Shown here in pieces: positions 1 to 64,000 of a DNA stretch of 64,000 nucleotides; positions within the stretch are counted from its first letter, which is position 1, and the number at the start of each line of letters is the position of its first letter. The position numbers and the translations under genes were made by a program. The notes below the pieces were generated by a model. It searched no databases. It was not told where the DNA came from and was given only the letters and a program-made list of their open reading frames with translations. The stretch spans positions 64,857-128,856 of the forward strand of contig JACPAY010000001.1 of the NCBI GenBank assembly GCA_016180575.1, read 5' to 3'. The stretch comes from Candidatus Omnitrophota bacterium (GTDB lineage Bacteria > Omnitrophota > Gorgyraeia > Aquiviventales > Aquiviventaceae).

Positions 1-456
1 GGAAGGAAACAGAAACAGATACGCGCCGAGCACCGCGGCGATCGCGCCGCTCGCCCCCACCATCGGCATCGAGGAGTGGGGCGTCATGAGCAGCTGGACG
101 ACGGCGGCGGCGACCCCCCCGCCGAGATAGAGGAGGAGGAACCGGGGATGGCCGAGCCGATCCTCCACGTTGTCGGCGAAGATCCACAGGTAGAGCATGT
201 TCGAGCCGAGGTGCAAGAGCCCCCCGTGGAGGAACTGGGAGGTGAGCAGCGTCAGGAACAGGCGGGGCCAGTCCAGGAAGTCGCTGGGGCTGGCCACCAT
301 CCAGTGCGCGGGCACGACCCCGAACCGATAGAGGAATGCCTCGGCGGCGGCTCCCTGCGCGAGCTCCAGGAGGAAGGCGGCGACGTTCGCCGCGAGCAGG
401 AACCGCGTCACCCAGGCGACGCGGCGGGAGGGGATGTTGTCACGGATGGGGATCAT
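1..456 (-). CDS. rhomboid family intramembrane serine protease (3' end beyond window edge)
   Basis: Own minus-strand translation from ATG at 456. It reads MIPIRDNIPSRRVAWVTRFLLAANVAAFLLE...FLHGGLLHLGSNMLYLWIFADNVEDRLG...MVGASGAIAAVLGAYL. The H..N and GASG rhomboid motifs are present. It is absent from the ORF track because the stop lies off-window. It overlaps the lpxI stop by 17 nt. Confidence 0.75.
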   Translation of the reverse strand, partial: MIPIRDNIPSRRVAWVTRFLLAANVAAFLLELAQGAAAEAFLYRFGVVPAHWMVASPSDFLDWPRLFLTLLTSQFLHGGLLHLGSNMLYLWIFADNVEDRLGHPRFLLLYLGGGVAAAVVQLLMTPHSSMPMVGASGAIAAVLGAYLFLFPS

Positions 457-1288
457 CGCTGGACACCCCAACGAGGCAGATCCCCGCATCACCGGCGGAG
501 GCGATCAGCGCCTCGCGCTCCAGGAGGATCGTGGTACCCGCCTCGACCGCCAGGCAGGAGACGCCGGCCTCCTTGAGCGTGGCGAGCGTGTCGGGGCCGA
601 TGACCGGCAGGTCGAAGCGCCGGTCCTGGCGGGGGGCGGCCGCCTTCACGACGACGAGCCCATCGCCTGCCAGCGCGTGCGCCCGCCGGATGGCGGCGTC
701 GGTGCCCTCCAGCGCCTCCACCGCCACCACCACGCGGTCTTTCACGACCACCGTCTGCCCGACGTCAAGCGCGGCGAGGGCGCGCGCGGCGCGCAACCCC
801 ACGGCGATGTCTTCCTGTTGGGCCGCCGTCGGCCCCGCGGAGGTCAAGGGACCTTCGGGACAGAGGGCGGCGCGGAGGAACGTGGAGGAATCGAGCAGGG
901 TGATGCCGGCGTGGGCCAGCCGCTGGCCGACCGCGCCCAGCAGCGCCCCGGCTGAGAAGTCGGGGGCCTGTCGCAGCACCTCGCGGAGGTCCGCGTCGAA
1001 GGCCGCGGGCTTGCCGAGGAGCACCGCCTTGGTCACCTTGCCGGCCATGATCGCCTCGCGCACGCCGTGCGCCTTGAGGCGCTCGAGGAGCCGCGCGAGC
1101 TGGCCGACCGGGAGCTCCTCATAGGCATCGACCTCCCCGGCGAGGGCGGGGTCCGCCCACCCCTGGATGCCGACGGCGATGACGCGCCGGCCCTGGCGCT
1201 TCGCCTCCCGGGCGACATGGAACGGAAATGACCCCGCCCCGGCAATCAGTCCAAGCACCCGTCCGGTATCTGATACCTTTTTAGACAT
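440..1288 (-). CDS. lpxI: UDP-2,3-diacylglucosamine pyrophosphatase LpxI (DUF1009)
   Basis: 282-aa ORF with an LGLIAGAGSFP N-terminus and an RRFDLPVIGPDT region typical of LpxI. It lies directly downstream of lpxA. ATG 1288 sits in the loop of repeat A1, so GTG at 1258 (MLGLIAG...) is an alternative start. Confidence 0.8.
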   Translation of the reverse strand: MSKKVSDTGRVLGLIAGAGSFPFHVAREAKRQGRRVIAVGIQGWADPALAGEVDAYEELPVGQLARLLERLKAHGVREAIMAGKVTKAVLLGKPAAFDADLREVLRQAPDFSAGALLGAVGQRLAHAGITLLDSSTFLRAALCPEGPLTSAGPTAAQQEDIAVGLRAARALAALDVGQTVVVKDRVVVAVEALEGTDAAIRRAHALAGDGLVVVKAAAPRQDRRFDLPVIGPDTLATLKEAGVSCLAVEAGTTILLEREALIASAGDAGICLVGVSSDDPHP

Positions 1289-1310
1289 CGGAAATGGTAT
1301 CAGATACCGG
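1263..1310. repeat. Family A palindromic pair, copy A1
   Basis: CCGGTATCTGATACC (1263-1277), an 18-nt spacer, then GGTATCAGATACCGG (1296-1310). Perfect 15-bp inverted repeat at the lpxA/lpxI junction. Confidence 0.9.
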
Positions 1311-2145
1311 GAGTGTGCACGCTGCGGGCTACGCCGCGTTTTGACGCCCGGATGAAGGCGAGCAGGTGCGCAAGTTCGGGACAGCGGTCGGCGTCCCGAT
1401 CGACCTGCGCGAGCGCGTGGCTCATGGAGAGCTTGGAATGGAAGAGCGTCCGGAAGGCGCGATGGAGGCGCCGCTTGACCTCAGGCGACACCCCGGCCCG
1501 CCGCAGCCCCTCGTTGTTGAGCCCGAAGACGGCGGCGGGATAGCCGACGCAGGTCGCATAGGGCGGGATGTCCTGCACGACGCGCGAGCAGCCGCCGATG
1601 ATGGACAGGGTGCCCACGCGCACGAACTGGTGCACGCCGACGAGGCCGCCGATGACGGCCCGGTCCTCCACCGTGATGTGGCCGGCCAGGGCCGCGCTGT
1701 TGGCGATGACCACATGGTCGCCCACCACGCAGTCATGGGCCACGTGGGCGTAGGCCATGAGGAGGCAGTCCGAGCCGATGACCGTCTTGCCCCCGCCGCC
1801 CGCGGTCCCGACGTTGATGGTCACGTACTCCCGGATCTTGTTCCGGTCGCCGATGAGGAGGAGGCTGGCTTCCCCCTGGTACTTGAGGTCCTGCGGGATG
1901 CTCCCGATCACCGCCCCGGTGAACAGCTCGCAGTCCGCGCCGATCGTCGTGCGGCCCTCCACCACGCAGTGCGCCCCGAGGATGGTCCGCGGCCCAATGG
2001 CCACCTGCGCGCCGACCACCGTGTAGGGCCCCACCGACACCCCGTCGCCGAGCTTCGCCTCGGGATGCACGATGGCCGTCGGGTGGATCGCCGGGGGAGC
2101 GTCCGCCGGGGCCGGCTGGGCCCGCCGCGCCGTCATGGGGCTCAT
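1300..2145 (-). CDS. lpxA: acyl-ACP--UDP-N-acetylglucosamine O-acyltransferase
   Basis: 281 aa from ATG 2145, with an ATGA overlap on the upstream stop. Hexapeptide-repeat beta-helix (IHPTAIVHPEAKLGDGVSVGPYTVVG...) plus a helical C-terminus. The track ORF 1300..2616 is an upstream over-extension. The stop codon lies inside an arm of repeat A1. Confidence 0.92.
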   Translation of the reverse strand: MSPMTARRAQPAPADAPPAIHPTAIVHPEAKLGDGVSVGPYTVVGAQVAIGPRTILGAHCVVEGRTTIGADCELFTGAVIGSIPQDLKYQGEASLLLIGDRNKIREYVTINVGTAGGGGKTVIGSDCLLMAYAHVAHDCVVGDHVVIANSAALAGHITVEDRAVIGGLVGVHQFVRVGTLSIIGGCSRVVQDIPPYATCVGYPAAVFGLNNEGLRRAGVSPEVKRRLHRAFRTLFHSKLSMSHALAQVDRDADRCPELAHLLAFIRASKRGVARSVHTPGI

Positions 2146-3461
2146 TCCACCAGCGCGAACATCAGCTCCGCCTCGCAGACGAGCTTGCCGTCCACGAGCG
2201 CCCGGGACGACACCGCCCCGGTGCGCGAGCGCAGCTTGCCCAGCGTCGCCTCGAGGACCAGGACGTCGCCGGGGACCACGGGCTTCCGGAACTTGACCTT
2301 GTCCACCGCCATGAAGTACGCGAGCTTCCCGCGGTGCTCCCGCGTGTTCAGCATGATGATCCCCGCCAGCTGCGCCATCGCCTCCACGATGAGGACACCC
2401 GGCATGACCGGCCGGCCCGGGAAATGGCCCCGGAAGAAGTAGTCGTTGATGGTCACGCACTTGAGCCCCACCGCCCGCGTTTCGGTCAGCTCGGTCACCC
2501 GGTCCACCAGGAGGAACGGGTAGCGGTGCGGAAGGATCTTCTCGATCTGCGTGATGTCGAGCTGCGGCCCCACCATGACCTCGGACGTCGCGGACTGGAG
2601 GGCGCCGAGCTTCCACTGCTCCAGCGCCTGGTCGAGCTTCTTGAGCAGCTTCACGTTCAGCGGATGCCCGCTCTTCACCGCGATGACATGGGCCTGGAGC
2701 CGCATCCCGAGCAGGTAGAGGTCGCCCAGGAGGTCCAGCACCTTGTGGCGCGCGAACTCATCCTCGAACCGCAGGGTGTTGTCCAGCACGCCCGCCTCGC
2801 CGAGGACCAGCGTGTTCTCGGCGCTCGCCCCCTTGCCGAGGCCGGCCGCCCGGAGCGTCTCCGCCTCCTCCTTGAGGCAGAAGGTCCGGGCGGGCGCGAT
2901 GGCCTCTTCGAACGAGGCGGCGCCGTTCTGGACGTACGAGACGAACTGGGACTTGAGGAGCGGGTGCGGGTAGCTGAGCAGGTACGAGATCCGCAGCGTG
3001 CGATCGGGGAAGACGACGATGGAGGAGTCCCCCTCCTGGACGAAGACCGGCTCGCGCAGCGCGAAGTACCGGCGGGGGGCGGGCTGCTCGACGGTCCCCG
3101 CCGCCGTGAGCTGCTGCACGAACTGGACGGCGGAGCCGTCCAGGCCGGGCAGCTCGACGTTCGTCACCTCGACGTAGGCGTTGTCGATGCCCGTGCCCCA
3201 GAGCGAGGCCATGAAGTGCTCGACCGTCTGGACCTCCACCCCGTCCTTGGAGAGCGTGGTGCGCCGCACGCTCTTCTCGACGTCCACGATCTTGGTGGAT
3301 TTCACGGGGATCGCGGGCCGATGCGGCAGGTCGGTCCGGACGAACACGATCCCGGTGTCCGGCGGGGCGGGCAGGACCCGGAGGGAGACCGGCAGGCCGG
3401 TGTGGATGCCGAGGCCCTTGATGGACACGTCGCGGGCGACGGTCCGCTGGGATTCGCTCAT
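2142..3461 (-). CDS. lpxC/fabZ: bifunctional UDP-3-O-acyl-GlcNAc deacetylase / 3-hydroxyacyl-ACP dehydratase (LpxC-FabZ fusion)
   Basis: 439 aa. N-terminal LpxC motifs (GLGIHTG, HFMASLWG, FARHKVLDLLGDLYLLG) are fused to a C-terminal FabZ hot-dog domain (LPHRYPFLLVDRV, FFRGHFPGRPVMPGVL). Confidence 0.93.
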   Translation of the reverse strand: MSESQRTVARDVSIKGLGIHTGLPVSLRVLPAPPDTGIVFVRTDLPHRPAIPVKSTKIVDVEKSVRRTTLSKDGVEVQTVEHFMASLWGTGIDNAYVEVTNVELPGLDGSAVQFVQQLTAAGTVEQPAPRRYFALREPVFVQEGDSSIVVFPDRTLRISYLLSYPHPLLKSQFVSYVQNGAASFEEAIAPARTFCLKEEAETLRAAGLGKGASAENTLVLGEAGVLDNTLRFEDEFARHKVLDLLGDLYLLGMRLQAHVIAVKSGHPLNVKLLKKLDQALEQWKLGALQSATSEVMVGPQLDITQIEKILPHRYPFLLVDRVTELTETRAVGLKCVTINDYFFRGHFPGRPVMPGVLIVEAMAQLAGIIMLNTREHRGKLAYFMAVDKVKFRKPVVPGDVLVLEATLGKLRSRTGAVSSRALVDGKLVCEAELMFALVE

Positions 3462-3465
3462 GAGC

Positions 3466-4014
3466 TCAGGGGGCCCCTTTCGCGCGGCCGTTCAGCGCCG
3501 CGAGAACCTCGTCGGTGACATCGTAGGCGTCCTGGCCGTAGACCATGGCCTGCCCGTCCAGGATGAGCGAGAACCCGTTGGCCTTGGCGTAGTCCTGCAG
3601 CACCCGCTGGATCTCCTCCAGCAGCCCCTTGGCCACCCCGTCGCGCTCATGGCGCAGGTCCCGCGCCGTGTTGGTGCGGAAGCGCTGCAGCTCGTCCGCC
3701 CGCTCCTCGATCTCCCGGGCCTTGGACTCGCGGGCCTCCGCGCTCAGCAGCTCCAGGCTCTGGCGCATCTTCCGGAGCTCCTCCACGCGGCCCTTGAGCT
3801 CCGCCTCCTTCTGCTTGCCCTTCTTCTCCAGCGCGGCGTCGGAGGCCTGCGTCTTCGCATAGCCGTCGAACACCTTGGCCATGTTCACATAGCCGATCTT
3901 CAGCTCCTCCGCCCTCGCCGTGGGACAGGGGACAGGGGACAGGGGACACGCTGCGAGGATCATGAGGATGAGGATGACGCCGTGGGACCACCCGCGCAAG
4001 ACCGCCTGTCTCAT
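3466..4014 (-). CDS. skp: OmpH/Skp-like periplasmic chaperone
   Basis: 182 aa from ATG 4014. Hydrophobic signal peptide followed by a Lys/Glu/Arg-rich coiled coil. bamA-skp-lpx synteny supports the call. The track ORF 3466..4521 is over-extended. Confidence 0.75.
   Translation of the reverse strand: MRQAVLRGWSHGVILILMILAACPLSPVPCPTARAEELKIGYVNMAKVFDGYAKTQASDAALEKKGKQKEAELKGRVEELRKMRQSLELLSAEARESKAREIEERADELQRFRTNTARDLRHERDGVAKGLLEEIQRVLQDYAKANGFSLILDGQAMVYGQDAYDVTDEVLAALNGRAKGAP
3922..3948. repeat. tandem heptamer GGGGACA x about 4 inside the skp signal-peptide coding region
   Basis: gGGACA GGGGACA GGGGACA GGGGACA on the + strand. It encodes ..CPLSPVPCP.. on the minus strand. Confidence 0.9.
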
Positions 4015-4033
4015 GTCTCCTGTCTCCTGTCTC
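4006..4033. repeat. Family C heptamer array (CTGTCTC x4) at the bamA-skp junction
   Basis: CTGTCTC ATGTCTC CTGTCTC CTGTCTC, which is (GAGACAG)n in gene sense. It contains the bamA stop, GGAG SD-like motifs and the skp ATG. Confidence 0.9.
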
Positions 4034-6344
4034 AGAAACTCCGGCTGATGTTGAAGTGCACCTGCAGCTCGCGTTCCTCGCCGGGATCCAGGTCGCTGAC
4101 GGGCACCCCCAGATCGAGCCGCAGCGGCCCGATGGGCGTGTTCACGCGCACCCCCGCCCCCGCGCCCGCCTTGAACGACTCGCCGAACTCCTTGACGCGC
4201 CGCCAGACGTTGCCGACGTCCAGGAAGACCGATCCCCGGAGGATCGGCCGGCCGCGCTCGTCTTTCAGCAGCGTCACGACCTCCTCCAGCGTCCCCACGA
4301 GCAGCGCCTCGCCGCCGATGGGGTCGTTGGACGCCGGGTCGCGCGGTCCCACGCGCCGCTCCTCGAAGCCCCGGATGGTGCCGGAGCCGCCGCCGAAGAA
4401 CCGCTCGAAGATGGGGACCTCCGACGTGCCCGAATAGGCGTCGACGATCCCGGCGCGGAGGCGGGACTCGAACACCAGGCGGTCCCAGTGGGGGAGGTAG
4501 TGGCTCCCCCCCGCCTGCCACCGGTAGAAGTCCTTGTCGGCCCCGAAGAGCCCGCCCGCCAGATCGGCCGAGCTGAACAGGAACAGGCCGCGGGTCGGGT
4601 CAAAACGGTTGTCCCGATGGTCCCAGGAGATCCCGAGGCCCGCGACGCTGATGGTGTTGCGCCCCTGCTCGGCCTTCAGGTCAGCCGAGGCCTCGGTCAC
4701 CACGTCGGAGATCTCGGTGCGGTAGAGCTGGTAGCTGAGGCTCCCCAGCAGGCCGTCGATGAACTCCCGGCCAAGCCGCAGCCCCGCCCCGCGCTGCTCC
4801 TCCTCGAACGCGAGGCCCAGGTTGCGGCTGCGCAACCGGGTGCGGTTGTACGCGTCGATGCCGAGCGACACCGGGTGGCCGAAGATCCACGGCTCGGTGA
4901 ACGACACGTCGAAGAACCGCCGGACGGTGCCGACCTCCACCCGGAAGCGGAGGTCCTGCCCCGCGCCCGTGAATGTCGGGAAGTTCCGCCAGTCGAAGTT
5001 GCGCTGCTCGAGCTCCACGAGGCCGACGAGGCGATCCACCGAGGAGAACCCGCCGCCGAAGCTGAAGCTGCCGGTCTTGGCCTCCTTGACCTTGACGACC
5101 AGATCCTCGCGGTCGGGCGTCTCGGTCGGCTCCGTCTCCACGCTGACCTCTTCGAAGTACCCCAGGTTGTAGAGCCGGTCGATGGACTTGCGGATCGCAG
5201 CACCGTCGAACCGCTCGCCGGGATAGGCCCGGAGCTCCCGGCGCACGACGACGTCCTTGGTCCGCAGGTTGCCCCGGACCTCGACGCGGTTGATGGACAC
5301 GAGCTCATTCTCGGCGATGCGGTAGGTCAGGTTCACGCGCTTCGTCGCGTCGTCCAGCTGCGGCTCCGGGACGACCTCCGCGTGGATGTAGCCCCGGTCG
5401 CCGTAGTATTGCTTGATGCCCCGCAGGTCCTCCTGCAGCGCCTCCTGGCTGTACACCGCCCCCGGCTTGAGCGTGATGGCCTGCCGGATCTCGCGCTCCG
5501 GAAAGAGCACGGTGCCGGTCAGCGCCACCTGGCCGACCCGATGCTGCAGCCCCTCCGTGATCTTCAGATGGACATAGAGCCCGCGCCCGGCGGCGTCCCG
5601 GTAGACCTCCTGGGTGGCGGCGACGTCCTGGTAGCCGTGCTTCCGGTAGAAGGCCCGCACCCGCTCGAGGTCCTCCTCGAGCACCTGCTCGTTGTAGACC
5701 CCGGAGCGGAACCAGCGCCGGCGCTTCGTCTTGAGCAGCTTCCGGATCCGTCGGTCCGGGAAGGCCTGGTTGCCCTCCACCAGGACGCCGGCGATCCGCA
5801 TGCGGGTCCCCTCCTCGACCAGCAGATAGATGGTCGCCGTGTTGGCTACCTCATCGAGCTGGACGCGCGAGGCGATCTCGCTCTGCGAAAACCCCTTGCG
5901 CGCGTACTCCGCCTTCAGCTGATCGATCCCCTCCTTGACCCTCCGGGGGTCGTACAGCTCGCCCGGACCGACGCCGAACAGCTCAAGGAGCTTGGGCTTG
6001 CCCAGCGCCCGGTTGCCCTCCACCTCGACGGCTGACACCGTCGGCTTCTCGGTGACGACGAACACGAGGCGCAGCCCCTCGGGCGTCTGCTCGACATCGG
6101 CCCGGACGTCGGTGAAGTAGCCGAGCGCGAAGAGGCGCCGGATGTCTTCGCTGACGATCGCGTTCTGATAGGGCGAGCCCGGCTTCGTCCGGACGCGCGC
6201 CAGGACGGTTTCCTTGGCGACCGTCTTCGCGCCGCGGAGCTCCACCGCGACGACCGTTTCGCCCTCCTGGGCGAAGCTGGGGGACGCCGCGAGGCCCATG
6301 CCGCAGAGGAGCAGGGCCAGGCAGCTGCCAGCGGAGCGGCTCAT
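4032..6344 (-). CDS. bamA: outer membrane protein assembly factor BamA
   Basis: 770 aa. Signal peptide (..ASPSFAQEG), POTRA-like N-terminal repeats and a C-terminal beta-barrel ending ..HFNISRSF. Confidence 0.93.
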   Translation of the reverse strand: MSRSAGSCLALLLCGMGLAASPSFAQEGETVVAVELRGAKTVAKETVLARVRTKPGSPYQNAIVSEDIRRLFALGYFTDVRADVEQTPEGLRLVFVVTEKPTVSAVEVEGNRALGKPKLLELFGVGPGELYDPRRVKEGIDQLKAEYARKGFSQSEIASRVQLDEVANTATIYLLVEEGTRMRIAGVLVEGNQAFPDRRIRKLLKTKRRRWFRSGVYNEQVLEEDLERVRAFYRKHGYQDVAATQEVYRDAAGRGLYVHLKITEGLQHRVGQVALTGTVLFPEREIRQAITLKPGAVYSQEALQEDLRGIKQYYGDRGYIHAEVVPEPQLDDATKRVNLTYRIAENELVSINRVEVRGNLRTKDVVVRRELRAYPGERFDGAAIRKSIDRLYNLGYFEEVSVETEPTETPDREDLVVKVKEAKTGSFSFGGGFSSVDRLVGLVELEQRNFDWRNFPTFTGAGQDLRFRVEVGTVRRFFDVSFTEPWIFGHPVSLGIDAYNRTRLRSRNLGLAFEEEQRGAGLRLGREFIDGLLGSLSYQLYRTEISDVVTEASADLKAEQGRNTISVAGLGISWDHRDNRFDPTRGLFLFSSADLAGGLFGADKDFYRWQAGGSHYLPHWDRLVFESRLRAGIVDAYSGTSEVPIFERFFGGGSGTIRGFEERRVGPRDPASNDPIGGEALLVGTLEEVVTLLKDERGRPILRGSVFLDVGNVWRRVKEFGESFKAGAGAGVRVNTPIGPLRLDLGVPVSDLDPGEERELQVHFNISRSF

Positions 6345-7681
6345 TCCCGAGCTGGCGACTCGAAACGCGTATATTCCTTGATGAACGTCAGCTTGACGGT
6401 GTCGGTCGGGCCGTTCCGCTGTTTGGCGATGATCACCTCGGCGGTGCCTCGATTCTCATCGGTCGGGTTGTAGTACTCTTCCCGGAACAGCATCAGCACG
6501 ACATCGGCATCCTGCTCGATGGCCCCGGACTCGCGCAGGTCCGAGAGGCGCGGGCGCCGCAGCTCCTTCTCAGGCGCCCTCGAGAGCTGGCTCACCACCA
6601 TGACGGGAATGCCCAGCTGCCGCGCCAGCGCCTTCAGCCCGCGGGAAATGACCGAAATTTCCTGCTGCCGGTTCTCCGTGAGGGTGGTGGCATCCATCAG
6701 CTGCATGTAGTCAACAATCACCAGCCCGATGTCATGCCGCCGCTTCAGCCGGCGCGCTTTGGCGCGCAGCTCGAGCACCGTCAGGCCCGGGGTGTCATCG
6801 ATGAAGATGGGCGCTTCCGACAGCTTGCCCGCCGCCTTGGTCAGGTTTGGCCAGTCCGCGTTCGACAGCATGCCGGAGCGGACGTTGTGCGCGTTGATCC
6901 GGGCATGCGAGCACAGCATCCGCTGGACCAGGCTCTCCTTCGACATCTCCAGGCTGAAGATCGCCACGGGCTTCTGCTGGACGAGCGCGACGTGCTCCGC
7001 GACGCAGAGGGCAAACGAGCTCTTCCCCATGGCCGGCCGGCCGGCCACCACGATGAAATCAGACGGCTGCAGGCCGGCCAGGTGCTGATCCAGGTCGATG
7101 AACCCGGTGGGGAGGCCGGTGATCATCCCCTTGCGCTGATAGAGGGTGTCGATCATCTCGATGGAGCTCTTGATGATGTCCTTCATCGAGACCGCGTCGC
7201 GCTTGATCTTGCTCGAGGCGATGTCGAAGATCGCCGTCTCGGCTTCGTCGAGCAGGAGATCCGGCTCCTTCGAGCCCTGGTAGGCGTGATCGCCGATCTG
7301 ATCCGACGCCTGGATCAGCCGGCGCAGGATGTGTTTCTCTTTCACGATGTTGCAGTGGTGCTTCACGTTGGCGGGGGTGGCGACGGTCGAGAGCAGCGCC
7401 AGATAGCTCGGCCCCCCCACCTCGTCGAGGCTGCTCTGCTTTTTCAACGCCTCCGTGAGCGTGAGCAGGTCCACCGGAACGTCTTTCTTGTACAGCTCAA
7501 GGATCGCCCGGAAGATTTTCCGATGGGCGGGTTTGTAGAAGGTCTCCTCTTCGAGGATTTCAGCGGCCTGGGTCACGGCGTCTTCCGACAGCAGCATAGC
7601 GCCTAAGACCGCCTGCTCGACCTCGGGGCTGCTTGGGGGGGTGACGCGAAGATCGGCCGTCGTCAATTCATGCTCAGGCAT
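6341..7681 (-). CDS. dnaB: replicative DNA helicase DnaB
   Basis: 446 aa. N-terminal domain (EVEQAVLGAMLL), Walker A GRPAMGKSSF, IVDYMQLM and the ..VVSQLSR motif. Confidence 0.95.
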   Translation of the reverse strand: MPEHELTTADLRVTPPSSPEVEQAVLGAMLLSEDAVTQAAEILEEETFYKPAHRKIFRAILELYKKDVPVDLLTLTEALKKQSSLDEVGGPSYLALLSTVATPANVKHHCNIVKEKHILRRLIQASDQIGDHAYQGSKEPDLLLDEAETAIFDIASSKIKRDAVSMKDIIKSSIEMIDTLYQRKGMITGLPTGFIDLDQHLAGLQPSDFIVVAGRPAMGKSSFALCVAEHVALVQQKPVAIFSLEMSKESLVQRMLCSHARINAHNVRSGMLSNADWPNLTKAAGKLSEAPIFIDDTPGLTVLELRAKARRLKRRHDIGLVIVDYMQLMDATTLTENRQQEISVISRGLKALARQLGIPVMVVSQLSRAPEKELRRPRLSDLRESGAIEQDADVVLMLFREEYYNPTDENRGTAEVIIAKQRNGPTDTVKLTFIKEYTRFESPARE

Positions 7682-7684
7682 CGG

Positions 7685-8128
7685 CTAGGCCTTGACGACC
7701 CACAGCTTGAGGGTCGCTGCCACGTTCGGATGCAGGCGGACCGGAACCTCGAACACGCCCAGCGCCTTGATGGGCGTCTCGAGCCGGATCGCGCCCTTGT
7801 CCACCGGAAGCCCTTCCCGCCCCAGCGCCTCCGCCACATCGTGGGCCGTGATGGAGCCGAAGGGCTGTTCGTTCTCGCCGAGGGTGAGCTTCAGCGTCAG
7901 CGACAGGCCTTCGAGCCGGCGCTTGAGCGTCTCCGCCTCCGCCTGGACGCGCCCGGCCTGCTTGAGGCGCCGCTGGCTTGCGGCCTCGACCGCCTTCAAT
8001 TGCTGGGGGCTCGCCGGCACCGCCAGCCCGCCGGGGAGCAGGTAGTTGCGGGCGAACCCCGGCTTGACGCGCACCACGTCCCCCTCGGCGCCCAGCTTCT
8101 CAATGGCCTTCAGCAGGATGACGTCCAT
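7685..8128 (-). CDS. rplI: 50S ribosomal protein L9
   Basis: 147 aa from ATG 8128: MDVILLKAIEKLGAEGDVVRVKPGFARNYLLP. The longer track ORF is over-extended. Confidence 0.93.
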   Translation of the reverse strand: MDVILLKAIEKLGAEGDVVRVKPGFARNYLLPGGLAVPASPQQLKAVEAASQRRLKQAGRVQAEAETLKRRLEGLSLTLKLTLGENEQPFGSITAHDVAEALGREGLPVDKGAIRLETPIKALGVFEVPVRLHPNVAATLKLWVVKA

Positions 8129-8139
8129 GCGAGCCACTC

Positions 8140-8367
8140 CTAGACCGACACGTAGGGCAACAGCGCCATGAACCGCGCCCGCTTGATGGCGCGGGTGAGC
8201 AGGCGCTGGTGTCTTGCGCAGGTGCCGGTCAGCCGCGAGGGGATGATCTTCCCCCGGTCCGTGACGTAGCGCCCGATCCGCTCCAGGTCCTTGTAATCGA
8301 TGTGCTCGACCTTCTCCGTGCAAAACCGGCAGGGCCGCTTGACGAACGTGCGCCGGACAAATGCCAT
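8140..8367 (-). CDS. rpsR: 30S ribosomal protein S18
   Basis: 75 aa with CRFC...IDYKD...[26 protein letters not shown]. Confidence 0.95.
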
Positions 8368-8375
8368 GGGTCTCC

Positions 8376-8855
8376 TCAGAACGGGACGTCCGCCTCGGCG
8401 TCCCCTTCTGTTGTCGCCGCCTCCGCTTCAGGTTCCTCGGGCCGGGCCGGTTCCGCTTCTTCGCGGGGCCGGCCGGGACCGCCTGGTCCGCCGGGACCGC
8501 CTGCCTGCGCCGCGCCGGACGCGGCAGGCAGGCCCAGGAACTGCACGCGATCCGCCCGCACCTCCATGGTGGACCGGGTCTTCCCCTCGGCCTCCCAGCT
8601 CCGGTAGATCAGCCGGCCTTCCACGAAGACCGAGCGGCCCTTCTTCAGATACTGGTTACAGGTCTCGGCCTGCCGGCCCCACGCGACGACGGTGAGGAAG
8701 CAGGTCTCCTCTTTGCGCTGGCCGGCCTGGTCCTTGAAGGTCGAGTTGACCGCCAGGCGCAGGTTCACCACGGCGGCGCCGCTTGGGGTGTAGCGGAGCT
8801 CCGGATCTTTGGTGAGGTTGCCGATGAGCAGCACGCGATTGAGGCTCGCCATCAC
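8376..8855 (-). CDS. ssb: single-stranded DNA-binding protein
   Basis: 159 aa. OB fold ([21 protein letters not shown]), a Gly/Pro linker and an acidic tail ending DVPF. Confidence 0.93.
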
Positions 8856-9223
8856 CGCCTCCTGACCGGCGGAGGCACCGACCCGATCTTCGCGAGCGCC
8901 GGCGCGGACGGCTCGGCGTCCGGCGCCGGGCCGTCCACCTCGTCCGCGCTCAGGATCATGAAGCGCACCACCGCATCGTTGAGCCGGAAGAGGCGGTCCA
9001 GCTCTCCGACCTGCGCCGTCGGCGCCTGGAACCGCAGCAGGAAGTAGTGGCCCTCGGTCTGCCGGGCGATGCGGAACGCCAGCCGGCGGCGGCCCATGTG
9101 CTGGTTGCTCTCCACGCTGCCGCCCACTTTCTTGATGGGCTCCTCGAGGCCGGTGGACTGGCGACTCATCTCCTGCTCCGTCCCGGCCGCTTTCACGATG
9201 ATCAATGCCTCATACGCCTTCAT
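8852..9223 (-). CDS. rpsF: 30S ribosomal protein S6
   Basis: 123 aa from ATG 9223, with an ATGA overlap on the pth stop: MKAYEALIIVKA...GRRRLAFRI....GHYFLLRF. Confidence 0.93.
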   Translation of the reverse strand: MKAYEALIIVKAAGTEQEMSRQSTGLEEPIKKVGGSVESNQHMGRRRLAFRIARQTEGHYFLLRFQAPTAQVGELDRLFRLNDAVVRFMILSADEVDGPAPDAEPSAPALAKIGSVPPPVRRR

Positions 9224-9801
9224 GTCTCCTGCGCCTTGTTGTACCGGTTCATCGCCGCCGCAATGCCCTCCGCGACCCACGCCTCGCAGGCGTCCACGGC
9301 CTGCGCCACCATCTGCCCCATGCGCGGGCGCTCGTCGCTGCGGAACGGGGAGAGCACGAAATCGGTCAGGTCGCTCGGCATGTCCGGCGCGCCCACCCCG
9401 AGCCGCAGCCGCGGAACCTGCTCCGTGCCCAGCGCCTCCAGGCACGAGACGAGGCCGTGGTGCCCGCCCGGGCCGCCCTCGGCGCGCAGCCGCAGCGCGC
9501 CCAGCGGCAGGTTGACGTCATCGCACACGATCAGCAGATCCTGCGGCGCCGCCTCCACCGTCCTCAGCGCCTCCCCGGACTCGTTCATCATGGTCAGCGG
9601 CATCAGCAGCCTGACGGTCCGGCCGGCCTCTTCGTAGTCGCCGAAGACGCCCGCGGAGCGCCCCCCGCGCGGGCTGACCGCCCGGTGCGTGAGCTGGACC
9701 CCGTGGCGGTCCGCCAGCGCCTGAATCACCGCGAACCCGATGTTGTGCCGCGTGCCCTGATAGGTCTGCCCCGGATTGCCTAAGCCGATGATGACCTTCA
9801 C
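9220..9801 (-). CDS. pth: peptidyl-tRNA hydrolase
   Basis: 193 aa with MKVIIGLGNPG..Y..TRHNIGF and GGHHGL motifs. Confidence 0.95.
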   Translation of the reverse strand: MKVIIGLGNPGQTYQGTRHNIGFAVIQALADRHGVQLTHRAVSPRGGRSAGVFGDYEEAGRTVRLLMPLTMMNESGEALRTVEAAPQDLLIVCDDVNLPLGALRLRAEGGPGGHHGLVSCLEALGTEQVPRLRLGVGAPDMPSDLTDFVLSPFRSDERPRMGQMVAQAVDACEAWVAEGIAAAMNRYNKAQET

Positions 9802-9815
9802 CCCAGCGGATCCGC

Positions 9816-10610
9816 TTATCCCTTCCCCTCTTTCTTGGGCTCGGACTTCTTGGCCTCGGCGGGCTTCTCGCCCTTGGCGGCCGCCTCGCCTTCCGCCTCG
9901 CCGGCCTCCTCTTTCTTCTCCCGGATGACCTCAGGCTCGGTGACGGGCGCGGCCTCCTCGGCGGCCGGCACCTCGACCTTCGGCGTCTGGACCGAGGCGA
10001 TGGCGCCTTCCGGGTCGCTCGTGATCCGGGCGCCCTTCGGCGCGGCCAGGTCGCGGACGTGGATCGTGTCGCCGATCTTCATGGCGCTGACGTCATGCGC
10101 AACACCCGTGGGGAGGTCGGCGGGCAGACACTCCACCTCCACCTCGCGCAGGAACTGCTCGAGGACGCCGCCGTCCTGCTTCACCCCTGCCGGCTCACCC
10201 TTCAGGATGAGCGGGACCTTCACCTTCAGCCGCTCGGTCAGCACGATGGCATGGAAATCGACATGCACGACATGGCCGTCCACCGGGTCGTGCTGGACCG
10301 CCTGCACGAGCGCCGGCTTCTCCCAGGCCTTGCCACCTGCCTGCGCCGCGCCCTTTGTCGCAGCGGAAGGCGCGGCAGGCAGGTCCTCCAGACGGAGGGT
10401 GACCAGCGCGTGCTCGCCCGCCTTGGCGCGCAGAAACTTCACGAGCTCCCGCTGGCTCACCTCAACACTCATCGGCTCCATGTCCCGGCCGTAGATGACG
10501 CCGGGGACCAGCCCCCCGTGGCGCAGCCGCCTCACCGGGCGCTTGCCCGCCGTCGTCCGGCGCTTCACGGTCAGCTGCTGCTGGTGGGTCGTGCGTGCGG
10601 ATGTTGCCAT
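9816..10610 (-). CDS. rplY: 50S ribosomal protein L25/general stress protein Ctc (long form)
   Basis: 264 aa. Contains RR.G.VPGVIYG and an acidic/Lys-rich C-terminal extension. It sits in the ctc-pth synteny. Confidence 0.9.
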   Translation of the reverse strand: MATSARTTHQQQLTVKRRTTAGKRPVRRLRHGGLVPGVIYGRDMEPMSVEVSQRELVKFLRAKAGEHALVTLRLEDLPAAPSAATKGAAQAGGKAWEKPALVQAVQHDPVDGHVVHVDFHAIVLTERLKVKVPLILKGEPAGVKQDGGVLEQFLREVEVECLPADLPTGVAHDVSAMKIGDTIHVRDLAAPKGARITSDPEGAIASVQTPKVEVPAAEEAAPVTEPEVIREKKEEAGEAEGEAAAKGEKPAEAKKSEPKKEGKG

Positions 10611-10623
10611 GCGGCCCTCGAAG

Positions 10624-11598
10624 TTAACTCGGCATCCCGTCGAACAACACGCTGATGGAGAGCTCGTAGTGGATCCGGCGGATCGCCTCGCTCAGGAGGG
10701 GCGCCACCGACAGGACCGTGATTTTGTCCTGCCGTTTCGAGCGGGCAAGCGGGACCGTGTTCGTCACGATGAGCTCCTTCAGGCCGGAGCCCGCGATGCG
10801 CTGCCGGGCCGGCCCGGAGAGGATGGGGTGCGTCACGCAGGCGTAGACCGCCGTGGCCCCGGCCCGGTCCAGGGCATTGGCCGCCTCGATGAGCGAGCTG
10901 CCCGTCGCGATCAGGTCATCAACGAGGAGCACGGTCTTGCCCTTCACGTCGCCCAGGATGTGCATGACCTCCGTGGCCTCCGGCGTGTTGCGCCGCTTGT
11001 CCACGACCGCCAGGCCCGCCCGCAGCCGCTTCGCGTAGGCGCGCGCCAGCTTGATCCCGCCGACGTCCGGCGACACGACGACGATCGGGCGGAGCCGCTT
11101 GCGCCGGATGTACTGCTCGAAGACCGTGATGGCATAGAGGTGATCGAGCGGGATGTCGAAGAAGCCCTGGATCTGGCCCGCGTGCAGGTCCATCGTCAGG
11201 ACCCGGTCCGCGCCGGCCGTCGTGATGAGGTTGGCCACGAGCTTGGCCGTGATGGGCACCCGGGGTTGGTCCTTGCGGTCCTGCCGCGCGTAGCCGTAGT
11301 AGGGGACGACGGCGGTGACGCGGCGGGCCGAGGCGCGCCGCACCGCGTCGAGCATGATGAGCAGCTCCATGAGATTATCATTGGTCGGCGGGCAGGTCGG
11401 CTGGACGATGAACACGTCCTTGCCGCGAACGTTCTCGTTGATCTTGACGCGGATCTCCCCCTCGCTGAACCGCCCGACGAACGAATCCGCGAGCGGCACC
11501 CTCAGCTCCCGGCAGATCGCCTTCGCGAGCTCCGGATTGGCGTTGCCGCTCAGGATGGCCAGCTCCGCGGAGAGCCGGTAGCGCTTCGGGGGGGCCAT
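10624..11598 (-). CDS. prs: ribose-phosphate pyrophosphokinase
   Basis: 324 aa with VVPYYGYARQDRK, DLHAGQIQGFF and the PRPP loop LVDDLIATGSS. Confidence 0.95.
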   Translation of the reverse strand: MAPPKRYRLSAELAILSGNANPELAKAICRELRVPLADSFVGRFSEGEIRVKINENVRGKDVFIVQPTCPPTNDNLMELLIMLDAVRRASARRVTAVVPYYGYARQDRKDQPRVPITAKLVANLITTAGADRVLTMDLHAGQIQGFFDIPLDHLYAITVFEQYIRRKRLRPIVVVSPDVGGIKLARAYAKRLRAGLAVVDKRRNTPEATEVMHILGDVKGKTVLLVDDLIATGSSLIEAANALDRAGATAVYACVTHPILSGPARQRIAGSGLKELIVTNTVPLARSKRQDKITVLSVAPLLSEAIRRIHYELSISVLFDGMPS

Positions 11599-11601
11599 GG
11601 G

Positions 11602-13149
11602 TTACCGCCTGGTCCTCCGCGCGCGGGGCCGCGTCGCCCGCCGCGGGGCGGCCTTCGCGCGGACCGGGCGTCCCTCGACTCGCTTCGCTCGCTCGGGACG
11701 GTGCCGAGCGGCTGGCGCGCGGCGGCGGGCCCCCGCGCCAGCGCGCTTCGCGGCCCTCTTGACCTTCCGGATGGCTCGCCCCGCCGTCGGCGGGGCGGGC
11801 TTGGCCTTCGCCTGACCGTCCTTCCGGCGCGCGGGCGACGCGCGCTCCGCCTTCAGCGGCGGCTTCGCCCCTGCCGCCGGCTCGCGGTGGTCCGTCGGGC
11901 GCGCGGCCAGCGGGCGGGCCGGCACCCCGGCCACCACGCCCTTTGGCGGCACATCGTGCGCCTTGGTGACGACGCAGCCGGCCCCGGTCACCGCCCCGGC
12001 GCCGATCTTGACCGGCGCGACGAGGACCGAATCGGAGCCGATGAAGGCGCCTTTGCCGATGTGGGTCTGGTGCTTGTCCTTGCCGTCGTAGTTCGCGGTG
12101 ACGGTGCCGGCGCCGATGTTGACGTCATCCTCGATGACCGCGTCGCCCAGATAGCTGAAGTGGTTGATGCGCGTGCGGGCGCCGACCTTCGTCCGGACCA
12201 GCTCCGCGAAGTTGCCGACCCGCACCGCCTCGCCCAGCGCGACCCCGGTGCGCAGCCGGGCGAAGGGCCCGATCTCGCACCGCTTGCCGATGGACACCCC
12301 CGTCTGGATCGCCGTATAGGGGTGGATGACGGTGTCGGCCCCGATGCTCACGCCGTAGTCGATGGAGGTGGTGGCAGGATCCTCGATGGTGACGCCGTTG
12401 TGGAGGTGCATCTCGATGATCCGCTGGCGGATGACCCCGATCGCCCGGGCCAGCTCCGAGCGCGAGTTGATCCCGAGCGCCTCGGCGATCTCCTCGACGC
12501 GCGCCGCCTGGATCTTGGTCCCCTCCTGCCGGGCCAGGTGCGAGACGATGTCGGTGAGATAGAGCTCGTGCTTGGCGGCGCTCGGCTTCACCGTCGCCAG
12601 CGCGGCCAGCAGCGCCGGGGCGCTGCAGACGAGCGGCCCGACGTTGATCTCGCGGAGCGCCCGCTGGGCGGCGTTGGCCTCCGCCTCCTCCACGATGCCG
12701 CTGATGAGGCCGCTCTCGTTGCGGAGGATGCGGCCGTAGCCGGTCGGGTCGGCCAGGTGCGCGGTCAGGAGGCTGCAGGTGGCGCCCGTCTTGAAGTGCG
12801 TCTCGATGAGCCGCTGGACCGTCGTGCGGCGCAGCAGCGGGGTGTCGGCGTAGAGGACCAGGACCGCCCCGGACCCGCTCAGCAGCTTCTTCGCTGCGGC
12901 GACCGCGTCCCCCGTGCCGAGCCGCTTGCCCTGGACGACGACGCGCGCCTCGTGGGGGAGCTGGGCCTTCACGTCCTCGGCGCCGTGGCCCAGCACGACG
13001 ATGGGCTGCTTGACCCCGGACAATGCCGCCAGGTCCAGGGCGTACGCGATCATCGGCCGGCCGCAGATCCCGTGCAGCACCTTCGGCCGGTCCGACTTCA
13101 TCCGCGTGCCTTCCCCGGCCGCCAAGATGACCGCCTGCAGGTTTCTCAT
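11602..13149 (-). CDS. glmU: bifunctional GlcNAc-1-P uridyltransferase / GlcN-1-P acetyltransferase GlmU with ~60-aa extra basic C-terminal tail
   Basis: 515 aa. AVILAAGEGTRMKS N-terminus and a hexapeptide-repeat C-domain. This is followed by a Lys/Arg/Ala/Pro-rich tail (..KAKPAPPTAGRAIRKVKRAAKRAG..RRATRPRARRTRR) running up to 3 nt before prs. Confidence 0.93.
   Translation of the reverse strand: MRNLQAVILAAGEGTRMKSDRPKVLHGICGRPMIAYALDLAALSGVKQPIVVLGHGAEDVKAQLPHEARVVVQGKRLGTGDAVAAAKKLLSGSGAVLVLYADTPLLRRTTVQRLIETHFKTGATCSLLTAHLADPTGYGRILRNESGLISGIVEEAEANAAQRALREINVGPLVCSAPALLAALATVKPSAAKHELYLTDIVSHLARQEGTKIQAARVEEIAEALGINSRSELARAIGVIRQRIIEMHLHNGVTIEDPATTSIDYGVSIGADTVIHPYTAIQTGVSIGKRCEIGPFARLRTGVALGEAVRVGNFAELVRTKVGARTRINHFSYLGDAVIEDDVNIGAGTVTANYDGKDKHQTHIGKGAFIGSDSVLVAPVKIGAGAVTGAGCVVTKAHDVPPKGVVAGVPARPLAARPTDHREPAAGAKPPLKAERASPARRKDGQAKAKPAPPTAGRAIRKVKRAAKRAGAGARRRAPAARHRPERAKRVEGRPVRAKAAPRRATRPRARRTRR
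11670..11699. repeat. Family D-related unit inside the glmU tail coding region
   Basis: GTCCCTCGACTCGCTTCGCTCGCTCGGGAC shares the CCCTCGAC...CTCGGGAC ends with the msrA element. Confidence 0.5.
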
Positions 13150-13196
13150 CGTCTGCTCATCCTCGTTGTTCTGTCCGATTCCTCGCTCACGGAGCG

Positions 13197-13267
13197 CTGG
13201 GGAGCCAGGACTCGAACCTGGACGTGGAGCTTCAAAGGCTCCTGTGCTGCCGTTACACTACTCCCCA
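13197..13267 (-). tRNA. tRNA-Gln (anticodon UUG)
   Basis: Hand-folded cloverleaf: UGGGGAG/CUCCCCA acceptor stem (U1-A72, as in Gln tRNAs), GUGU/GCAC D stem, GGAGC-CUUUGAA-GCUCC anticodon arm and CCAGG-UUCGAGU-CCUGG T arm. The discriminator is G and CCA is not encoded. Ends are good to about 1-2 nt. Confidence 0.9.
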
Positions 13268-14161
13268 TCGCACAGACACCTTCGAAGCCGGCTCACCGCG
13301 CCAGGTCTGCACCACCTCGACGCGCCAGGGATGCCGGCGCAGCGACCCGGCGACGGCCTCCGCCTGGGCCGCGTCGCGGCAGAGGCCGAAGACCGCGGGC
13401 CCGCTGCCGGAGACAGAAACCCCCTCACAGCCAAGACGGCTCAGAGAAGACTGGATGGTCGCAATGACAGGGCAACGCCGGATCGCTATAGGTTGAAGAT
13501 CGTTCCGTAATCCCTTAGCGAGCTCGCCGAGCGAGCCGTTGCGTAAGGCGTGCGTCACCATGCTAATCGAGGAGGGGGGGGCTGTCAAGCTGATTTCCAG
13601 CGCCGCCTCCTGATCCCAGGCCGCGAAGATATCCTTCGTGGTCAGGCGATCCGGCGGCACCGCCAGGACATGGGCCAGCGGCCGCACGCCCGCCAGGGGC
13701 TCGCATCGCTCCCCCCGGCCCCGCCCGATCGCAAACGGGGCCTCGCCAAGAAAGAAGGCGACGTCGGACCCCACGCCCGCGCCAAGCTCGGCGAGCCTGC
13801 CGGGGGGCCATCGGAGATCCCAGAGCGCGTTGAGGCCGAGGAGCGCTGCGGCCGCGTCGGAGGAGCCGCCCCCCAGTCCGGCTGCGATGGGGATGCGTTT
13901 GGCAAGATGGATGCGGGCCCCGCGCGTCAGGCCGCTGGCCTGCTGCAGCGCCCTCGCCGCGCGCAGGACGAGGTTGTCCTCGCCGCAGGAAAGCGCCGGC
14001 TCCGTGCAGGTGAGCGCCAGCTCCCCGTGCGGCTCGAAGGCCAGCTCATCACACAGGTCGATCCGCTCGAAGAGCGTTTCGATCTCGTGGTAGCCGTCAG
14101 CTCGTCGCCCGACCACGCGGAGCGACAGGTTCAGTTTGGCAGGTGCGGACAGGCGTATCAT
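13253..14161 (-). CDS. ispE: 4-diphosphocytidyl-2-C-methyl-D-erythritol kinase
   Basis: 302 aa with PAKLNL.L.V and the GHMP kinase loop PIAAGLGGGSSDAAA. The last 15 nt overlap the 5' end of tRNA-Gln. Confidence 0.9.
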   Translation of the reverse strand: MIRLSAPAKLNLSLRVVGRRADGYHEIETLFERIDLCDELAFEPHGELALTCTEPALSCGEDNLVLRAARALQQASGLTRGARIHLAKRIPIAAGLGGGSSDAAAALLGLNALWDLRWPPGRLAELGAGVGSDVAFFLGEAPFAIGRGRGERCEPLAGVRPLAHVLAVPPDRLTTKDIFAAWDQEAALEISLTAPPSSISMVTHALRNGSLGELAKGLRNDLQPIAIRRCPVIATIQSSLSRLGCEGVSVSGSGPAVFGLCRDAAQAEAVAGSLRRHPWRVEVVQTWRGEPASKVSVRWGVV

Positions 14162-14165
14162 TTAG

Positions 14166-14211
14166 AAGTACCGGGTACTTTTCCCGCTTTGCGAAGTACC
14201 CGGTACTTTTT
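14166..14211. repeat. Family B hairpin repeat, copy B1
   Basis: AAGTACCGGGTACTTTTCCCGCTTTGCGAAGTACCCGGTACTTTTT. It fills the whole transketolase-ispE intergenic gap. Confidence 0.9.
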
Positions 14212-15160
14212 AACCGAGCGCGCTTTGCTTGAGGCGGAGGACGTCCTTGGCGGCCTTGACGAGGTCCTCCGGCATGAGGTGGAACGCCTTCAGGAGCTCG
14301 GCGGGATCGCCGGAGGTGCCGAACCGGTCGAGCACGCCCACGAAGCGCATCGGGACCGGATGCGCCTGGACGAGCAGCTCGGCAACCGCGCCGCCGAGCC
14401 CCCCGAGGACGGTGTGCTCTTCGGCCGTGACGACGGCGCCGGTCTCCTTGGCGGCGGCGAGGAGGGTCGCCTGGTCGAGCGGCTTGATGGTGTGCAGGTT
14501 GATGACGCGCGCCTCGATCCCCTCCTTGGCCAGCTGCTCGGCCGCCTGGAGGGCGTGCGCGACCATGACCCCGCAGGCGACAATGGCCAGGTCGTCGCCG
14601 GGCCGCATCACGACCGCCTCGCCGATCCGGTAGGGATCGGCCTCCTTGGTGATCGCCGGCACCGGCGCCCGCCCGAGGCGCAGGAAGACCGGGCCGGAAT
14701 GGTCCGCGCTGGCGAGCGTCGCCTTCTTGGCCTCCACGGCGTCGCAGGGCACGATCACGGTCATGTGCGGCAGCGTGCGCATGTGCGCCAGCTCCTCCAG
14801 CGCCTCGGCCGTGGCGCCGTCGGCGCCGACCGACAAGCCGCCGTGCGAGCCGACGATCTTGACGTTCAGCTTCTGGTAGCAGACCGCCATCCGGAGCTGC
14901 TCCAGCGCCTTGCCGGTCACGAACTGCGAGAAGGAGCACGCGAAGGGGACCTTGCCCATCAGCGCCAGGCCCGCGGCCGTGCCGATCATGTCCTGCTCGG
15001 CGATGCCGACGGAGAAGAACCGGTCCGGGTACTCCTTCTTGAACCAGATGGCCCGCGCCGAATCCTCCAGGTCGCCGGAGAGCGCCACGACATGCGGATG
15101 CGTCTTCCCCAGCGCCAGCAGCCCTTCCCCGAACCCGTCCCGCGTCGGTTTGCCGGCCAT
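14210..15160 (-). CDS. transketolase, C-terminal (pyrimidine-binding) subunit
   Basis: 316 aa with FFSVGIAEQDMIGTAAGLA and GSHGGLSVGADGATAEALEE. It pairs with the upstream N-terminal subunit. Confidence 0.9.
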   Translation of the reverse strand: MAGKPTRDGFGEGLLALGKTHPHVVALSGDLEDSARAIWFKKEYPDRFFSVGIAEQDMIGTAAGLALMGKVPFACSFSQFVTGKALEQLRMAVCYQKLNVKIVGSHGGLSVGADGATAEALEELAHMRTLPHMTVIVPCDAVEAKKATLASADHSGPVFLRLGRAPVPAITKEADPYRIGEAVVMRPGDDLAIVACGVMVAHALQAAEQLAKEGIEARVINLHTIKPLDQATLLAAAKETGAVVTAEEHTVLGGLGGAVAELLVQAHPVPMRFVGVLDRFGTSGDPAELLKAFHLMPEDLVKAAKDVLRLKQSALG

Positions 15161-16005
15161 CAGCGCTTGCCCGCCTCAAGCTCCGCCAGCGCCCGCTCCA
15201 GCTCCTCGGGCTTGGGGGCGACGCCGTGCCAGGCGGGGTTCAGCTCCATGAAGGAGACCCCCCTGCCCTTCACCGTCCGCGCCACGACCACCTGCGGCTT
15301 GCCCTTCACCGTCTCCGCCTCGTCGTACGCCTTGACGACTTGCGCGATGTCGTGGCCGTCGATCTCGATCGCGTGCCAGCCGAACGAGCGCCACTTGTCC
15401 GCGAGCGGCTCGATGTCCTTGATCAGCTTCACCGGCCCGTTCTGCTGGACCTGGTTGGCATCGATGATGGCGCAGACCGCCTCGAGATGGTGGTGGTGGG
15501 CGGTCATCGCCGCCTCCCACACCTGCCCCTCCTGGATCTCGCCGTCGCCCATCAGGCAGAAGATGCGGCGGCTGCGGCCGTCCATCCGGTCCGCCAGCGC
15601 GACCCCGTTGGCCATCGAGAGGCCCTGGCCGAGCGAGCCGGCGGCGATCTCCACGCCGGGCACCGATCCCCGCTCCGGGTGGCCCTGCAGCCGCGTGGGG
15701 TAGCGGCGCAGCGTCATCAGCTCCTCCTGCGGAAAGTAGCCCTGGGCGGCCAGGACGGCGTAGAGCGCCGGGCAGCCGTGGCCCTTGGAGAGGAAGAAGA
15801 GGTCGCGGTCCGGCCAGTCCGGACGCTTTGGGTCATGGCGGAGCGTGTACCAGTACAGGCCGATGAGCAGCTCCACCATGGAGAGCGAGCCGCCAGGATG
15901 GCCGCTGCCGGCCTTGGCGATCATCCGGAGGATGGTCTTGCGCAGCTCGACGGCGAGCCGCCGGAGCGCCTGGAGGTCGGGCTCGCGCCGCGCGCGCGCG
16001 GTCAT
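15160..16005 (-). CDS. transketolase, N-terminal (TPP-binding) subunit
   Basis: 281 aa with GSGHPGGSLS, FLSKGHGCPALY and GDGEIQEGQVWEA. Confidence 0.9.
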   Translation of the reverse strand: MTARARREPDLQALRRLAVELRKTILRMIAKAGSGHPGGSLSMVELLIGLYWYTLRHDPKRPDWPDRDLFFLSKGHGCPALYAVLAAQGYFPQEELMTLRRYPTRLQGHPERGSVPGVEIAAGSLGQGLSMANGVALADRMDGRSRRIFCLMGDGEIQEGQVWEAAMTAHHHHLEAVCAIIDANQVQQNGPVKLIKDIEPLADKWRSFGWHAIEIDGHDIAQVVKAYDEAETVKGKPQVVVARTVKGRGVSFMELNPAWHGVAPKPEELERALAELEAGKR

Positions 16006-17483
16006 GGCGTCGCCACCGCCTCGGTCGCCGTCACGCGCTCAAGCTTCCGCTGAATGGCCTCGCTGGGCGAAAGCGTCAGCGCCCGCTCCCAGCTCCGCCG
16101 GGCCCGCTCCAAGTCGCGCCGCATGAAGTAGGCCTCGCCCAGGTGGTCGAAGATGACCGGGTCGGTGTCCAGGACCCCGGCGGCCCGCTCAAGGTACCGG
16201 ATGGCCTCCTCCAGCTCGCCCATCTTGAAGTACACCCACCCGAGGCTGTCCAGGTAGGCGCCGTTCTCCGGGTCCAGCTCGAGCGCCCGCTCGATCAGCG
16301 CGCGCGCCTCCGCGAGGTTCTCCCCCGCCTCCGCATCGAGATAGCCGAGGTAGTTCATCGCATCCGGGTGGTTCGGGTCCAGCTCGAGCGTCCGGCGCAG
16401 GCTCGCGCGCGCCTCCGGGCGGCGTCCCAGCTGATCCAGCTGCGCCGCCAGGTAGAAGTGCGCCTGGGCGTAATCCTCCTTCCGCGCGATCGCCCGCTCA
16501 AACGCCCGCATCGCTTCCTCCGCCTGCTTCGCTTCCCGGTAGACGAGGCCCAGCGCGAGATACAGCTCCGGCGGGTCGTCCAGCTCCTCGAGCTTCTTCG
16601 CCAGGAACCGCTCCGCCTCGTCGTACCGATACTGGGCTAGCCACCCGCGCACGAGCCCCATGATCGCCTCCAGGTCGCGCGGCGAGAGGTCGAGGATCCC
16701 CTGGTAGTGCGCGGCCGCCTCGGCGTACCGCTTGCCGTTCAGGAAGGCGCGCGCGGCGTGGTGGCGCAGCCGCGGGTTGAGCGGATCCAGCTCGATCGCC
16801 GCCTCATAGTGCGCCGCGGCCTCGTCGAACCGCCCGCTCAGCTCGTAGGTCAGGCCGAGGGCGACGCGGACATCCAGGGAGTCCGGCGCCAGCTCATAGG
16901 CGCGCGAGAGCTCGGCCAGCGCCTCCTCGAACCGGTTCATCCGGCCGTACAGCACCCCCAGGTTGAAGTGGAGCTGGCTCGACGGCCCCGTCTCCTGGAT
17001 CAGCGCCTCGTACAGGGCGGACGCCTTCGGCAGGTTGCCCTGGAGGACGTACAGGTCCGCGAGGGTGCTCATGATGAACTGGTCGCCCGGCGCGAGCGCG
17101 AGCAGCCGCTCATACGCCGCCACCGCCTCGTCGAGTTCCCCCTGCGAGGCGTGGAGCATCGCGACCCATCGCAGCGCGTCGGGATGGTCGGGGCGCAGGG
17201 CCAGCGCCCGCTTGAACGACTGCAGCGCCAGGTCCATCCGGCCCAGCTTCAGGTAGGCCGCCCCGACGCGCACGTGCAGCAGCGCGGACTGGTGGTCGTG
17301 CTCCAGCGCCTCCTGGTAGGCGTCGAGCGCTTCTGGCAATTTTGAGGAGCGCTCCAGCATCAGCCCGCGCAGGTAGGCGCCGTAGGCGATGCGGCTGGCG
17401 TGCCGGCCGGAGGCGGACGAGGTGGCGCAGCCGCTTGCGGAGGCGCCCAGCACCACTGAGAGGACGAGCGTTTTGGCGTTCAG
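16002..17483 (-). CDS. TPR-repeat lipoprotein (start uncertain)
   Basis: Many TPR units (..AYLKLGRMDLALQSFKRALALRPDHPDA..). The N-terminus NAKTLVLSVVLGASASGC has a lipobox. There is no in-frame ATG/GTG/TTG between the hisG stop and the signal peptide. The best candidate start is CTG at 17483. The 691-aa track ORF is over-extended. Confidence 0.8.
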   Translation of the reverse strand: MNAKTLVLSVVLGASASGCATSSASGRHASRIAYGAYLRGLMLERSSKLPEALDAYQEALEHDHQSALLHVRVGAAYLKLGRMDLALQSFKRALALRPDHPDALRWVAMLHASQGELDEAVAAYERLLALAPGDQFIMSTLADLYVLQGNLPKASALYEALIQETGPSSQLHFNLGVLYGRMNRFEEALAELSRAYELAPDSLDVRVALGLTYELSGRFDEAAAHYEAAIELDPLNPRLRHHAARAFLNGKRYAEAAAHYQGILDLSPRDLEAIMGLVRGWLAQYRYDEAERFLAKKLEELDDPPELYLALGLVYREAKQAEEAMRAFERAIARKEDYAQAHFYLAAQLDQLGRRPEARASLRRTLELDPNHPDAMNYLGYLDAEAGENLAEARALIERALELDPENGAYLDSLGWVYFKMGELEEAIRYLERAAGVLDTDPVIFDHLGEAYFMRRDLERARRSWERALTLSPSEAIQRKLERVTATEAVATP

Positions 17484-18406
17484 GCAATGACCTTGTTGAG
17501 CGGGTATTCGATGATGTCTTGGGCGCCGGCTTCTTTCAATTTGGGGAGGAGCGCCTTGACCTGCCGCTCGTCGATGACCGTTTCCACCGCCCACCACGGG
17601 TCGCGGTCGTCCTTGGACCAGAGCTTGGAAATGGTCGGCCGCTTCATGGCCGGGAGCGCCGCCATGACCTGCTGGAGCCGCCGCTCGGGCACGTTCAGCT
17701 TCAGGCCAACCTTGCCGTCCGCCTCCACCGCGCCGAGGAGCAGCGTCTTCAGGCTCTCGATCTTGCGCCGCTTCCAGGGGTCGGCCAGCGCCTGCGCGTT
17801 GGCGATGAGCTGGGTCGTGGACTCGCAGACCGTCTCGAGGATGCGCAGCCCGTTGGCGGTGAGCGTCTGGCCGGTCTCGGTCAGCTCCACGATGGCGTCC
17901 ACGAGGCCGGCGTGGACCTTCCCCTCGGTCGCGCCCCAGGAGAACTCGACGTCCGCGCGGACGCCGTGCTTGGCCAGGTAGGCCTTCGTGACGCTGACGA
18001 GCTCCGTCGCGATGCGCTTGCCCTGGAGGTCCTTCAGGCCGCGGACGGCGCCCTCGACCGGCGCCGCCAGCACCCACCGGACCGGGGTGCGGGTCCGCTT
18101 CGCGTAGACGAGCTCGGCGATGCGCTCGACCTTCGAGCCGCTCTCCAGGATCCAGTCGTTGCCGGTGATGCCGCAGTCCAGGACGCCCTGCTCGACGTAC
18201 CGCGACATCTCCTGGGCGCGCAGCAGCATGGGCGACAGCTCCGGGTCGTCCACCGACGGCCGGTAGGAGCGCTCGCTGATGAGCACCTTGAAGCCGGCCC
18301 GCTCGAAGAGCCGGACCGTCGCCTCCTGCAGGCTGCCTTTCGGCAGGCCCAGCGTGAGGCGCGGCTCGCCGGTAGTCCGTGCGCGAGTTGCGGCTTTGGC
18401 CGTCAT
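17480..18406 (-). CDS. hisG: ATP phosphoribosyltransferase (long form)
   Basis: 308 aa from ATG 18406: RLTLGLPKGSLQE.T..LF..AG, plus a C-terminal regulatory domain. The 520-aa track ORF is over-extended. Confidence 0.92.
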   Translation of the reverse strand: MTAKAATRARTTGEPRLTLGLPKGSLQEATVRLFERAGFKVLISERSYRPSVDDPELSPMLLRAQEMSRYVEQGVLDCGITGNDWILESGSKVERIAELVYAKRTRTPVRWVLAAPVEGAVRGLKDLQGKRIATELVSVTKAYLAKHGVRADVEFSWGATEGKVHAGLVDAIVELTETGQTLTANGLRILETVCESTTQLIANAQALADPWKRRKIESLKTLLLGAVEADGKVGLKLNVPERRLQQVMAALPAMKRPTISKLWSKDDRDPWWAVETVIDERQVKALLPKLKEAGAQDIIEYPLNKVIA

Positions 18407-18460
18407 GCTGAATCCGAAGGGTGTGTGCGGTGCGTGAGCGACGACGTGTGGAGCGGCTCG

Positions 18461-18489
18461 ATTGTACCGGAGCCCCGTGCTGGTGTCAA
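18461..18489 (-). promoter_or_regulatory. sigma70-type promoter of the hisG operon
   Basis: Minus-strand TTGACA (18489-18484), a 17-nt spacer, then TACAAT (18466-18461), about 55 nt upstream of the hisG ATG. Confidence 0.6.
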
Positions 18490-18502
18490 CCCGATGCCGC
18501 CC

Positions 18503-18535
18503 TTGTCCCCTGCGCGGGGGAAGCGTAGAATAGCC
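18503..18535 (+). promoter_or_regulatory. leaderless-type promoter cassette P1 (ppiD-like gene)
   Basis: TTGTCC-N17-TAGAAT with ATG 11 nt after the -10 and no SD. It shares TTGTC-N5-CGCGGGGG-N5-TAGAMTAGCC with 35763-35795. Confidence 0.55.
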
Positions 18536-18542
18536 GGACCCG

Positions 18543-20132
18543 ATGTTCAAGCGGTTGATTGTTTCGCACCGGATGCGCCGGCGCGTCAGCTGGCTCATCG
18601 CGGCCATCCTCATCCTGCCCTTCATCTTCTTCTTCCACGCCACCGGCCGAGCGCCGTCCCGCGGTCCGGGCGGGACGGCCGGGATCGTCTTCGGCAAGCC
18701 CATCGACTGGGACACGTTCCAGGACGAGCGGCGCTCGGTCCAGCGCCAGTTCGAAGAGCAGTTTGCCGCCCAGTTCGACGCGCTGGGCGAGCTGCTGCAG
18801 CCGATGATCACCGGGGCCGCCTGGGACCGCCTCATCGTGCTCGAAGAAGCCCGCCGGAGGCGGCTGCAGGTGGATGACGCGGAGGTGGCGGCATCCATCC
18901 GGCAGTTGCCCGAGCTCCAGGAGGAGGGCCGGTTCCATCCTGAGCGGTACCATCGGCTCCTGCAGCTTTCCGGGACCACCCCGCAGGCGTTCGAATCACG
19001 GATCCGCCGGGGCCTGCTCATCGAGAAGCTCGTCAGCTCCATCCGGAACGCGGTGACGGTCAGCGACGAGGAGGTGCGCGCCGCCTACCGCAAGGCGCGC
19101 GAGGCTCGCACCGCGTCGCTCGTCCTCTTCGATCCCGCCGCGGCCGCCGAGGAGGCCGCCGCAGCGCTCACCGAGGAGGAGCTGCGCGCCGCCTACGGCG
19201 CCCAGCTTGACACGCTGCGGGTCCCCGAGCAGCTGCGCCTCGAGTACGCCGGGCTCACGCGCGAGGAGATGAGCGCCTCGCTCCAGCTCACCGACGAGGA
19301 CATCCGCGGATTCTACGACACCCACCCGGACCAGTTTGCCCGGAGCGACGGGACGCTGAAGCCCTATGAGGAGGTCCGGGAGGAGGCCCGCCGGCAGCTC
19401 CTGGAGGAGCGGGCGCGCCAGCGGCTGGCCACGCTTGCCGTGGACCTGGAGGAGGACCTCAAGGTCCCGCTCCGGTTCGAAGAGATCATCGCGGCGCGAG
19501 GGCTCTCGCGGCACGCGGCCGGCCCGTTTCCCGCCGGGGCGTCCCACGCGGCCGGCGTGCCGGACCCGGCGATCCTCCAGGCAACCGAGGGGCTGGCCGA
19601 GGGCCGGGTGAGCGGCGTGATTGACACGGGCAGCGCCGTGTATCTTGCCCGGATCACGCAGCGCCTCCCGCCCCGCCTGCCGCCGTTCGAGGAGGCGCGC
19701 GGCGAGGTGCGCTCGACGCTGATCAGGGAGCGCGCGCGGGCCAAGGTCCGGGCGGATGCCGAGGCGTTCCGGAACCGAGTGGCGAATGAGCCGAGGCTCC
19801 GCTTTGAAGAAGCGGCCCTGGCGGCGGGCATCGCCCCCATGCCGGTGGAGGTGCGCCGGGGCCAGCCCTTCGACCCCATCGGCTACCAGGAAGCGCTCAA
19901 CGAGGCGGCCTTCGCGGTCCCGCTGGGCGGCCTCACCGAGGTGTTCGACACCCCGCGCGGGTTCGCCCTCCTCCGGCCGGAAACGCACCTGCCAGCGGAT
20001 GAGTCCCTGTTCGCCGAGGAGGCCCAGACCTTCCGGCCGCAGGTGGAAACCGAACGGCGCAACGCCCGCTTGGCGGAGTGGCTGGAGGAGGTCCGGGCCC
20101 GCGCGAAGCTGCGCAGCTTCGTGGAGGACTAG
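18543..20132 (+). CDS. PpiD/SurA-N-like periplasmic chaperone (peptidyl-prolyl isomerase-like)
   Basis: 529 aa. N-terminal membrane anchor (VSWLIAAILILPFIFFF), a SurA-N-like helical region and a parvulin-like region near the C-terminus. The assignment rests on general architecture only. Confidence 0.6.
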   Translation: MFKRLIVSHRMRRRVSWLIAAILILPFIFFFHATGRAPSRGPGGTAGIVFGKPIDWDTFQDERRSVQRQFEEQFAAQFDALGELLQPMITGAAWDRLIVLEEARRRRLQVDDAEVAASIRQLPELQEEGRFHPERYHRLLQLSGTTPQAFESRIRRGLLIEKLVSSIRNAVTVSDEEVRAAYRKAREARTASLVLFDPAAAAEEAAAALTEEELRAAYGAQLDTLRVPEQLRLEYAGLTREEMSASLQLTDEDIRGFYDTHPDQFARSDGTLKPYEEVREEARRQLLEERARQRLATLAVDLEEDLKVPLRFEEIIAARGLSRHAAGPFPAGASHAAGVPDPAILQATEGLAEGRVSGVIDTGSAVYLARITQRLPPRLPPFEEARGEVRSTLIRERARAKVRADAEAFRNRVANEPRLRFEEAALAAGIAPMPVEVRRGQPFDPIGYQEALNEAAFAVPLGGLTEVFDTPRGFALLRPETHLPADESLFAEEAQTFRPQVETERRNARLAEWLEEVRARAKLRSFVED

Positions 20133-20479
20133 AGCGCGGCCGACCAGGTGTGGTCGGAGAAGTCGAACGGCTTGGTGACGTAGCCGGCCGCCCCGAGGAA
20201 GTACGCCTCGCGGCGCAGCTCATCCCGGTCGAGGGCCGTCACCATGATGATCCGCGCCGTCGGGTGGAGCGCCCTGACGCGCTTGAGGAGCTCAAGCCCG
20301 GAGAGGCCGGGCAACAGGATGTCGAGCAGGATGACGTCCGGCGAGGTACCGGCTTGGAGCCGCTCCAGCGCCTCCTCCGCGCTGAAGGCCGACGCGACCG
20401 CGAAGCCCTTGGCGCTGAAGAACTGCTCGAGGCAGTCGCAGATATCGCGCTCGTCCTCCACGATGAGCATCTGCCGCAT
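20129..20479 (-). CDS. single-domain response regulator (CheY-like receiver)
   Basis: 116 aa: MLIVEDE..., LLDILLPGLSGLELL, IIMVTA and GYVTKPF. Confidence 0.85.
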   Translation of the reverse strand: MRQMLIVEDERDICDCLEQFFSAKGFAVASAFSAEEALERLQAGTSPDVILLDILLPGLSGLELLKRVRALHPTARIIMVTALDRDELRREAYFLGAAGYVTKPFDFSDHTWSAAL

Positions 20480-20492
20480 CCGCTACTCCTCC

Positions 20493-20531
20493 CCGGTATC
20501 AGATACCAAAGCGAGTTTGGTATCTGATACC
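20493..20531. repeat. Family A palindromic pair, copy A2
   Basis: CCGGTATCAGATACCAAA-gcgag-TTTGGTATCTGATACC. 16-bp stem and 5-nt loop, immediately upstream of the SD of the CheY-like gene. Confidence 0.9.
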
Positions 20532-20695
20532 AAAATGGGCTGCTGAAGCCTTCGCTTCGGCAGCCCACCCTTCCGGTGCGACGCACCGGACGCGCGGCTT
20601 TGCGTCCCCCGCTCACGCGGGGTTTGCCTTTCTCGGCGTCCGCGTTGTCTGGTTATAGTCTGCCTGATGCCGGGCGGGATTGGCAAGGGGCGGGG

Positions 20696-21157
20696 CTACT
20701 TTGCCTTGAGGGCGAGGAGCTCCTTGAGCTCCCGCATGAACTGCTCGACGTCCTTGAACTCCCGGTAGACCGACGCGAACCGCACGTAGGCGACGGGGTC
20801 GAGCGCGTGGAGCTTGCGCATCACGCGCTCGCCGATCTCGCGCGACGGCACCTCCCGCTCGAACTGCTGGGAGAGCTCCCGCTCCAGGTCGTCCACCAGC
20901 CGCTCCAGGTCGTCCATGCTCACCGGGCGCTTCTCGCACGCCTTGACGAGCCCGGCCAGCAGCTTGTGCCGGTCGAACGGCTCGCGGCGGCCGTCCTTCT
21001 TGATGACCATGAGCGGCTGCTCCTCCACGTGCTCGTAGGTCGTGAACCGCTTGCCGCACTTCAGGCACTCGCGCCGCCGGCGGACGGAGGCGCCGTCGCC
21101 GCTGCCGCGCGAGTCCACGACCTTGTCCTCCTGGTGGCCGCAGAAGGGGCACTTCAT
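20696..21157 (-). CDS. nrdR: transcriptional repressor NrdR
   Basis: 153 aa: MKCPFCGH...VVDSR......[15 protein letters not shown] zinc ribbon plus an ATP-cone. Confidence 0.93.
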
Positions 21158-22407
21158 GGCGCCCGCAGCTCCGGATAGAGCGGGAACCGGTCCGCCAGCG
21201 CCGCGACCTTGCGCGCCACGTCGGACGGGGCGGCCGGGTCGCCGCGGCGCGTGAGCGTTTCGTCGATGAGCTCGGCGACGGTGCGCATCTCCGCTTCCCG
21301 CATCCCCCGGGTGGTGAGCGCTGGGCTGCCGAGGCGGATTCCACTGGCCTTGCCGGGGGGGAGCGGGTCGAAGGGGATGGCGTTCTTGTTGACGGTGATG
21401 CGGGCCTGCCCGAGGAGCTCCTGCGCTTCCTTCCCGGTGAGCCCCTTCGGCGTCAGGTCCACGAGCAGGAGGTGGTTATCGGTGCCGCCGGAGACGATGC
21501 GGTAGCCGCGCTCGGCAAGCGCCGCCGCCAGCGCCCGCGCGTTGGCCACGACCTGCCGCTGGTAGGCCCGGAACGCGGGCGCCGCCGCTTCCTTGAAGCA
21601 GACCGCCTTCGCGGCGATGACGTGCATGAGCGGCCCGCCCTGGTTGCCGGGGAAGTTCGCCGAGTCGATCGCTTTCGCGTGGGTGCTCCGGCAGAGGATG
21701 AACCCGCCGCGCGGCCCGCGCAGCGTCTTGTGCGTCGTGGAAGTCACAAACTCGGCGTGGGGAACCGGATTGGGGTAGACGCCGGCGGCCACGAGCCCCG
21801 CGAAGTGGGCCATGTCGACGAGCAGGAGCGCCCCGACCGCGTCGGCGATCTTGCGGAAGCGCGGGAAGTCCAGCGTCCGCGGGTGGGCGGAGTAGCCCGC
21901 GAGGATGAGCTTCGGCTTGTGCTCCCGGGCCAGCGCCTCCACCGCATCGTAGTCGATCTGCTCGGTGTCCCGGCTGACGCCGTACGGCACGATGGTGAAG
22001 AACCGGCCGGAGAAGTTCTTCGGGTGGCCGTGCGAGAGATGGCCGCCGTGCGCCAGGCTCATCGCGAGGATGGTGTCGCCCGGCTGGAGCGTGGCGTAGA
22101 AGACGGTGATGTTGGCCTGGGTGCCGGAGTGCGGCTGGACGTTTGCGTGCTCCGCGCCGAAGAGTGATTTGACCCGCTCGATGGCCAGGCGCTCCGCCAC
22201 GTCGACGAACTCGCAGCCGCCGTACCACCGCGCGCCGGGGTAGCCCTCGGCGTACTTGTTGGTCAGGATGGAGCCTTGCGCCTCCAGGACGGCCAGGCTC
22301 GTGAAGTTCTCCGACGCGATCAGCTCCAGGTGCTCGCGCTGGCGCTGCAGCTCGCGCTGGATCGCGTCCGCGATCTCAGGATCCACTGCCCGCAGATGTG
22401 ACATCAT
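21154..22407 (-). CDS. glyA: serine hydroxymethyltransferase
   Basis: 417 aa with [21 protein letters not shown] and [14 protein letters not shown]. Confidence 0.96.
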
Positions 22408-22964
22408 GCACCACCTTTCAAAGTACCGGGTACTTTTCCCGCTTTGGGAAGTACGCGGTACTTTTTCTCGAGGGCGGCGATCTGCTTCACGCGGCGCTCA
22501 TGCCGCCCGCCCGACTCGAAGGGGGTCGCGAGCCACACCTCCGTGATGCGCCTGGCCCGCGCCTCGCTCAGCTTCTCCGCCCCCAGCACGAGGATGTTCG
22601 CGTCGTTGTGGCTGCGGCTGCGCTCCGCATCGAAGGGATCATGGCAGACCGCCGCGCGGATGCCCGGCACCTTGTTCGCCGCGATGGCGATCCCGATCCC
22701 GGACTTGCACAGCAGGATGCCCCGGTCGAACGCCCCCTGCGCCACCGCCGCGGCGACCCGGCCGCCGATCGCCGGATAGTCGCACGGCGCCGCGGAATGG
22801 GTGCCCAGGTCCGCCACCTCCAGCCCCCTCGCCCTCAGCAGCGCCACCAGCTTCGCCTTGAGCTGGAAGCCGCCGTGGTCCGCGCCGACCGCGACCCGAA
22901 CAGGTCCGGTATCAGATACCTTCGAGTGTCTGGATATCTTCTTTTGGTATCTGATACCGGTCAT
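22404..22964 (-). CDS. rpiB: ribose-5-phosphate isomerase B with repeat-encoded N- and C-terminal extensions
   Basis: 186 aa. The core is [13 protein letters not shown]...[20 protein letters not shown]...[13 protein letters not shown]. The only in-frame start is ATG 22964 (ATGA overlap), so repeat A3 is translated as [21 protein letters not shown]. The 3' end reads through repeat B2. Confidence 0.9.
22420..22466. repeat. Family B hairpin repeat, copy B2 (inside the rpiB 3' coding end)
   Basis: AAAGTACCGGGTACTTTTCCCGCTTTGGGAAGTACGCGGTACTTTTT. It is read through as ..[20 protein letters not shown]. Confidence 0.9.
22906..22960. repeat. Family A palindromic pair, copy A3 (translated as the rpiB N-terminus)
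   Basis: CCGGTATCAGATACC (22906-22920), a 25-nt spacer, then GGTATCTGATACCGG (22946-22960). Confidence 0.9.
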
Positions 22965-23437
22965 TGGACGCCGAGCGACTTCGCCACGCGCTCGACCGCC
23001 TCGCGGATCTCCGCAAAGCAGACCTCGTACACCTCGAGCGGCTTGCCGATGGGGTCCGGGATGCCCGCGGGGCCCGCCACCTCGCCCGGCCCGCGGCCGA
23101 AGGGTTTCAAGAGGTGCACCTTCCCGGCGGCGGCCGGCTCGCGCCGGATGACCTCCTCGGCCTGAAACGGCTCCATGACGAACACGAGGTCCGCCGCCCG
23201 GATCATGTCGGGGGTGAGGACCCTCGCCCGGTGGCCCGAGCAATCCACGCCGGCCTCCAGCAGCACGCGCTGCGTCTCCCGGGTCGCGCCCATCCCATCG
23301 ATGGCGAAGACGCCCGCGGATTCGACCTGGACCGCCTCCCTGCCGGCTCGCTGGAGCCGCTGCGTCAGCAGCCCTTCCGCCATGACGCTGCGGCAGCTGT
23401 TGCCGGTGCAGACAAAGAGAATCCGCTTCACATTCAT
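22961..23437 (-). CDS. low-molecular-weight protein phosphatase (YwlE-like; Tyr/Arg phosphatase family)
   Basis: 158 aa from ATG 23437. Contains RILFVCTGNSCRS (the CX5R P-loop) and DPIG near the C-terminus. It occupies the ywlE position in tsaC-ywlE-rpiB-glyA synteny. Confidence 0.85.
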   Translation of the reverse strand: MNVKRILFVCTGNSCRSVMAEGLLTQRLQRAGREAVQVESAGVFAIDGMGATRETQRVLLEAGVDCSGHRARVLTPDMIRAADLVFVMEPFQAEEVIRREPAAAGKVHLLKPFGRGPGEVAGPAGIPDPIGKPLEVYEVCFAEIREAVERVAKSLGVQ

Positions 23438-23442
23438 CAGCT

Positions 23443-23491
23443 GAGACAGGAGACAAGAGACGGGAGACAGGTGGGGGCTGTCTCCTGTCTC
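23443..23491. repeat. Family C heptamer palindrome at the tsaC/ywlE-like junction
   Basis: GAGACAG GAGACAA GAGACGG GAGACAG gtggggg CTGTCTC CTGTCTC. The tsaC stop lies in the last unit. Confidence 0.9.
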
Positions 23492-24113
23492 ATGTTGTTC
23501 CGATGATTGCCATGATGGCGTCTTTTGGGATCGCCCCTGCCCGGCGGATCTCGACGCGCCCGTCGCGCACCTCCACGACGGTCGATTCGCGCCCCAGGCG
23601 GGTCGGCCCGCCGTCGAGGATGCAGTCGATCGAGCCGTCCAGGGCGGCGAGCACCTCGCTCGCATCCGTCGGCGGCGGCGAGCCCGACCGGTTGGCGCTG
23701 GGGGCCACGACGGGGACCCCGCACGCCTGGAGAAACACCCGCGCGATGGGGTGGTCCGGCAGCCGGAAGCCGACGGTCTTGCCGTCCGCTCCCGGCATCA
23801 CGATGGTCAGGGGGCCTGGCCAGAACCGTTTCATGAGCGTCGCGGCCAGCGGCGGCACCGAGGCCACGAAGGGGCCCACCTGATCGGGCGCATGGATGTG
23901 CAGCGAATACGGTTTGTCGGGCGGCCGCCCCTTGACCCGGTCCAGCCGCTCGATGGCCGCGGGATTGGCGGCATCGGCCCCGAGGCCGTAGACCGTCTCG
24001 GTCGGGAACGCCACCAGCCCGCCGCCGCGCAGGATCTTCGCGGCCTCCGCGATCAGCGCCGGATCCGGCGCATCACCCGCCACCCCGAAGATCCGCGGCG
24101 TGCTAGAAGTCAT
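23490..24113 (-). CDS. tsaC: L-threonylcarbamoyladenylate synthase (TsaC/YrdC/Sua5 family)
   Basis: 207 aa from ATG 24113 with VAFPTETVYGLGADA, KGRP..KP and SANRSG. The 266-aa track ORF is over-extended. Confidence 0.9.
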   Translation of the reverse strand: MTSSTPRIFGVAGDAPDPALIAEAAKILRGGGLVAFPTETVYGLGADAANPAAIERLDRVKGRPPDKPYSLHIHAPDQVGPFVASVPPLAATLMKRFWPGPLTIVMPGADGKTVGFRLPDHPIARVFLQACGVPVVAPSANRSGSPPPTDASEVLAALDGSIDCILDGGPTRLGRESTVVEVRDGRVEIRRAGAIPKDAIMAIIGTT

Positions 24114-24310
24114 CCCAACACCTCTCGGGGCGGGTCCTGCCGCCTCCGGCACCCCGCCGTCCGTCCTCGTCCCGCCGATGGCGGGACTGCGGCCGGCGGC
24201 AGGGGCCCCCCTCGCCGGGGGCGGCCCCCCTCTGGCTCGCTGACGCTCGCCATCTCCCCCGTCTTGCGGGGGAGTCACCTCCAGCGTCACCCGCCAGAGG
24301 GGTGTTGGGA
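24113..24310 (-). promoter_or_regulatory. structured tsaC 5' leader with SD/AUG-sequestering long-range helix
   Basis: In the RNA sense, UCCCAACACCCCUCU (24310-24296) can pair with AGAGGUGUUGGGA (24125-24113). The second strand contains the SD GAGAGG and the A of the AUG. The helix encloses hairpins CUCCCCCG-caaga-CGGGGGAG and the E2 element. Confidence 0.4.
24132..24205. repeat. Family E long imperfect hairpin, copy E2
   Basis: GGGTCCTGCCGC (24132-43) and CCGTCCTCGTCCCGCCGATGGCGGGACTGCGG (24161-92) are exact reverse complements of 60034-60045 and 59987-60018. Confidence 0.8.
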
Positions 24311-24323
24311 TGGCTCCTGATCA

Positions 24324-24821
24324 TCAGCGCGGCAGCCGCCGGTCGGCCTTCCGGTTGCTCGCGGTCAGCTGGCGCTTGTGGGCCGCCAGCGCGCGCGCGA
24401 GGCGCGCGTCGCGGAGCGCCAGGCACTGGACCGCGAGGATGGCGGCGTTGGCGGCATTGTCGATTCCCACCGTCGCCACCGGGACGCCCTTGGGCATCTG
24501 GACCGTTGACAGGAGGCTGTCGAACCCCTTGAGGCTCTTGGTATTGATGGGCACGCCGATGACCGGCAGGGTCGTGTGGGCCGCCACGACGCCGGCCAGA
24601 TGGGCCGCCCCGCCCGCCCCCGCGATGACAATCTTCAGGCCCCGCGCCGCCGCGGCGCTGGCATAGCGGCGCACGAGCTCAGGGCTGCGGTGCGCCGACA
24701 AGACGCGCGCCTCGCACGGCACGCCGAAGCCCTGGAGCGTCTTCACCGCCTGCTCCATCACCGGCCAATCCGAATCGGACCCCATCAGGATGCCCACCAC
24801 CGGTCGCGGCGTCATCGGCAC
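24324..24821 (-). CDS. purE: N5-carboxyaminoimidazole ribonucleotide mutase
   Basis: 165 aa with [16 protein letters not shown] and [20 protein letters not shown]. Confidence 0.95.
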
Positions 24822-24825
24822 CTCG

Positions 24826-26112
24826 TCAATGGCTCGAGACGGGTTTCTTCAGGGCGCGGAACCCGATGTCCTTCCGGTACGCCATCCCCTCGAAACGGAT
24901 CGCCCCGATCGCGTCGTAGGCGCGCCTCAGCGCCCTCTCCAGGTCCGGACCCGTGGCGACGACGTTCAGCACGCGCCCGCCCCAGCTGAGGAACCGCTCC
25001 TTGTCTTTCTTCGTCCCGGCGTGGAACACGAGCAGGCCGGGAGGCTGCTTGTCCTGGCCCAACCCCTGGATCTCCTTGCCGATCGGGAAGTCGCCTGGGT
25101 AGCCGCCCGACGCCAGCACCACGCACGCGCAGCTGCCCGGCGCCCAGCGGCACTGCGCCGTCGAGAGCCTGCCCTCGACCGCGTCGTCGAGGATGGGCAC
25201 GAGGTCGCTCGACAGGAGGGGCAGGATCGCCTGGAGCTCCGGATCGCCGAAGCGGACGTTGTACTCCAGGACCTTCGGGCCGTCGCCCGTCAGCATCAGC
25301 CCCGCGAAGAGGACGCCCTTGAAGGTGAGCCCCTCGGCCGCCATCGCCCGCAGCGTCGGCGTGATGATCTGGTCCATGACCTGCGCGGCCAGCGCCGCAT
25401 CGACGACGGGCGCCGGCGCGTAGGCGCCCATCCCGCCGGTGTTCGGCCCCTTGTCGCCGTCGAGGAGCCGCTTGTGGTCCTGCGCCGGCAGGAGCGGCAG
25501 CGCCGTGACGCCGTCGGTCACGACGATGATCGAGGCCTCCTCGCCGACGAGCCGCTCCTCCACCACGATGCGCTCCCCCGCCTGCTTGAAGATGCGGTCC
25601 TCCATGAGGAGGTCGACCGCGCCGAGCGCCTCGCTGAGCGTGCTGGCGACGATGGTGCCCTTCCCGCCGCAGAGGCCGTCCGCCTTCACCACGATCGGCG
25701 CGCCGAGCTGCCGGACGTAGGCGCGCGCCGCCTGGGGATCGTCGAAGACGGCGAACTGCCCGGTCGGGATGTGGTACTTCTTCATGAGGTTCTTGGCGAA
25801 CGCCTTGCTGGACTCCAGGCGCGCCGCCGCCTTCGTCGGGCCGAAGATCCGCAAGCCCCGCTTCTCGAAGAGGTCCACGATGCCCTTCGCCAGCGTCATC
25901 TCGGGCCCGACCACCGTGAGGTCGATGTCCTTGTTCTCGGCGAACTCCGCCAGCCCCTCGATGTCCTCCGCCCCCAGGTCGACGAGCTCGGCGAGCTCGC
26001 CGATGCCCCCGTTGCCCGGGGCGCAGAAGAGCTTGGTCACCTCGGGCGATTGAGCCAGCTTCCAGATCAGCGCGTGTTCCCGTCCACCAGACCCCACAAC
26101 TAATACTCGCAT
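24826..26112 (-). CDS. purD: phosphoribosylamine--glycine ligase
   Basis: 428 aa from ATG 26112: [21 protein letters not shown]-grasp fold. Confidence 0.95.
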
Positions 26113-26113
26113 C

Positions 26114-26686
26114 TCACTTCTCCCCCTGAACAGTCGATGTCGGCGGCGTAAAATAAAACGCAACTCCAATCAGCACAAGAAACACCACGAGTGAGGGCAA
26201 TTCAGATGCCGTGCCACCGCGAAGATGTTGTAACATCGCCATGGCATCCTGAATGGCGGTGGGATATCCTCGCACAATTCCAACCACCACCGCGCCGAAC
26301 GCCCAGCCAGCAGCACGTATGAACAAGGGCCATGAAATGAGTGATGAGGTCGTCATGCTCCACCAATATTGGCCGCCGCCCAGTGGCAACAGTTTGATCG
26401 CAAGAAGCGATGACGCCAACGTGAGATACCCACCAACAAGCCAGCAGGCCACTCGTCCAAATGCCCTTCTTTGCATCTGGAGTCTTGAGATGAGCCAGGC
26501 CGGCACGAGGGCCAACAATGCGCTACAAATAGACGCCAACGCAAAAATGGGTGCAAGGTCAGATGCGGCCAGACCTTCAAGGAATCCGAGCCCTGGGCGC
26601 CTCCACACATAAGTGACCCAGTATCCCAAGGCAGGAGCCGGAGAAACTACGAACCAAACCACGACCCATCTCCATCGTCCCCGCAT
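26114..26686 (-). CDS. hypothetical polytopic membrane protein (about 5 TM), low-G+C orphan inside the pur operon
   Basis: 190-aa ORF filling the purM-purD gap exactly. Five hydrophobic segments and no motif I recognise. Hand-counted G+C is 52-57% in four 60-nt lines, against 67% in flanking lines. Confidence 0.5.
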   Translation of the reverse strand: MRGRWRWVVVWFVVSPAPALGYWVTYVWRRPGLGFLEGLAASDLAPIFALASICSALLALVPAWLISRLQMQRRAFGRVACWLVGGYLTLASSLLAIKLLPLGGGQYWWSMTTSSLISWPLFIRAAGWAFGAVVVGIVRGYPTAIQDAMAMLQHLRGGTASELPSLVVFLVLIGVAFYFTPPTSTVQGEK

Positions 26687-26701
26687 CTCGTTAAATCTGC
26701 C

Positions 26702-27691
26702 TCAAATTCGGGATGCCTGTCGTTCAATCGTTCCTATGATCCAGGCGGGCACGCCTGCCCGCTGCAAGAGGCGGATGAGCCGCGCCGCCTGAGGGGCGCG
26801 GCAGACCAGCGCCATCCCGATGCCCATGTTGAAGGTGCGCTCCATCTCCTCGTCGCTGATGCGGCCGGCGCGCTGGATCGTCCGGAAGATCTCCGGCACC
26901 GGCCAGCTGCCCGGTGTGACGCGCACCTGCAGCCCCGGACGCTGCGCCACCAGGCTCGGCAGCCGGCGCGCGAGCCCGCCGCCGGTCACGTGCGCGAGCG
27001 CAAGGAGCCGCACCGACCGCAGCGCCCCCAGCACGGGCCGGACGTAGATGCGCGTCGGCACAAGCAGCCGGCGCGCGAGCCGCCGCAGCTGGGCCGCCGT
27101 GAAGGCGCGGCGCACCAGCGAGAAGCCGTTCGCGTGCACCCCGGCGGAGGCCAGGCCCACCACCGAATCTCCGGCGCGGACGCTGCGTCCGTCGATGAGC
27201 CGCGCGCGCTCCACCACCCCGACGCAGAACCCGGCGACGTCGTAGTCGCCGCGGCGGTAGGCGCCGGGCATCTCGGCGGTCTCCCCGCCCAGCAGCGTGC
27301 AGCCGCTCTCGCGGCAGCCGCGCGCGATCCCGCGCAGCAGCTCGCTCATCAGCCGCGCCTGGAGCCGGCCCACCGCGAGGTAGTCGAGGAAGAAGAGGGG
27401 CTCCGCCCCGTAGACGAGGACGTCGTTCACGTTCATCGCCACGAGGTCCACCCCGATGCCCTCGTGGCGCCCGGCGAGCTGGGCGACCTTCAGCTTCGTG
27501 CCGACCCCGTCGGCCGAGGCCACGAGCACCGGATCGCGCAGCCCGCCCGGCAGCCGCATGAGGCCGGCGAACTGCCCGCGGTCCGCCAGCACCTCCGGGC
27601 GGCGCGTCGTCCGGATGAGCGGGCGCATGCGCGAGAGCCAGGCGTCCGCCCCCTCGACATCGACCCCGGATGCACGATAGGTGGTCGCCAC
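26702..27691 (-). CDS. purM: phosphoribosylformylglycinamidine cyclo-ligase
   Basis: Starts at GTG 27691, 1 nt after the purF stop: (M)ATTYRASGVDVEG... Also DGVGTKLK and GGETAEMPG. The track ORF is over-extended. Confidence 0.93.
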   Translation of the reverse strand: MATTYRASGVDVEGADAWLSRMRPLIRTTRRPEVLADRGQFAGLMRLPGGLRDPVLVASADGVGTKLKVAQLAGRHEGIGVDLVAMNVNDVLVYGAEPLFFLDYLAVGRLQARLMSELLRGIARGCRESGCTLLGGETAEMPGAYRRGDYDVAGFCVGVVERARLIDGRSVRAGDSVVGLASAGVHANGFSLVRRAFTAAQLRRLARRLLVPTRIYVRPVLGALRSVRLLALAHVTGGGLARRLPSLVAQRPGLQVRVTPGSWPVPEIFRTIQRAGRISDEEMERTFNMGIGMALVCRAPQAARLIRLLQRAGVPAWIIGTIERQASRI

Positions 27692-27692
27692 G

Positions 27693-29108
27693 TCAGCAGC
27701 GGCCCTGGCCCGCGTGCTTCTCCAGCGCGAACTTGTCGCCCTCCCCGCCGAAGGGGATCGGGTAGGTGCCGCTCCAGCAGGCGGTGCAGTAGTCGGCGGG
27801 CCGCCCGACCGCCTTGAGCATCCCGTCCAGCGAGAGGTAGCCGAGGCTCTCCACACCGATGAAGGTGCGGATCTCATCGAGCGAGAGCCGGTTGGCGATC
27901 AGCTCCCGCTTGCTCGGGAAGTCGATGCCATAGAAGCAGGCGTGCTTCGTCGGCGGACAGCTCACCCGCATGTGGATCGCCTTCGCGCCGGCCTCGCGCA
28001 GGCTCTTCACGCGGGCGCGGGTCGTGTTCCCGCGCACGATGGAGTCATCGACGATGACGAGCCGCTTGCCCTTGATGATCTCCCTGATCGGGTTGAACTT
28101 GACGCGGATCTTCAGGTCGCGGATCTCCTGCGCCGGCTGGATGAACGTCCGTCCGACGTAGTGGTTGCGGATCATCCCGAGCGCGAAGGGGATCTTCGAT
28201 TCCAGGCTGTAGCCGAGCGCCGCGAAGTTGCCCGAGTCCGGGATGGGCATGACGAGGTCCGCCTCCACCGGGTGCTCGCGGGCGAGCTGACGGCCCAGCT
28301 TGACCCGCACCGCCTGGACGCTCTCGCCGAAAATGTGCGAATCGGGCCGGGCGAAGTAGACGTGCTCGAAGAGGCAGTGGGAGCGGCCCGTCGGCTGGTC
28401 CTTGAAGGGGCGCAGCGAGCGCAGGCCCCCGGCGCCGATGCACACGGCCTCGCCGGGCTCCACCTCCCGCACGAACTTCGCGCCGATGATGTCGAGCGCG
28501 CACGTCTCCGAGGCCAGCACGTGCGTCTTGTTGAGCCGGCCGAGCACGAGCGGCCGAAACCCGTTCGGGTCCCGGACGCCGACGAGCTCGCGCTCCGTCA
28601 GGAAGAGGAGCGTGAAGGCCCCCTTCAGCAGCCGGAGGCACTCCACCAGGTCGTCCTGGAACTCCTTGTTCGTCGCGCGCGCCAGCAGGTGCAGGATGAT
28701 CTCGCTGTCCACCGTCGTCTGGAAGATGGAGCCGTTGGCCTCCAGCTGCTGCCGCAGCTCGTAGGCGTTGACGAGGTTGCCGTTGTGCGCCACGGCGATC
28801 GAGCCCTTCGCGTAGGTGACGACGAGCGGCTGCGAGTTCTTCAGGGTGCTGGAGCCGGTCGTGGAGTAGCGGGTATGCCCGATGGCCGTCCGGCCCGGGA
28901 GCCCGTGCAGCGTCTGCTCATGGAACACCTCGGAGACGAGGCCCATGCCCTTGTGGGTGTGCATCGCCTTCCCGTCATAGGTGACGATGCCGGCGGCCTC
29001 TTCGCCCCGGTGCTGGAGCGAGTAGAGCCCAAGGTACGTCAGGCGCGCCGCGTCCCGGTGGCCGTAGATCCCGAAGAGCCCGCAGGAGTGCTTGACCGCT
29101 TCGTCCAT
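27693..29108 (-). CDS. purF: amidophosphoribosyltransferase
   Basis: 471 aa from ATG 29108, with an ATGA overlap on the purL stop. Propeptide then CGLFGIYG, plus the PRTase loop VIVDDSIVRGNT. Confidence 0.95.
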   Translation of the reverse strand: MDEAVKHSCGLFGIYGHRDAARLTYLGLYSLQHRGEEAAGIVTYDGKAMHTHKGMGLVSEVFHEQTLHGLPGRTAIGHTRYSTTGSSTLKNSQPLVVTYAKGSIAVAHNGNLVNAYELRQQLEANGSIFQTTVDSEIILHLLARATNKEFQDDLVECLRLLKGAFTLLFLTERELVGVRDPNGFRPLVLGRLNKTHVLASETCALDIIGAKFVREVEPGEAVCIGAGGLRSLRPFKDQPTGRSHCLFEHVYFARPDSHIFGESVQAVRVKLGRQLAREHPVEADLVMPIPDSGNFAALGYSLESKIPFALGMIRNHYVGRTFIQPAQEIRDLKIRVKFNPIREIIKGKRLVIVDDSIVRGNTTRARVKSLREAGAKAIHMRVSCPPTKHACFYGIDFPSKRELIANRLSLDEIRTFIGVESLGYLSLDGMLKAVGRPADYCTACWSGTYPIPFGGEGDKFALEKHAGQGRC

Positions 29109-31429
29109 CAGCGCCGCAGCCCCCACGCGCGCGGAAGCCCGGTCCGCCAGGCCTCGCTCAGCTCGTCGACCGGCACATCGATCCATGAGTCGAGGCGCAG
29201 ATGCGCGCCGCCCACCCGGCCCAGGACCGCCATCGGCACGTTGTGGCGCGCGGCCAGGTGCTCGACCCGCTCCACGTGGTACCGCGCGCAGCTGGCGACG
29301 ATGCGGCCCGCCGACTCGCCGAAGAGCAGCGCATCGGTCCGTATTCGCTGACGGCTGCCCGCCCCGGCCCTCGTGATGGGCGGGCCGGGGAAGGCTGACG
29401 GCTGAAGGCTGACCACGGCGCCGAGGAGCCGCGCGGGCTCCATGATGCAGCATTCGGCCAGCGCGACCGCCAGCCCCCCTTCGGAGCAGTCGTGCGCCGA
29501 CTTAAGCCACCCCTGGGAGGCCAGCGCCAGCATCAGCTGCTGCAGCGCCGACTCGCCCGCCAGGTCAACCCGCGGGGGTTTGCCCGCCTTGCGCTTGTGG
29601 ATCATGGCCAGGTACTCGCTGCCGCCCAACTCCTCCCGCGTCTCGCCGAGGAGGATGACGGCGTCGCCCTCATCCTTAAAGTTCGCCGTAATCGGTCCTG
29701 GGACAGGAGACGGGGGACGTGAGACATGTCTCCTGTCTCTTGTCTCCTGTCTCGGTTCAATCAGGCCGATCATGCCGATCACCGGCGTCGGATCGATCGC
29801 GCCCCGCGGCCCCTCGTTGTAGAAACTCACGTTGCCGCCGGTCACGGGCGTCTTGAACGCCCGGCAGGCGTCACTGATCCCGCGGACGCACGCCTTGAAC
29901 TGCCACATGACCGCCGGGTCCTGCGGGCTGCCGAAGTTGAGGCAGTCGGTGACGGCGAGCGGCCGCGCCCCGACGCAGACCAGGTTGCGCGCCGCCTCGG
30001 CCACCGCCGCCTTGCCGCCCTCGTAGGGGTCGAGGAAACAGAAGCGGCCGTTGCCGTCGGTGGTCGCCGCCAGCCACGTGCCGAGCGCCCTGAGCCGCAG
30101 GACGGCGGCATCCGCCCGTCCGGGGAGGACCGCGGTGTTCGTCTGGACCATGTGGTCGTACTGCTCGAAGACGGCGGATTTATCCGCGATCGTCGGCGAA
30201 CCCAGCAGCGTCAGGAGCACGGCGCCGTAATCCTTCGGCAGCGGCAGCCGAGCCAGCAGCAGCCGCTGCGCCCGGGCGAGCCCCGCCGGGCGCCGGACCG
30301 GCCGGCGGTACACCGGCGCCTCGTCGGTGAGCGCCGAGGCCGGGATCTCCGCCGCGACGGCAGAGCCGTCCCGCACCCGCATCAGGCCGTCGCGCGTCAC
30401 CCGCCCGATCTCCACCGCGTTGAGCCCCCATTTGGCGAAGAGCCGCTTGACCCGCTCCTCGCGGCCGCGCTTCGCGATGAGCAGCATGCGCTCCTGCGAC
30501 TCGGAGAGCATCACCTCATACGGGGTCATCCCCTCCGCGCGGCGCGGCACGCGCGCGACATCGATCTCGATCCCCACGCCCCCGCGCGCGGCGGTCTCTG
30601 AGGTCGAGCAGGTCAGGCCGGCCGCGCCCATGTCCTGGATGCCGACGACGTCGCCGGTCGCCAGCGCCTCGAGCGTCGCCTCGATCAGACATTTCTCGGT
30701 GAACGGGTCGCCGATCTGGACCGCCGGCCGGTCCGCATCGCCGTCGGCCAGCTCGCGCGAGGCGAACGAGGCGCCGCCCAGGCCGTCGCGGCCCGTCGAG
30801 GAGCCGACGTACAGGACCGGGTTGCCGACCCCGCCGGCCGCCGCGCGCGCGATCCGCCGCGCCGGCACCAGGCCGATGCACATCACGTTGACGAGCGGGT
30901 TGTCCCGGTAGGCCGGGTCGAAGGCGATCTCGCCGCCCACCGTCGGGACGCCAACCGCGTTCCCGTAGTCGCTGATCCCTTTCACCACGCCCTCCAGGAG
31001 AAACCGGCTGCGGGGCTCCTCCAGCGGACCGAAGCGCAGAGAGTCCAAGAGCGCGATGGGCCTGGCCCCCATGGTGAAGATGTCGCGGATGATGCCGCCC
31101 ACCCCGGTCGCGGCCCCCTGCACCGGCTCCACCGCGGAGGGGTGGTTGTGGCTCTCGCATTTGAACACGACCGCCCAGCCCCCGCCGATGTCCACCACGC
31201 CGGCGTTCTCCTTCCCGGCCGGCACGAGGATGCGCGGGCCCTTCGTCGGGAACGTCTTGAGGTACGGCCGGGAGCTGCCGTAGCTGCAATGCTCCGAATA
31301 CATGACGCCGAAGATCCCGACCTCCGTCAGCGTCGGCTGGCGGCCCAGCGTCTTGACGATGTGCCGGTACGTCTCGTCCGTGAGGTTGTGCGACTTCGCG
31401 ACCCGCTTCAGCAGCTGCGCGTCAGGCAT
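29108..31429 (-). CDS. purL: phosphoribosylformylglycinamidine synthase subunit PurL (FGAM synthase II)
   Basis: 773 aa with SEHCSY, GGIIRDI and the duplicated PurM-like domains. It contains an in-frame insertion encoded by repeat C3. Confidence 0.95.
29700..29755. repeat. Family C heptamer palindrome inserted in frame in purL
   Basis: GGGACAG GAGACGG GGGACGT GAGACAT | GTCTCCT GTCTCTT GTCTCCT GTCTCGG. It is translated as ..[20 protein letters not shown].. Confidence 0.9.
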
Positions 31430-32111
31430 GGGCGTAGGCCTCGAGCATCGACTCGAAGATGAGCCGCCCGTCGGAGGAGCCCAGGGCCGCCTCGGCGGCC
31501 CGCTCCGGGTGCGGCATCATCCCGAGCACGTTGCCCCGCTCGTTGGCGAGGCCCGCGATGGCGTCGACCGACCCGTTCGGGTTGGCCGCGTCGGCGACGC
31601 GGCCGTCCTCCTTGCAATAGCGGAAGACGACCTGGCCCTGGACCGCCTTGAGCGTCTTCGTGTCGGCCGCATAGCGGCCCTCGTTGTGGGCGATGGGCAG
31701 GCGGATGGTCTGGCCGGCCTCAAACCGGTTCGTGAACGGGGTGTCGGTCCGCTCCACCCGCAGCGTCACGAACCGGCAGATGAACCGCAGGCCCGTGTTG
31801 CGCAGCATCGCGCCCGGGAGCAGGCCCGCCTCGAGCAGGATCTGAAAGCCGTTGCAGATGCCGAGGACGAGGCCGCCCTCCCTCGCGAAGCGGGCCACCG
31901 ACCGCATGATGGGCGAGAAGCGGGCGATCGCCCCGGTCCGGAGGTAGTCGCCGTAGCTGAACCCGCCGGGCAGGACGACCGCGTCGGCGCCCTTCAGCGA
32001 CGTCTCCTGGTGCCAAAGCGGCACCGCGCGCTGCCCGATGACATCGTTGAGGACGTCGAGGCAGTCCTGGTCGCAGTTGGACCCCGGGAAGACGACCACG
32101 CCGAACTTCAT
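31422..32111 (-). CDS. purQ: phosphoribosylformylglycinamidine synthase, glutaminase subunit PurQ
   Basis: 229 aa from ATG 32111: [21 protein letters not shown] and HPER. Confidence 0.93.
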
Positions 32112-32350
32112 GAGCCGAGCTCGATGCGGTAGGTCTCGACGACCGGATTGGCGAGCAGTGTCTTGCACATCCGCTCCACATCCTTCCGGGTCGCGCCGGC
32201 GGAGCCGTGGTTGAGCTCAAGCTCCAGGTACTTGCCGACGCGCACGTCGTGGACTCCCTTGAATCCCAGCGACTCCAGCGCCTGCTTGATCGTCTTCCCC
32301 TGGGCGTCGAGCAGGCCCGGTTTGAGCGTAATCGTCACACGAACTTTCAT
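32108..32350 (-). CDS. purS: phosphoribosylformylglycinamidine synthase subunit PurS
   Basis: 80 aa from ATG 32350: [26 protein letters not shown]. Confidence 0.9.
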
Positions 32351-32465
32351 GAGAGCTCTTGGCAGCGGGTCCTGCCGCGCCGCCACCCCACCGGCTGTCC
32401 TCGGCCTCCTGGCCTGCGGGCAGGCGGCGGGGGCCCCGGCTCCGCGTCACCCGCTGCCCAGCGCG

Positions 32466-33197
32466 TCATGTGTTACCCAGCACGCGGCGCAGCACTTCTT
32501 GATAGGCCTCCTCGACGCTGCCCAGGTCCCGGCGGAAGCGGTCCTTGTCCAGCTTCCGGCGGGTGCCCTGCTCCCACAGCCGCATCGTGTCCGGCGAGAT
32601 CTCATCGCCGAGCACGAGGTGCGTCGTCGGCTTCCCGTCCGGACCGATGACGCGCCCGAACTCCAGCTTGAAGTCCACCAGGTCGATCTGCCGCTCCCGG
32701 AAAAATGCTTTGAGCGCGTCGTTGATCTTGAACGACTCCGCGCGGATGTGCGCGAGCTCCTCCGCCGTCGCCCAGCCCATCGCCAGGATGTGGTCGTCGT
32801 TGATGAGCGGATCGCCCAGCGCGTCGCTCTTGTAGTGCCACTCGAACACCGGGCTCTTGAGCGCGACCCCCTCCTCGATGCCGAGGAGCTTGGCCATGCC
32901 GCCGGCGGTGATGTTGCGGATCGTCACCTCAAGCGGAACGATCTCGAGCCGCTTGACGAGCATCGAGCGCTCGTCGAGCTGCTTGACGAAATGGGTCGGC
33001 ACGCCCTGGCGCTCGAGGTACGCGAAGAGGGCGCTGGAGACGCGGTTGTTCACGATCCCCTTGTCGACGATGGTGCCGCGCTTCTGGGCGTTGAACGCGG
33101 TCGCGTCGTCCTTGAAGTACTGGGTCACGAGCGCCGGGTCGTCCGTCGCGTAGAGGATCTTGGCCTTCCCCTCATAGAGCTTGTCACCGCGGCTCAT
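32466..33197 (-). CDS. purC: phosphoribosylaminoimidazole-succinocarboxamide synthase
   Basis: 243 aa with LYEGKAK.LY and ...DKDRFRRDLG. Confidence 0.95.
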   Translation of the reverse strand: MSRGDKLYEGKAKILYATDDPALVTQYFKDDATAFNAQKRGTIVDKGIVNNRVSSALFAYLERQGVPTHFVKQLDERSMLVKRLEIVPLEVTIRNITAGGMAKLLGIEEGVALKSPVFEWHYKSDALGDPLINDDHILAMGWATAEELAHIRAESFKINDALKAFFRERQIDLVDFKLEFGRVIGPDGKPTTHLVLGDEISPDTMRLWEQGTRRKLDKDRFRRDLGSVEEAYQEVLRRVLGNT

Positions 33198-33618
33198 TGC
33201 TCGGCTCCTGTGGCGGCGTCGGTGCCTGGGGGACGGTGGCCGGCTTCAAGGTGTAGGCCCACGTCCGCTCATCGCGGATGGGAAACGGCAGCAGCTCCAT
33301 CGCCAGATCGAGCGGGATCCAGAAATAGACCGGGGCGCGCAGCTCCTTGCGGTCGTCCAGCCGCTCGTAGCCGTCCTTCCGCAGCAGCACCCGGTGCCAG
33401 CCGTACCACGTGAAGTCGTACGTGACCGGGCTCTCCCCCTTGAACTGGTCGTTGACGTACACGAGCGCCCCGGGCGGCTCGGTCCGAATGGTGAGCGAGC
33501 GCCGGATGCAGCCGGTCAGCGCAAGGCAGAGCGCGAGCAGTGTGGCCGCGATAGTCCCGGGTCCGGTTCCCTGTTTCCTAGAGTTGTCCGATGGGAAAGA
33601 GGGAACCGGACTCCTCAT
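33184..33618 (-). CDS. PEGA-domain lipoprotein
   Basis: 144 aa from ATG 33618, with an ATGA overlap on the purB stop. Lipobox LALTGC followed by a PEGA-like IRTEPPGALVYVNDQFKGESP. Confidence 0.65.
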   Translation of the reverse strand: MRSPVPSFPSDNSRKQGTGPGTIAATLLALCLALTGCIRRSLTIRTEPPGALVYVNDQFKGESPVTYDFTWYGWHRVLLRKDGYERLDDRKELRAPVYFWIPLDLAMELLPFPIRDERTWAYTLKPATVPQAPTPPQEPSNEPR

Positions 33619-34910
33619 TTGAGGCCCACCCGCTTGAAAATCCGGTCCACATGCTTCAGGTGCGGCGCGGGGCTGAGGCAGCGCCGCACCGCCGCCGGCG
33701 TGAGGCGGGCGCGGACGGCCGGATCGCGCAGCAGGACGTCCCCGAACTCCCCGCCGTTGCGCCACGCCGACAGCGCGGCGCGCTGCACGAGCGTGTAGGC
33801 CCGGGTGCGGGTCAGGCCCCGCCGCATCAGCGCCAGCAGCACCTGGCCGGAGTAGGTCACCCCGCGCGTGCTCTCCAGGTTGGCGCGCATCCGGTCCGGA
33901 TGGACGATGAGCCCGCGCACCACCTCCGTCATCGTCCGCAGCATGTAGTCCAGGGTGATGGCCGCGTCGGGCAGGATGACGCGCTCGACCGAGGAGTGGC
34001 TGATGTCCCGCTCATGCCAGAGCGCGATGTTCTCCATGGCGGCCACGGCGTAGCCGCGCAGGAGCCGGCTCAGGCCGGCGACCCGCTCGCAGACGACGGG
34101 GTTCCTCTTGTGCGGCATCGCGGAGGAGCCCTTCTGGCCCCGCCCGAACGGCTCCTCGACCTCGCGCACCTCGGTGCGCGCCAGGTGCCGCAGCTCCGTC
34201 GCCAGCTGCTCCAGGCTGCCGCCGATGAGCGCCAGCGTCGAAACGTAGGCGGCGTGCAGGTCGCGCTGGAGGATCTGCGTCGAGATCGGCGCCGGGGCGA
34301 GGCCGAGCCGGCGGCACACCTGGCGCTCCACGGCCGGGTCCACGTTGGCGAACGTCCCGACGGCGCCCGACACCTTCCCGACGCTCACGGCGCGGCGCTC
34401 GCGCGAGAGGCGCTCGAGGTGCCGGGCGAACTGGTCGTAGAACATCGCGAGCTTCAGGCCGAAGGTGGTCGGCTCGGCGTGCACGCCGTGGGTGCGGCCG
34501 ATCATGAGCGTACGCTTGTGCCGGCGGGCCTTGGCCGCGAGCGCCCGGAGCAGCCCGCGGAGGTCCTGCAGGAGCAGGTCCGTCGCCTCGCGCAGCAGGA
34601 CGGCGAGCGAGGTATCGAGGATATCGCTTGAGGTGAGGCCGAAGTGGAGATAGCGGCCGTCAGGGCCGACGCGCGATTCGAGCGTCTCGATGAACGCGAT
34701 GACGTCGTGGCGCGTGCGGGCTTCCCGCTGCTGGATGGCGGCGGCGTCGACGCGGGCCTTGCGGCGGATCGCCTGGACCGCCCGCCGGGGCACAAGGCCC
34801 GCTGCGGCCTGCGCCTCCAGCACCTGCAACTCCACCTCCAGCATGACCTGGAGCCGGTGTGTTTCGCTCCAGACAGCGCCCATCGCCGGAAGGGTGTAGC
34901 GGGGGATCAT
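33615..34910 (-). CDS. purB: adenylosuccinate lyase
   Basis: 431 aa from ATG 34910: [16 protein letters not shown], plus the [10 protein letters not shown] signature. The upstream part of the track ORF is repeat A4 read-through. Confidence 0.95.
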
Positions 34911-34920
34911 CGCCAGCCTC

Positions 34921-34961
34921 CCGGTATCAGATACCAATCGGAAAATGGTATCTGATACCGG
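34921..34961. repeat. Family A palindromic pair, copy A4
   Basis: CCGGTATCAGATACC-aatcggaaaat-GGTATCTGATACCGG in the purB 5' leader, abutting the SD GGGAGG. Confidence 0.9.
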
Positions 34962-35081
34962 AACTTCAGGTTGCGACAAGGCATCCCACCCCTCTGGCGG
35001 GGCAGGCGGTTGGCGAACGTGCTCTTGAAGGATGGCTGGTCAAGCGCGTGGCGCACGGGCGTGCCTTCCGTAGCGGTGTTC

Positions 35082-35110
35082 ATTGTAACACAGGGGGGAA
35101 CGCTCCGCAA
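35082..35110 (-). promoter_or_regulatory. sigma70-type promoter of the pur operon (extended -10)
   Basis: Minus-strand TTGCGG-N17-TACAAT, preceded by TGT (TGn extended -10). It lies about 170 nt upstream of the purB ATG. Confidence 0.55.
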
Positions 35111-35132
35111 GCATCCGGCCAGTTCGTGCGCG

Positions 35133-35750
35133 CTAGCGGGCCGCCCGCTTGATCAGGTAGCCGGAGGGGGTGACGTACACTTCCTGCACGACGCCGGGCT
35201 CGACATAGGCGTAGGCGGAGGAGCCGTAGACCGCCTCGACGAACGGCAGATGCGGATCCGCCCAGTAGAGCGCTTCCCAGAACCGATCTGCTTCCGGCTC
35301 AATCGGATACACGGTTGGGGGGCGGGCGCGCTGCTTGGCAATCTGCGAAAACTGCCCCCCGATCCGCATCGGCTTGTGATAGCTCTTCACGCCCAGCGCG
35401 GCGAGCCAGGGATGCCACTTCACGATGCCGCCGCTGACGGCCCACTGGTCCCCCTCCAGCTGGACCGTCCGGGCGAGCGCCTCCCCGGAAGCGGGGGCGT
35501 AGCGCAGCTCGAACGCCGCCGGCGAACGCCGGACCGTGGTCACCCGCGCGATGAGCGTTTCGCCGGCGAAGGCATGGAAGAGTTGCAGGAGGATCAGGAG
35601 GCTGCCGAGGAGCGTCCCGAGGGCGGCGAACACCGCCGCGGCCAGGAGGCGCTTGAGGGTGCGCACCGGCCCGGGGCGCCGGATCGCGCTCACCACCTCG
35701 AGCAGGACCAGGACCCAGACGACCGCCGTGGCGACGGCGAGCAGCGTCAT
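35133..35750 (-). CDS. hypothetical membrane-anchored protein (2 N-terminal TM + soluble domain)
   Basis: 205-aa ORF with two hydrophobic helices followed by a Trp/Tyr-rich domain. No family recognised. Confidence 0.5.
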   Translation of the reverse strand: MTLLAVATAVVWVLVLLEVVSAIRRPGPVRTLKRLLAAAVFAALGTLLGSLLILLQLFHAFAGETLIARVTTVRRSPAAFELRYAPASGEALARTVQLEGDQWAVSGGIVKWHPWLAALGVKSYHKPMRIGGQFSQIAKQRARPPTVYPIEPEADRFWEALYWADPHLPFVEAVYGSSAYAYVEPGVVQEVYVTPSGYLIKRAAR

Positions 35751-35762
35751 GCGGAGTGGCTC

Positions 35763-35795
35763 TTGTCGGTGTCGCGGGGGTGTGCTAGACTAGCC
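35763..35795 (+). promoter_or_regulatory. leaderless-type promoter cassette P2 (sigma-r4-like gene)
   Basis: TTGTCG-N17-TAGACT with ATG 9 nt after the -10 and no SD. It carries the same conserved blocks as P1. Confidence 0.55.
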
Positions 35796-35800
35796 CCGCC

Positions 35801-36604
35801 ATGATTGATCTTGAGCTTGAGCTGCTCAACGACCAGGACCACCGGCTCGTCCACGTCCAGGAGGAGCCGGCGCTGGAGATCGCGCTGCCCCAGGTGTTCG
35901 TCCAGCCGGAGCTCGCCGCGCTGCAGCGGGGCCGGCTGCCGAACGTGGAAGCGGCGGTCGCCCAGATCTTCCGGCGCTGCCGCGCCAATCCGGAGGCCCC
36001 CCTGGGGCCGGAGTACCAGGAGCTGGTCACGGAGTTCCAGCCGCTCTTCACCTGGACGATCGCCTGCTGGGACTACCTGCTCTCGACGGAAGGGTGCCGG
36101 TTCCTGCCCCGCCACGGCGAGCTCCGCGCCGGGGCGCGCGGCGACTACCGGGCGGTGACGGACAAAGACTACTCGCGCATGGTCCACGCCATCTTCCGGC
36201 AGTGCGTCTTGGAATTCGCCCAGCAGCCCGAGGCCCTGTCGCTCGGCCAGTGGCTGCGGGAGCGGCTCTGGCCCCGCATCCTGGAAGCCTACCGCCGGCT
36301 GGAGAACCCGCCGGACCCCCGCCAGCGCATCCTCACCCCCTACAGCTACCTGCGGTGCGTGCCGTATCAGTTCCTGAACGATTTCCACCATGAGCTCGTC
36401 TACTCCACCGCCAAGCGGCTGCCGCCCCCCGAGTGGGCGGCCATCGACGCGTATTTCCTCCACTTCTACACCGAGCCCGCCTCGGCCGACGCCATGGGCT
36501 GCTCCGTCGAGGAGCTGCTCGCCCGCCTGCGCCAGGGACTGCGCACCCTCCTCCTCAACGACCGGCTGGTCTACTGCCTCCTGCGCCAGATCGAACGCTA
36601 TTAG
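35801..36604 (+). CDS. hypothetical protein with C-terminal sigma-70 region-4-like helix-turn-helix
   Basis: 267-aa ORF. The C-terminus LPPPEWAAIDAYFLHFYTEPASADAMGCSVEELLARLRQGLRTLL resembles sigma region 4.2. I could not recognise a region 2. It is driven by a leaderless-type promoter. Confidence 0.45.
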   Translation: MIDLELELLNDQDHRLVHVQEEPALEIALPQVFVQPELAALQRGRLPNVEAAVAQIFRRCRANPEAPLGPEYQELVTEFQPLFTWTIACWDYLLSTEGCRFLPRHGELRAGARGDYRAVTDKDYSRMVHAIFRQCVLEFAQQPEALSLGQWLRERLWPRILEAYRRLENPPDPRQRILTPYSYLRCVPYQFLNDFHHELVYSTAKRLPPPEWAAIDAYFLHFYTEPASADAMGCSVEELLARLRQGLRTLLLNDRLVYCLLRQIERY

Positions 36605-36658
36605 ATTAGCGCGGCCTTTATTGTACCGTAGCGGTGCCGCGCCGTCGGAAAATAGTGC

Positions 36659-36687
36659 TGGACGCTGACGGCGAAAAACCCTATACT
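36659..36687 (+). promoter_or_regulatory. candidate promoter of the desaturase gene
   Basis: TGGACG-N17-TATACT in a low-G+C intergenic patch. An imperfect inverted repeat CTATAC..GCGC..GTATAG overlaps the -10. Confidence 0.4.
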
Positions 36688-36736
36688 ATAGCGCAATAGT
36701 AGTGTATAGAAGGAACGCGCCGGCCAGGAGGTGTGG

Positions 36737-37642
36737 ATGGACTCAGTCGCAACGGGTGGCATGGTGCTGGCAGCACCGCGGACAAAATGGGAGATCGCGG
36801 CCGGCATCGCCATCGTGCATGCCGGTGCCATGCTGGCGCCCTTCACGTTCACCTGGAGCGCCTTCTGGGTGTTCTTCGTCCTCCAGTTCCTCACCGGCCT
36901 GCTCGGCGTCACGCTCTGCTTCCACCGGCTCCTCGCGCACCGCAGCTTCCAGGTCCCCAAGTGGCTCGAGTACGCCCTGACCGTCTGCGGCTCGCTGGCG
37001 CTCCAGGGCGGGCCCATCAAGTGGGTCGCCACCCACCGGGTGCATCACGCGTTCTCCGACCGCCCGCAGGACCCCCACAGCCCCACCCGCGGCTTCTGGT
37101 GGGCGCACATGCTGTGGCTCTTCGCCTACGATGAGGTGATCGACCATCCGACCAAGTACCACCGCTACGCGCCGGAGCTGGCCCGCGACCCGGTCCACCG
37201 GTTCATCGAGAAGACGTTCGTCTGGCACACCATCCTGTTGGGCGTCGTCCTGTTCGCGGTGGGCGGGCTGCCGTGGCTCGTGTGGGGGTTGTTCTTCCGC
37301 ACCGCCTTCGTCTACCACGCCACGTGGCTCGTGAACTCCGCCGCCCACCTCTGGGGCTACCAGAGCTACAACACGAATGAGGGCTCCCGGAACAACTGGT
37401 GGGTCGCCTTGCTCTCGTACGGCGAGGGCTGGCACAACAACCACCACGCCTACCTCCATTCAGCCGCGCATGGGCTGCGCTGGTGGGAGGTCGACATCAC
37501 CTACCTCACGATCCGCGCGCTGGCCTGGCTGAAGCTGGCCACCCGCATCCGGATGCCGCAGGGCAATCCGGCCAAGCTGCCCGCCATCAAGCCGATTTCG
37601 GTGCGGCCGCTCCGGCTGCCGATCCCGACCCTCTCGGTCTAA
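36737..37642 (+). CDS. acyl-CoA/acyl-lipid delta-9-type fatty acid desaturase
   Basis: His boxes HRLLAH, HRVHH and HNNHH. SD CCAGGAGG lies 6 nt before ATG 36737. The track starts at GTG 36731. Confidence 0.9.
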   Translation: MDSVATGGMVLAAPRTKWEIAAGIAIVHAGAMLAPFTFTWSAFWVFFVLQFLTGLLGVTLCFHRLLAHRSFQVPKWLEYALTVCGSLALQGGPIKWVATHRVHHAFSDRPQDPHSPTRGFWWAHMLWLFAYDEVIDHPTKYHRYAPELARDPVHRFIEKTFVWHTILLGVVLFAVGGLPWLVWGLFFRTAFVYHATWLVNSAAHLWGYQSYNTNEGSRNNWWVALLSYGEGWHNNHHAYLHSAAHGLRWWEVDITYLTIRALAWLKLATRIRMPQGNPAKLPAIKPISVRPLRLPIPTLSV

Positions 37643-37650
37643 CAAAAAAG

Positions 37651-37700
37651 AAAAAGGTACCGGGTACTTTTCCCGCTTTGGGAAGTACCCGGTACTTTTT
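37651..37700. terminator. Family B hairpin repeat, copy B3, acting as a bidirectional intrinsic terminator
   Basis: AAAAAGGTACCGGGTACTTTTCCCGCTTTGGGAAGTACCCGGTACTTTTT lies between the convergent desaturase (stop 37642) and the oxidase IV-like gene (stop 37702). The stem of about 18 bp is flanked by an A-run on one side and a T-run on the other. Confidence 0.75.
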
Positions 37701-37701
37701 G

Positions 37702-37980
37702 TTACAGCCGGATGAGGAAGCTGGAGAAGACGACGCCGAGGGCGAGGGCGATCAGCCCGAAGGGGGCGAGCGCGACGAACGCGAGGAGCCGCCGGTCGCC
37801 CTTGAGGTGCATGTAGAAGAGCGCGACCAGCGCGGCCTTGATGGAGGAGAGCGCCACGACGATGCCCACGATGCCCGCGCGCGGCAGGCGCAGGAGCGGC
37901 CATTCCGACAGGACCACCCCCAGCAGCATGAGCCCTGCCAGCCATCCCCAGATAATCAGATAGAGCCTCGTCCCAGCCAT
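37702..37980 (-). CDS. heme-copper oxidase subunit IV-like small membrane protein (CyoD/QoxD-type)
   Basis: 92 aa with 3 TM. ..AALVALFYMHLK.. resembles prokaryotic COX4 proteins. It directly follows the subunit III-like gene. Confidence 0.7.
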   Translation of the reverse strand: MAGTRLYLIIWGWLAGLMLLGVVLSEWPLLRLPRAGIVGIVVALSSIKAALVALFYMHLKGDRRLLAFVALAPFGLIALALGVVFSSFLIRL

Positions 37981-37983
37981 CGC

Positions 37984-38577
37984 CTAGAAGAGGTAGAGCA
38001 TCGGGAACAGGAAGATCCAGACGATGTCCACGAAGTGCCAGTAGAGACCGGCGTACTCCAGCCGGTGCCCGCGGGCGGCCCACGCCGATTGGGAACGGGC
38101 ATAGGCGAGCACCCAGAGATTGAAGACAATCCCGCCGAGCACGTGCAGCGCGTGGAAGCCGGTCAGGACGAAGTAGCACGACCAGAAGATGTTGGTGCTC
38201 GGAACGATGTGGTGGGAGAACTTCGCGGCGTACTCGAACCCCTTGATGATGAGGAAGCAGGAACCCAGCCCGGCTGTCGCCAGCAGCCAGCCGCGCGTCA
38301 TCCCCAGCGCCCCCCGCCCGGAGGCGGCCAGCGCCAGGACGATGGTCGTGCTGCTGCAGATGAGGATGAGCGTGTTGGCCGTCCCGATCCCCACGTTCAG
38401 GTGCCCCTCGGAGCCCGGCCAGGCGGGGTTCCCCATCCGCAGCACGATGTAGGCGCCGATGAGGCCGGTGAAGAACATCACCTCCGAGGCGAGGAACACC
38501 CACATCCCCAGCTTGCCGCTGGGGATGTGGGTGGCGGTCTCAACCGCGGGATGACCCGCCGTCGCGGTGGTGCTCAT
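37984..38577 (-). CDS. heme-copper oxidase subunit III family protein (CyoC/QoxC/NorE-like)
   Basis: 197 aa with 5 TM: GMWVFLASEVMFF.GL, FHALHV.GG and WHFVD.VW.FLF. No subunit I or II gene is present in the window. Confidence 0.85.
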   Translation of the reverse strand: MSTTATAGHPAVETATHIPSGKLGMWVFLASEVMFFTGLIGAYIVLRMGNPAWPGSEGHLNVGIGTANTLILICSSTTIVLALAASGRGALGMTRGWLLATAGLGSCFLIIKGFEYAAKFSHHIVPSTNIFWSCYFVLTGFHALHVLGGIVFNLWVLAYARSQSAWAARGHRLEYAGLYWHFVDIVWIFLFPMLYLF

Positions 38578-38583
38578 CCACTC

Positions 38584-39105
38584 CTAGAACGCGACTGGCT
38601 TGCCGTCCGCGTCCTGCACGTCCACGCCGCCGTCCGCGCGCGTCCGGGCGACGAACAGCGTGCGGCCGGTGTCGTCGGACCCGACGGTGACCCCGTCGCG
38701 CCGCGACAGCCGCAGGCTGCCGGCCGGCTGGCCGTCGCGGAATTGCTCGACGAGCAGCTCGGGCGCCTCGTATGCCGACGGCGTATAGGTCAGCACGGCC
38801 TCCGCCTCGCCGCGGACGATGCGCTTGGTGGCGGGGTGGTTTACCCCTGCGGTCGTCGGCGGATCAACGGGGTTGTTGCCGGTCCAGAACTCCATGGAGT
38901 TGAACACGACCGCGTCGCCCAGCACCGCGACGCCGTAGATGGGCAGCCACGCGAGGATGAGGAACATGAACTCCCGTTCCCACTTGGCGCCGACCTGCTC
39001 GTTCCACCGGTAGAGCCGCCGGGTGAGGTTGAACGGCCCGAAACACCCGCTCGTCAACAGCCCCAGCGCGACCAGCACGATCCCCGTACGCAGCGCTCGA
39101 TGCAT
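38584..39105 (-). CDS. DUF3332-like lipoprotein
   Basis: 173 aa from ATG 39105, preceded by SD GGGAGGGG. Lipobox LLTSGC then FNLTRRLYRWNEQVG.KWEREFMFLILAWLPIYGVAVLGDAVVFNSMEFWTG.NP. Confidence 0.65.
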   Translation of the reverse strand: MHRALRTGIVLVALGLLTSGCFGPFNLTRRLYRWNEQVGAKWEREFMFLILAWLPIYGVAVLGDAVVFNSMEFWTGNNPVDPPTTAGVNHPATKRIVRGEAEAVLTYTPSAYEAPELLVEQFRDGQPAGSLRLSRRDGVTVGSDDTGRTLFVARTRADGGVDVQDADGKPVAF

Positions 39106-39156
39106 CTGGCCCCTCCCTGTTGTCACGCGCCCCACGTGACCGTAGCGTAACACACG

Positions 39157-39948
39157 TCATTCCCCTTCGCAACCGATGATGAGGCCGCGCGCGGCCCAAC
39201 CGGCGAACCAGTCGGCCACCGGAGGGGCGTCACCCGCCTGCGCCGCCAGCTCCCCGCACACGGCGCCGAGCGGGCGGCCGGCCAGCAGCCCTTCCAGCAC
39301 CGCGTGCTGGCGCTCGTCCACGAGCTCGCAGCGGACCTCCAATCCCTGGCGGAAGACGAGGACGCGCTGGGGGCGGCTGATCAGGTCAATGTCAACCGCC
39401 GGGCGGGGTTGGGTGCGCGCGGCCCAGATGTCGAGGATGGGCCAGGCCGATGCCACGAGCCCGATCGAGGGCTGGAAGACGACCCGCGCGCGGTCCCACG
39501 CCTCAAGCGGCAGCTGGGCGAACCGCCGGGGGTCGATCGGAGGGGCCTCAAAGGCGTGGAACGCCTCGCGGACGGCCCACTCCAGGCGCGCGAGGTCCGG
39601 CAGGAACGGCAGCGTCGAGGTCAGCGGCCAGTCGGCGAGGAACGCGGCCAGGTGGCGGCCGGCCAGGCTGAGGTTGTAGTGCTGCGACGGGTAGCGGTCG
39701 GCGTAGCCGCGGCTCATCTCCGTGAAGGCGCGCTCACCCGCGACATGGCGGATGGCCTCGTACGCCTCGGCGAGCGATTGGCGGATGCGCGCGACGTAGC
39801 CCCCGGCGTACACGGCGAGCCGCTCGGCGCCGGGCGTGCCCCGCTGGGGGTTGAGGAGGTCCGATGGAACGCCGGGGGGCGAATCGCCGCCGGGACGGAG
39901 CCGGGACTTGACCCACCGCTGGACCTCGGCCAGTGGCGGTCCGCTCAT
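39157..39948 (-). CDS. bufC: DUF2063 family protein (BufC/MbnC-like partner of the MNIO enzyme)
   Basis: 263 aa from ATG 39948. Contains ..LAVYAGGYVARIRQSLAEAYEAIRHV.GE.AF. and LARLEWAVREAF. It sits immediately downstream of the DUF692 gene. Confidence 0.75.
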   Translation of the reverse strand: MSGPPLAEVQRWVKSRLRPGGDSPPGVPSDLLNPQRGTPGAERLAVYAGGYVARIRQSLAEAYEAIRHVAGERAFTEMSRGYADRYPSQHYNLSLAGRHLAAFLADWPLTSTLPFLPDLARLEWAVREAFHAFEAPPIDPRRFAQLPLEAWDRARVVFQPSIGLVASAWPILDIWAARTQPRPAVDIDLISRPQRVLVFRQGLEVRCELVDERQHAVLEGLLAGRPLGAVCGELAAQAGDAPPVADWFAGWAARGLIIGCEGE

Positions 39949-39959
39949 CGCGCGGGGGC

Positions 39960-40871
39960 TCACGGCCGCGCCGGCGTTTCGGCGGGCTGGCCGCCGAGGA
40001 CCTGGACGTAGATGGCGCGGGCCCGGTCGGCTTCCTCCGCGAGCCGCGCAAAGGGCGGGATGTCCTCGTCCCATTCGATCAGCGTGGTCACCGGCCCCCA
40101 GCGGGTGAGCGCCTCCCGGTAGAGCGCCCACACCTCGTCGATGACGGGGCGGCTGTGCGTGTCGAAGAGGTACCCGCCCATGTCGGTGTGCCCGGCGAGG
40201 TGGAACTGGCCGACCAGCTCGCCCGGGATGCCGCGGAGGTACTCGAGGGGGTCGAACTGGTGGTTGTAGGCGTTGACGTACACGTTGTTCAGGTCAAGCA
40301 GGATGCCGCAGCCGGAGCGCTCGGCGACGGCGGCGAGGAACTCCCATTCCGGCATCGTCGAGTGCCGGTAGGTCACGTAGGCGGAGACGTTCTCCAGCAG
40401 GATCCGGCGCCCGAGCCGCTCCTGCACCTCGCCCACCCGGCCGGCGACGTGCCGGACCGCTTCCTCGGTGAACGGCAGCGGCAGCAGGTCGTGGAGCTGC
40501 TCCCCCTCCACGCCGGTCCAGCAGAGATGGTCGGAGACGATGGCCGGGTCGATGCGGTCCGCGAGCGCCTTGAGGCGCTCAAGGTAGCGGGGATCGAGCG
40601 GGTCGGAGGAGCCGATCGAAAGCGAGACGCCGTGGAGCGCGACAGGATAGCGGCGGCGCACCGCTTCCAGGATGCGCAGCGGCCGGCCCCCGGAGTCCAT
40701 GAAGTTCTCCGAGATCGCCTCGAACCAATCCATGCGCGGCCAGTCGCGGGTGATGAGGTCGTAGTGCTCGCTGCGCAGCCCCACGCCGCAGCCCAGCGAC
40801 GGCCACCTGGAAAAATGGGACCGGGTGTATTTTTCTATGGTCCTCTGATTGAAAAATATACCCGGTCCCAT
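39960..40871 (-). CDS. bufB: DUF692 / MNIO family (multinuclear non-heme iron oxidative) RiPP-modifying enzyme
   Basis: 303 aa with GVGLRSEHY, FEAISENF, VALHGVSLSIGS, SDHLCW and a TIM-barrel-like pattern. The only in-frame ATG (40871) lies inside repeat B'. CTG after an AGGTGG SD is an alternative start. Confidence 0.85.
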   Translation of the reverse strand: MGPGIFFNQRTIEKYTRSHFSRWPSLGCGVGLRSEHYDLITRDWPRMDWFEAISENFMDSGGRPLRILEAVRRRYPVALHGVSLSIGSSDPLDPRYLERLKALADRIDPAIVSDHLCWTGVEGEQLHDLLPLPFTEEAVRHVAGRVGEVQERLGRRILLENVSAYVTYRHSTMPEWEFLAAVAERSGCGILLDLNNVYVNAYNHQFDPLEYLRGIPGELVGQFHLAGHTDMGGYLFDTHSRPVIDEVWALYREALTRWGPVTTLIEWDEDIPPFARLAEEADRARAIYVQVLGGQPAETPARP

Positions 40872-40905
40872 TTTTCGGTCCCGTTTTTTCCCGGTCCCGC
40901 GGTCC
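40810..40905. repeat. Family B' repeat array between bufA and bufB
   Basis: GAAAAATGGGACCGGGTGTATTTTTC (40810-40835), a 15-nt spacer, then GAAAAATATACCCGGTCCCATTTTTC (40851-40876). The inverted repeat matches at 25/26. It is followed by degenerate GGTCCC(G)TTTTT units up to 40905. Confidence 0.85.
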
Positions 40906-41202
40906 TTACGCGGCGGGCTCGGCCGCTTCCGGCTCTTCGGTCAGGCGGCCGCCCTCGATCCGCAGGCAGTCGTCCTTGTCCAGCTCAATGTAGCTCTGCC
41001 CCTTGCAGGCGTTCTGCCCGGCGCAGGAGTGGCCCTTGCCGCCACAGTCGCCGGTCCCCTGGCACTTGTTGACGCCGTAGCAGTGGACGGTCTCGCCGGC
41101 CTCTTCCGCGGCCTGCGCCTGCTGCCCCAACGAAACCCCTGCTGCCGCCAGCAATCCGGCGACCGACGCCGCCAACAGCGCCCGTTGCGTCTTGCCCTCC
41201 AT
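40906..41202 (-). CDS. bufA: DUF2282-type secreted Cys-rich RiPP precursor (bufferin-like)
   Basis: 98 aa from ATG 41202, preceded by SD GGAGGAGG. Sec signal MEGKTQRALLAASVAGLLAAAGVSLGQQAQA. The core is HCYGVNKCQGTGDCGGKGHSCAGQNACKG...DDC, with 6 Cys. Confidence 0.8.
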   Translation of the reverse strand: MEGKTQRALLAASVAGLLAAAGVSLGQQAQAAEEAGETVHCYGVNKCQGTGDCGGKGHSCAGQNACKGQSYIELDKDDCLRIEGGRLTEEPEAAEPAA

Positions 41203-41237
41203 CCCGTACCCTCCTCCGGTTGATGTGCACCCGCCCC

Positions 41238-41822
41238 TCATTTCACAATCCCTTCGATCTCGAGCGTGATCTCCACCTCGTCCCCCACCAGCAGCTGGCC
41301 GGTCTCCACCACCTCGTTCCAGGTGAGCCCGAACTCCTTCCGGTTGATCGTGACCGTCGCGGTGAAGCCGGAGCGCTGGTTGCCCCAAGGGTCCTTGCCT
41401 TCCCCATGGACGGCCAGATCCAGCACGACGGGCTGCTCGATCCCGTGGATCGTCAGGAGCCCGTGCAGCTTCGCGCCGGCCTCCGTCGCATCGGTCACCT
41501 GGGTGCTGGTGAACGTGATGGTGGGGAACCGCGCCACGTCGAAGAAGTCCTTGGAGCGCAGGTGGGTGTCGCGCTTCTCCACGCGCGTGTCGATGCTGGC
41601 GGCCTGGATGACCGCCTGCGTCTTCCAGTGGTCCGGCTGGCCGGGCACGTACTCGAACGTCCCTTCGAACTCGTTGAAGGTCCCTCGGACGTAGGAGAAG
41701 AGGTGGCGGATCTTGAAGGTGACGGTGGAGTGGTCCTGGTCAATCGTGTAGGCGGTCGCCCAGACCGGCGGCGCGACGAGCAGCGTCCCCAGGACAGCCG
41801 CAATCCCTATGTGCTGACGCAT
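41238..41822 (-). CDS. YceI family periplasmic polyisoprenoid-binding protein
   Basis: 194 aa. Signal peptide, then Y.ID..HS.V.F.I.H...S.V.G.F and ..L.GDLT(I)HG.. Confidence 0.88.
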   Translation of the reverse strand: MRQHIGIAAVLGTLLVAPPVWATAYTIDQDHSTVTFKIRHLFSYVRGTFNEFEGTFEYVPGQPDHWKTQAVIQAASIDTRVEKRDTHLRSKDFFDVARFPTITFTSTQVTDATEAGAKLHGLLTIHGIEQPVVLDLAVHGEGKDPWGNQRSGFTATVTINRKEFGLTWNEVVETGQLLVGDEVEITLEIEGIVK

Positions 41823-41850
41823 GAGATGACCTCCCTAGGCAGGAAACCTT

Positions 41851-41879
41851 ATCTTGATGCCACGGCCCGGCGTTGTCAA
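41851..41879 (-). promoter_or_regulatory. candidate promoter of the yceI-buf operon
   Basis: Minus-strand TTGACA (overlapping the arsC stop), N17, then CAAGAT. The -10 is weak. Confidence 0.3.
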
Positions 41880-42274
41880 GCCCCGGTCCGGCGGCTCATC
41901 AACGCCCGGACGGATGCGCCGAGCTGATCCCGCACCCGGCGGGCCTCCTCGAGCGGCATCGCGACAGGGTCCGGCACCTCCCAGTCGATCCGCTGCCGGG
42001 CCGGCACCGCCGGGCAGGCATCGCCGCAGCCCATCGTGACCACATAGTCCCAGGTCCGCCTCGGGATGTCCGCCAGCCCCTTCGAGCGGTGGCCGGAGAG
42101 ATCGAGGCCCAGCTCGGCCACGAGCTGCGCCGCGATCGGGTGGATCTGGCCGCTCGGACGCGAGCCCGCGCTCCAGATGTCCCATCCTGCTCGGCCAAGC
42201 GACTTGGCCATCGCCTCCGCCATCTGGGAGCGGCAGGAGTTGGCCACGCAGACGAACAGGATGCTTGGCATCAC
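41876..42274 (-). CDS. arsC: arsenate reductase ArsC (low-MW phosphatase fold)
   Basis: 132 aa with ILFVCVANSCRSQMAEA and TMGCGDACP. Confidence 0.75.
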   Translation of the reverse strand: MMPSILFVCVANSCRSQMAEAMAKSLGRAGWDIWSAGSRPSGQIHPIAAQLVAELGLDLSGHRSKGLADIPRRTWDYVVTMGCGDACPAVPARQRIDWEVPDPVAMPLEEARRVRDQLGASVRALMSRRTGA

Positions 42275-42810
42275 TCGCTGGTCATCGGCTCCGTGAGCAC
42301 GATCACGCCGCAGCCGATGCGGCCGCCGGCGTTGCCGGTCGGCTGGCTGAAATCGTCCGCCCGCTCATGCACGACGATCGACCGGCCGCCGACGCTGAAC
42401 GGGCCGCTGCCGAGGATGACGCCGGGCAGGGTGACCGTCAACGAGCCCGACCCGTCCTTCCCGACGTCGATGTTGCCCATGTCTCCCGGGTGCGCGCTCG
42501 TCACCCCGTCCTTCGGCACGAACCCGTGCGGGGTCTTCTCGGGGTTGAAGTGCCCTCCCGCGGCCTCGCCTCCCCGCGCGCAGTCGCCATACTGGTGGAT
42601 GTGCACCGCGTGCTGCCCGGGCGGGGCGCCGGCGAGCTGCACGGTCACCGCCACGCCATCCGGCGTGTCCTGCAGGGTGACGGTCCCGAGCACGCCGGGC
42701 TCCTTCGTTGACCCGATGACCGCCAGGCCATTCTCCGCCCATGCCGCCGCGGCGCCGATCCCCATCGCCATCGCCGCCATCCCCGCCGCCCACATCGATC
42801 CCGGTTTCAT
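42271..42810 (-). CDS. sodC: periplasmic Cu/Zn superoxide dismutase
   Basis: 179 aa from ATG 42810, with SD GAGGAGGG and an ATGA overlap. Contains HAVHIHQYGDC, GGHFNP, HPGDMGN and VVHE..DD. Confidence 0.9.
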   Translation of the reverse strand: MKPGSMWAAGMAAMAMGIGAAAAWAENGLAVIGSTKEPGVLGTVTLQDTPDGVAVTVQLAGAPPGQHAVHIHQYGDCARGGEAAGGHFNPEKTPHGFVPKDGVTSAHPGDMGNIDVGKDGSGSLTVTLPGVILGSGPFSVGGRSIVVHERADDFSQPTGNAGGRIGCGVIVLTEPMTSE

Positions 42811-43469
42811 CGAGCCCTCCTCATTGTTGATGACGACCGCCTCTTCCACGCCGCTTGCCAGAGCAGGAGTCCCATGATGGCCAGGAGCGCCAGCATCAGC
42901 TTCCACGCCTTCGCGAGATCGGTCAGCGAGTAGCCCAGGTACACGAACGCGATGCTCCAGGGGATGATGCCAAGCAGCGTCGCGAACGCGAAGGGGGCGA
43001 AGCGCACCCGGGAAAACCCCAGCCCGTAGTTCTGGACGTCGAACGGCAGATTGGGGATGAACCGGATCAACAGCACCGCCTTGAAGCTGTTGCGGCCCAC
43101 GCGCTCGTCCAGGGACGCCACCCGGCCCTTCAGCAGCGCCGCGACGGCCTCGCGTCCGAGCAGCCTCGCGACGACGAACTGCCCGCAGGCCCGGATCGTC
43201 GCGCCCGTCAGGGCCGCGAGCGTGCCCCAGAGCGGGCCGAACGCCAAGCCGCCGGTGATCGTCATCACGCTCGCCGGCAGCGGGATGAGCGGCTGGCCGT
43301 AGGCCAGGAGATAGATCGCGGGGGACCAGACGCCGAAGGACAGCACGAAGCCCCGCACCCTCTCGGGCGTGAGCGCGGCCACGTTCAGCCCCATGGCCGC
43401 GAGCGCCCAGCCGATGCCCACGATGAGCAGGAGCAGCGCCGCGAGCTTTGCCCAGGCGGAACCGGTCAT
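42807..43469 (-). CDS. TVP38/TMEM64 (DedA-like, SNARE-associated) membrane protein
   Basis: 220 aa from ATG 43469. Multi-TM, with LIPLPASVMTITGGLAFG and RFIPNLPFDVQNY. Confidence 0.75.
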   Translation of the reverse strand: MTGSAWAKLAALLLLIVGIGWALAAMGLNVAALTPERVRGFVLSFGVWSPAIYLLAYGQPLIPLPASVMTITGGLAFGPLWGTLAALTGATIRACGQFVVARLLGREAVAALLKGRVASLDERVGRNSFKAVLLIRFIPNLPFDVQNYGLGFSRVRFAPFAFATLLGIIPWSIAFVYLGYSLTDLAKAWKLMLALLAIMGLLLWQAAWKRRSSSTMRRAR

Positions 43470-43485
43470 GGGGCCCTTCGGCAGC

Positions 43486-45597
43486 TCAGCGGCCAAGCGC
43501 ATCGAGGAGGCGCGCGAGCTCGGCGCGGTCGGTGACCGGGAGCTGGCAGACGTAGCGCTCACAGACATAGGCGGTCGCATGGCCCTCCAGGGGACGCTGG
43601 GTTTTGATGAAGGGGATGAGCGCTTCGACCGCGGCGGAGGTCCCGTTGGCCGGCTGCAGCGCCAGGACCGCCCGCGGGAGGAAGCGCGAGTGGACCGCGC
43701 GGAGCATCGCGCGGGTCGCGGCATCTGCCGGCGTCCCGGCGATCACGATCTCCTGCGAGGGGCCCAGCCAAAAATCTGCGGCGATGAGGAACTGCGGAAA
43801 GGCGGTGGGCGATTGATCCGCCAGGCCGGAGAAGGCCTGAAGCTGCCGCTCCGCGCGGCCCTGGAGGTCGCGGTCCATCGTCAGGATCCCAAGGCGGACG
43901 AGGTTCAGCGCGGCGACCGAGTTCCCTGAGGGGAGCGCCCCGTCGTAGAGCTCCTTCGTCTTGGCGATCAACCGCTCGTTGCGGTCTCCGCTGAAGAAGA
44001 AGCCGCCGCCCGACTCATCCCAGAAGCCGCGGACCGTCTCGGCCGTCAGGCGCCTGGCCTCCGACAGCCACCGCGCGTCGAACGTCGCCTCATAGAGGTC
44101 CGTCAGGCCCCACGCGAGGAAGGCGTAGTCGTCCAGGAACGCGGGGATCGAGGCCTCTCCGTCCCGGTAGCGGTGGAGCAGCGTGCCCTGAGCGGAGTCG
44201 AAGGGCCGGCCCTCGCGCTGCAGCCGGTCCAGGATGAACGCGGCCGCGGCCTGCGCGGCGTCGGCGTAGCGCGGCTCATCCAGGACGCGCGAGCCGTAGG
44301 CGAGGGCGCCGATCATCAGGCCATTCCAGTCGGTGAGGATCTTGTCATCGAGATGCGGCCGCCTGCGCCGGCCCCGGGCGGCGAGCAGCGCATCGCGCGC
44401 CGCCGACAGCCGCCTGCGGAGGTCCTCCGGCGGGAGTCCTTCGCGCCGGGCGAAGGCGTCGAGCGGCTCCTGGATCGACAGGATGGTCGTCCCATGCTCG
44501 AAGTTCCCCGACGGCGTCACCCCGTAGAAGCGGCTGACCAGCGCCGCCTCCTCGGAACCGAGGACCCCCTCGATCTCCTGCGGCGTCCAGACGTAGAACT
44601 CGCCCTCCTTCCCCACCTCGCCTGCATCCTCGGCGGAGCGGAAGGCGCCGTGCGGGTCGCGCAGATCGCGCAGCACATAGTCGAAGATGTCCCGGGCCGC
44701 CTCGGCGTATTGCGGCTTGCCGGTGGCCTGGTGCGCTTCCAGGTAGGTCCGGGCCAGCAGCGCCTGGTCATAAAGCATCTTCTCGAAATGCGGCACGAGC
44801 CACCGCTCATCGGTCGAATAGCGGTGGAACCCGCCGCCCAGGTGGTCGTGGAGGCCGCCGCGGGCCATCGCATCCAGCGTGGTCTCGACCATCTCCAGCG
44901 TCTTCGGGTCCCTGCCCCGGGACCAGGCCCGCAGGAGGAACGAGAGGCTATGGCTCCGGGGGAACTTCGGGGCCGGGCCGAATCCGCCGTGGGCGGGATC
45001 GTACTGCGCGGCGAACTGGCTCGCCGCGCGCTCAAGAATAGCCAGCGTCAGCGGCGCCGACTGGCCGGCGGCCGCGCTCGCTTGGATCGCCTGCGTCAGC
45101 GACCGGCTGGAGGCCAGGAGCTCCCCGCGCCGCGTCCGCCAGGCCTCGCTGATGGACCGCAGCAGGGTCTTCAATCCGGGACGGCCCCACCGGTCCTCCG
45201 GCGGGAAATAGGTGCCGCCGTAGAACGGCTGGCCCTCGTGGGTGAGGAAGACGGTCATGGGCCAGCCGCCGCTGCCCGTCATCGCCTGGACGGCCGTCAT
45301 GTAGATGCCGTCGAGGTCCGGCCGCTCTTCGCGGTCGACCTTGATGGGAACGACGGTCTCATTGAGGAGCTTGGCGATCTCGGGATCGTCGAACGACTCC
45401 TGCTCCATGACGTGGCACCAGTAGCAGGTGGAGTAGCCGACGGAGAGCATCACCGGCTTGTCCTCCCGCTTCGCCTTGGCGAAGGCCTCCTCGCCCCAGG
45501 GGTGCCAGTCCACCGGGTTATACGCGTGCTGGAGGAGGTAGGGGCTCTTCTCGTGGATGAGGCGGTTCGGGCTGCGGCCCTTTGCGTCAACCGACAT
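43486..45597 (-). CDS. thioredoxin-domain protein (YyaL/DUF255, SSP411-like)
   Basis: 703 aa with [18 protein letters not shown]...[16 protein letters not shown], followed by an (alpha/alpha)6-like C-terminal domain. Confidence 0.88.
44185..44205. repeat. Family D single unit inside the yyaL-like gene
   Basis: GCCCTGAGCGGAGTCGAAGGG matches 16 of 20 bases of the msrA unit CCCCGAGCGAAGTCGAGGGG. It is translated as ..RPFDSAQG.. Confidence 0.6.
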
Positions 45598-45611
45598 GGG
45601 ACCCGACTACT

Positions 45612-46562
45612 CTAGCGCGCGGCGTGCTCCGCAAGCCAGCGCTCGCAGTCCATGGCGGCCATGCAGCCGCTGCCGGCGGCGGTCACCGCCTGCCGGTACC
45701 GCTTATCCTGCACGTCGCCGCAGGCGAAGACGCCGGGCACCGAGGTGACGGTGCTGCCCGGCTGGGTGATGAGGTAGCCGTGGTCGTCCATGTCCAGCTG
45801 GCCCTTGAAGAGCGAGGTGTTGGGGTCGAAGCCGATCGCGTAGAAGAGCCCTCCGCAGGCCAGCTCCCGCGCAGCGCCCGTCTTCACGTGCTTGAGCCTC
45901 ACGGCGGACACCGCCTCCTCGCCCAGGACGTCCTCCACGACCGTGTCCCAGATGACCTCGATCTTCGGGTGCTTCAGCACCCGCTCCTGCATGATCTTCG
46001 AGGCGCGCAGGGCAGCGCGGCGGTGCACCAGGTAGACTTTCGAGGCGAACTTCGTCAGGAAGGTGGATTCCTCCGCGGCGGAGTCGCCGCCGCCGACCAC
46101 CACCAGCGCCTTGCCGCGGAAGATCGGCAGCGCCCCGTCGCAGACAGCGCAGGCCGACATCCCGTTGTTCCAGAGCGTCTTCTCCCCCGGCAGGTTGAGC
46201 CGCCGCGCGGTCGCCCCGGTCGCGATGATGAGCGTCTGGGCGGCCACCTCGCGCTGGGAGGAGGCCACGACGAACGGCCGCTTCGAGAGATCTGCCCGCG
46301 TGACGTCCTCGGTGAAGATGCGCGTCTCAAAGCGCAGCGACTGCTTGCGGAAGGCCTGCATCAACTCGGGGCCCTGGATCCCCTCCGGGAAGCCCGGGTA
46401 GTTTTCCACCTCGGTGGTGGTCATGAGCTGGCCCCCTGGGATGCCGCCGGCCGAATACCCCTCGAACAGGATCGGCTTCAGGTTGGCCCTGGCGGTGTAG
46501 ATCGCGGCGGTGTGGCCGGCCGGCCCTGAGCCGATGATGACGACCTGTTCCGGAGTGGCCAT
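45612..46562 (-). CDS. trxB: thioredoxin-disulfide reductase
   Basis: 316 aa with [12 protein letters not shown], the redox CAVCDG motif and GGGDSA.EE. Confidence 0.95.
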
Positions 46563-46575
46563 GGGTGGTCCCGAC

Positions 46576-47106
46576 TCAGTACTGGATGAGGGAAATGATC
46601 GGGTGGGGTGCCAGCCGTTCGCGGCCGTTGAGCGCGGTCAATTCGATGAGGAACGCCAGCTCCACGATGCGCCCGCCGCACTGCTCGATGAGCTGGATGG
46701 TCGCCCCCATCGTCCCGCCGGTGGCCAGGAGGTCGTCCACGAGCAGCACGCTGGCGCCCTTGGCGAGGCCGTCCTGGTGGATCTCCAGCGTATCCCGGCC
46801 ATACTCGAGGGTGTAGCTCGCCTGGTAGGTCTTGTGGGGCAGCTTCCCTTTCTTGCGCACCGGGATGACGCCGACGCCCAGCTCGTAGGCGAGCGCCGAG
46901 CCGACGATCAGCCCGCGGGACTCGATGGCGACGACCGCGTCCGGCCGCTTGCCCTGATGGCGGGAGGCCAGCATGCGGATGGCTTGGCGGAAGGCCGGGC
47001 CGTGCTGGAGGAGGGGCGTGATGTCGCGGAACAGGATCCCCTTCTTCGGGAAATCGGGGATGTCGCGGATGTAGTCGGTGAGGGTGAGCTGGGTGTCCGG
47101 TTTCAT
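46576..47106 (-). CDS. apt: adenine phosphoribosyltransferase
   Basis: 176 aa from ATG 47106 (ATGA overlap) with [18 protein letters not shown] and [13 protein letters not shown]. Confidence 0.93.
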
Positions 47107-47912
47107 GCGCCGCTCAGCGTCCACCAGACGACCAGGGCCAGCGCCAGCCGGTACCAGCCAAACGGCGCCAGGCCCCGCTGCGTCAGGTATTGGATGAACC
47201 CGCGGATCGCCAGGGCCGCGACCCCCGCCGCCCCCAGGAACCCGCTCGCCAGCGAGAGGATCCCGGACTCCTGCAGCAGCGCCTGGCCGCCCAGGGACGC
47301 ATCGAAGAGCGTCGCCGCCCCGAGGGTCGGCAGCGCCAGGAGGAAGCTGTACTCGGCCGCCACGGTCGCCGGGAAGCCGAGCAGCAGCCCGGCGACAATG
47401 GTCGCCATCGCCCGCGAGGTGCCGGGCCACAGCGCCAGGCACTGCGCCAACCCGATGAGGAGCGCATCGCGGGGGGTCATCGATTCGATCCCGCGCGCCG
47501 GGCCCTTGGCCCGGCGGCTCCACTGATCCACCCCCAGCATCAGCACCCCGCCCGCCGCGAGGGCGGCCGCCACCGGCCCGATGGTGAAGAGGTGCGCCTT
47601 GATCAGCCGGTGCAAAGCCACCCCGATGACGGCCGCCGGGAGGAAGCTCAGGATCAGATTCCAGAACAGCCGGCGGCCCGCGGCGTCGCGGCCCAGGAGC
47701 CCGCGCCACATCGCGGCCAGATCGTCACGGTAGAGCGCCGCGACCGCCCCCAGGGCGCCGGCCTGGATGACCACCTCGAAGGTCTTGACGGCATCTCCCG
47801 AGAGCCCCAGGAGATGCGTGACCAGGATGAGGTGGCCGGTCGAGGAGATCGGCAGGAATTCCGTGAACCCCTCCACGACCCCTAAGAGGAACGCGTGGAG
47901 CGGGTCCATCAC
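47103..47912 (-). CDS. uppP: undecaprenyl-diphosphate phosphatase
   Basis: 269 aa with G..EFLPISSTGHL and PGTSR motifs. Eight TM-like segments. Confidence 0.92.
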   Translation of the reverse strand: MMDPLHAFLLGVVEGFTEFLPISSTGHLILVTHLLGLSGDAVKTFEVVIQAGALGAVAALYRDDLAAMWRGLLGRDAAGRRLFWNLILSFLPAAVIGVALHRLIKAHLFTIGPVAAALAAGGVLMLGVDQWSRRAKGPARGIESMTPRDALLIGLAQCLALWPGTSRAMATIVAGLLLGFPATVAAEYSFLLALPTLGAATLFDASLGGQALLQESGILSLASGFLGAAGVAALAIRGFIQYLTQRGLAPFGWYRLALALVVWWTLSGA

Positions 47913-47967
47913 CTGGGGGAACTAGTGACGAAACGGCTGGTCGAGCGGGTCGGAAACGCGCGGCGCG

Positions 47968-48150
47968 TCAGCGGCCGGGACCTGTCCCTTTCCGCTTGGA
48001 GAAACAATCCCTGCAGTAGACCGGGCGGTCTCCGCTGGGCTTAAAGGGGACCTCGCATTCCTGTCCGCAATCCGCACAGGTGGCCTTGTGCATCTCGCGA
48101 GGTCGTCCCCCAAAACCACCACCACCACCTGGACCTCCACCGAACGGCAT
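47968..48150 (-). CDS. small CxxC-x17-CxxC zinc-ribbon protein with Gly-rich N-terminus
   Basis: 60 aa from ATG 48150, with SD GGAGGGG 6 nt upstream: CADCGQECEVPFKPSGDRPVYCRDCF. A strong promoter lies about 120 nt upstream. Confidence 0.75.
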   Translation of the reverse strand: MPFGGGPGGGGGFGGRPREMHKATCADCGQECEVPFKPSGDRPVYCRDCFSKRKGTGPGR

Positions 48151-48267
48151 CCGTGCCCCTCCACTCACCGGTCCGGCATCCGGACGCCGCGTGAGCGCCC
48201 GTGCCCTGACCCGGTTCTGCCCGTCTGCGCGGCGCCGGCCCATGCGCGGCGGCCGCCAGACCCCGAC

Positions 48268-48295
48268 ATTATACCCTCCCGCCTCCCCCTGTCAC
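48268..48295 (-). promoter_or_regulatory. strong sigma70-type promoter upstream of the zinc-ribbon gene
   Basis: Minus-strand GTGACA-N16-TATAAT, with a perfect -10. Confidence 0.6.
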
Positions 48296-48308
48296 TAAAA
48301 AAGAAATG

Positions 48309-50363
48309 TCACCTGGGGAACGCTTCCCGCAGGCCGCCGTCCACCGTGAGGATGCAGCCGGTCGTCTTGGCCGAGCGCCCCGAGACGAAGAAGCCGACCG
48401 CCTCCGCCACGTCCTCGGGCAGGATGCGCGCCTGCAAGAGGTTGCGCCGCTGGTAGTAGGCTGCAAGCCGCCCGGGCCGGATGCGGTACGTCTTCGCGCG
48501 GGACCGCCCGATGGCCTGCCAGAGCCCCGAGCCGTCGAAGACGCCGTCCGGGTTGACCACGTTCACGCGGATCCCGAACTCGCCGTTCTCGATGGCCAGC
48601 ACGCGCGCGAGCTGGACCTGCGCCGCCTTGGCCGCGCTGTAGGCTCCGAACTCCTTGCCGGGCGCCAGGACGTTCTTGGAGGCGATGAAGACGAGCGAGC
48701 CCCCCATCCCCTGGGCGCGCAGGAGGCGGACCGCCGCCCGGCCGACCAGGAAGTGGCCGGTCGCGTTCACGCTGAGGCTGCGCTCCCAGTCCGCCAGGCG
48801 CAGCCGCTCCACCCCGGCCACGTGGGCGATCCCGGCGTTGGAGACGAGGAAATCGAGCCCGCCGAAGGCCCGCAGCAGCGCATCGAACGCCCGCTCGACG
48901 CTCCGTTCGTCCGTCACGTCCATCGCCAGCCCAAGCGCCCGGGCTCGTCCGGCGCGCCGGTTGAGCTCCTCGGCCAGCATTTCGACCCGGCCGCGGTCAA
49001 GATCCGTCACGGCAACGCAGGCGCCGCGGTCAATGAGCTGCCGGGCGATCGCCCGGCCGATCCCGCCGGCGGCTCCGGTGACGAGGCCGATGGCGCGCGA
49101 CAGCTCCTCCTCCGGAGGCGCCAGCGTGAGCTTGTAGAGCTCAAGCGGCCAGTACTCCACCCCGAACGCCTCGCGCGCCGAGACCGAGGTGTACTGCCCG
49201 ATCGCGGCGGCGTTGCGCATGACCGCCATCGCGTGGCGGTAGAGCTGCGCGACCATGCCGGTCTCCGTGGCGTCCTTGCCCGACGTCAGCATCCCCACGC
49301 CGGGAATCAGGATGACCCGCGGGAAGGGCTGCGGCTGTATCGTGGCGGAGCGGCGGAAGCGGCGGACGTACCGCTCATGGTCGGCGGCGTACCGCTCAAG
49401 CTGCCGGATGACCGCCGCGGCGGGCACGGCGTCAGCCGGCCGCGCGCCGAGGCGCACCACAAGCGGCAGCCGCTTGGTCCGGAGCATGTGGTCCGGGGTG
49501 GCGGGGCCGGTGCGCGCGAGCGTCGGCATGCGGCGGGCGTTGACAAAGGCGAGCACGTCCGGGGCGTCGGTGAGCGTGAGGCAAACCTTCCGCGCCCGGC
49601 TGAGGCTGCGCCGGATGGCCGGCGCCCACCGCCGCAGCGCCGCCGTCCGCGCATCGGCCGGCAGGCTCGCGTGCGCGGCCGGGGACCAGGATCGGCGGCG
49701 GTGGCGCTGCGCGATGAAGCGCTCGGCGCGCGTCACAAGGCTGAGCGTGCGCTCGTAGCTGGTGCGGCCGTCCGGCCCCCAGGTGATGAGGCCGTGGTGC
49801 TCCAGCACCGCGCCGTGCGCGTCCGGCTGGCGCTGGTAGGCCGCCGCCACCCGGCGGGAGAGCGCAAACCCGGGCTGCAGGTACGGGATCCACAGGAGCT
49901 GCGGGCCGAGCACGCGCCGGATGAGCCGCTCGCCCCCGCGCGTGTTGGCCAGCGAGAGGATGGCGTCCGCATGCGTGTGGTCCACGGCCGCTTCGGGGAT
50001 GAAGGCGTGCAGCAGCGTCTCAATGGAGGGGCGCGGCGCCTTGGGATCGAGGAGGCACCGCTCGAGGAACGCGACCATCGCCTCATCAGTCATCGCCCGG
50101 CGCGAGCTCAGCGGGCGCAGCGCCGCCATCGGCAGGGGTGAAAAGTGGCGCGCCTCGCAGGTCTTCAGGTCGGCGCCGCTCCCCTTCACCCAGAGGACGT
50201 CCTGGGCCCGCCCGAGGAGATCCCGCTGCCGGCACTTGAGCGAGGTGTTGCCGCCGCCGAACAGCCCAAGGCTCTCCTCGCTCCCCAGCAGGCGCGAGCG
50301 GTAGACGAGCGATTCCAGCGGGCTCATCCGCCGGACCAGATTGGGTTGCCAGCAGCTACGCAT
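48309..50363 (-). CDS. bifunctional class II aldolase / short-chain dehydrogenase (RhaEW/YuxG-like)
   Basis: 684 aa with LVYRSRLLG......FGGGNTS..., AVDHTHAD and a C-terminal SDR (VTGAAGGIGRA...YSAAKAA). The start could also be ATG 50327. Confidence 0.85.
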   Translation of the reverse strand: MRSCWQPNLVRRMSPLESLVYRSRLLGSEESLGLFGGGNTSLKCRQRDLLGRAQDVLWVKGSGADLKTCEARHFSPLPMAALRPLSSRRAMTDEAMVAFLERCLLDPKAPRPSIETLLHAFIPEAAVDHTHADAILSLANTRGGERLIRRVLGPQLLWIPYLQPGFALSRRVAAAYQRQPDAHGAVLEHHGLITWGPDGRTSYERTLSLVTRAERFIAQRHRRRSWSPAAHASLPADARTAALRRWAPAIRRSLSRARKVCLTLTDAPDVLAFVNARRMPTLARTGPATPDHMLRTKRLPLVVRLGARPADAVPAAAVIRQLERYAADHERYVRRFRRSATIQPQPFPRVILIPGVGMLTSGKDATETGMVAQLYRHAMAVMRNAAAIGQYTSVSAREAFGVEYWPLELYKLTLAPPEEELSRAIGLVTGAAGGIGRAIARQLIDRGACVAVTDLDRGRVEMLAEELNRRAGRARALGLAMDVTDERSVERAFDALLRAFGGLDFLVSNAGIAHVAGVERLRLADWERSLSVNATGHFLVGRAAVRLLRAQGMGGSLVFIASKNVLAPGKEFGAYSAAKAAQVQLARVLAIENGEFGIRVNVVNPDGVFDGSGLWQAIGRSRAKTYRIRPGRLAAYYQRRNLLQARILPEDVAEAVGFFVSGRSAKTTGCILTVDGGLREAFPR

Positions 50364-51420
50364 GCATCAGCTCGGCGATCGCCCGCAGCTCCGCGCGGAT
50401 CACGCCCCGTTCGGTCACAAGGCCCGTGAGATACTCCGCCGGCGTCACGTCGAAGGCCCAGTTGCGCACGCGCGAGCCGTCAGGCGAGATGCGAATCCGG
50501 GCGGGCCGCCCCTCCGCGGTGAGGCCCTCGGTCCAGACCACCTCGTCATCCGCGCGCTGCTCGATCGGGATCTCATCGCCGGACGGGCAGCCGAGGTCGA
50601 TGGTGCTGGTGGGCGCGGCGACGTAGAAGGGGATGCGATGCGTCCGGGCCAGCACGGCGAGCTGGTAGGTGCCGATCTTGTTGGCGACATCCCCATTGGC
50701 CGCGATCCGGTCCGCGCCGACGAGGACGAGGTTCACCAGCCCCTGGCGCATCGCTGAGCCGGCGGCCGTGTCCGGGATCAGCGTGCAGGGCACGCCTTCC
50801 TGCGCCAGCTCCCAGGCGGTGAGCCTGGCCCCCTGGGCCCGCGGCCGCGTTTCCGTCGCGAAGACGCTGACCGCCTTCCCGTCCCGATGGGCCCGGTAGA
50901 TGGGGGCGAGCGCTGTCCCCCAGTCGGCGAAGGCGAGCCATCCGGCGTTGCAATGGGTCAGGACCGAGGCGGGCGAGGGCAGCAGGGGCTGGCCGATTTC
51001 CCCGATGCGCTCCCCGGCGCGCGCGTCCTCATCGGCGAGCGCCTGCGCCGCCTCGCCGGCGCGCGCGCGCTTCGCCGCAGGCGCGGCCGGGCCGGCCACG
51101 ACCGCCTCAATCCGCTCGATGGCGTAGAAGAGGTTCCGGGCGGTGGGGCGGGTGGCGCGCAGCGCTGAGGCGGCCCGCGCAAGCGCAGCGTCCACGGCGC
51201 CGTCCGGCGCCGCGAGGGCCGCCTGGGCCATCCCGAACCCGGCCGCCACCCCGATGGCCCCCGCGCCGCGGACCGCCATGTCGCGGATCGCCTCGGCGGT
51301 CTCCTGATAGGTCCGGAGCGAGAGAATCTCGAAGGCGAAGGGCAGCCGCCGCTGGTCGATCAGCCTGACGGTGCTCCCCTCCAGCCAGACAGTCCGATAG
51401 TGCGTGCCGTTGACTCGCAT
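50356..51420 (-). CDS. mtnA: S-methyl-5-thioribose-1-phosphate isomerase
   Basis: 354 aa with L.LIDQR.LP, RGAGAIGVAA, THCNAG.LA and VGADRIA.NGD.ANKIGTY. Confidence 0.92.
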   Translation of the reverse strand: MRVNGTHYRTVWLEGSTVRLIDQRRLPFAFEILSLRTYQETAEAIRDMAVRGAGAIGVAAGFGMAQAALAAPDGAVDAALARAASALRATRPTARNLFYAIERIEAVVAGPAAPAAKRARAGEAAQALADEDARAGERIGEIGQPLLPSPASVLTHCNAGWLAFADWGTALAPIYRAHRDGKAVSVFATETRPRAQGARLTAWELAQEGVPCTLIPDTAAGSAMRQGLVNLVLVGADRIAANGDVANKIGTYQLAVLARTHRIPFYVAAPTSTIDLGCPSGDEIPIEQRADDEVVWTEGLTAEGRPARIRISPDGSRVRNWAFDVTPAEYLTGLVTERGVIRAELRAIAELMHA

Positions 51421-51426
51421 GAAGTC

Positions 51427-51491
51427 CCGGTATCAGATACCAACCCCCGATTGGTATCAGATACCGACTTCTACTTGGTATCTGATACCGG
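51427..51491. repeat. Family A, three-unit copy A5
   Basis: Units at 51427-51441 (centre A), 51453-51465 (centre A) and 51477-51491 (centre T), between the PNP gene and mtnA. Confidence 0.9.
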
Positions 51492-52301
51492 AAGCTTGGC
51501 GATTACGCCTTGCAGGAGCGCGGTGAGCTTGGGTTCGGTGGCGGCGGCGACCCGAAGCAGCTCTTCCACGGACGCCGGCTTGAGCTCTTCAGGGATGCAG
51601 GCGTCGGAGACGACCGTCACCGCCAGCACCCGCAGCCCGCCGTGGCGGGCGGCGAGCACCTCCGGCACCATGGACATCCCGATGACGTCGGCGCCGATCT
51701 GCCGGAGGAACCGGTACTCCGCCTTCGTCTCCAGGTTCGGGCCGGCCACCGCGACGTAGACGCCGGGGCGCAGCGGAATCCCCTCCGCCTTGGCCACCTC
51801 CATCGCGAGCCGCCGCAGGGCGGGGTCGTAGGGCTCCGACATATCCGGGAAGCGCGGGCCGAGCGTCTCGTCGTTGGGGCCGATCAGGGGGTTGGCGCCC
51901 ATGAGGTTGATGTGGTCCTCGACCAGGACGAGTGAGCCGGGCGGCATCCGGCGGTTCATGCTCCCGACGATGCTGGTGAGGATGAGCGTCTTCGCCCCCA
52001 GGGCGTGCACCAGGCGGACCGGATAGGTCACCTGGGCCATCGTGTAGCCTTCGTAGAAGTGGAAGCGCCCGGCAAGGACCGCCAGCCGCTGGGCTCCGAG
52101 CGTGCCCAGCACCAGTTTGCCTTCGTGGCCCGGCGCGGTCGCCTGCGGCAGGTGCGGCAGCGCGGCGTAGTCGAGCTCCGCTTCCACGCGGAGCGCTTTC
52201 GTCAGGCCGCCCAGGCCGGAACCCACGATGAGGCCGATGTCGGGGCGGAAGGCGCTGCGCCCGCGGATCGCCTGGAGCGTTTCATCCAGCTGCTGCCGCA
52301 T
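51471..52301 (-). CDS. purine/5'-deoxy-nucleoside phosphorylase (PunA-type PNP family)
   Basis: 276 aa with GLIVGSGLG, GRFHFYEGY, GPNLET.AE and GMSMVPEV. The last codons (..LPVSDTK) and the stop lie inside repeat A5. Confidence 0.88.
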   Translation of the reverse strand: MRQQLDETLQAIRGRSAFRPDIGLIVGSGLGGLTKALRVEAELDYAALPHLPQATAPGHEGKLVLGTLGAQRLAVLAGRFHFYEGYTMAQVTYPVRLVHALGAKTLILTSIVGSMNRRMPPGSLVLVEDHINLMGANPLIGPNDETLGPRFPDMSEPYDPALRRLAMEVAKAEGIPLRPGVYVAVAGPNLETKAEYRFLRQIGADVIGMSMVPEVLAARHGGLRVLAVTVVSDACIPEELKPASVEELLRVAAATEPKLTALLQGVIAKLPVSDTK

Positions 52302-52928
52302 CTAATACTTCACCGAGCAGCCGTACGGTTTCGTCTGTGGGACGGAAACCGGCTTGCCCGCTAACGCCTCATCGAGCGCTTGCTGGAGGTAGTTGGTCGC
52401 CTCGGGGATGTCGTCGGGATCCACGGACGGCCGGTCGTCGATCGCGCCCGCGTAGAGCAGCCGGCCCTCCGGGCTGATGAGGAAGAGGTGCGGCGTGGCC
52501 TTCGCCCCATAGCGCCGCCCCACCGTCCCGTCCGGGTCAAGCAGCAGCGCCGTCTGCCGCGCGCCCAGCTCGCGGATGACCGCGTTGGCCTCCTCGGCGG
52601 TCAGGTAGCCCTGCTTCCCGGGCGCGGAGGAATCGAGGGTCAGCCACACGACCTCCCGCCCGGTCGCCGCGGCCTGCAGGCGCTGCATGTTGCCGCTGTC
52701 ATAGTGCTTGCGCACGAAGGGGCACTCGGGATTGAACCACTCAAGCACCACGAACCACCCCTTGAACTCCCCCAGCGACCGCGCAGCACCGGTGGAATCG
52801 GCCAGCGCGAAGTCCGGCGCCGGCTCGCCCACGACCGCTTCGGCGCCCGCCGCCGGCGGCCCTCCTGCCGTCGCGGCGGCGAGCCAGAGGAGCCACGCGA
52901 AGGTCCGACGCATCCCAAACCCGCTCAT
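52302..52928 (-). CDS. periplasmic thioredoxin-fold redoxin family protein
   Basis: 208 aa. Signal peptide, then APDFAL.D..G....L.EFKG..VVLEWFNPECPFV.KHY. Confidence 0.7.
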   Translation of the reverse strand: MSGFGMRRTFAWLLWLAAATAGGPPAAGAEAVVGEPAPDFALADSTGAARSLGEFKGWFVVLEWFNPECPFVRKHYDSGNMQRLQAAATGREVVWLTLDSSAPGKQGYLTAEEANAVIRELGARQTALLLDPDGTVGRRYGAKATPHLFLISPEGRLLYAGAIDDRPSVDPDDIPEATNYLQQALDEALAGKPVSVPQTKPYGCSVKY

Positions 52929-53926
52929 CCTCCGCTCGCCGGCAGCCTGATGATGAACCGGCTGCCCTGCCCGATCCGGCTCTCGGCCCAGATGCGGCCT
53001 TGATGCAGCTCCACGATGTCCCGGGCGATGGGCAGCCCCAGGCCCGAACCCTCTTCCGCCCCGTGCCCGACCCGCTCGAACTTGTCGAAGATCCGCTCAA
53101 GGTCCTGCGCGGCAATGCCCGGCCCGGTGTCCTCCACCTCGACCTGGAACGTCCCGCTGTCCTGCAGCAGCCGCACCCGCAGGCCGCCCTTGTCGGTGAA
53201 CTTCACCGCGTTGGCGAAGAGGTTCACGAACACCTGCTGGAGCCGATCCCGGTCGCCGGTCACCCGGGCCGGGGCCTGCGGCAGCTCCATCGTCAGGGTG
53301 AGGCCCCGCTCCTTCAGCAGCCCGCTGAACAGCTGCCCCACCGCCCGCAGCGTGTCCTGGAGCACGAGGTCCTGTTTCTGCATCGGCATCTTGCCGGCCT
53401 CGATCCGCGACAGGTCCAGGAGGTCGCCGACGAGCCGCGTCAGTCGGTTGACCTCCTTTTGGCACATCCGCACCGGTTCGCTCTGGTCCGGGCTCACGGG
53501 GCCGTACAGCCCGTCGGCCAGGTTGTCCAGCGCGCCCTTGAAGATGGCGAGGGGCGAGCGGAACTCGTGCGAGACGTTGCTGACGAACGCCGCCTGCTGC
53601 TCGTTCAGCCGCGCCAGCTTGACATTCGCCGCGACGAGCTGCCGGATGATGTCCCGGATGAGCTGCTGGCCGGCGAACAGCCCGATGAGCGCGATGACCA
53701 GGGCGAGCAGGAAGTAGACCCCGTTCATCCCCTCCAGGATCGAGATGGAGAAGAACCGCACCGTGATGAGATAGAAGCAGGTCAGGAGCGGGATGATGCT
53801 CATGAGGCTGAAGGCGACGTTGAACCGGGACATCAGGCCGCTCACTGGGGGGAGCTCTTGCTGGGACGTCGTACCGGGCAGCGCGGGATCCGGCTGGCGG
53901 CTCGGGGCCTTCGCCTGATCAGCCAT
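52925..53926 (-). CDS. membrane sensor histidine kinase
   Basis: 333 aa from ATG 53926. Two TM, the HisKA H-box SHEFRSPL, an N-box and G-boxes (DTGPGI, GSGLGL). Confidence 0.85.
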   Translation of the reverse strand: MADQAKAPSRQPDPALPGTTSQQELPPVSGLMSRFNVAFSLMSIIPLLTCFYLITVRFFSISILEGMNGVYFLLALVIALIGLFAGQQLIRDIIRQLVAANVKLARLNEQQAAFVSNVSHEFRSPLAIFKGALDNLADGLYGPVSPDQSEPVRMCQKEVNRLTRLVGDLLDLSRIEAGKMPMQKQDLVLQDTLRAVGQLFSGLLKERGLTLTMELPQAPARVTGDRDRLQQVFVNLFANAVKFTDKGGLRVRLLQDSGTFQVEVEDTGPGIAAQDLERIFDKFERVGHGAEEGSGLGLPIARDIVELHQGRIWAESRIGQGSRFIIRLPASGG

Positions 53927-54495
53927 GCGGGCGCCCCGCGTCGACCGCGCGCGCGACGTGCGAGGCGAGCAGCGCGGCGACCTGCCCGAGATCGAACGGC
54001 CACACGTACTCGATGGCGACCTGCGGGTGGGCGCGGCGCAGCGCCTCAAGCGCCTGCGGGATGTCCCGCTCGGCATGGACCCCGCCGGGCGTCAGCATCG
54101 AGGGGATGACCAGCACGCGGGTCGCCCCGTCCCGGACGACCCCCTCGACCGCCTCGGCGATCGACGGCCGGCAGAACTCGTTGTAGCCCACGGCGAGCCG
54201 GTCGGTGGGAAGCAGCGGCCGCAGTGTTTCCGCCAGCCGCTCGAGCCCGGTCCGGTACGGGTCGTTGCCGGGATGGCGCGGCCAGTTGCGGATGGAGGCA
54301 TCCAGCTCCGCCGCCCGCTCCTCCGCGCGATGGGGCGCGCTCCCGTTGGGTGGGACGGCCGCCTGGCGCCACTCGAGACTCATGAGCTCGCCCACGAGCT
54401 GCGGCGGGCAGTCGGTGGCCGGGGCGCCGTGGCCGATCAGGACGACGGCCAGTTGTCAGGACGACGGCCAGTTGAGCACGTGCTGGGGAGGACAT
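53919..54495 (-). pseudogene. cbiX: CbiX/SirB-type sirohydrochlorin chelatase, frameshifted by a 19-bp tandem duplication
   Basis: ATG 54495 opens MSSPARAQLAVVL. A perfect duplication of TCAGGACGACGGCCAGTTG (54437-54455 and 54456-54474) then shifts the frame and creates an in-frame TGA. Deleting one copy restores MSSPARAQLAVVLIGHGAPATDCPPQLVGELMSLEWRQ..., continuous with ORF 53919..54395. Confidence 0.7.
54437..54474. repeat. perfect 19-bp tandem duplication
   Basis: TCAGGACGACGGCCAGTTG occurs twice, head to tail. Confidence 0.95.
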
Positions 54496-54513
54496 GACTC
54501 GCGGCCTATTGTA

Positions 54514-54999
54514 TCACGCCGGTCCTACGGGCGGGGTTCCCTTTTTCCGATAGGTGCCCATGAGTTGCGCCTCGGCCAGGAGGTGCCCCCTCATGGCTGC
54601 TTCGACCTGCGGCTTGGTGGCGCCGGGGGGCACGTCGAGCACGGCATCGAGCGCGTACAGCTTGAAGAAGTACCGATGGGTGCCGCTGGGCGGGCAGGGG
54701 CCGCCGTAGCCGACGCGGCCGAAATCGGTCGTTCCCTGGCGCGCGCCATCGGGCCGCTCCTCGTCGGGAGGAAACGCCTGAGGCAGCGCCCGCGCCGATG
54801 GCGGCAGGTTGTAGAGCACCCAGTGGACCCACGTCTTGCCCGGCGCATCCGGGTCATCGGCGATGAGCGCCAGGCTGTTCGTGCCCGGGGGCGGCTCGGT
54901 CCATGCCAGCGGAGGGGAGATGTCCTTCCCTTCGCAGGTGTAGACGGACGGGATGTGTCCGCCGTCCGTGAACGCCGAGCTGGTCATGGTAAGGGTCAT
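54514..54999 (-). CDS. YbhB/YbcL family Raf-kinase-inhibitor-like (PEBP) protein
   Basis: 161 aa from ATG 54999 with DDPDAP......HWV.YN.P and GY.GPCPP.G.H.Y.F.LYALD. Confidence 0.85.
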   Translation of the reverse strand: MTLTMTSSAFTDGGHIPSVYTCEGKDISPPLAWTEPPPGTNSLALIADDPDAPGKTWVHWVLYNLPPSARALPQAFPPDEERPDGARQGTTDFGRVGYGGPCPPSGTHRYFFKLYALDAVLDVPPGATKPQVEAAMRGHLLAEAQLMGTYRKKGTPPVGPA

Positions 55000-55010
55000 G
55001 GCGCCCTCCG

Positions 55011-55460
55011 CTATGAGGGCAGGGTGTAGTGCGGACGCTCCGCCGGCCGCGAAAAGACGCGCGCCACGGTGTAGCGCCCCGCCCCGATCAGGATGAGGCT
55101 GACGAACACGATGCCGTCTTCGATGGCGTGCGAGGCCACCTGGATGCCGTCGCCCTTCGCCAGGTGCATGGCGGCCGCGACCGCCATCGTCGCCGCCATG
55201 AAGCCGGCGGCGGGCCGGACGAGCAGCCCCGTCATCAGGCACAGCCCGCCGACGCATTCCGAGACCGCGGCGAGGAACCCCCACGCGGCGGGCGCGGCGT
55301 GGATCCCGAAGCTGCCCATCGCCGAGCCGACCGCGCTCCAGCGCTCAGGGCCGCCGAGCAGCTTCGGCCCGCCATGCACCACGGCGAACATGAACCCAAG
55401 CCCAAGACGCAGCACGAGGAGGCCAAGGTCCCTGCGGCCTTCAACGGCATCCGGATCCAT
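55011..55460 (-). CDS. DoxX family membrane protein
   Basis: 149 aa from ATG 55460, with SD AAGGAGG 5 nt upstream. Contains LLVLRLGLG..F..HG..KL. and four TM. Confidence 0.8.
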   Translation of the reverse strand: MDPDAVEGRRDLGLLVLRLGLGFMFAVVHGGPKLLGGPERWSAVGSAMGSFGIHAAPAAWGFLAAVSECVGGLCLMTGLLVRPAAGFMAATMAVAAAMHLAKGDGIQVASHAIEDGIVFVSLILIGAGRYTVARVFSRPAERPHYTLPS

Positions 55461-55482
55461 CCGCCCTCCTTGGGAAAACCTC

Positions 55483-55544
55483 ATTCTACGCCACTCCCGG
55501 GGACACTTCCATTTTTCGCCAGCAACTGGCCGATAGCGAAAAAT
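55483..55544 (-). promoter_or_regulatory. candidate doxX promoter plus upstream 9-bp inverted repeat
   Basis: Minus-strand TGGAAG-N17-TAGAAT, with the -10 at 55488-55483. The inverted repeat ATTTTTCGC (55511-19) / GCGAAAAAT (55536-44) sits just upstream of the -35. Confidence 0.4.
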
Positions 55545-55615
55545 AGAAGCGTCCCCGCATTGAAGTGTGGCGATCCTGCTACAATCTGACCCGCCAACTG
55601 TCTTCTTATTTCACA

Positions 55616-55672
55616 TAACTTATTGTATAACAATGAGTTACATTTGACAAATTGTCAACAGCATGGTAGGCT
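55616..55672 (+). promoter_or_regulatory. AT-rich control region: promoter TTGACA-N17-TAGGCT with two palindromic operators
   Basis: A perfect 15-bp palindrome TTGACAAATTGTCAA (55644-58) overlaps the -35 and the spacer. A near-palindrome AACTTATTGT-ATA-ACAATGAGTT (55617-39) matches at 9/10. Bases 55621-55660 are 25% G+C by hand count. Confidence 0.55.
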
Positions 55673-55688
55673 TTGGGGTGTGAGGTCG

Positions 55689-56444
55689 ATGTCAGCCTTA
55701 CCTGACGGTCCATCGCAACAGGCGGTGTCACAGCGTCAGGTCATGGTGATCGACGAAGACCCGGAGCGGCGCCATCGCTGGTGCACCGTCCTCGTCCGCC
55801 ATGCCCTGTCGGTGCACGGCGTCTGCCCCGCCGAGGCGGCGGCGGCGGCCCGCCAATGGCCCGGCCTCATCCTGATCAGCGATGGGGCCCCGGCGGGGGA
55901 CGGCTGGCGGCTGGCGGGCGAGCTGCGCGCGGCCAATGAGCGAGTCCCCATCCTCTTGCTAGGCGCCACGCCCCGCGGGCCCGCCGAAGCCCTCCCCACG
56001 GTGCAGGCGGCCCTGCCGCTTGACGCCTCAGATGACGCCGTGCTGCAGGAAGTGGAGCGGTGGGTCAAGGGCGTCCCGCAGTCCGTCGAGATCCTGCTGG
56101 TCGATGACGAGCCGAAATGGCGGACGATCCTGCAGAACTACCTGGAGCTCAAGGGATTCGCGGTGCTCACGGCGGGCTCGGGGGAAGAGGCGCTGGCGCA
56201 GCTGGAGCGCGCCAAGCCGCAGGCGTGTCTGCTCGATGTCAAGATGCCTGGCCTGGATGGCTTGGCGACGCTGCAGCGGTTGCGCGTCTCGCACCCGACC
56301 CTCCCCGTCATCTTCCTCACCCAGGTGGACGAGGAGCAGACCGCCGAGGAGGCCAAGGTGCTGGGGGCGCACGATTATCTCGTCAAGCCGTTCATCAGCT
56401 TCGAGCAGCTGGAAGTACTCCTGCGCGCGAAGCTCGGCCGATGA
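55689..56444 (+). CDS. tandem-receiver response regulator (degenerate REC + canonical REC, no output domain)
   Basis: 251 aa from ATG 55689, preceded by SD GTGAGG. REC1 lacks the conserved Lys. REC2 has LLVDDE, LLDVKMPGLDG, FLTQ and YLVKPF. Confidence 0.8.
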   Translation: MSALPDGPSQQAVSQRQVMVIDEDPERRHRWCTVLVRHALSVHGVCPAEAAAAARQWPGLILISDGAPAGDGWRLAGELRAANERVPILLLGATPRGPAEALPTVQAALPLDASDDAVLQEVERWVKGVPQSVEILLVDDEPKWRTILQNYLELKGFAVLTAGSGEEALAQLERAKPQACLLDVKMPGLDGLATLQRLRVSHPTLPVIFLTQVDEEQTAEEAKVLGAHDYLVKPFISFEQLEVLLRAKLGR

Positions 56445-56467
56445 CGGGCGGGTGCGGTGGGTGACGA

Positions 56468-57028
56468 TCAGTACGAGATGCCGAGCTTCTTGAGCCAGCG
56501 GATGAGGCAGTACCGGCTGACGCCGAGCAGCTCGGCGGCTTTGACCTGGTTCCAGCCGGTCCGCCGGAGGGCGGCGAGGATGAGCTTGCGGTAGAGCTGG
56601 TCCCGCCCCTCGCGGAGGGAGAGGCTGGTGAGCGTGACGGGGATCTGCTCCTGCTGCTGCAGGGCCCGGCCGACCGCGTCCAGCAGCGCCTCATGGCTGA
56701 ACGGCTTGGTGATCATGTCGAAGGCGCCCAGCGCATGGTAGTAGCCGGCGGTGGCCTCGTCGCAGTAGGCGGAGACGAGGACGACAGGCAGCTCCGGGCA
56801 GGCCTTCTTCATGAGCGGCAGCAGGTCGCTCCCCTCAAGCCCCGGCATGCGGATGTCGAGCAGCGCGACCTCAAAGGCGCTGGACTTCAGGAGCGGCATG
56901 ACCTGGGTGCTGTCCGGGCAGGTCGTCACGGTAAAGCCGCGGCGCGTGAGCAGCCCCTCATACACGGTGAGGAGCTTCTCATCGTCATCGATGACCAGGA
57001 TGCGGTGTCCCGCCGCGCGCTCAGCCAT
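56468..57028 (-). CDS. response regulator, receiver + Fis-type HTH (no AAA+ domain)
   Basis: 186 aa from ATG 57028 with ILVIDDD, LLDIRMPGLEG, VSAY and ITKPF. The C-terminus is AAELLGVSRYCLIRWLKKLGI. Confidence 0.8.
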   Translation of the reverse strand: MAERAAGHRILVIDDDEKLLTVYEGLLTRRGFTVTTCPDSTQVMPLLKSSAFEVALLDIRMPGLEGSDLLPLMKKACPELPVVLVSAYCDEATAGYYHALGAFDMITKPFSHEALLDAVGRALQQQEQIPVTLTSLSLREGRDQLYRKLILAALRRTGWNQVKAAELLGVSRYCLIRWLKKLGISY

Positions 57029-57153
57029 AGCTGAACTATACCATAGGTGTTGCGCGCTCGACAAATCTGCGGGCGCTATCGCACAGGATGTGGCGCCCCC
57101 GCACAGGCGGATGCGCCCGCGCGGCGGCGCGCGCGGATTTTTCCGGCGCCGGC

Positions 57154-57191
57154 TTGGAGAACCCCGGGCCGTCAGGTAGACTTAAAAGATG
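57154..57191 (+). promoter_or_regulatory. promoter giving a truly leaderless mRNA for the orphan ATPase
   Basis: TTGGAG-N17-TAGACT. The A of ATG 57189 is the 7th nt after the -10 hexamer. No SD is present. Confidence 0.5.
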
Positions 57192-58628
57192 GCGATGGAA
57201 CAAGAACGACGGCTGTCCATGCAGTTCAACCGGGAGCATCGCGGCGACGCCCCGAACCCCGGCGGCGTCCAGCCGTCCGCCTTCCGCGGCGCGCCGTGGC
57301 TGGAGCTGACCGATGCGCTGCTGGAGCGCCTGCGCGGCCGCATGAGCCTCATCCAGCCGCGCGGCGAGCGCCGCGAGATGGTCGCGGAGGCCCTGGAGCG
57401 CGTCTTCCAGGACACGAACGGGAAGTTCCGCGCCCTGGCGGCCCCGGCCGAGCGCGAGGCGTTCATCGAGGCCTTCCTCTCATACGGCATCATCGAGGAC
57501 CTGCTCGACGACCCCGCCGTCGAGGACATCATCATCAACGCCACCAACCCGATCTTCGTCCACCGGGTGGATGACGGTCTCGTGAAAACCGACCGGCGGT
57601 TCGCGCACGCGGCGGAGCTGGCGGTCTTCGTCAAGAAGCTCATCGTCTTTGCCGGCCGGTTCGAGGTGGATTCGATCAACGACGTGGAGCTCTACGAGCT
57701 CCGGGGGCGCGTCAACATCATCCACTCGCCCTTCGGGCCCCAGATCACCATCGCGCGGGGGAAGACCCAGCCCTTCACGATCCTGCAGCTCATCGACACC
57801 GGCATGCTGACCGATGGGCTGGCCGCCCAGCTGTGGATGTACGTCGAGGGGCTGCGCGTCCGTCCGGCGAACGTGCTCATCGCCGGCGGGCCGGGGACGG
57901 GCAAGACGACGCTGCTCAACGCCCTCCTCAGCTTCATCCCCTGGAAGGACCGGCTGGTCATCATCGAGGACACCCTGGAGCTCAACACGACGTTCATGGA
58001 GAACTGCGCGCGCCTCGAGAGCTGCCGCCGCCTGAAGACGCCGGACCTCGTCAAGAACAGCCTGCGGATGCGGCCGGAGCGCATCCTCGTGGGCGAGGTG
58101 CGGGGCGTCGAGGCCCGGGACCTCATGACGACGGTGAACCTCGGCAAGTACTGCATGGGCACGCTGCACGCCTCCTCGGCCCGCGAGACCATCCTGCGCC
58201 TCCAGAATGAGCCGATGAACGTCCCGCCGGTGCTGGTCAGCCTGGTGGATGCCTTCATCATCCTGCGGAAGCTCAACACGGAAGGCAAGATCCGCCGGGT
58301 GGTCAGCGAGCTGGTGGAGACCTCGGGGATGGAGCAGCAGACGGTGCTCCTCTCGACGGTGTGGAGCTATAACCACGCGGAGGAGAAGGTGGTGGAGGGC
58401 CTGCCCAGCAGCACCTACCGCGACCGCCTCGCCACCGAATCGGGACGGACCGCGCCGCAGGTCATGGAGGAAACGGCGCGGCGGGCCGAGATCCTGCGGC
58501 GCATGCGCGAGTCCGGCCGATTCCCGGACATCGCCGCGGTCACGCAGTTCTGCCAGCTCTACGGCGACCAGCCGGACGAGGCGCTGCGCCAGCTCGGCAT
58601 CTCCCCGAAGCCGCACAGCCGCCGGTAA
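57189..58628 (+). CDS. type II/IV secretion-family ATPase (CpaF/TadA/FlaI-like), orphan
   Basis: 479 aa with Walker A GGPGTGKTT, the Asp box IIEDT.EL, Walker B RILVGEVRG and the His box GTLHA. No platform, pilin or secretin genes are nearby. Confidence 0.85.
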   Translation: MAMEQERRLSMQFNREHRGDAPNPGGVQPSAFRGAPWLELTDALLERLRGRMSLIQPRGERREMVAEALERVFQDTNGKFRALAAPAEREAFIEAFLSYGIIEDLLDDPAVEDIIINATNPIFVHRVDDGLVKTDRRFAHAAELAVFVKKLIVFAGRFEVDSINDVELYELRGRVNIIHSPFGPQITIARGKTQPFTILQLIDTGMLTDGLAAQLWMYVEGLRVRPANVLIAGGPGTGKTTLLNALLSFIPWKDRLVIIEDTLELNTTFMENCARLESCRRLKTPDLVKNSLRMRPERILVGEVRGVEARDLMTTVNLGKYCMGTLHASSARETILRLQNEPMNVPPVLVSLVDAFIILRKLNTEGKIRRVVSELVETSGMEQQTVLLSTVWSYNHAEEKVVEGLPSSTYRDRLATESGRTAPQVMEETARRAEILRRMRESGRFPDIAAVTQFCQLYGDQPDEALRQLGISPKPHSRR

Positions 58629-58640
58629 TCCTCCCTTCCT

Positions 58641-59600
58641 TCAACGCGACGCCTCCGGTTGGACCTCGAGCGTCATCCGCTCTGTGCCCCGAACGATCGT
58701 CACGGTCGTCCGCGCCCCGACCTCGCCCTCGGTCAGCAACCGGTGCAGGGCGTCCACCCCATCCACCGGCTCCTCGCCGTACGCAAGGAGCAGATCGCCC
58801 TCCCGCAGCCCCGCGCGACGGGCGGGGCTCTCGGGTTCCACAGCGACCACGAGGAGCGCCCCTGTGGCCGGCCAATGATAGAACCGCCTCAGACGCGGGT
58901 GGAGCGGCACCGTCTGTCCGGCCAGGCCGAGGTAGGCGCGGGTGACCTTCCCGTCCCGCAGCAGCCGCTCCGCGACGAACTTCGCCGTGTTGATGGGGAT
59001 GGCGAAGCAGAGCCCCTGGGCGGGGAGGATGGCGGCGGTGTTGACGCCGATCACCTCGCCGGCGGAGGTCACCAGCGGCCCGCCGGAGTTGCCCGGGTTC
59101 AGCGCGGCATCGGTCTGGAGGACGTTCTCGATGAGCCGGCCCGAGGCCGCCCGCAGCGTGCGCCCCACAGCGCTCACCACGCCGGCGCTGACGCTGCACT
59201 GAAAGCCGTACGGGTTGCCGATGGCAATGACCAGCTGGCCCGCGCGCACCGCCTCGGAGTCGCCCAGGGGAGCGGTCGGCACCAGGCCGGGCGCGTCGAT
59301 CTTGAGCAGCGCCAGATCCGTCTCCGGGTCATCGCCGATGAGGCGCGCCTCGAACCGATTGCCGTCCGGCAGGATCGCGCCCAACGCGTCGGCGCCGTGG
59401 ACGACATGGCTGTTCGTCAGCAGGAAGCCGTCCGAGGTGAACAGGAAGCCGGAGCCGCTGCCGCGCGGCGGACGCATCGCTTCGATGTTCACCACCGCCG
59501 GGCTGACCTTGTCCGCGGCGCCGATGACCGCCTGCGAATAGGCGTCCAGCGCCTCGGCGTCGCCGACGGGTCCCGCGCGAGGCGTCAGATTCCTGTCCAT
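58641..59600 (-). CDS. S1C (HtrA/DegP-like) trypsin-fold serine protease with C-terminal PDZ
   Basis: 319 aa. Catalytic triad contexts TNSHVV, DLALLK and GNSGGPL, then a PDZ-like region (..PESPARRAGLREGDLL..). No obvious signal peptide. Confidence 0.85.
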   Translation of the reverse strand: MDRNLTPRAGPVGDAEALDAYSQAVIGAADKVSPAVVNIEAMRPPRGSGSGFLFTSDGFLLTNSHVVHGADALGAILPDGNRFEARLIGDDPETDLALLKIDAPGLVPTAPLGDSEAVRAGQLVIAIGNPYGFQCSVSAGVVSAVGRTLRAASGRLIENVLQTDAALNPGNSGGPLVTSAGEVIGVNTAAILPAQGLCFAIPINTAKFVAERLLRDGKVTRAYLGLAGQTVPLHPRLRRFYHWPATGALLVVAVEPESPARRAGLREGDLLLAYGEEPVDGVDALHRLLTEGEVGARTTVTIVRGTERMTLEVQPEASR

Positions 59601-59914
59601 CAGTTCAGCTCCCAGGGGTCCCGGCAGAGGACCGCTCTCGACTCAAACAGCTCGCCGAGCACCTGCACCGCCCGGTCGGCATCCGGCCCGTTGGCCGTCA
59701 GGACCAGCGGGGTGTCGCGGACGGCGCCCAGGCGCAGGACGCCGAGGATCGACTTGGCATCCACGCGCTCCGCGCCTGAGACGAAATGAATCGCCGAATG
59801 AAACTGCTTGGCCATCGTGACGATGACCGACGCCACCCGCAGGTGCACCCCCTGCCGGCACGGCACCGTGACGCTGCGGCTGACCGTCTGTTGAAGCTGC
59901 GTCGTAGTGCTCAT
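59600..59914 (-). CDS. ptsH: HPr family phosphocarrier protein
   Basis: 104 aa with a GVHLRVAS (His15-like) context and an AKSILGVLRLG (Ser46-like) context. Confidence 0.8.
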   Translation of the reverse strand: MSTTTQLQQTVSRSVTVPCRQGVHLRVASVIVTMAKQFHSAIHFVSGAERVDAKSILGVLRLGAVRDTPLVLTANGPDADRAVQVLGELFESRAVLCRDPWELN

Positions 59915-59949
59915 AGTGTCTGCTCCTGATCAGTCACGGGGTGAAGGAT

Positions 59950-60054
59950 GCATGTGCCGGGTGACGCGGAGCGAATCCCACCCCGCCCGCAGTCCCGCCA
60001 TCGGCGGGACGAGGACGGGCGTGGGATCGCGTAGCGGCAGGACCCGGCACATGC
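59950..60054. repeat. Family E long imperfect hairpin, copy E1
   Basis: 13-bp closing stem GCATGTGCCGGGT/ACCCGGCACATGC and an apical hairpin GTCCCGCC-atc-GGCGGGAC. It shares 32-nt and 12-nt identical blocks with E2, in inverted orientation. Confidence 0.8.
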
Positions 60055-60064
60055 CCCCCTCATC

Positions 60065-60412
60065 CTACTTCTGACCCTCTTGCCACAGGCGCTGCAACCG
60101 CTCGCGTAGCTGCGCCTTGGCATCGGCCTGCGCCAGCATCGACCGCCACTGGACCCCCATCGCCTCGATGACGGCATCGGCCGCCTTCTCCATCTTGGCG
60201 CCCCACGCCTTCTGGATCTTGGCCTTGAGCAGATCCACCTGCACGTCCTTCATCGCCTGGAAGAAGGAGCAGGTCCACATCCCGGCCGCGCAGTCGACCG
60301 GGTCGCCGCTGCAGCCTGACGTCCCGCAGGGGCAGCCCCCGCGGGTCTCGGAACCGCACGGCTCCGCGCTGCGCGGCGTCTCACACGCTGATGTGCTGCA
60401 CTCACCTGACAT
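60065..60412 (-). CDS. hypothetical Cys-rich protein (8 Cys in first 48 aa + helical C-terminal domain)
   Basis: 115 aa from ATG 60412, preceded by SD AAGGAGA: MSGECSTSACETPRSAEPCGSETRGGCPCGTSGCSGDPVDCAAGMWTC, then an amphipathic Lys/Ala/Gln-rich region. No family recognised. Confidence 0.5.
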   Translation of the reverse strand: MSGECSTSACETPRSAEPCGSETRGGCPCGTSGCSGDPVDCAAGMWTCSFFQAMKDVQVDLLKAKIQKAWGAKMEKAADAVIEAMGVQWRSMLAQADAKAQLRERLQRLWQEGQK

Positions 60413-60505
60413 GTCGCTTGTCTCCTTGTTGTGGTCTTCGATGCCACCCAACACCCTGCCGTCTACGCCGCGATGACCTCTTCCATCCGCCTCACCCCCT
60501 CTCGC

Positions 60506-60535
60506 ATTTTAAACCAACTAGTTGGTATATATCTA
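60506..60535 (-). promoter_or_regulatory. operator T2 and candidate internal promoter upstream of the Cys-rich gene
   Basis: Perfect 14-bp palindrome ACCAACTAGTTGGT (60513-60526), lying between a TAGATA-like -35 and a TAAAAT -10 on the minus strand. Confidence 0.5.
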
Positions 60536-60549
60536 GGCCAAAAAAGAGG

Positions 60550-61152
60550 CTACTGGCCGAAGAGCATCTTGAGGTACGCCTTGAAGTGCTTCAGGTTCGC
60601 CGCGGCCGCCTTCATGTCCCGCGTCGCCTTCCCCAGGATCAGCGACCCCTCCAAGATCGCCAGGAGGTGGTTGGCCAGCTCGCGCGGCTCGAAGGCGGTC
60701 TTCGGGGGGTGCTGCGCTTTGGCGCGCGCCAGCTCCTCGGCGAACTGGCTCGCCCACCCCTCAAACCCCTCCGCGCAGGCCTCGCGGATCGAGGGGTTGA
60801 CGTCGCACAGCTCCTGCGCGAAGGAGCCCAGCAGGCAGCCTTTCGTCGACGGGTCCTCGACCATCCGCGCCGCGCTGTCCACGTAGGCATACACCCGTTT
60901 CAGCGGATCGCGCTCCTGGCCGTAGAATCCCCGGTGGAGCGCTTCCCCCTGCGCGCAGAACCGCTTCAGCAGCTCCCGGCCCAGGTGGTCCTTGCTCTCG
61001 AAATAGTGGAAGAAGCTTCCTTTCGTGAGCCGGGCCGCCTCGCAGATGGCTTCCACGGTCGTCGCCGCGTAGCCCTTGGCCAGCATCAGCCGCTCGGCGG
61101 CGTCGAGCAGCCGGTCCCGTGTCGGCGAATCAGCTGTGGCGGTTCGCATCAT
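60550..61152 (-). CDS. TetR/AcrR family transcriptional regulator
   Basis: 200 aa. N-terminal HTH TRDRLLDAAERLMLAKGYAATTVEAICEAARLTKGSFFHYF. Confidence 0.85.
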   Translation of the reverse strand: MMRTATADSPTRDRLLDAAERLMLAKGYAATTVEAICEAARLTKGSFFHYFESKDHLGRELLKRFCAQGEALHRGFYGQERDPLKRVYAYVDSAARMVEDPSTKGCLLGSFAQELCDVNPSIREACAEGFEGWASQFAEELARAKAQHPPKTAFEPRELANHLLAILEGSLILGKATRDMKAAAANLKHFKAYLKMLFGQ

Positions 61153-61158
61153 GAAGAT

Positions 61159-61205
61159 ACCTACCAGTTGGTATGATAATACAGGGCCGGGTGCCTCCCT
61201 GTCAA
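61159..61205 (-). promoter_or_regulatory. tetR promoter with operator T1
   Basis: Minus-strand TTGACA-N18-TATTAT followed by ACCAACTGGTAGGT (61172-61159). That sequence matches the T2 palindrome at 12/14. Confidence 0.6.
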
Positions 61206-61242
61206 GCCCCTGCCAGGAAAATTCCCGGGTGCGTCCTGGTGC

Positions 61243-61449
61243 CTAGTGGCAGGTCCCCCCGCAGCAGGAGCCGCCCTCATCCTTGATGGCCGCCCGGATC
61301 TTGGCCTGGAGCGCCGGCGTCAGCTGCACGCCGGTGTGGCAGCCCTTGGCATGCTCCGCGGCCTTCCGGAGGATCTCCGCCTCGTCCTGCCCATGCGCCT
61401 CAAAATCGCAGTCCACGCCGACATCCCGGCACTTCAGCACTTTGCCCAT
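61243..61449 (-). CDS. DUF1059 small metal-binding protein with Cys-rich C-terminal tail
   Basis: 68 aa: MGKVLKCRDVGVDCDFEA.G.DE.E....A.EHAK..H, ending in the tail GGSCCGGTCH. Confidence 0.75.
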   Translation of the reverse strand: MGKVLKCRDVGVDCDFEAHGQDEAEILRKAAEHAKGCHTGVQLTPALQAKIRAAIKDEGGSCCGGTCH

Positions 61450-62123
61450 TCCCGCGCCCTCCCCTGTTGTAGATCGCAGAACCAGAAGCCGTCCCGGTGC
61501 ACCACCTCGCCCTTCACGATCTCGATGGGCCGGCGGAAGATCGGCCCCTCGTAGACAAACGTGTGGAACTCGCCGTTCTCTCCGCAGGGATCGGCGCTCG
61601 GCGGCAGATCCGCGAGCAGCCGGTCATCGAACTCGCGGCCGCAGAACGACGGGTCGAGCTGTTTGGGGTCCACGCAGACGAGGATCGCCCGGAAGCCCGA
61701 TGCGATGAACGCCTCCGCGAGCCGGCGGGTCTCCTGCCCCCAGAGCGGGAAGAGCCCCGCCATGTCGAGCTGCGCCAATTGCCGCTCCCGGTAGCGCCGG
61801 ATGTCCTGGAGGAAGAGGTCTCCGAAGATGACGCGCGACACCCCGCGCGCCTGATAGCGTTGGAGCAGCCGCCCCATCGCCTCCTCGTAACTGGCGTTCG
61901 AGGCTTGGATGGGGATGCGGACCTGCTCGAGCGGCAGGCCGATCGCCTCGGCCTGCTCGACGAGCAGCGCGCAGCGGACCCCGTGCATGCTGATGCGCTC
62001 GTAGCCGTCGGTGACCGTCGTGACGAGCGCCTCGATCCGCAGCGCCGGGTCGCGCAGCGCAGCCTGGAGGGCGAGCGAGCTGTCCTTGCCTCCGCTCCAG
62101 CACATCAGCACGGGCTCAGGCAT
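61434..62123 (-). CDS. PP-loop ATP pyrophosphatase, Dph6/MJ0570-related
   Basis: 229 aa from ATG 62123 with the CWSGGKDS PP-loop, FGDLFL.DIR.YRE and GE.GEFHTFV. Confidence 0.75.
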   Translation of the reverse strand: MPEPVLMCWSGGKDSSLALQAALRDPALRIEALVTTVTDGYERISMHGVRCALLVEQAEAIGLPLEQVRIPIQASNASYEEAMGRLLQRYQARGVSRVIFGDLFLQDIRRYRERQLAQLDMAGLFPLWGQETRRLAEAFIASGFRAILVCVDPKQLDPSFCGREFDDRLLADLPPSADPCGENGEFHTFVYEGPIFRRPIEIVKGEVVHRDGFWFCDLQQGRAREWAKC

Positions 62124-62128
62124 GCGGC

Positions 62129-62401
62129 TCACCGCTCCCCATACACGACCCGCCACCACGCCACGGCGCTCAGCAGCATGAGCAGGAGGCCGAGGACCTT
62201 GGTGGTGCGGAGCTCCCGCCGCTCATCGATGGGGCTCACGCGCCAGTTGAACCGGCTCATGAGCCGCTGGTAGAGTGTGATGGACCGTTCCGGCATCGCG
62301 GCGCTGAAGACCCCGAAGAAGAAGATCCCACACGCGAGCACCGGCAGGACGGCCCAGCCGACATTCGCGAGGGTCTCGATCGTGTCCACCGGGTCGCGCA
62401 T
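62129..62401 (-). CDS. hypothetical small membrane protein (2 TM)
   Basis: 90-aa ORF with two hydrophobic segments, packed tightly between msrA and the PP-loop gene. Confidence 0.45.
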   Translation of the reverse strand: MRDPVDTIETLANVGWAVLPVLACGIFFFGVFSAAMPERSITLYQRLMSRFNWRVSPIDERRELRTTKVLGLLLMLLSAVAWWRVVYGER

Positions 62402-62405
62402 CTGC

Positions 62406-62993
62406 TCAGTCGTGCGGCGGCTCGCCCCAGGTCCGCTGCAGGTAGCCTTCCCGGCCCGAGCCGGCGCGGTAGAGCTTGTAGCGCAGCGGGTTTTTCTTAT
62501 GGTAGTCCTGGTGGTAGTCCTCGGCTGGGTAGAAGGGGCCGGCGGGCTTGACCTCGGTCACGATCGGCTGGTCGAACTTGCCCGAACCACTCAACCGCGC
62601 CTTCGACGCCTCGGCCAGCCGCCGCTGCTCCTCCGTATGGTAGAAGATGGCGGTCCGGTACTGCGAGCCCTTATCCGCGAACTGCCCGTCCGCCTGCGTC
62701 GGGTCGATGTTGCGCCAGAAGGTCTCGAGCAGCTCCTCGTAGCTGACCCGAGACGGGTCGTACGTGATCCGGACCGCCTCCACGTGGCCGGTGGCTCCGG
62801 ACGATACCTCCTCATAGGTCGGCCGGCCGGCGCCGCCGTCCCTCGACGAGGCTCGGGACGGCGCCCCGAGCGAAGTCGAGGGGCCGCCGGTGTAGCCCGC
62901 CGCGACCTCCGCCACGCCGTCCAATTTCTCGAAGGGCGGCTCCATGCACCAGAAGCAGCCGCCCGCAAACGTCGCCTGTTGAAGCTCCGGCAT
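62406..62993 (-). CDS. msrA: peptide-methionine (S)-S-oxide reductase MsrA with 20-aa in-frame insertion
   Basis: 195 aa from ATG 62993 with GGCFWCMEPPF, GYTGG and PTYEEV.SG.TGH.EAV...YDP. Extra residues PSTSLGAPSRASSRDGGAGR are inserted between GYTGG and PTYEEV. Confidence 0.9.
   Translation of the reverse strand: MPELQQATFAGGCFWCMEPPFEKLDGVAEVAAGYTGGPSTSLGAPSRASSRDGGAGRPTYEEVSSGATGHVEAVRITYDPSRVSYEELLETFWRNIDPTQADGQFADKGSQYRTAIFYHTEEQRRLAEASKARLSGSGKFDQPIVTEVKPAGPFYPAEDYHQDYHKKNPLRYKLYRAGSGREGYLQRTWGEPPHD
62823..62882. repeat. Family D palindromic element inserted in frame in msrA
   Basis: CCGTCCCTCGACGAGGCTCGGGACGG..CCCCGAGCGAAGTCGAGGGG, with nested inverted repeats CCCTCGAC/GTCGAGGG and CTCGGG/CCCGAG. 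Confidence 0.8.
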
Positions 62994-63020
62994 CGTGGCC
63001 TCGTGTTGACCAGCCCCCAC

Positions 63021-63026
63021 CATTAT
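63021..63026 (-). promoter_or_regulatory. candidate -10 element of the msrA operon
   Basis: Perfect minus-strand TATAAT 28 nt upstream of the msrA ATG. There is no convincing -35. The MITE-like element begins 35 nt further upstream. Confidence 0.3.
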
Positions 63027-63060
63027 AAGCCACGCGGCGGCGGCCTTCGCGACTGTGTTA

Positions 63061-63352
63061 AGAGCTCCTAACGAAATACCCCGCGGCCGCGACGGGCCGA
63101 GGCGCGAGGCCCGCAAGGCGCGAGGAGCGTAGCGTACCAGCCCTGGCGGTACGCGAGCGACGAGCAACGCCGCGGGCCGACGCGGATCGGCCCGTCCCCT
63201 GCGTCTGACGACAGGGTTGCGGCGGCAGGGCCCGTAGCCAGCGTTGCTCCTCCTCGACGTATCGCTTCCTGCTGATACGCCTTCGTCGTCGCGCCTTGGC
63301 CACGGGCCCTGGCGCACGCAACGCGGCTCGCGCGGTATTTCGTTAGGAGCTC
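63061..63352. mobile_element. MITE-like non-autonomous element (292 bp, 19-bp perfect terminal inverted repeats, TAA flanks)
   Basis: GAGCTCCTAACGAAATACC at 63061-63079 and its exact reverse complement at 63334-63352. The match is 24/25 when extended. TAA lies on both flanks (63058-60 and 63353-55). The interior is G+C-rich, partly self-complementary and has no credible ORF. Confidence 0.55.
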
Positions 63353-64000
63353 TAAGACGGGGGCGCATCAGGGGCTTCGCGCGATGCCAGCGCCGGCAAG
63401 ACGAACAACGCCGCCACGGGAACCAGGAGCGTGCCGAGCACGATCGAGAGCCCGAACCGCTGGGTCGGCGGAAAGGCCGACAACCCGAAGACGCCGAAGC
63501 CGGCGCACACGACGACCGTCGCCGTGGTGATCGGCCTCCACATCCGGTTCCGCGCTTCGACCCAGGCCTCCCACCTGATCGGCCCAGGGCCGGAGACCCG
63601 CCGCCCGATGTTCATCAAATGCAGGAGCGAATCAATCCCCATTCCCACCGCCAGATTCGCCGCGGGAGCCGAGATGACATCAAAGGGCATCCGCAGGTAG
63701 CCGATGAGCCCGAGCATCCACAGCGGAATGAGCGCCACGCTGCCCACGACGGCCGCGGCGATCCTCCACGAGCGCGTCCAGCCCCACACGAGCCCGAAAA
63801 ACGCGACCCCCAGGCTCAGGAGTCCCCACAGCAGGCTGGAGACCACCAGCCGGGAGAGCTTGCCCTGCAGCACGTAGACCCCGCCCACCAGGTGCGGCGC
63901 AAACCCCGCCGTCTGCACGACGTCCTTCAGGCGCGCCACCGTGGCGAGGCGCGACCCCACCCGGCCGGCCTCCCGCATGAGGAGCAGGAACAGCCCCTGC
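63352..64000 (-). CDS. RND/MMPL-superfamily transporter, C-terminal fragment (5' part beyond window edge)
   Basis: Open frame to the window end. Multi-TM C-terminal bundle (..NLAVGMGIDSLLHLMN.., ..VVCAGFGVFGLSAFPPTQRFGLSIVLGTLL..). The stop TAG abuts the MITE-like element. Confidence 0.65.
   Translation of the reverse strand, partial: QGLFLLLMREAGRVGSRLATVARLKDVVQTAGFAPHLVGGVYVLQGKLSRLVVSSLLWGLLSLGVAFFGLVWGWTRSWRIAAAVVGSVALIPLWMLGLIGYLRMPFDVISAPAANLAVGMGIDSLLHLMNIGRRVSGPGPIRWEAWVEARNRMWRPITTATVVVCAGFGVFGLSAFPPTQRFGLSIVLGTLLVPVAALFVLPALASREAPDAPPS

Follow-up and report, generated by a model that had tools for sequence, protein, structure and literature searches.

What are the short palindromes that recur at gene boundaries in this Candidatus Omnitrophota genome, and to which kind of element do they belong? 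The question arises from a stretch of 64,000 nucleotides, which we refer to at its full length as the window, and it was pursued from there into related contigs. The answer is that the GGTATCWGATACC palindromes form a family of miniature mobile repeats of the REP/REPIN type that had not been described before; as a kind of bacterial selfish DNA, such repeats are already known. Judging from comparative sequence evidence, the units are very probably the REP-type repeats, mostly in head-to-head inverted doublets, of a RAYT (REP-associated tyrosine transposase) system in a Candidatus Omnitrophica lineage. REP/REPIN-RAYT systems are well studied in Proteobacteria and essentially undescribed in uncultured phyla with compact genomes, so that this case extends them to Candidatus Omnitrophica, and does so in an unusual form: a 13-nt, tag-less, near-perfect palindrome with lineage variants that carry compensatory changes.

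Five clusters of palindromic units in the window

A pattern search of the 64-kb window returned 11 exact GGTATCWGATACC units in five clusters (Table 1), against an expectation of 0.01 units in the shuffled window, and none of 100 shuffles reached 11. There were no copies with one or two mismatches in the window; the two extra matches obtained when up to three mismatches were allowed, both with three, are at chance level (4.2 expected), and neither a search for the 11-mer core nor a search for degenerate palindromes revealed further units in the window. Being rich in A+T, the palindromes stand out in DNA with a G+C content of 69%. Their central bases are complementary inside each of the five clusters, and the elements are bounded on the outside by CC..GG, with the right side of the copy at 20.5 kb as the exception. 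The spacers that separate the units are unrelated in sequence between copies.

Table 1. Putative REP elements of the window, with two neighbouring features (central bases of the units in brackets)
Feature	Position	Strand	Description
REP doublet 1 (T..A)	1263..1310		units 1265-1277 and 1296-1308, 18-nt spacer, outer CCGG flanks
REP doublet 2 (A..T)	20493..20531		units 20495-20507 and 20519-20531, 11-nt spacer
c-di-GMP-I riboswitch aptamer	20556..20638	minus	Rfam match 58.4 bits (gathering score 35); context, not a repeat
rpiB ORF	22404..22964	minus	186 aa as annotated; codons 1-20 are the REP doublet
REP doublet 3 (A..T)	22906..22960		units 22908-22920 and 22946-22958, 25-nt spacer
REP doublet 4 (A..T)	34921..34961		units 34923-34935 and 34947-34959, 11-nt spacer, CCGG flanks
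REP triplet 5 (A, A, T)	51427..51491		units 51429-51441, 51453-51465 and 51477-51489, two 11-nt spacers

All five clusters lie at gene boundaries, which is far from chance because only ~7% of the window is non-coding (P ~2e-6), a figure derived from codon log-odds gene calls that were trained on the window itself and whose start positions are approximate. That every cluster occupies a co-directional junction is uninformative, given that 65 of the 73 junctions in these gene calls are co-directional. According to NCBIfam, the flanking genes are lpxA and an lpxI-like gene, a CheY-like receiver, LMW-PTP (an LMW phosphotyrosine phosphatase) and rpiB, purB, and PNP (purine nucleoside phosphorylase) and mtnA, all on the minus strand. 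The next start codon follows 8-15 nt past the outer unit at three of the sites and lies inside or upstream of the element at the other two, and some copies extend over the opening or closing codons of an ORF.

Each junction is packed in its own way. At doublet 1, the lpxA stop codon (1300-1302, minus) is the TGA within one unit, and the ATG of the lpxI-like gene (1288, minus) lies in the spacer, from which the ORF runs across the other unit (MSKKVSDTG...); this start was picked by gene callers on four contigs, and an orthologous doublet with a longer spacer occurs in L083. At doublet 2, the minus strand carries a c-di-GMP-I aptamer immediately upstream in the sense of the transcript, followed by the doublet and then by GGGGAGGAG-N6-ATG of the CheY-like gene, so that, by the Rfam match, the doublet separates an aptamer from the Shine-Dalgarno sequence of the gene that this aptamer controls. 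Repeats of this kind can sit within riboswitch leaders. Doublet 4 is followed on the minus strand by GAGG-N6-ATG of purB (ATG at 34908-34910), and on its opposite side lie ~170 nt of non-coding DNA. At triplet 5, the PNP ORF crosses the third unit (..PVSDTK) and ends at a TAG (51471-51473) in the spacer between units 2 and 3, and the mtnA ATG (51418-51420) stands 8 nt past unit 1.

Doublet 3 immediately follows the ATGA in which the LMW-PTP stop and the rpiB start overlap. For rpiB there is a single usable start, the ATG at 22964; it shares bases with the TGA of the phosphatase gene and precedes the whole doublet. No start codon separates the doublet from the conserved RpiB core, and the 57-bp element would therefore be translated in frame ahead of that core. 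An NCBI RpiB protein from a 'Candidatus Omnitrophica bacterium' MAG (P0001) is 100% identical over 186 aa and has the same start. Together with the LpxI-like protein, RpiB is thus one of two products in which a window element is read as N-terminal protein ('VSDTG'). Among the 120 RpiB homologues listed, translated remnants of units (VSDTG, ISDIG, TGIRYQ) were seen in ~17 (~14%), with at least 8 different N-terminal configurations, and many others have plain N-termini. For genome annotation, this means that the units create artificial-looking N- or C-terminal extensions.

Most of what the original prediction had described in the window was recovered, namely the five loci of paired palindromic units, the complementary centres of partner units in 5/5 clusters, the gene assignments at the junctions, with which NCBIfam agrees, and the three strings of ribosome-binding site and ATG quoted for the CheY-like gene, purB and mtnA. 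Two of its statements need correcting in part. The stop codons of lpxA and PNP were both said to fall inside an arm, which is the case for lpxA but not for PNP, whose stop is in a spacer; and all copies were said to sit at operon junctions, which is right as to their position at gene boundaries, but the upstream neighbour of the copy at 20.5 kb is a riboswitch aptamer rather than the end of an ORF. The riboswitch and the predicted translation of two elements had been missed.

Doublets in other genomes and their transposase genes

To follow the repeat beyond the window, loci were retrieved with a pattern of two perfect units 3-33 nt apart. Species-representative genomes contained 24 such loci, mainly in one Planctomycetales-labelled MAG and in Omnitrophota MAGs, with a few unrelated singletons, and a metagenome scan added 70 more. 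Several of the metagenome contigs match parts of the window at 84-90% identity. A scan of viral contigs gave no match to the doublet pattern, and a literature search for the 13-mer and the 11-mer returned only unrelated primers.

Of 73 non-redundant doublets, 67 have complementary centres (A..T in 61, T..A in 6) and the remainder have like ones (T..T in 4, A..A in 2), a count that is unbiased because the search accepted either base at each centre. So strong a preference for A..T implies that the units have a polarity and that the dimers are mostly head-to-head, an arrangement that is also predominant among REP dimers (PMC3733652). Spacers fall into classes of 2-6, 11-12 and 17-29 nt, unit spacing overall ranges over 2-38 nt, and both these statistics and the perfection of the units are conditioned on the retrieval pattern. 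The shortest elements measure 28-30 bp and have interiors of 2-4 nt. Outer CC..GG flanks accompany 37 of the 73 doublets, and a spacer sequence is common to only a few of them (e.g., L005/L007/L019/L021/L086). Of 77 clusters in relatives, 47 lie within 30 nt of a start with good coding potential, and the upstream stop often lies within a unit or a few bases before it; this tight packing and proximity to starts is largely forced, since most junctions of the window are only -4 to +20 nt long. A recurrent inner flank, AAAATGG, yields the reading ATG-GTA-TCT-GAT-ACC.

What points to a REP system in particular is the gene that recurs beside the units. In L075, several units lie within 1.7 kb, upstream of and over the 3' end of an ORF (4436-5032) that encodes HVH and Y-x-x-x-N-P motifs and matches the Pfam family Y1_Tnp (PF01797) with an E-value of 2.5e-14. 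Its product scores 88 bits against the NCBIfam equivalog NF047646.1, 'REP-associated tyrosine transposase' (cut-off 80); scores of 88-99 bits were obtained for four proteins, and a fifth, P0205, reached 77 bits. The only PDB match of the L075 protein is 4ER8, the TnpA-REP of E. coli, at weak similarity (E 0.0025), and its homologues are labelled 'REP element-mobilizing transposase RayT' by JGI. By these sequence matches, the associated protein is a HUH/Y1 enzyme of the RAYT type and not an IS200/IS605 TnpA.

A tblastn search with the L075 protein over all retrieved sequences found homologues in L049, L081 and L034, each adjoining units; altogether, L075, L049/L097/L098, L081 and L034 carry RAYT genes that have units on one side or on both. 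These loci are among ~77 that were chosen by the repeat pattern alone, with ~150 kb of flanks. Given roughly one such gene per genome, the presence of four independent RAYT genes at a distance of a few hundred bases from units is not plausible by chance. The same tblastn approach found no RAYT gene in the 64-kb window. The RAYT-bearing contigs have a G+C content of 0.59-0.67, as compared with 0.69 in the window, and a taxon label is attached to one of them, L101, which carries a variant unit.

The unit sequence also appears to change with the transposase. We inspected the contigs of four further RAYT homologues, a small sample in which variants were picked by eye, and express their identities relative to the L075 protein. 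P0125 (72% identity) has GGTATCWGATACC doublets on both sides, P0164 (60%) is accompanied by head-to-tail runs of GTATCWGATAC, P0168 (59%) by units of the GGATCWGATCC type, and P0205 (49%, from an NCBI Candidatus Omnitrophota entry) by GGTGTCWGACACC, a GGTGTC..GACACC variant. Two further types, GATATC..GATATC and CGTATC..GATACG, were seen on loci without a RAYT gene: GATATCWGATATC units in L103, a syntenic relative of the window region, and a CGTATCWGATACG doublet in L104, a near-identical contig that reaches ~3 kb past the left edge of the window. Over all variants, the TC-W-GA centre is invariant, both partners change in 4 of the 6 symmetric position pairs, and pairing is preserved in 100% of cells. 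Within this small, hand-picked sample, the unit sequence co-varies with the RAYT lineage and keeps its dyad symmetry, and the pairs of RAYT and unit variants could serve as a specificity series on how a RAYT reads its hairpin. Dyad symmetry of this kind is predicted equally by a small single-stranded hairpin and by a dimer that binds duplex DNA. We also considered in-situ conversion of one variant into another at the PTP/rpiB junction, where the window and L103 carry different variants, and do not propose it: the insertion points are ~10 nt apart, and their coincidence is not statistically compelling.

Turnover, possible effects and alternative readings

Comparison of orthologous junctions, a check that the original prediction had called for, revealed filled and empty sites in close relatives. 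In L095, whose RpiB is 90% identical, the rpiB junction is empty, with GCATGACCGG running directly into AACTCGGGTCGCGGTC (...ATGACCGG followed by AACTCGG...), whereas in the window CAATGACCGG and ACCTGTTCGGGTCGCGGTC are separated by the element, TATCAGATACC...GGTATCTGATACCGG. The junction is likewise empty in L096 and L102 (RpiB ~85%), and L102 has zero units over 14.7 kb of synteny, including the junction between riboswitch and CheY-like gene. At that riboswitch junction, L095 retains one once-mutated unit, and doublets that differ in their spacers occupy it in the window, L031 and L052. The opposite situation is met at ~55.65 kb, where the window is empty and L040/L045 are filled by a doublet right after a promoter-like TTGACA-17-CATACT site. 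One empty site has a single CCGG where its filled counterpart has one at each end; other pairs are without CCGG. A CC^GG target or a duplicated CCGG would thus suit the first pair but not the others. Such presence/absence differences between close relatives, by insertion or loss, are what is expected of mobile elements and argue for mobility here. In practical terms, the repeats may interrupt assemblies; the contig of one relative stops 72 bp upstream of rpiB, although the junction there is empty.

Where sites are shared, the DNA around the units is 71-88% identical and their spacers have accumulated substitutions and indels, yet the units themselves have not changed. By our estimate, the chance that 26-30 nt remain without change at 12% divergence is ~0.02 per comparison, and it is far less for the pair at 71%. 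That the units are perfect while their flanks diverge implies that something maintains them, which could be either continued RAYT action, by replacement or re-insertion, or selection in the host.

By analogy with IS200/IS605 elements and with the TnpA-REP of E. coli, an HUH/Y1 enzyme with a single gene copy elsewhere in the genome would recognise the folded single-stranded unit, and would cut and rejoin DNA without long homology. Its action would spread doublets, or keep them identical, at permissive places, and in a compact, operon-rich genome these would be the few bases between a stop and the next start. Each copy would then be transcribed as part of a minus-strand operon and form a hairpin 5' of, or across, the next ribosome-binding site or start codon, where it would probably also modulate mRNA stability or translational coupling, as REPs do in E. 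coli.

In predicted RNA folds, all five window elements yield perfect stems of 15-20 bp with free energies of -25.9 to -39.8 kcal/mol (z -5.2 to -7.0). The hairpins of the doublets are followed by GG(G)A/GGAC and similar sequences and in no case by a U-tract, and a terminator scan of the transcribed strand did not call the doublets; we rejected intrinsic (Rho-independent) termination on these two grounds. In L103, a doublet (13465-13502) lies inside a c-di-GMP aptamer that still passes the Rfam threshold, with a match that spans 118 nt for a model of 80 positions. A perfect hairpin re-joins its flanks, which would explain why the elements are tolerated in the gap between aptamer and Shine-Dalgarno sequence, within the L103 aptamer and in frame at protein termini. 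REPs of E. coli are known to affect mRNA stability, processing or translational coupling, and by analogy similar effects are plausible for the present repeats.

It is conceivable, although we think it rather unlikely, that such effects have gone further and that the doublets have been co-opted as modules of gene starts and operon junctions, kept identical by RAYT. The observations behind this idea are that start codons are supplied by a spacer ATG or by the AAAATGG inner flank, that housekeeping enzymes are given N-terminal peptides (VSDTG or TGIRYQ), that elements are placed between riboswitch aptamers and ribosome-binding sites, and that units are base-perfect at orthologous junctions against 12-29% flank divergence. 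If true, RAYT would be a maintenance enzyme for a host-beneficial population of sequences and not a relic transposase.

Alternatively, the elements could primarily be selected RNA structures that punctuate operons (by offering sites to RNase III or other processing, by stabilising 3' or 5' ends, or by insulating translation), with an incidental or ancestral link to the transposase. The hairpins are strong (-26 to -40 kcal/mol, z ~-5 to -7) and units stay perfect at orthologous sites with 71-88% flank identity, but a helix requires pairing and not one exact 13-mer, and the stems are all identical, with no within-genome covariation. Similarly, 5/5 window elements span the next start codon or lie no more than 15 nt from it, and a coding start is found within 30 nt of 47/77 clusters in relatives, yet this proximity is largely forced by the short junctions (-4 to +20 nt). 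One copy, in L040, begins just behind a sigma-70-like -10 element and would there be a hairpin at the 5' terminus. Junctions that are filled in the window are without the elements in close relatives, and no replacement structure takes their place. There is, moreover, no U-tract, and the internal dyad of the unit has been preserved over lineages although a long doublet hairpin would not require it. We regard selected RNA structure as an improbable primary explanation. Even less probable, in our judgement, is that the 13-bp palindromes are double-stranded operators for a homodimeric host regulator or a nucleoid protein, paired for cooperative binding. A dimeric DNA-binding protein would give the same pattern of near-perfect palindromes with symmetric compensatory variants, and promoter-like settings do occur in unrelated taxa (TTGACA-cg-unit-tg-TATACT in L070, and the 13-mer flanking TTGACA in the Kaiserbacteria loci L018, L067 and L085). 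Independent palindromic operators would not, however, predict the strong A..T rule of the centres, unit spacing varies over 2-38 nt, and the neighbours are unrelated housekeeping genes (lpxI, CheY-like, rpiB, purB, mtnA) that form no regulon. The sites are inside operons, coding N-termini and, in L103, a riboswitch aptamer, and the gene that recurs beside the units is that of RAYT and not of a regulator. Beside the operator-like copies in other phyla (Kaiserbacteria, Clostridiales and others), too, no recurrent regulator was found. By eye, the gene next to the L018 copy resembles an ATPase.

A third possibility, a conventional cut-and-paste MITE with 15-bp terminal inverted repeats (CCGGTATCWGATACC), a DDE transposase and a CCGG target-site duplication, would agree with the outer CC..GG of 37/73 doublets and with the one empty site that has a single CCGG where the filled counterpart has one per end. 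CCGG is, however, absent from other empty sites, elements of 28-30 bp with interiors of 2-4 nt have room for the arms only, and triplets and head-to-tail runs occur. It is a Y1 transposase that recurs beside the units and not a DDE transposase, and we consider the MITE reading extremely unlikely. Another candidate, that the units act as -35/-10 elements or contain a -10 element in TACCAT, was rejected in view of unit spacing of 2-38 nt and an inner flank that is not constant. Taken together, the REP/BIME-like miniature mobile family that the original prediction had favoured is supported by units that flank RAYT genes and co-vary with the RAYT lineage and by orthologous junctions that are empty or differently filled. 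The mRNA punctuation that it had suggested would be a consequence of the repeats, whose hairpins are strong but have no terminator tails, and the duplicated operator for a dimeric regulator, which it had offered as the alternative, fares poorly, with no regulon and with copies inside coding starts and the L103 aptamer.

Relation to known REP systems

As REPs of a RAYT system, the repeats share the core features of REP/REPIN elements: a palindrome that is over-represented and extragenic, an arrangement in inverted doublets, a RAYT gene with the same repeat at its flanks, units specific to a lineage, and turnover in relatives. The REPIN/RAYT system of Pseudomonas fluorescens SBW25 (Bertels & Rainey 2011, PMC3116915; PMC3337134; PMC5581495) is alike in having over-represented, extragenic palindromic units that are mostly inverted doublets forming one long hairpin, units that flank the RAYT gene, RAYT lineages with their own unit sequences, and sites that persist at orthologous positions in related genomes. 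The Omnitrophica unit differs in being only 13-15 nt long and almost perfectly self-complementary, in occurring in a different phylum, and in copies that abut or enter coding regions. In described REPINs, furthermore, the whole doublet is copied with its spacer, whereas the spacers here are unrelated and of three length classes, and neither the window spacers nor, apart from the few that have one in common, the 73 doublets indicate that a spacer was copied along with its arms.

In the REP/BIME system of E. coli (Ton-Hoang 2012; Messing 2012, PMC3479197, PDB 4ER8), TnpA-REP is the closest relative of the associated protein and the only one with a solved structure, and the units there, too, form clusters in alternating orientation inside operons. 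REPs of E. coli are imperfect palindromes of ~35 nt with an unpaired 5' GTAG as the cleavage site (PMC3733652, PMC3479197), and most described REPs are marked by an unpaired tag, either GTAG or CGTC (PMC3733652). Neither tetranucleotide is conserved in the unit flanks of the window or of the 73 doublets, where units end in GGTA../..TACC with CC/GG outside. This missing tag has a precedent in the 'TIRtrons', RAYT-like genes that are flanked by non-GTAG inverted repeats of moderately abundant families (PMC3733652).

Measured against the GTAG/CGTC REP superfamilies (Di Nocera et al. 2013, PMC3733652), the present units are within the reported ranges of stems (5-13 bp) and loops (2-20 nt), and in both cases head-to-head dimers predominate and intragenic copies exist. 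REPs have also been reported in the PVC superphylum (PMC3733652). The REPs of that survey are mostly located downstream of coding regions, while those described here are pressed against the next start, two positions that coincide in tight operons.

Translation of palindromic repeats is likewise familiar from another system. Rickettsia palindromic elements are palindromes inserted in frame in protein-coding genes and translated as extra peptide segments; they are 100-150 bp long, CGTC-tagged and without a dedicated transposase. They are mentioned in the same survey of REPs (PMC3733652). The Omnitrophica repeats resemble them as palindromes that would be translated in frame, with the difference that here only a few N- or C-terminal codons are affected.

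c-di-GMP-I riboswitches and REP doublets

Upstream of the CheY-like receiver gene, the window carries a c-di-GMP-I riboswitch in which a REP doublet is placed between the aptamer and the Shine-Dalgarno sequence. Relatives share this riboswitch with differing numbers of REP units: L102 has none, L095 has one and L031 has a doublet. In another relative, L103, a GATATCWGATATC doublet lies within a c-di-GMP-I-GGC aptamer match of 118 nt to a model of 80 positions, so that the doublet appears to be tolerated inside the aptamer.

Coordinates of features in the window and in related or unrelated contigs (own coordinates outside the window)
Feature	Location	Strand	Remark
tRNA gene	window 13197-13267	minus	Rfam, 62.8 bits
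Single-domain CheY-like receiver gene	window 20129-20479		downstream of c-di-GMP-I aptamer
c-di-GMP-I riboswitch aptamer	window 20556-20638	minus	upstream of CheY-like gene
Hairpin GAGACGGGAGACAGG-TGGGGGC-TGTCTCCTGTCTC	window 23457-23491		stem 14 bp
A+T-rich stretch with long palindrome ACATAACTTATTGTATAACAATGAGTTACAT	window ~55570-55650
c-di-GMP-I-GGC aptamer match	L103 13410-13527
GATATCWGATATC doublet	L103 13465-13502		within aptamer match
Variant doublet CGTATCTGATACG ... CGTATCAGATACG	L104 4789-4838		T..A order; ~3 kb past window's left edge
HicB/HicA antitoxin-toxin pair	L075 3664-4163		between REP clusters, just upstream of RAYT gene
TTGACA-cg-unit-tg-TATACT	L070 1765-1810		integrase-like ORF adjoining

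A variant unit and the RAYT neighbourhood

The variant doublet on L104, a contig near-identical to the window's, is flanked by divergently called genes. Its presence suggests that the window's genome, or one near-identical to it, has a second sub-family. In L075, the block of REP clusters, HicB/HicA pair and RAYT gene is bracketed by two partial apolipoprotein N-acyltransferase-like gene copies. In some RAYT homologues of ~310 aa (P0186, P0190, P0191, P0194, P0196 and others), the Y1 transposase domain is fused to an additional domain, either Bac_DnaA_C (PF08299) or MarR/HTH.

Other palindromes and promoter-like settings

The perfect hairpin at a further minus-strand gene junction in the window is distinct from Family A, and may represent either a terminator or another family of repeats. 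After palindrome ACATAACTTATTGTATAACAATGAGTTACAT stands TTGACA-17-TAGGCT, a sigma-70-like promoter with a candidate operator, conserved in the relative L040. In L040 a REP doublet immediately follows the -10 element, which is the sole tie of this stretch to Family A; it is otherwise unrelated.

The Family A 13-mer also occurs in promoter-like settings of unrelated taxa, namely in L070 and in Kaiserbacteria (L018, L067 and L085); in the Kaiserbacteria loci TTGACA is flanked by two units with an ATG just after. These copies look like ordinary operators and may have no connection with the REP family.

Follow-up and report, generated by a model that had tools for sequence, protein, structure and literature searches.

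In E. coli, REPs stabilize the mRNA upstream of them and attenuate transcription, and a REP that lies less than ~15 nt from a stop codon reduces translation of the gene that ends there; a GTAG (GT[AG]G) head 5′ of the palindrome is conserved in the REPs of both E. coli and Pseudomonas. Bidirectional intrinsic terminators between convergent genes are built from a symmetric hairpin with an A run before it and a T run after it, and the palindromic elements of Rickettsia, which measure ~100-150 bp, are typically gene-internal and can be translated. REPINs are characterized by inverted doublets, compensatory changes, clusters and insertion beside existing REPINs (PMC3116915), and a single Y1/HUH gene flanked by REP sequences is the defining REP-RAYT arrangement (PMC3116915, PMC5581495). 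The pneumococcal SPRITE, a terminator-like repeat rich in AT and ending in AAAA/TTTT, shows enrichment between convergent genes (PMC3049150). The Correia elements of Neisseria (CREE/nemis) are 100-150 bp long, with 26-bp inverted ends, a regular TA duplication, promoters and an IHF site, and their RNA duplexes affect transcripts through termination or RNase III cleavage (PMC10969869).

The repeat that we describe here, family B, lies in a 64-kb stretch of DNA from a Candidatus Omnitrophota bacterium, the whole of which was analyzed and which we refer to as the window. Its consensus, AAGTACCGGGTACTTTTCCCGCTTTGGGAAGTACCCGGTACTTTTT, matches the window at 14166-14211 (B1), 22421-22466 (B2) and 37655-37700 (B3), all on the plus strand and with one mismatch each; shuffled sequence yielded no match and none is expected by chance, so that the three near-identical copies reported in a first-pass annotation of this DNA are confirmed. 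The 15-nt arm AAGTACCSGGTACTT occurs six times in the window at up to two mismatches, every time within B1, B2 or B3, and a covariance model built from family B found no fourth B copy in the window. The arm is a perfect self-palindrome with an 11-nt core, GTACCSGGTAC, and the two arms of a copy, at a fixed arm-to-arm spacing of 28 bp, are set in a fixed AT-rich backbone that reads A run, arm, TTYCCGCTTTGRG, arm, T run. The annotation had described self-palindromic arms with complemented centers, and this is true in general (CGG vs CCG), with arm 2 of B2 as the sole exception, where a GCG center (C to G at 22455) leaves a mismatch in the stem. Pairing of arm 1 with arm 2 is predicted to give a long bulged hairpin of ~18 bp in all six transcripts (three copies, both strands), with folding energies of -31.4 to -35.4 kcal/mol and z-scores of -4.7 to -6.5. 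The copies are 48-50% GC in a window of 69% GC, and family B is open in all six frames. None of B1-B3 was matched by Rfam 15 at the gathering score, the best sub-threshold match reaching 27 bits against a cut-off of 62 and only chance-level matches appearing at E values up to 10; nor did a simple terminator scanner make a usable call at B1-B3, since the bulged stem causes it to miss the full hairpin.

Like REP/REPIN elements (E. coli REP/BIME, Pseudomonas fluorescens REPINs), family B consists of inverted palindrome doublets that form a long hairpin, shows compensatory hairpin changes, singlets and higher-order clusters, falls into several related sequence groups per genome that are dispersed between genes, and is gained and lost as a unit without a regular target duplication, with the caveat that TA flanks some copies. 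REP/REPIN elements typically lie between genes, as does family B except for B2, which sits in the last codons of rpiB. REP/REPIN elements reach tens to hundreds of copies per genome; the 64 kb seen here hold three B copies. The family B unit is a perfect 15-nt GTAC self-palindrome rather than the GTAG-headed imperfect palindrome of REP; and the doublet is only ~46 nt long and AT-rich in a 69% GC genome. The core of family B is, moreover, identical across phyla whereas the linked transposases share 29-40% identity, and its host belongs to the Omnitrophota, a phylum for which our literature search found no report of such elements. We note that the GTAG head is absent from the family B arms, which carry GTAC at the equivalent place, and that this head may be specific to proteobacterial groups. 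The closest functional analogue of family B is SPRITE, which likewise forms an ~18-bp duplex followed by a U-rich tract, lies near gene 3′ ends and has been proposed to be co-opted as a terminator; however, SPRITE has non-palindromic arms and is not known to be linked to a transposase, and family B, unlike SPRITE, often lies within operons as well, always in the same orientation. Correia elements share with family B small inverted repeats at gene boundaries and long RNA duplexes, although their TA duplication is regular whereas the TA flanks of family B are irregular.

Table 1 Positions in the window of the family B copies, the genes next to them and the copies of related families
Feature	Coordinates	Strand	Remarks
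B1	14162..14211	+	Model score 74.6 bits; gap-filler in a minus-strand operon; arms 14166-14180 and 14194-14208
Transketolase C-terminal subunit gene	14210..15160	-	Pfam labels on syntenic loci; TAA stop abuts B1
ispE	13253..14161	-	100% identical to P0241, IspE of a Candidatus Omnitrophica MAG
B2	22421..22466	+	Within the 3′ end of the rpiB frame (minus strand); arms 22421-22435 and 22449-22463
rpiB	22404..22900	-	Last 18 codons from B2, by comparison with element-free L122
glyA (serine hydroxymethyltransferase)	21154..22407	-	Downstream of B2
B3 with flanks	37643..37701	+	Folds, model R1 74.8 bits; candidate bidirectional intrinsic terminator; arms 37655-37669 and 37683-37697
Fatty-acid desaturase gene	36731..37642	+	ORF; PF00487 on homologues; stop codon at the left foot of B3
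COX4_pro-like small membrane protein gene	37702..37980	-	ORF; Pfam labels at syntenic L123; ends at the right foot of B3
COX3	37984-38577		Upstream of the COX4_pro-like gene
Family A copy, three arms	51425..51490	+	Fills the gap upstream of an MtnA-like isomerase gene
Family A copy	20491..20532	+	Between a c-di-GMP-I riboswitch terminator stem and a response-regulator SD
Family A copy	22906..22960	+	Between a low-molecular-weight phosphatase gene and rpiB; absent in nzgw327
Family A copy	34919..34960	+	Just upstream of purB
Family A copy	1264..1308	+	lpxI start; arm order reversed (T center, then A center)
Family C long hairpin	40810..40889	-	Arms AAAAATGGGACCGGGTRTATTTTTC; -47 kcal/mol; start of an MbnB-like gene in a bufferin-type operon

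B3 takes up the whole of the 59-nt gap between two convergent TAA stops, those of the desaturase gene (plus strand, 37640-37642) and the COX4-like gene (minus strand, 37702-37704), and so lies just 3′ of the stop codons of both genes. Its hairpin, with the tip CCC-GCTTT-GGG at 37672-37682, folds at -32.8 kcal/mol on the plus strand and -31.4 kcal/mol on the minus strand and is flanked by A5 and T5-6, so that the stem is followed by UUUUUGUU in the plus sense and by UUUUUCUUUUUUGUU in the minus sense, that is, by a U tract on each transcribed strand. The geometry seen by the annotation, a hairpin between convergent genes with an A run on one side and a T run on the other, is thus as described. 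B3 is most likely the intrinsic terminator for both convergent genes, and a bidirectional terminator role is plausible for it; it differs from the usual bidirectional terminators in being a copy of a repeat family, in its unusual length (~18 bp plus the tip) and in its A-U-rich base. An A-U-rich stem base beside the U tract is, we note, suboptimal for intrinsic termination.

The closest assembled relative, nzgw327 (GCA_023247155.1; ~87% nucleotide identity), has one contig that is syntenic with the window over ~18-62 kb, and the ortholog of B3 on it (L123 10931-10982) reads AAAAAAGTACCGGGGACTGTTCCCGCGTTGGAACGTCCCCGGTACTTTTTT. There the long hairpin (17+5 bp), with A6/U6 flanks, is kept by way of compensatory changes, in which a U-A pair has become a G-C pair and the inner stem has been remodeled, while the self-palindromy of the arms has been lost. 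More distant relatives that lack B carry ordinary GC-rich hairpins with T-rich tails in the same convergent gap. By this comparison, it is the long hairpin at the terminator position that is conserved in place at B3. Palindromic arms characterize the family as a whole, which would be expected if they matter for spreading and not for local function. Compensatory changes of this kind could stem from template-switch correction inside a palindrome rather than from selection at the RNA level.

B1 fills a 48-nt gap between the stop codon of the transketolase C-terminal subunit gene (14210-14212) and the ATG of ispE (14161), which lies 5 nt past the B1 stem and has no Shine-Dalgarno (SD) sequence, so that the gene coordinates uphold the annotation in reading B1 as filling the entire gap. 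The mRNA carries the reverse complement of B1, in which CUUCUAAA follows the stem and there is no U tract. A TA stands on either side of the element (14163-14164 and 14211-12), and excision of the 46 nt between the two TAs would leave a plausible stop-start junction, GGT TAA ATG. Logan unitigs of the same organism, which are short and come from two sequencing runs, break inside B1, as is expected of a repeat. In relatives the same junction is occupied by a toxin-antitoxin pair, by another hairpin or by nothing, and in one of them (L135) by a family E copy. B1 is tolerated and, by analogy with E. coli REPs, probably acts as a 3′-end protecting or attenuating hairpin, and for this copy the attenuator or stabilizer idea put forward in the annotation is plausible.

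B2 lies in the coding end of rpiB, as the annotation had it, but 3 nt and not 10 nt separate its end from the glyA SD (AAGGTGG); the TGA stop codon of rpiB (22404-22406) overlaps the glyA ATG (22407). On the transcribed strand the stem is followed by CUUUGAAA, with no U tract; the lack of one at both B1 and B2 bears out the annotation, which had called their U-tracts truncated. The rpiB-glyA site has two arms here and three arms in nzgw327, where they reach up to the glyA ATG; it holds no element in the closest relative, a contig from Hainich whose GlyA is 95% identical (L122), or in L137. L135 has there a family E copy that shares its backbone and left boundary with B. Comparison of these sequences indicates that B2 is simply translated as the RpiB tail, and ribosomes translating these 18 codons would melt the hairpin, which makes a role as attenuator unlikely. 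The partial attenuator or stabilizer function proposed for B2 is accordingly unlikely, the element being translated and its stem mismatched. Since family B is free of stop codons in all frames, read-through insertions such as B2 would be harmless. The Rickettsia palindromic elements resemble B2 in being palindromic repeats that are translated inside a reading frame; B2 differs from them in that it replaces a C-terminal tail only, amounting to 18 residues on RpiB.

Family B has several sister families. In the 64 kb of the window there are, besides the three B copies, five copies of family A and one of family C, and families D and E are found in relatives. One motif, RGTRYC-N-GRYACY, covers the arms of families A (GGTATCWGATACC), B (AGTACCSGGTACT), D (AGTGCCWGGCACT) and E (GGTGTCWGACACC). 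The backbone of family E is as in B (A run, arm, TTYCCGCTTTGRR, arm, T run). Family C is a weak structural relative of B, at 27 bits by covariance model. Across 13 aligned B/E copies the long hairpin is paired in 89% of cells and the arm-internal hairpins in 95.5%; six to seven pairs change on both sides, which essentially comes down to two events, one being the B/E swap and the other the B3 ortholog. The families also meet at one and the same site: the gap upstream of the MtnA-like gene is filled by a three-arm A copy here and by a three-arm B copy in nzgw327. Two family A copies of the window, among them the one next to the riboswitch terminator stem, are absent from nzgw327 and L122.

Family B also occurs well outside the window: copies lie at sites of nzgw327 that are not orthologous to those here (L043, L063) and on three contigs from groundwater metagenomes (L118-L120), which makes good the claim that the repeat belongs to a family not confined to this stretch. 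At least four B-type sites occur in nzgw327, three of them on a 40-kb contig and one on another contig. Arm counts are two or three, the third arm corresponding to a 28-nt tandem duplication step, and L135 carries 11 arms in 21 kb. Orthologous sites that are empty in one genome and filled in another include rpiB-glyA, tkt-ispE, the gap between the riboswitch and the response-regulator gene, and the gap between the phosphatase gene and rpiB. Taken together, these sequence comparisons indicate that family B is dispersed, with gains and losses, and did not evolve locally as a terminator; that it is mobile, and not a regulatory hairpin built by the host, was missed by the annotation. Viral contigs contained only three matches for the paired core and thus gave no sign of phage carriage. 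The placement of the element may simply mirror the few permissive AT-rich sites in a tightly packed genome of 69% GC.

At all seven independent in-operon B/E sites the element is oriented such that CAAAGCGG is on the mRNA (7/7, p = 0.016). This fixed orientation with respect to transcription is a clearer regularity than the erosion of the flanks, which the annotation held to decide whether a copy acts as a full terminator or not: the lack of a U tract at B1 and B2 fits that proposal, but in-operon copies in nzgw327 (L043) and in a metagenome contig (L120) keep a U5 tail. Either strand-specific insertion or counter-selection of the terminating orientation, or the two together, would explain this.

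A scan of 185,579 species genomes for two GTACCSGGTAC cores 10-26 nt apart returned at least 117 loci from many phyla, a count that is not calibrated against a control palindromic core. Among the matches listed, many of the cross-phylum ones are trivial, being (GTACCGG)n heptamer arrays or direct tandem repeats, and inverted G..C doublets make up ~55 of the 167 motif pairs; the core is seen, again among the matches listed, in Omnitrophota, Planctomycetota, Halanaerobium, Clostridia, Halobacillus and Gemmatimonadota. Inverted doublets in multiple copies are present in Halanaerobium, Clostridia, Halobacillus, Planctomycetia, Gemmatimonadota and other Omnitrophota. Our literature search on the 11-mer core turned up only unrelated primers and tRNA sequences, and a 1987 gonococcal paper that had looked like a lead on it proved to be a false one.

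Five of the 117 8-kb loci listed contain a Y1/HUH gene flanked by the 11-mer (L101 and L115, both from Omnitrophota, and L030, L041 and L103), against ~0.3 expected for co-occurrence with a Y1 gene (P ~2e-5). The gene lies directly between or beside the arms and its product is ~160-225 aa long. PF01797 (Y1_Tnp) was matched by all four of the proteins tested (L030, L101, L103, L115), and for the three that were run against NCBIfam (L030, L101, L115) the best match was NF047646, REP-associated tyrosine transposase, in one case at the cut-off. The sole PDB match of these RAYT-type proteins is 4ER8, E. coli TnpArep, and they share without exception the HUH motif and the catalytic Tyr, at 29-40% identity to one another. 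The largest gene clusters beside the 117 listed loci are ABC ATPases, regulators and similar genes, the RAYT-like genes forming one cluster of five loci. We found no RAYT gene in the window or in ~230 kb of loci from the high-GC clade, which is uninformative because a single-copy gene is expected; the window has no transposase and contains housekeeping genes only. That the present genome belongs among the REP-RAYT genomes is something we infer from other genomes with the same core.

Because the arm core flanks RAYT genes in other genomes, family B is best read as a REPIN, a hairpin-forming REP doublet. We put the probability at roughly 0.7 that it is a REPIN-type element moved by a RAYT, with B3 likely a terminator, B1 a tolerated hairpin and B2 translated. 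The doublet would consist of two inverted 15-nt self-palindromic REP units on an AT-rich backbone, and a Y1/HUH RAYT would recognize the small arm hairpins in single-stranded DNA and move the doublet into AT-rich places at the ends of genes, in a single orientation and with no regular duplication of the target. A third arm would be gained through a 28-nt tandem duplication and, upon transcription, the arms are predicted by folding to pair into the ~18-bp bulged hairpin. Counting against a REPIN are B1, B3 and two family D copies, whose TA...TA flanks hint at a duplication that is foreign to HUH transposition.

These flanks bear on the possibility that family B is instead a DDE-type MITE, similar to Correia or SPRITE, that would be moved by an IS630/Tc1-like transposase with insertion at and duplication of TA, the arms being terminal inverted repeats. 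B1 is bounded by TA...TA and removal of its 46 nt restores TAAATG, TA is present at both ends of B3 and of the family D copies in nzgw327 and L135, and SPRITE offers a precedent for an AT-rich, terminator-like repeat (PMC3049150). Matching TA flanks are lacking, however, at B2, L063, L118, L120 and L121, at all family A copies inspected and at the family E copies at 678 and 9946 in L135, whereas the TAs at convergent gaps are merely the two TAA stop codons. A TA target duplication is therefore attractive at B1 but not general across the copies. In addition, no IS was detected in the window (Pfam) or among the called genes of those relative loci that derive from assemblies, and the arm core adjoins RAYT genes rather than those of DDE transposases. 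We regard this alternative as unlikely.

We give about the same low weight to the notion that the element has a selected function at the RNA level in operons, either as a hairpin that brings the upstream stop codon close to an SD-less start for re-initiation or as a processing or stability site by which the ratio of adjacent cistrons is set, with its mobility incidental. Such a function could account for the exact filling of gaps by B1, by the copy that precedes the MtnA-like gene in nzgw327 and by the family A copy at the same place in the window, for the arrangement in these gap-fillers, where the stop codon is at or within the 5′ foot and the ATG follows 1-8 nt past the 3′ foot with no SD, and for three-arm copies, which allow mutually exclusive pairings. 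It could also account for the orientation relative to transcription, but that bias is equally expected from strand-specific transposition of single strands. Against such a function, the same junctions in relatives manage without the element, the upstream frame runs on through B2 and its orthologs, and B3 has no downstream cistron.

Far less probable is the idea that the arms are operators for a dimeric DNA-binding protein and that the copies mark a regulon. The arms are perfect 15-nt palindromes at a fixed spacing of 28 bp, the arm families all fit the one motif RGTRYC-N-GRYACY, and AGTAC-N3-GTACT within the arms fits RGTACNNNDGTWCB, the LexA box of the cyanobacterial type. The copies nevertheless occur at 3′ ends, in operon gaps and in a coding end rather than at promoters, the flanking genes are unrelated housekeeping genes, and one genome holds two arm families side by side; in the B3 ortholog the arms are no longer palindromic but still pair with each other, and backbone and tip are conserved too. 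Location, the coexistence of arm families and an ortholog with inter-arm pairing only lead us to reject the LexA-box or operator reading. Least credible of all are terminator hairpins of independent origin or local duplication without mobility, since, although B3 is where a terminator is expected and relatives have other hairpins in the same gap, this reading is contradicted by 46-nt near-identical sequences at three unrelated sites here and at others elsewhere, and by clean presence and absence at orthologous sites.

Beyond the REPIN reading itself, we advance as a tentative and rather doubtful extension that the GTACCSGGTAC core defines an undescribed, cross-phylum class of REP-RAYT systems, and that in high-GC Omnitrophota the arm families replace each other at the same junctions and constitute a domesticated supply of terminators. 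Were this true, the DNA target would have stayed identical while the transposases diverged to the extent seen above, and the host would be using the arm families as terminators and operon spacers.

What is known of REPIN-RAYT systems comes almost entirely from Proteobacteria, and family B would be a case of one in the Omnitrophota, a phylum known almost only from metagenomes; it would offer clear before-and-after insertion sites and a REP core common to very distant bacteria. The element also accounts for odd AT-rich islands and assembly breaks in these MAGs, as well as for spurious extensions of reading frames, such as the tail of RpiB and those at the start of purB, lpxI and the MbnB-like gene. 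For annotation it carries the warning that some "terminators" and operon spacers in these genomes are mobile DNA. If the swapping of arms and the reuse of sites are real, these genomes would provide a natural system for studying the co-diversification of a transposase and its DNA target and the co-option of hairpins as terminators.

Palindromes carrying GTACCSGGTAC, the 11-nt arm core of family B, lie directly beside genes for RAYT-like Y1 transposases in two Omnitrophota, two Clostridia and one Halobacillus. Despite this common flanking 11-mer, the RAYT-like proteins are only 29-40% identical to one another. At both Omnitrophota genes (L101 and L115) a further motif, GGGACAGGT, stands beside the REPs, and it is similar to the GGGACCGGGT segment of a highly stable hairpin in the window (-47 kcal/mol, arms AAAAATGGGACCGGGTRTATTTTTC) at the start of an MbnB/DUF692-like gene. 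This gene adjoins one for a BufA1-type precursor, the two forming, as judged by synteny, a bufferin-like operon, and the hairpin is kept in part in the relative nzgw327 (GCA_023247155.1). The repeats of Halanaerobium have a conserved outer module and a variable hairpin interior, with constant 11-mers (GTACCGGGTAC...GTACCCGGTAC) enclosing inner palindromes that vary between copies.

Within the window, the gene for a single-domain response regulator is preceded by a c-di-GMP-I riboswitch, and a family A hairpin repeat separates the terminator T run of the riboswitch from the Shine-Dalgarno sequence of that gene. Because two relatives lack the hairpin at this site, the expression platform of the riboswitch must have been changed through a mobile insertion. 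Approximately 570 nt of lower GC content, coding for a predicted membrane protein of 190 aa, are inserted between purM and purD, which are adjacent in nzgw327. About 255 nt of GC-rich sequence upstream of the msrA domain lie between the two arms of a 23-nt inverted repeat (TTAAGAGCTCCTAACGAAATACC / GGTATTTCGTTAGGAGCTCTAAG). This looks like another kind of small inverted-repeat element and is the probable reason why the msrA ORF is over-long. We also note a TetR-family gene flanked by the palindromes ACCAACTAGTTGGT and CCTACCAGTTGGTA, which are likely its operators.

The gap between tkt and ispE, which in the window holds the family B copy B1, is occupied in one relative by a PhdYeFM/ParE toxin-antitoxin pair; mobile DNA has landed here repeatedly. 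An intein that includes a LAGLIDADG domain is present in the DnaB gene of a relative but not in the window dnaB.

Table. Positions of repeats, insertions and associated genes (L-numbers are loci from other genomes or metagenomes)
Feature	Locus	Position	Strand or score
RAYT-like Y1 transposase	L101	979-1660	
RAYT-like Y1 transposase	L115	3772-4475	
RAYT-like Y1 transposase	L030	5683-6580	
RAYT-like Y1 transposase	L103	7500-7998	
RAYT-like Y1 transposase	L041		
Halanaerobium bracketed palindromes	L002, L003, L019, L021, L028, L050, L061, L075 and others		
MbnB-gene hairpin	window	40810-40889	-
MbnB-gene hairpin, partial	L123 (nzgw327)	13669-13707	
c-di-GMP-I riboswitch	window	20556-20638	-; 58 bits
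Family A hairpin	window	20491-20532	
Response-regulator gene	window	20129-20479	
purM-purD insertion	window	26114-26686	-
23-nt inverted repeat	window	63052-63081, 63334-63359	
TetR-family gene	window	60550-61152	
ACCAACTAGTTGGT	window	60515-60535	
CCTACCAGTTGGTA	window	61155-61175	
Toxin-antitoxin pair	L130	1998-2594	
dnaB with intein	L138	16845-19448	
dnaB	window	6341-7681	
PNP_UDP_1/MtnA-like gap, family A	window	51425-51490	
PNP_UDP_1/MtnA-like gap, family B	L063 (nzgw327)	766-840	
Family E	L135	672-727, 9937-9995, 15974-16032, 20779-20847	
Family D	L135	5316-5433, 14261-14384	
AT-rich elements	L124	12700-12800, 13378-13493	
AT-rich element	L126	1471-1610	

Between the genes for a PNP_UDP_1 protein (purine/MTA-phosphorylase family) and an MtnA-like isomerase (IF-2B family), the window has a three-arm family A element and nzgw327 a family B element, likewise with three arms, each spanning the whole stop-to-ATG interval. 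In the relative Ga0212128 / Ga0209399 (locus L135), families E (GGTGTCWGACACC) and D (AGTGCCWGGCACT) take the place of B and A, with a total of 11 arms in 21 kb. Families E and B have a common backbone. The arms of the family D copies are 85-95 nt apart and, because of these long internal inserts, the copies look like larger inverted-repeat elements. Other members of the clade carry unrelated AT-rich inverted-repeat elements of approximately 115 nt (GGTAGTGCATCAATTTGAAACGATTTCGCAGATTG...). Separate lineages of the clade have been colonised by different small repeat families.

Follow-up and report, generated by a model that had tools for sequence, protein, structure and literature searches.

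A Buf2-class bufferin gene cluster running into genes for heme-copper oxidase subunits III and IV in an uncultured bacterium

The gene cassette and its transcription signals

The window analysed here, a 64-kb stretch of DNA from an uncultured high-GC bacterium, carries on its minus strand a cassette of seven genes in the order YceI, BufA2, BufB, BufC, DUF3332 lipoprotein, COX3 and COX4 (Table 1), all of which were found by ORF check and HMM families where the original prediction had placed them. MAGs with 90%-identical proteins bear the NCBI label Candidatus Omnitrophica, a name given by the source. In cassette order, the gaps read from the sequence are 35, 34, 11, 51, 6 and 3 nt; the third assumes that bufC starts at ATG 39948, 11 nt past the bufB stop, and would become a 4-nt overlap with the alternative start GTG 39963, which overlaps this stop as GTGA. 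For bufB, no canonical start other than ATG 40871 precedes the conserved WPxLGCG motif, and ATG 39105 is the most likely start of the DUF3332 gene.

The bidirectional terminator predicted after COX4 was confirmed as an inverted repeat; this hairpin has an A-run and a T-run on its flanks and is common to the cassette end and the convergent fatty-acid desaturase gene. Because the gaps are only 3–51 nt and the sole clear terminator of the cassette lies downstream of COX4, the seven genes are predicted to be co-transcribed. The candidate promoter at 41851–41879 fared less evenly: a perfect TTGACA is present, but a sigma-70 scan of 37400–42400 returned no promoter-like site. Further upstream, Pfam confirmed the families of the SodC, ArsC, DedA-like, thioredoxin-domain and TrxB genes that had been listed there (41876..46562); they are closely spaced and have the same orientation as the cassette. 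The Thioredox_DsbH-LMWPc-YceI adjacency recurs in two related loci, L084 and L086, with junctions of 24–28 nt or overlapping, and these redox/metal genes may share a transcript with the YceI-COX4 cassette.

Table 1. Features of the cassette and its flanks, with window coordinates
Feature	Position	Strand	Length	Basis
Fatty-acid desaturase	36731–37642	+		PF00487
Intrinsic-terminator-like hairpin, bidirectional	37652–37700	.		inverted repeat I2, 18-nt arms, 94% complementary
Prokaryotic oxidase subunit IV (COX4), caa3 type	37702–37980	-	92 aa	PF03626, E = 8.5e-12, 45.7 bits vs 28.9; TIGR02229, 44.2 bits vs 37.25
Heme-copper oxidase subunit III (COX3)	37984–38577	-	197 aa	PF00510, E = 1.5e-18
DUF3332 lipoprotein	38584–39105	-	173 aa	PF11810, E = 9.5e-27, 94.2 bits vs 25
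BufC, DUF2063/HvfC-type partner	39157–39948	-	263 aa	PF09836, 54.4 bits vs 27.2
BufB, MNIO (DUF692) bufferin maturase	39960–40871	-	303 aa	NF050167 MNIO_BufB, 380 bits vs 310; PF05114, E = 1.3e-110
Large RNA hairpin after bufA2	40810–40876	-		inverted repeat I1, 29-nt arms, 93% complementary
BufA2 bufferin precursor	40906–41202	-	98 aa	NF050166 Cu_RiPP_BufA2, 74.1 bits vs cut-off 60
YceI-family periplasmic protein	41238–41822	-	194 aa	PF04264, E = 8.4e-50, 169.5 bits
LMWPc/ArsC-like	41876–42274	-		Pfam
Cu/Zn SodC (Sod_Cu)	42271–42906	-		Pfam
VTT/DedA	42807–43724	-		Pfam
Thioredox_DsbH	43486–45597	-		Pfam
TrxB-like	45612–46562	-		Pfam

A bufferin core of the Buf2 class

The idea of a bufferin-type MNIO RiPP operon is borne out, BufA2 and BufB passing NCBIfam equivalog cut-offs and BufC its Pfam cut-off. 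The expected placements in DUF692 (BufB), DUF2063 (BufC) and DUF3332 (the lipoprotein) all hold. BufB, encoded directly 3' of the precursor gene, has the DUF692 protein 3bww as its closest solved structure; BufC also matches NF050145 HvfC weakly, under that model's cut-off. The precursor has a Sec signal ending in ..GQQAQA and followed by AEE, then a core with six Cys, five of them invariant and the sixth present in six of seven homologues. Its expected placement in DUF2282 failed: in the Pfam copy scanned, PF10048 gave no match at a limit as loose as E <= 1, and the protein falls to the BufA2 model instead. The precomputed annotation, apparently based on a newer Pfam, lists PF10048:BufA1 on 87%-identical homologues, including that of locus L001. 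The BufA2 model score, the six Cys and the empty PF10048 scan speak against a precursor of the Buf1/DUF2282 type.

Six Cys and a missing DoxX had both been taken as anomalies. DoxX is indeed absent, with no Pfam match among the seven cassette genes and none among the genes past BufC in 10 related loci, but neither feature is anomalous, a 6-Cys precursor without DoxX being defining for the published Buf2 (BUF_6/12Cys) class (PMC11626156; PMC12452194). Caulobacter vibrioides buf2ABC (CCNA_02999-03001) likewise consists of a Sec-signal 6-Cys precursor, an MNIO BufB and then a DUF2063 BufC, with no bufD/doxX (PMC11626156). Since the A-B-C order, the six Cys and the lack of DoxX match published buf2, the core alone very probably identifies the locus as a Buf2-class bufferin biosynthetic operon. 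Compared with the operon of this proteobacterium, that of the uncultured high-GC lineage adds YceI before the precursor, the DUF3332 lipoprotein and oxidase subunits III/IV after BufC, and a large conserved hairpin between bufA2 and bufB, whereas SigF/NrsF genes are not among the window ORFs examined. With the Buf1/gig operons (DUF2282-MNIO-DUF2063-DoxX; C. vibrioides buf1ABCD, Cupriavidus gig) the window has in common the enzyme pair and, by prediction, the principle of a copper chelator that is exported by Sec and carries thiooxazoles made from Cys; in contrast, those operons have a 4-Cys DUF2282 precursor, DoxX and often sigma/anti-sigma genes, where the window precursor has six Cys and no DUF2282 match in the scan and those other genes are lacking.

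The hairpin between bufA2 and bufB is terminator-like, being preceded by an A-run and followed by a U-run, and the bufB ATG sits inside its 5' arm. Its minimum free energy is -53.7 kcal/mol (z = -7.7), and none of 200 shuffled sequences folds equally well. L001 and L094 preserve this structure, 13 of its 33 pairs having changed on both sides, and L083 and L092 have strong hairpins at the same position that are unrelated to it. We infer an attenuator or translational occluder that would keep the precursor above the enzyme in amount.

YceI, which opens the conserved cassette, encodes a lipocalin-like domain behind a signal peptide (..PPVWA before TAYT). Its score with the NF002994 equivalog (162 against a cut-off of 232) makes it a member of the family and not an E. 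coli YceI orthologue. Of 54 related metagenomic loci, 46 have YceI immediately before BufA2, as do L028 and L092, which are distant; within the BufB subclade of the window, the cassette almost always begins with a gene for periplasmic YceI. A bufferin BGC of Legionella pneumophila subsp. fraseri at CA927_RS07990 also contains YceI, together with cytochrome b (supplement of PMC12452194). The likeness lies in having YceI within a bufferin cluster along with a membrane respiratory-type protein; however, this is a single noted example and its partner is cytochrome b instead of COX3/COX4. The DUF3332-like lipoprotein (signal MHRALRTGIVLVALGLLTSG followed by C, ending ..LLTSGC, with the lipobox LTSG before C) is a variable accessory, present in zero to three copies between BufC and COX3 in relatives.

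Oxidase subunits III and IV at the end of the cluster

The CyoC/CyoD-like pair predicted downstream is present as subunits III and IV, the latter a small membrane protein encoded directly after COX3. COX3 is a short form that aligns over its full length with ~200-aa CtaE/QoxC/CyoC subunits and falls under the equivalog cut-offs of CtaE, CyoC and QoxC; its PDB matches are all oxidase subunit III chains, the nearest being actinobacterial aa3 CtaE (7q21_E and 6adq_G), and of its GTDB homologues with no more than 53% identity, almost all lie within COX2-COX1-COX3 operons. It retains nearly all columns that are at least 85% conserved among 78 operon-encoded COX3 proteins, the sole consistent change being G to T at residue 37. 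As predicted, no catalytic subunit I or II (COX1/COX2) was found by tblastn in the 64-kb window, and none occurs within 6–10 kb in the flanks of the Buf-anchored loci.

In the canonical A-family operon of Omnitrophota-like MAGs (L088, L089; COX2-COX1-CtaA-CtaB-COX3-COX4-...-SCO1-DUF420), COX3 and COX4 are homologous to the window pair at 43–46% identity and have the same conserved residues, whereas in the window a RiPP operon ends with the pair, and neither subunits I/II nor the haem A genes accompany it. NorE/NorF (NirO/NirP) of nitric-oxide reductase clusters, a COX3-like protein with a small membrane partner, offer a precedent for a subunit-III homologue and a small membrane protein whose genes lie apart from those of an oxidase catalytic core, though nor and nir genes are absent here. 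Among Omnitrophota, cytochrome c oxidase has a patchy distribution (PMC10066038), which, like the lack of COX1/COX2 in the window and in the Buf-anchored loci, counts against the pair belonging to an oxidase.

A survey of BufB-anchored metagenomic loci, as had been suggested for DUF692 homologues, covered 42 close relatives of the window's BufB whose downstream sequence was long enough. COX3-COX4 follows BufC in 14 of these, with zero to three DUF3332-like genes between; DoxX and COX3/4 are both missing from the other 28, where nothing conserved comes after BufC, so the pair is probably not needed for bufferin maturation. The window's block is also present in L001, L083, L084 and L086. Loci of the window's clade share flanks both upstream (Thioredox_DsbH, LMWPc) and downstream (FA desaturase, purB, purC, purS, purQ, purL), and therefore they are not independent observations but represent roughly one event. 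A distant low-GC lineage (L028, L092) has YceI-BufA2-BufB::BufC-COX3-COX4 between unrelated flanks, BufB and BufC forming one fused ORF, with a 7-nt gap between BufBC and COX3 and an overlap between COX3 and COX4. COX3 of this lineage is 43–45% identical to that of the window and 66–71% identical to those of L088 and L089, from full cox operons, and of L093, an orphan pair. In an NJ tree, based on a 190-aa membrane protein, the Buf-linked COX3 proteins form two separate clades, A (the window's) and B, their monophyly appearing in 0 of 100 bootstraps. The operon does run on through a lipoprotein gene to an orphan COX3/COX4 pair, and we found no published description of this linkage in the literature searched.

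Could the adjacency be meaningless? A mobile YceI-BufABC unit might have landed upstream of an orphan COX3-COX4 pair already in place, or the pair downstream of the unit, with vertical inheritance thereafter. Orphan pairs without Buf do exist (L091, L093), which leaves room for such an insertion, and in L093 (clade B) the pair occupies the same syntenic site; the common flanks make clade A about one event, and the linkage is labile, L118 and L136 having no COX3 despite a BufB 79% identical to the window's. However, there are two separate origins with different COX3 clades and different flanks, the junctions, at 3–33 nt or overlapping, are too tight to hold a separate promoter, and the lipoprotein insert always lies within the cassette with COX3-COX4 always at its 3' end. 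We consider chance adjacency unlikely.

Quite unlikely, in our estimate, is that COX3/COX4, YceI and the DUF3332 lipoprotein form a dedicated bufferin membrane module that is no longer part of an oxidase and instead substitutes for DoxX, provides an anchor or is a redox or quinone-linked partner. In favour of such a module, the pair is an orphan at all Buf-linked loci, its junctions are operonic, the linkage is seen with two unrelated COX3 clades, and clade-A COX3 is strongly conserved (65–91% identity) where BufC falls to 48–60%. Against it, oxidase subunit III has no redox cofactor, essentially all canonical residues are kept, and no new His/Cys-rich site common to both Buf-linked clades was seen; the pair is missing from two in three of the closest relatives of BufB, with no substitute in its place, and COX3 and COX4 of L028 (clade B) are 66–69% identical to the genes of complete cox operons. 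The narrower proposal that the pair replaces DoxX finds no support: beyond the canonical subunit III residues and the 28 loci with neither, Buf2 is normally without DoxX, which is dispensable for function even in Buf1 (PMC11626156), so there is no vacancy to fill.

A proposed scheme

The conserved residues of COX3, and the location of one clade's nearest relatives in complete cox operons, make the pair look like genuine oxidase subunits that are co-regulated with copper buffering. Overall, we lean slightly towards reading the locus as a Buf2 operon with co-transcribed genuine, but detached, oxidase subunits III/IV, serving a joint copper/O2/redox response. By analogy with C. vibrioides Buf2, BufA2 would be synthesised with its Sec signal, and cytoplasmic, O2-dependent multi-iron BufB, guided by RRE-containing BufC, would convert the four central Cys into 5-thiooxazoles; the hairpin covering the bufB start codon would probably ensure an excess of precursor over enzymes. 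The peptide would then be exported, its signal cleaved after AQA and a disulfide formed between Cys I and Cys VI, and the mature small folded bufferin would chelate copper in the periplasm. In the window's lineage, the operon would run on via the DUF3332 lipoprotein into A-family (aa3/caa3-type) subunits III and IV, predicted to be genuine oxidase subunits whose genes became separated from coxBA and are co-transcribed with the copper buffer and the O2/redox defence genes (SodC, thioredoxins).

Much of this cluster is an ordinary Buf2-type copper-binding peptide cluster of a kind already known. What appears to be new is its packing with YceI and oxidase subunits III/IV, in two unrelated uncultured lineages. 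If the proposed reading is true, these bacteria would switch on oxidative-stress defence and a copper-dependent O2-reducing enzyme together with copper buffering.

The Buf2 core and the layout of the locus

The stretch 37702–41822 of the window reads as seven co-oriented ORFs on the minus strand, and profile searches identify them as the same seven genes that the original prediction had called (table). The intergenic gaps in the sequence, from YceI to COX4, are 35, 34, 11 (or a GTGA overlap), 51, 6 and 3 nt. The most plausible start of the DUF3332 gene is ATG 39105, within the longer ORF, which gives the protein a lipoprotein signal (MHRALRTGIVLVALGLLTSG before C).

Features of the bufferin locus and other elements of the window
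Feature	Position	Strand	Evidence
YceI	41238-41822	-	PF04264, E = 8e-50
BufA2 precursor, 98 aa	40906-41202	-	NF050166, 74.1 bits vs cut-off 60
BufB	39960-40871	-	PF05114, E = 1e-110; NF050167, 380 bits vs 310
BufC	39157-39948	-	PF09836, 54.4 bits vs 27.2
DUF3332 protein (ORF)	38584-39153	-	PF11810, E = 1e-26
COX3	37984-38577	-	PF00510, E = 1.5e-18
COX4_pro	37702-37980	-	PF03626, E = 8.5e-12; TIGR02229 above cut-off
Hairpin after bufA2	40810-40876		29-nt arms
Hairpin after COX4	37652-37700		18-nt arms, 94% complementary
c-di-GMP-I riboswitch aptamer	20556-20638	-	RF01051, 58.4 bits vs 35
tRNA-Gln (TTG)	13196-13267	-	
Small ORF	47968-48243	-	CxxC...CxxC tail

The terminator expected 3′ of COX4 is present as a hairpin with an A-run and a T-run on either side, which sets the cassette apart from a convergent fatty-acid desaturase gene. 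On the other side, the genes upstream of YceI are closely spaced in the orientation of the cassette, and Pfam matches agree with the neighbours named before (LMWPc/ArsC-like, Cu/Zn SodC, VTT/DedA, Thioredox_DsbH and TrxB-like). The promoter proposed upstream of YceI fared less well: its TTGACA is there (41879–41874, overlapping the LMWPc stop codon), the −10 element is poor, and a sigma-70 scan of 37400–42400 returned no promoter-like sites. No Rfam families were found in the bufferin locus. As predicted, the whole 64 kb contains neither COX1 nor COX2 in tblastn searches with references taken from the comparison loci; the lone match (E = 0.009) is a spurious one inside the desaturase gene. In the 5′ coding part of COX3 (38497–38533, minus strand), a 5-nt loop separates the arms of a perfect 16-bp palindrome, which is mostly window-specific and was discarded as a feature; relatives keep its 7-bp core alone (CCCCAGC..GCTGGGG, encoding PSGKLG), the conservation of which is probably codon-driven. 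Elsewhere in the window are a riboswitch aptamer with no relation to the bufferin locus, the sole tRNA gene, and a small ORF with a Gly-rich stretch and, at its end, a zinc-ribbon-like tail, ATCADCGQECEVPFKPSGDRPVYCRDCF.

The precursor had been taken for a DUF2282 protein. It has no match in our local Pfam library even at E ≤ 1, and instead scores above the NCBIfam equivalog cut-off for BufA2, with its six Cys aligned to Cys of homologues; homologues of the precursor at 87% identity are listed as PF10048:BufA1 in a precomputed annotation that apparently uses a more recent Pfam. C. vibrioides buf2ABC is the cluster on which the Buf2 (BUF_6/12Cys) class was defined, and 90% of the precursors in this class carry six Cys (PMC12452194). 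Buf2 has no DoxX vacancy to be filled, and even in Buf1 both function and modification proceed without DoxX (PMC11626156). Thus, the six-Cys core and the missing DoxX, earlier singled out as unusual, are normal for Buf2, and the core of the locus is a regular new member of the known Buf2 family. It almost certainly shares the chemistry and function known for that family; we are highly confident that it is a Buf2 bufferin operon, which would make a periplasmic thiooxazole copper chelator.

An inverted repeat follows the bufA2 stop codon, ahead of the conserved BufB domain. Its predicted minimum free energy is −53.7 kcal/mol (z = −7.7; equally good folds in 0 of 200 shuffles), and with an A-run on one side and a U-run on the other it is built like the terminator after COX4. 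All BufB homologues contain the motif WPxLGCGVGLR, and the only canonical start upstream of it in the window bufB, ATG 40871, falls in the 5′ arm of this hairpin. Two comparison loci, L094 and the close relative L001, keep the structure; in this set of only three sequences, both sides have changed at 13 of 33 pairs. Strong hairpins of unrelated sequence occupy the same place in L083, another close relative, and in L092, a locus of a distant low-GC lineage, where a T-run follows. We infer that the hairpin probably causes partial termination and/or occludes the bufB start, either of which would leave precursor in excess over enzyme, a dosage often seen in RiPP operons. An AT-flanked GGKACCGGGT core is present in both hairpins; the window has three copies of it where 0.42 would be expected, and the two hairpins may represent a single terminator or REP-like family of this genome (70% GC).

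Stable and accessory genes among relatives

The nearest relatives of the window's COX3 (72–91% identity) share its syntenic block (L001, L083, L084/85 and L086/87), in the order Thioredox_DsbH, LMWPc, YceI, BufA, BufB, BufC, zero to three DUF3332-like genes, COX3 and COX4, followed by the convergent desaturase and pur genes. A wider, BufB-anchored scan of metagenome contigs yielded 80 loci with BufB 59–87% identical. YceI stands directly 5′ of BufA2 in 46 of the 54 with enough upstream sequence, and BufA2 was found in 60 of 67. COX3 comes after BufC, at a distance of 31 to 2325 nt, in 14 of the 42 loci with enough downstream sequence, COX4 accompanying it in all except one of these (13/14). 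The other 28 have mixed downstream genes: Pfam searches of ten ORFs 3′ of BufC in COX3-less loci revealed no DoxX nor any shared gene, eight matching DUF218, PNPOx, Thioredox_DsbH, CstA, DUF3313, DUF3047, DUF2238 and MgtE, and two having no match. Going by these presence counts, what is stable in this BufB subclade is YceI-BufA2-BufB-BufC, with DUF3332 and COX3-COX4 as accessory genes.

Two places within the block vary. From BufC to COX3 there are zero to three DUF3332-like lipoprotein genes and a 198-aa protein without Pfam match (L084 6100–8004, L086 6775–8004, L104, L108 and L110); this region is a lipoprotein array that grows and shrinks. The slot between Thioredox_DsbH and YceI differs even among close relatives, with DedA, SodC and LMWPc in the window (41876–42906), a DsbA-like thioredoxin and DedA in L001 (5035–5823), and LMWPc in L084 and L086, where AhpC and SodC lie beyond Thioredox_DsbH.

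Among the GTDB matches to a COX3 alignment that were listed (at least 600), there is one close relative of the window's COX3, L003, which is cut off by the contig end; homologues of at most 53% identity are nearly all in canonical COX2-COX1-COX3 operons and supplied the operon set for comparison. The exception among them is L028, on a low-GC contig with flanks unrelated to the window's, where YceI, BufA2 and a fused BufB::BufC ORF are followed after 7 nt by COX3 and an overlapping COX4. L092 shows the same arrangement. The fused ORF, of 565–584 aa (L028 8296–9993; L092 5226–6980), is natural and no sequencing artefact, because it is present in two independent contigs. The COX3 of L028 is only 43–45% identical to the window's, and 66–71% identical to those of L088 and L089, which belong to complete operons (COX2-COX1-CtaA-CtaB-COX3-COX4-...-SCO1-DUF420), and of L093, where COX3 and COX4 form an orphan pair without Buf at a site of partial synteny. 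A further orphan pair, in L091, is 63% identical to it in COX3. Both orphan pairs (L091 7001–7965, L093 7001–7878) are without Buf genes and without COX1 or COX2 nearby; the small ORFs 5′ of them, considered as stray bufferin precursors, are not Cys-rich.

In bootstrapped neighbour-joining trees (100 replicates), the window COX3 clade was monophyletic in 100 of 100, L028 and L092 clustered with L093, L088 and L089 in 95, and monophyly of all Buf-linked COX3 was recovered in none. Because the Buf-linked COX3 proteins fall into two clades in this way, the trees indicate that the cassette was joined to COX3-COX4 at least twice.

The COX3/COX4 pair as probable oxidase subunits

Both Buf-linked COX3 clades keep essentially all columns whose conservation reaches 85% in a set of 78 operon-encoded COX3 proteins. 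The single consistent change, G to T at residue 37, is common to the orphan pairs too, and the alignment contains no new His/Cys site common to the Buf-linked clades. The window's COX3 has no exact sequence match on record; its PDB sequence matches are all genuine subunit III chains, best the actinobacterial aa3 CtaE (7q21, 6adq), and PDB searches with COX4 and BufA2 gave no match. COX4 scores above the caa3 subunit-IV profile cut-off. As far as their sequences can tell, COX3 and COX4 bear no sign of a new function. Across Omnitrophota, cytochrome c oxidase has a patchy distribution (PMC10066038).

We are inclined, with some reservation, to a reading in which the Buf2 operon of the window lineage shares a transcript with YceI, a lipoprotein and oxidase subunits III/IV that are detached yet genuine, amid co-oriented genes for O2/redox defence. 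What these genes would have in common is joint induction upon exposure to O2 or copper, BufB presumably requiring O2, and the oxidase and SodC requiring copper.

That the adjacency of the bufferin genes and COX3-COX4 is meaningless seems unlikely in view of two independent, tightly packed junctions. It is likewise doubtful that in these lineages the Buf2 bufferin is coupled to cuproenzyme biology beyond stress buffering. In one form, the bufferin would be a periplasmic copper store or chaperone serving or protecting an aa3/caa3-type oxidase and the Cu/Zn SodC encoded nearby; in another, bufferin, YceI, lipoprotein and COX3/COX4 would form a membrane-associated module that left the oxidase. If there is such coupling, the two independent fusions of cassette and COX3-COX4 would represent selection for it. 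Also unlikely is the role first proposed for the pair, a membrane module dedicated to bufferin in place of DoxX, against which speak the canonical sequences, the 28 of 42 relatives without the pair or a substitute, and the lack of any DoxX vacancy in Buf2.

A new neighbourhood of a known system

According to their description in 2024, bufferins are the largest group of MNIO RiPPs, and copper-stress buffering is the sole role assigned to them. Published surveys report no conserved accessory genes except DoxX and sigma/anti-sigma factors, and YceI appears in this literature in a single Legionella cluster (supplement of PMC12452194). The suspicion that the combination with COX3/COX4 was undescribed holds for the literature searched: COX3, COX4 and DUF3332 are not mentioned in the bufferin survey papers, that supplement, the Antarctic-soil or further MNIO papers, nor did a full-text search for MNIO with cytochrome c oxidase subunit bring up any mention of them. 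The survey rule counts unrelated genes into a cluster only if they are within 10 bp; it would thus have excluded YceI (35-nt gap) as well as the DUF3332 gene (51-nt gap) with the COX3-COX4 that follows.

The window locus is a new gene-neighbourhood variant of the known bufferin system. Unreported in the literature searched are a BufB subclade with YceI almost throughout and the drawing of oxidase subunits III/IV, twice, into a bufferin operon. The overall effect of the finding is modest. Subunit III/IV genes can exist away from coxBA in uncultured lineages; they recur in these lineages in detached form, could mislead oxidase calls in MAGs, and matter wherever aerobic capacity is inferred from MAGs. 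For the bufferins themselves, the finding suggests a testable tie to how cuproenzymes of the membrane and periplasm are supplied or protected.
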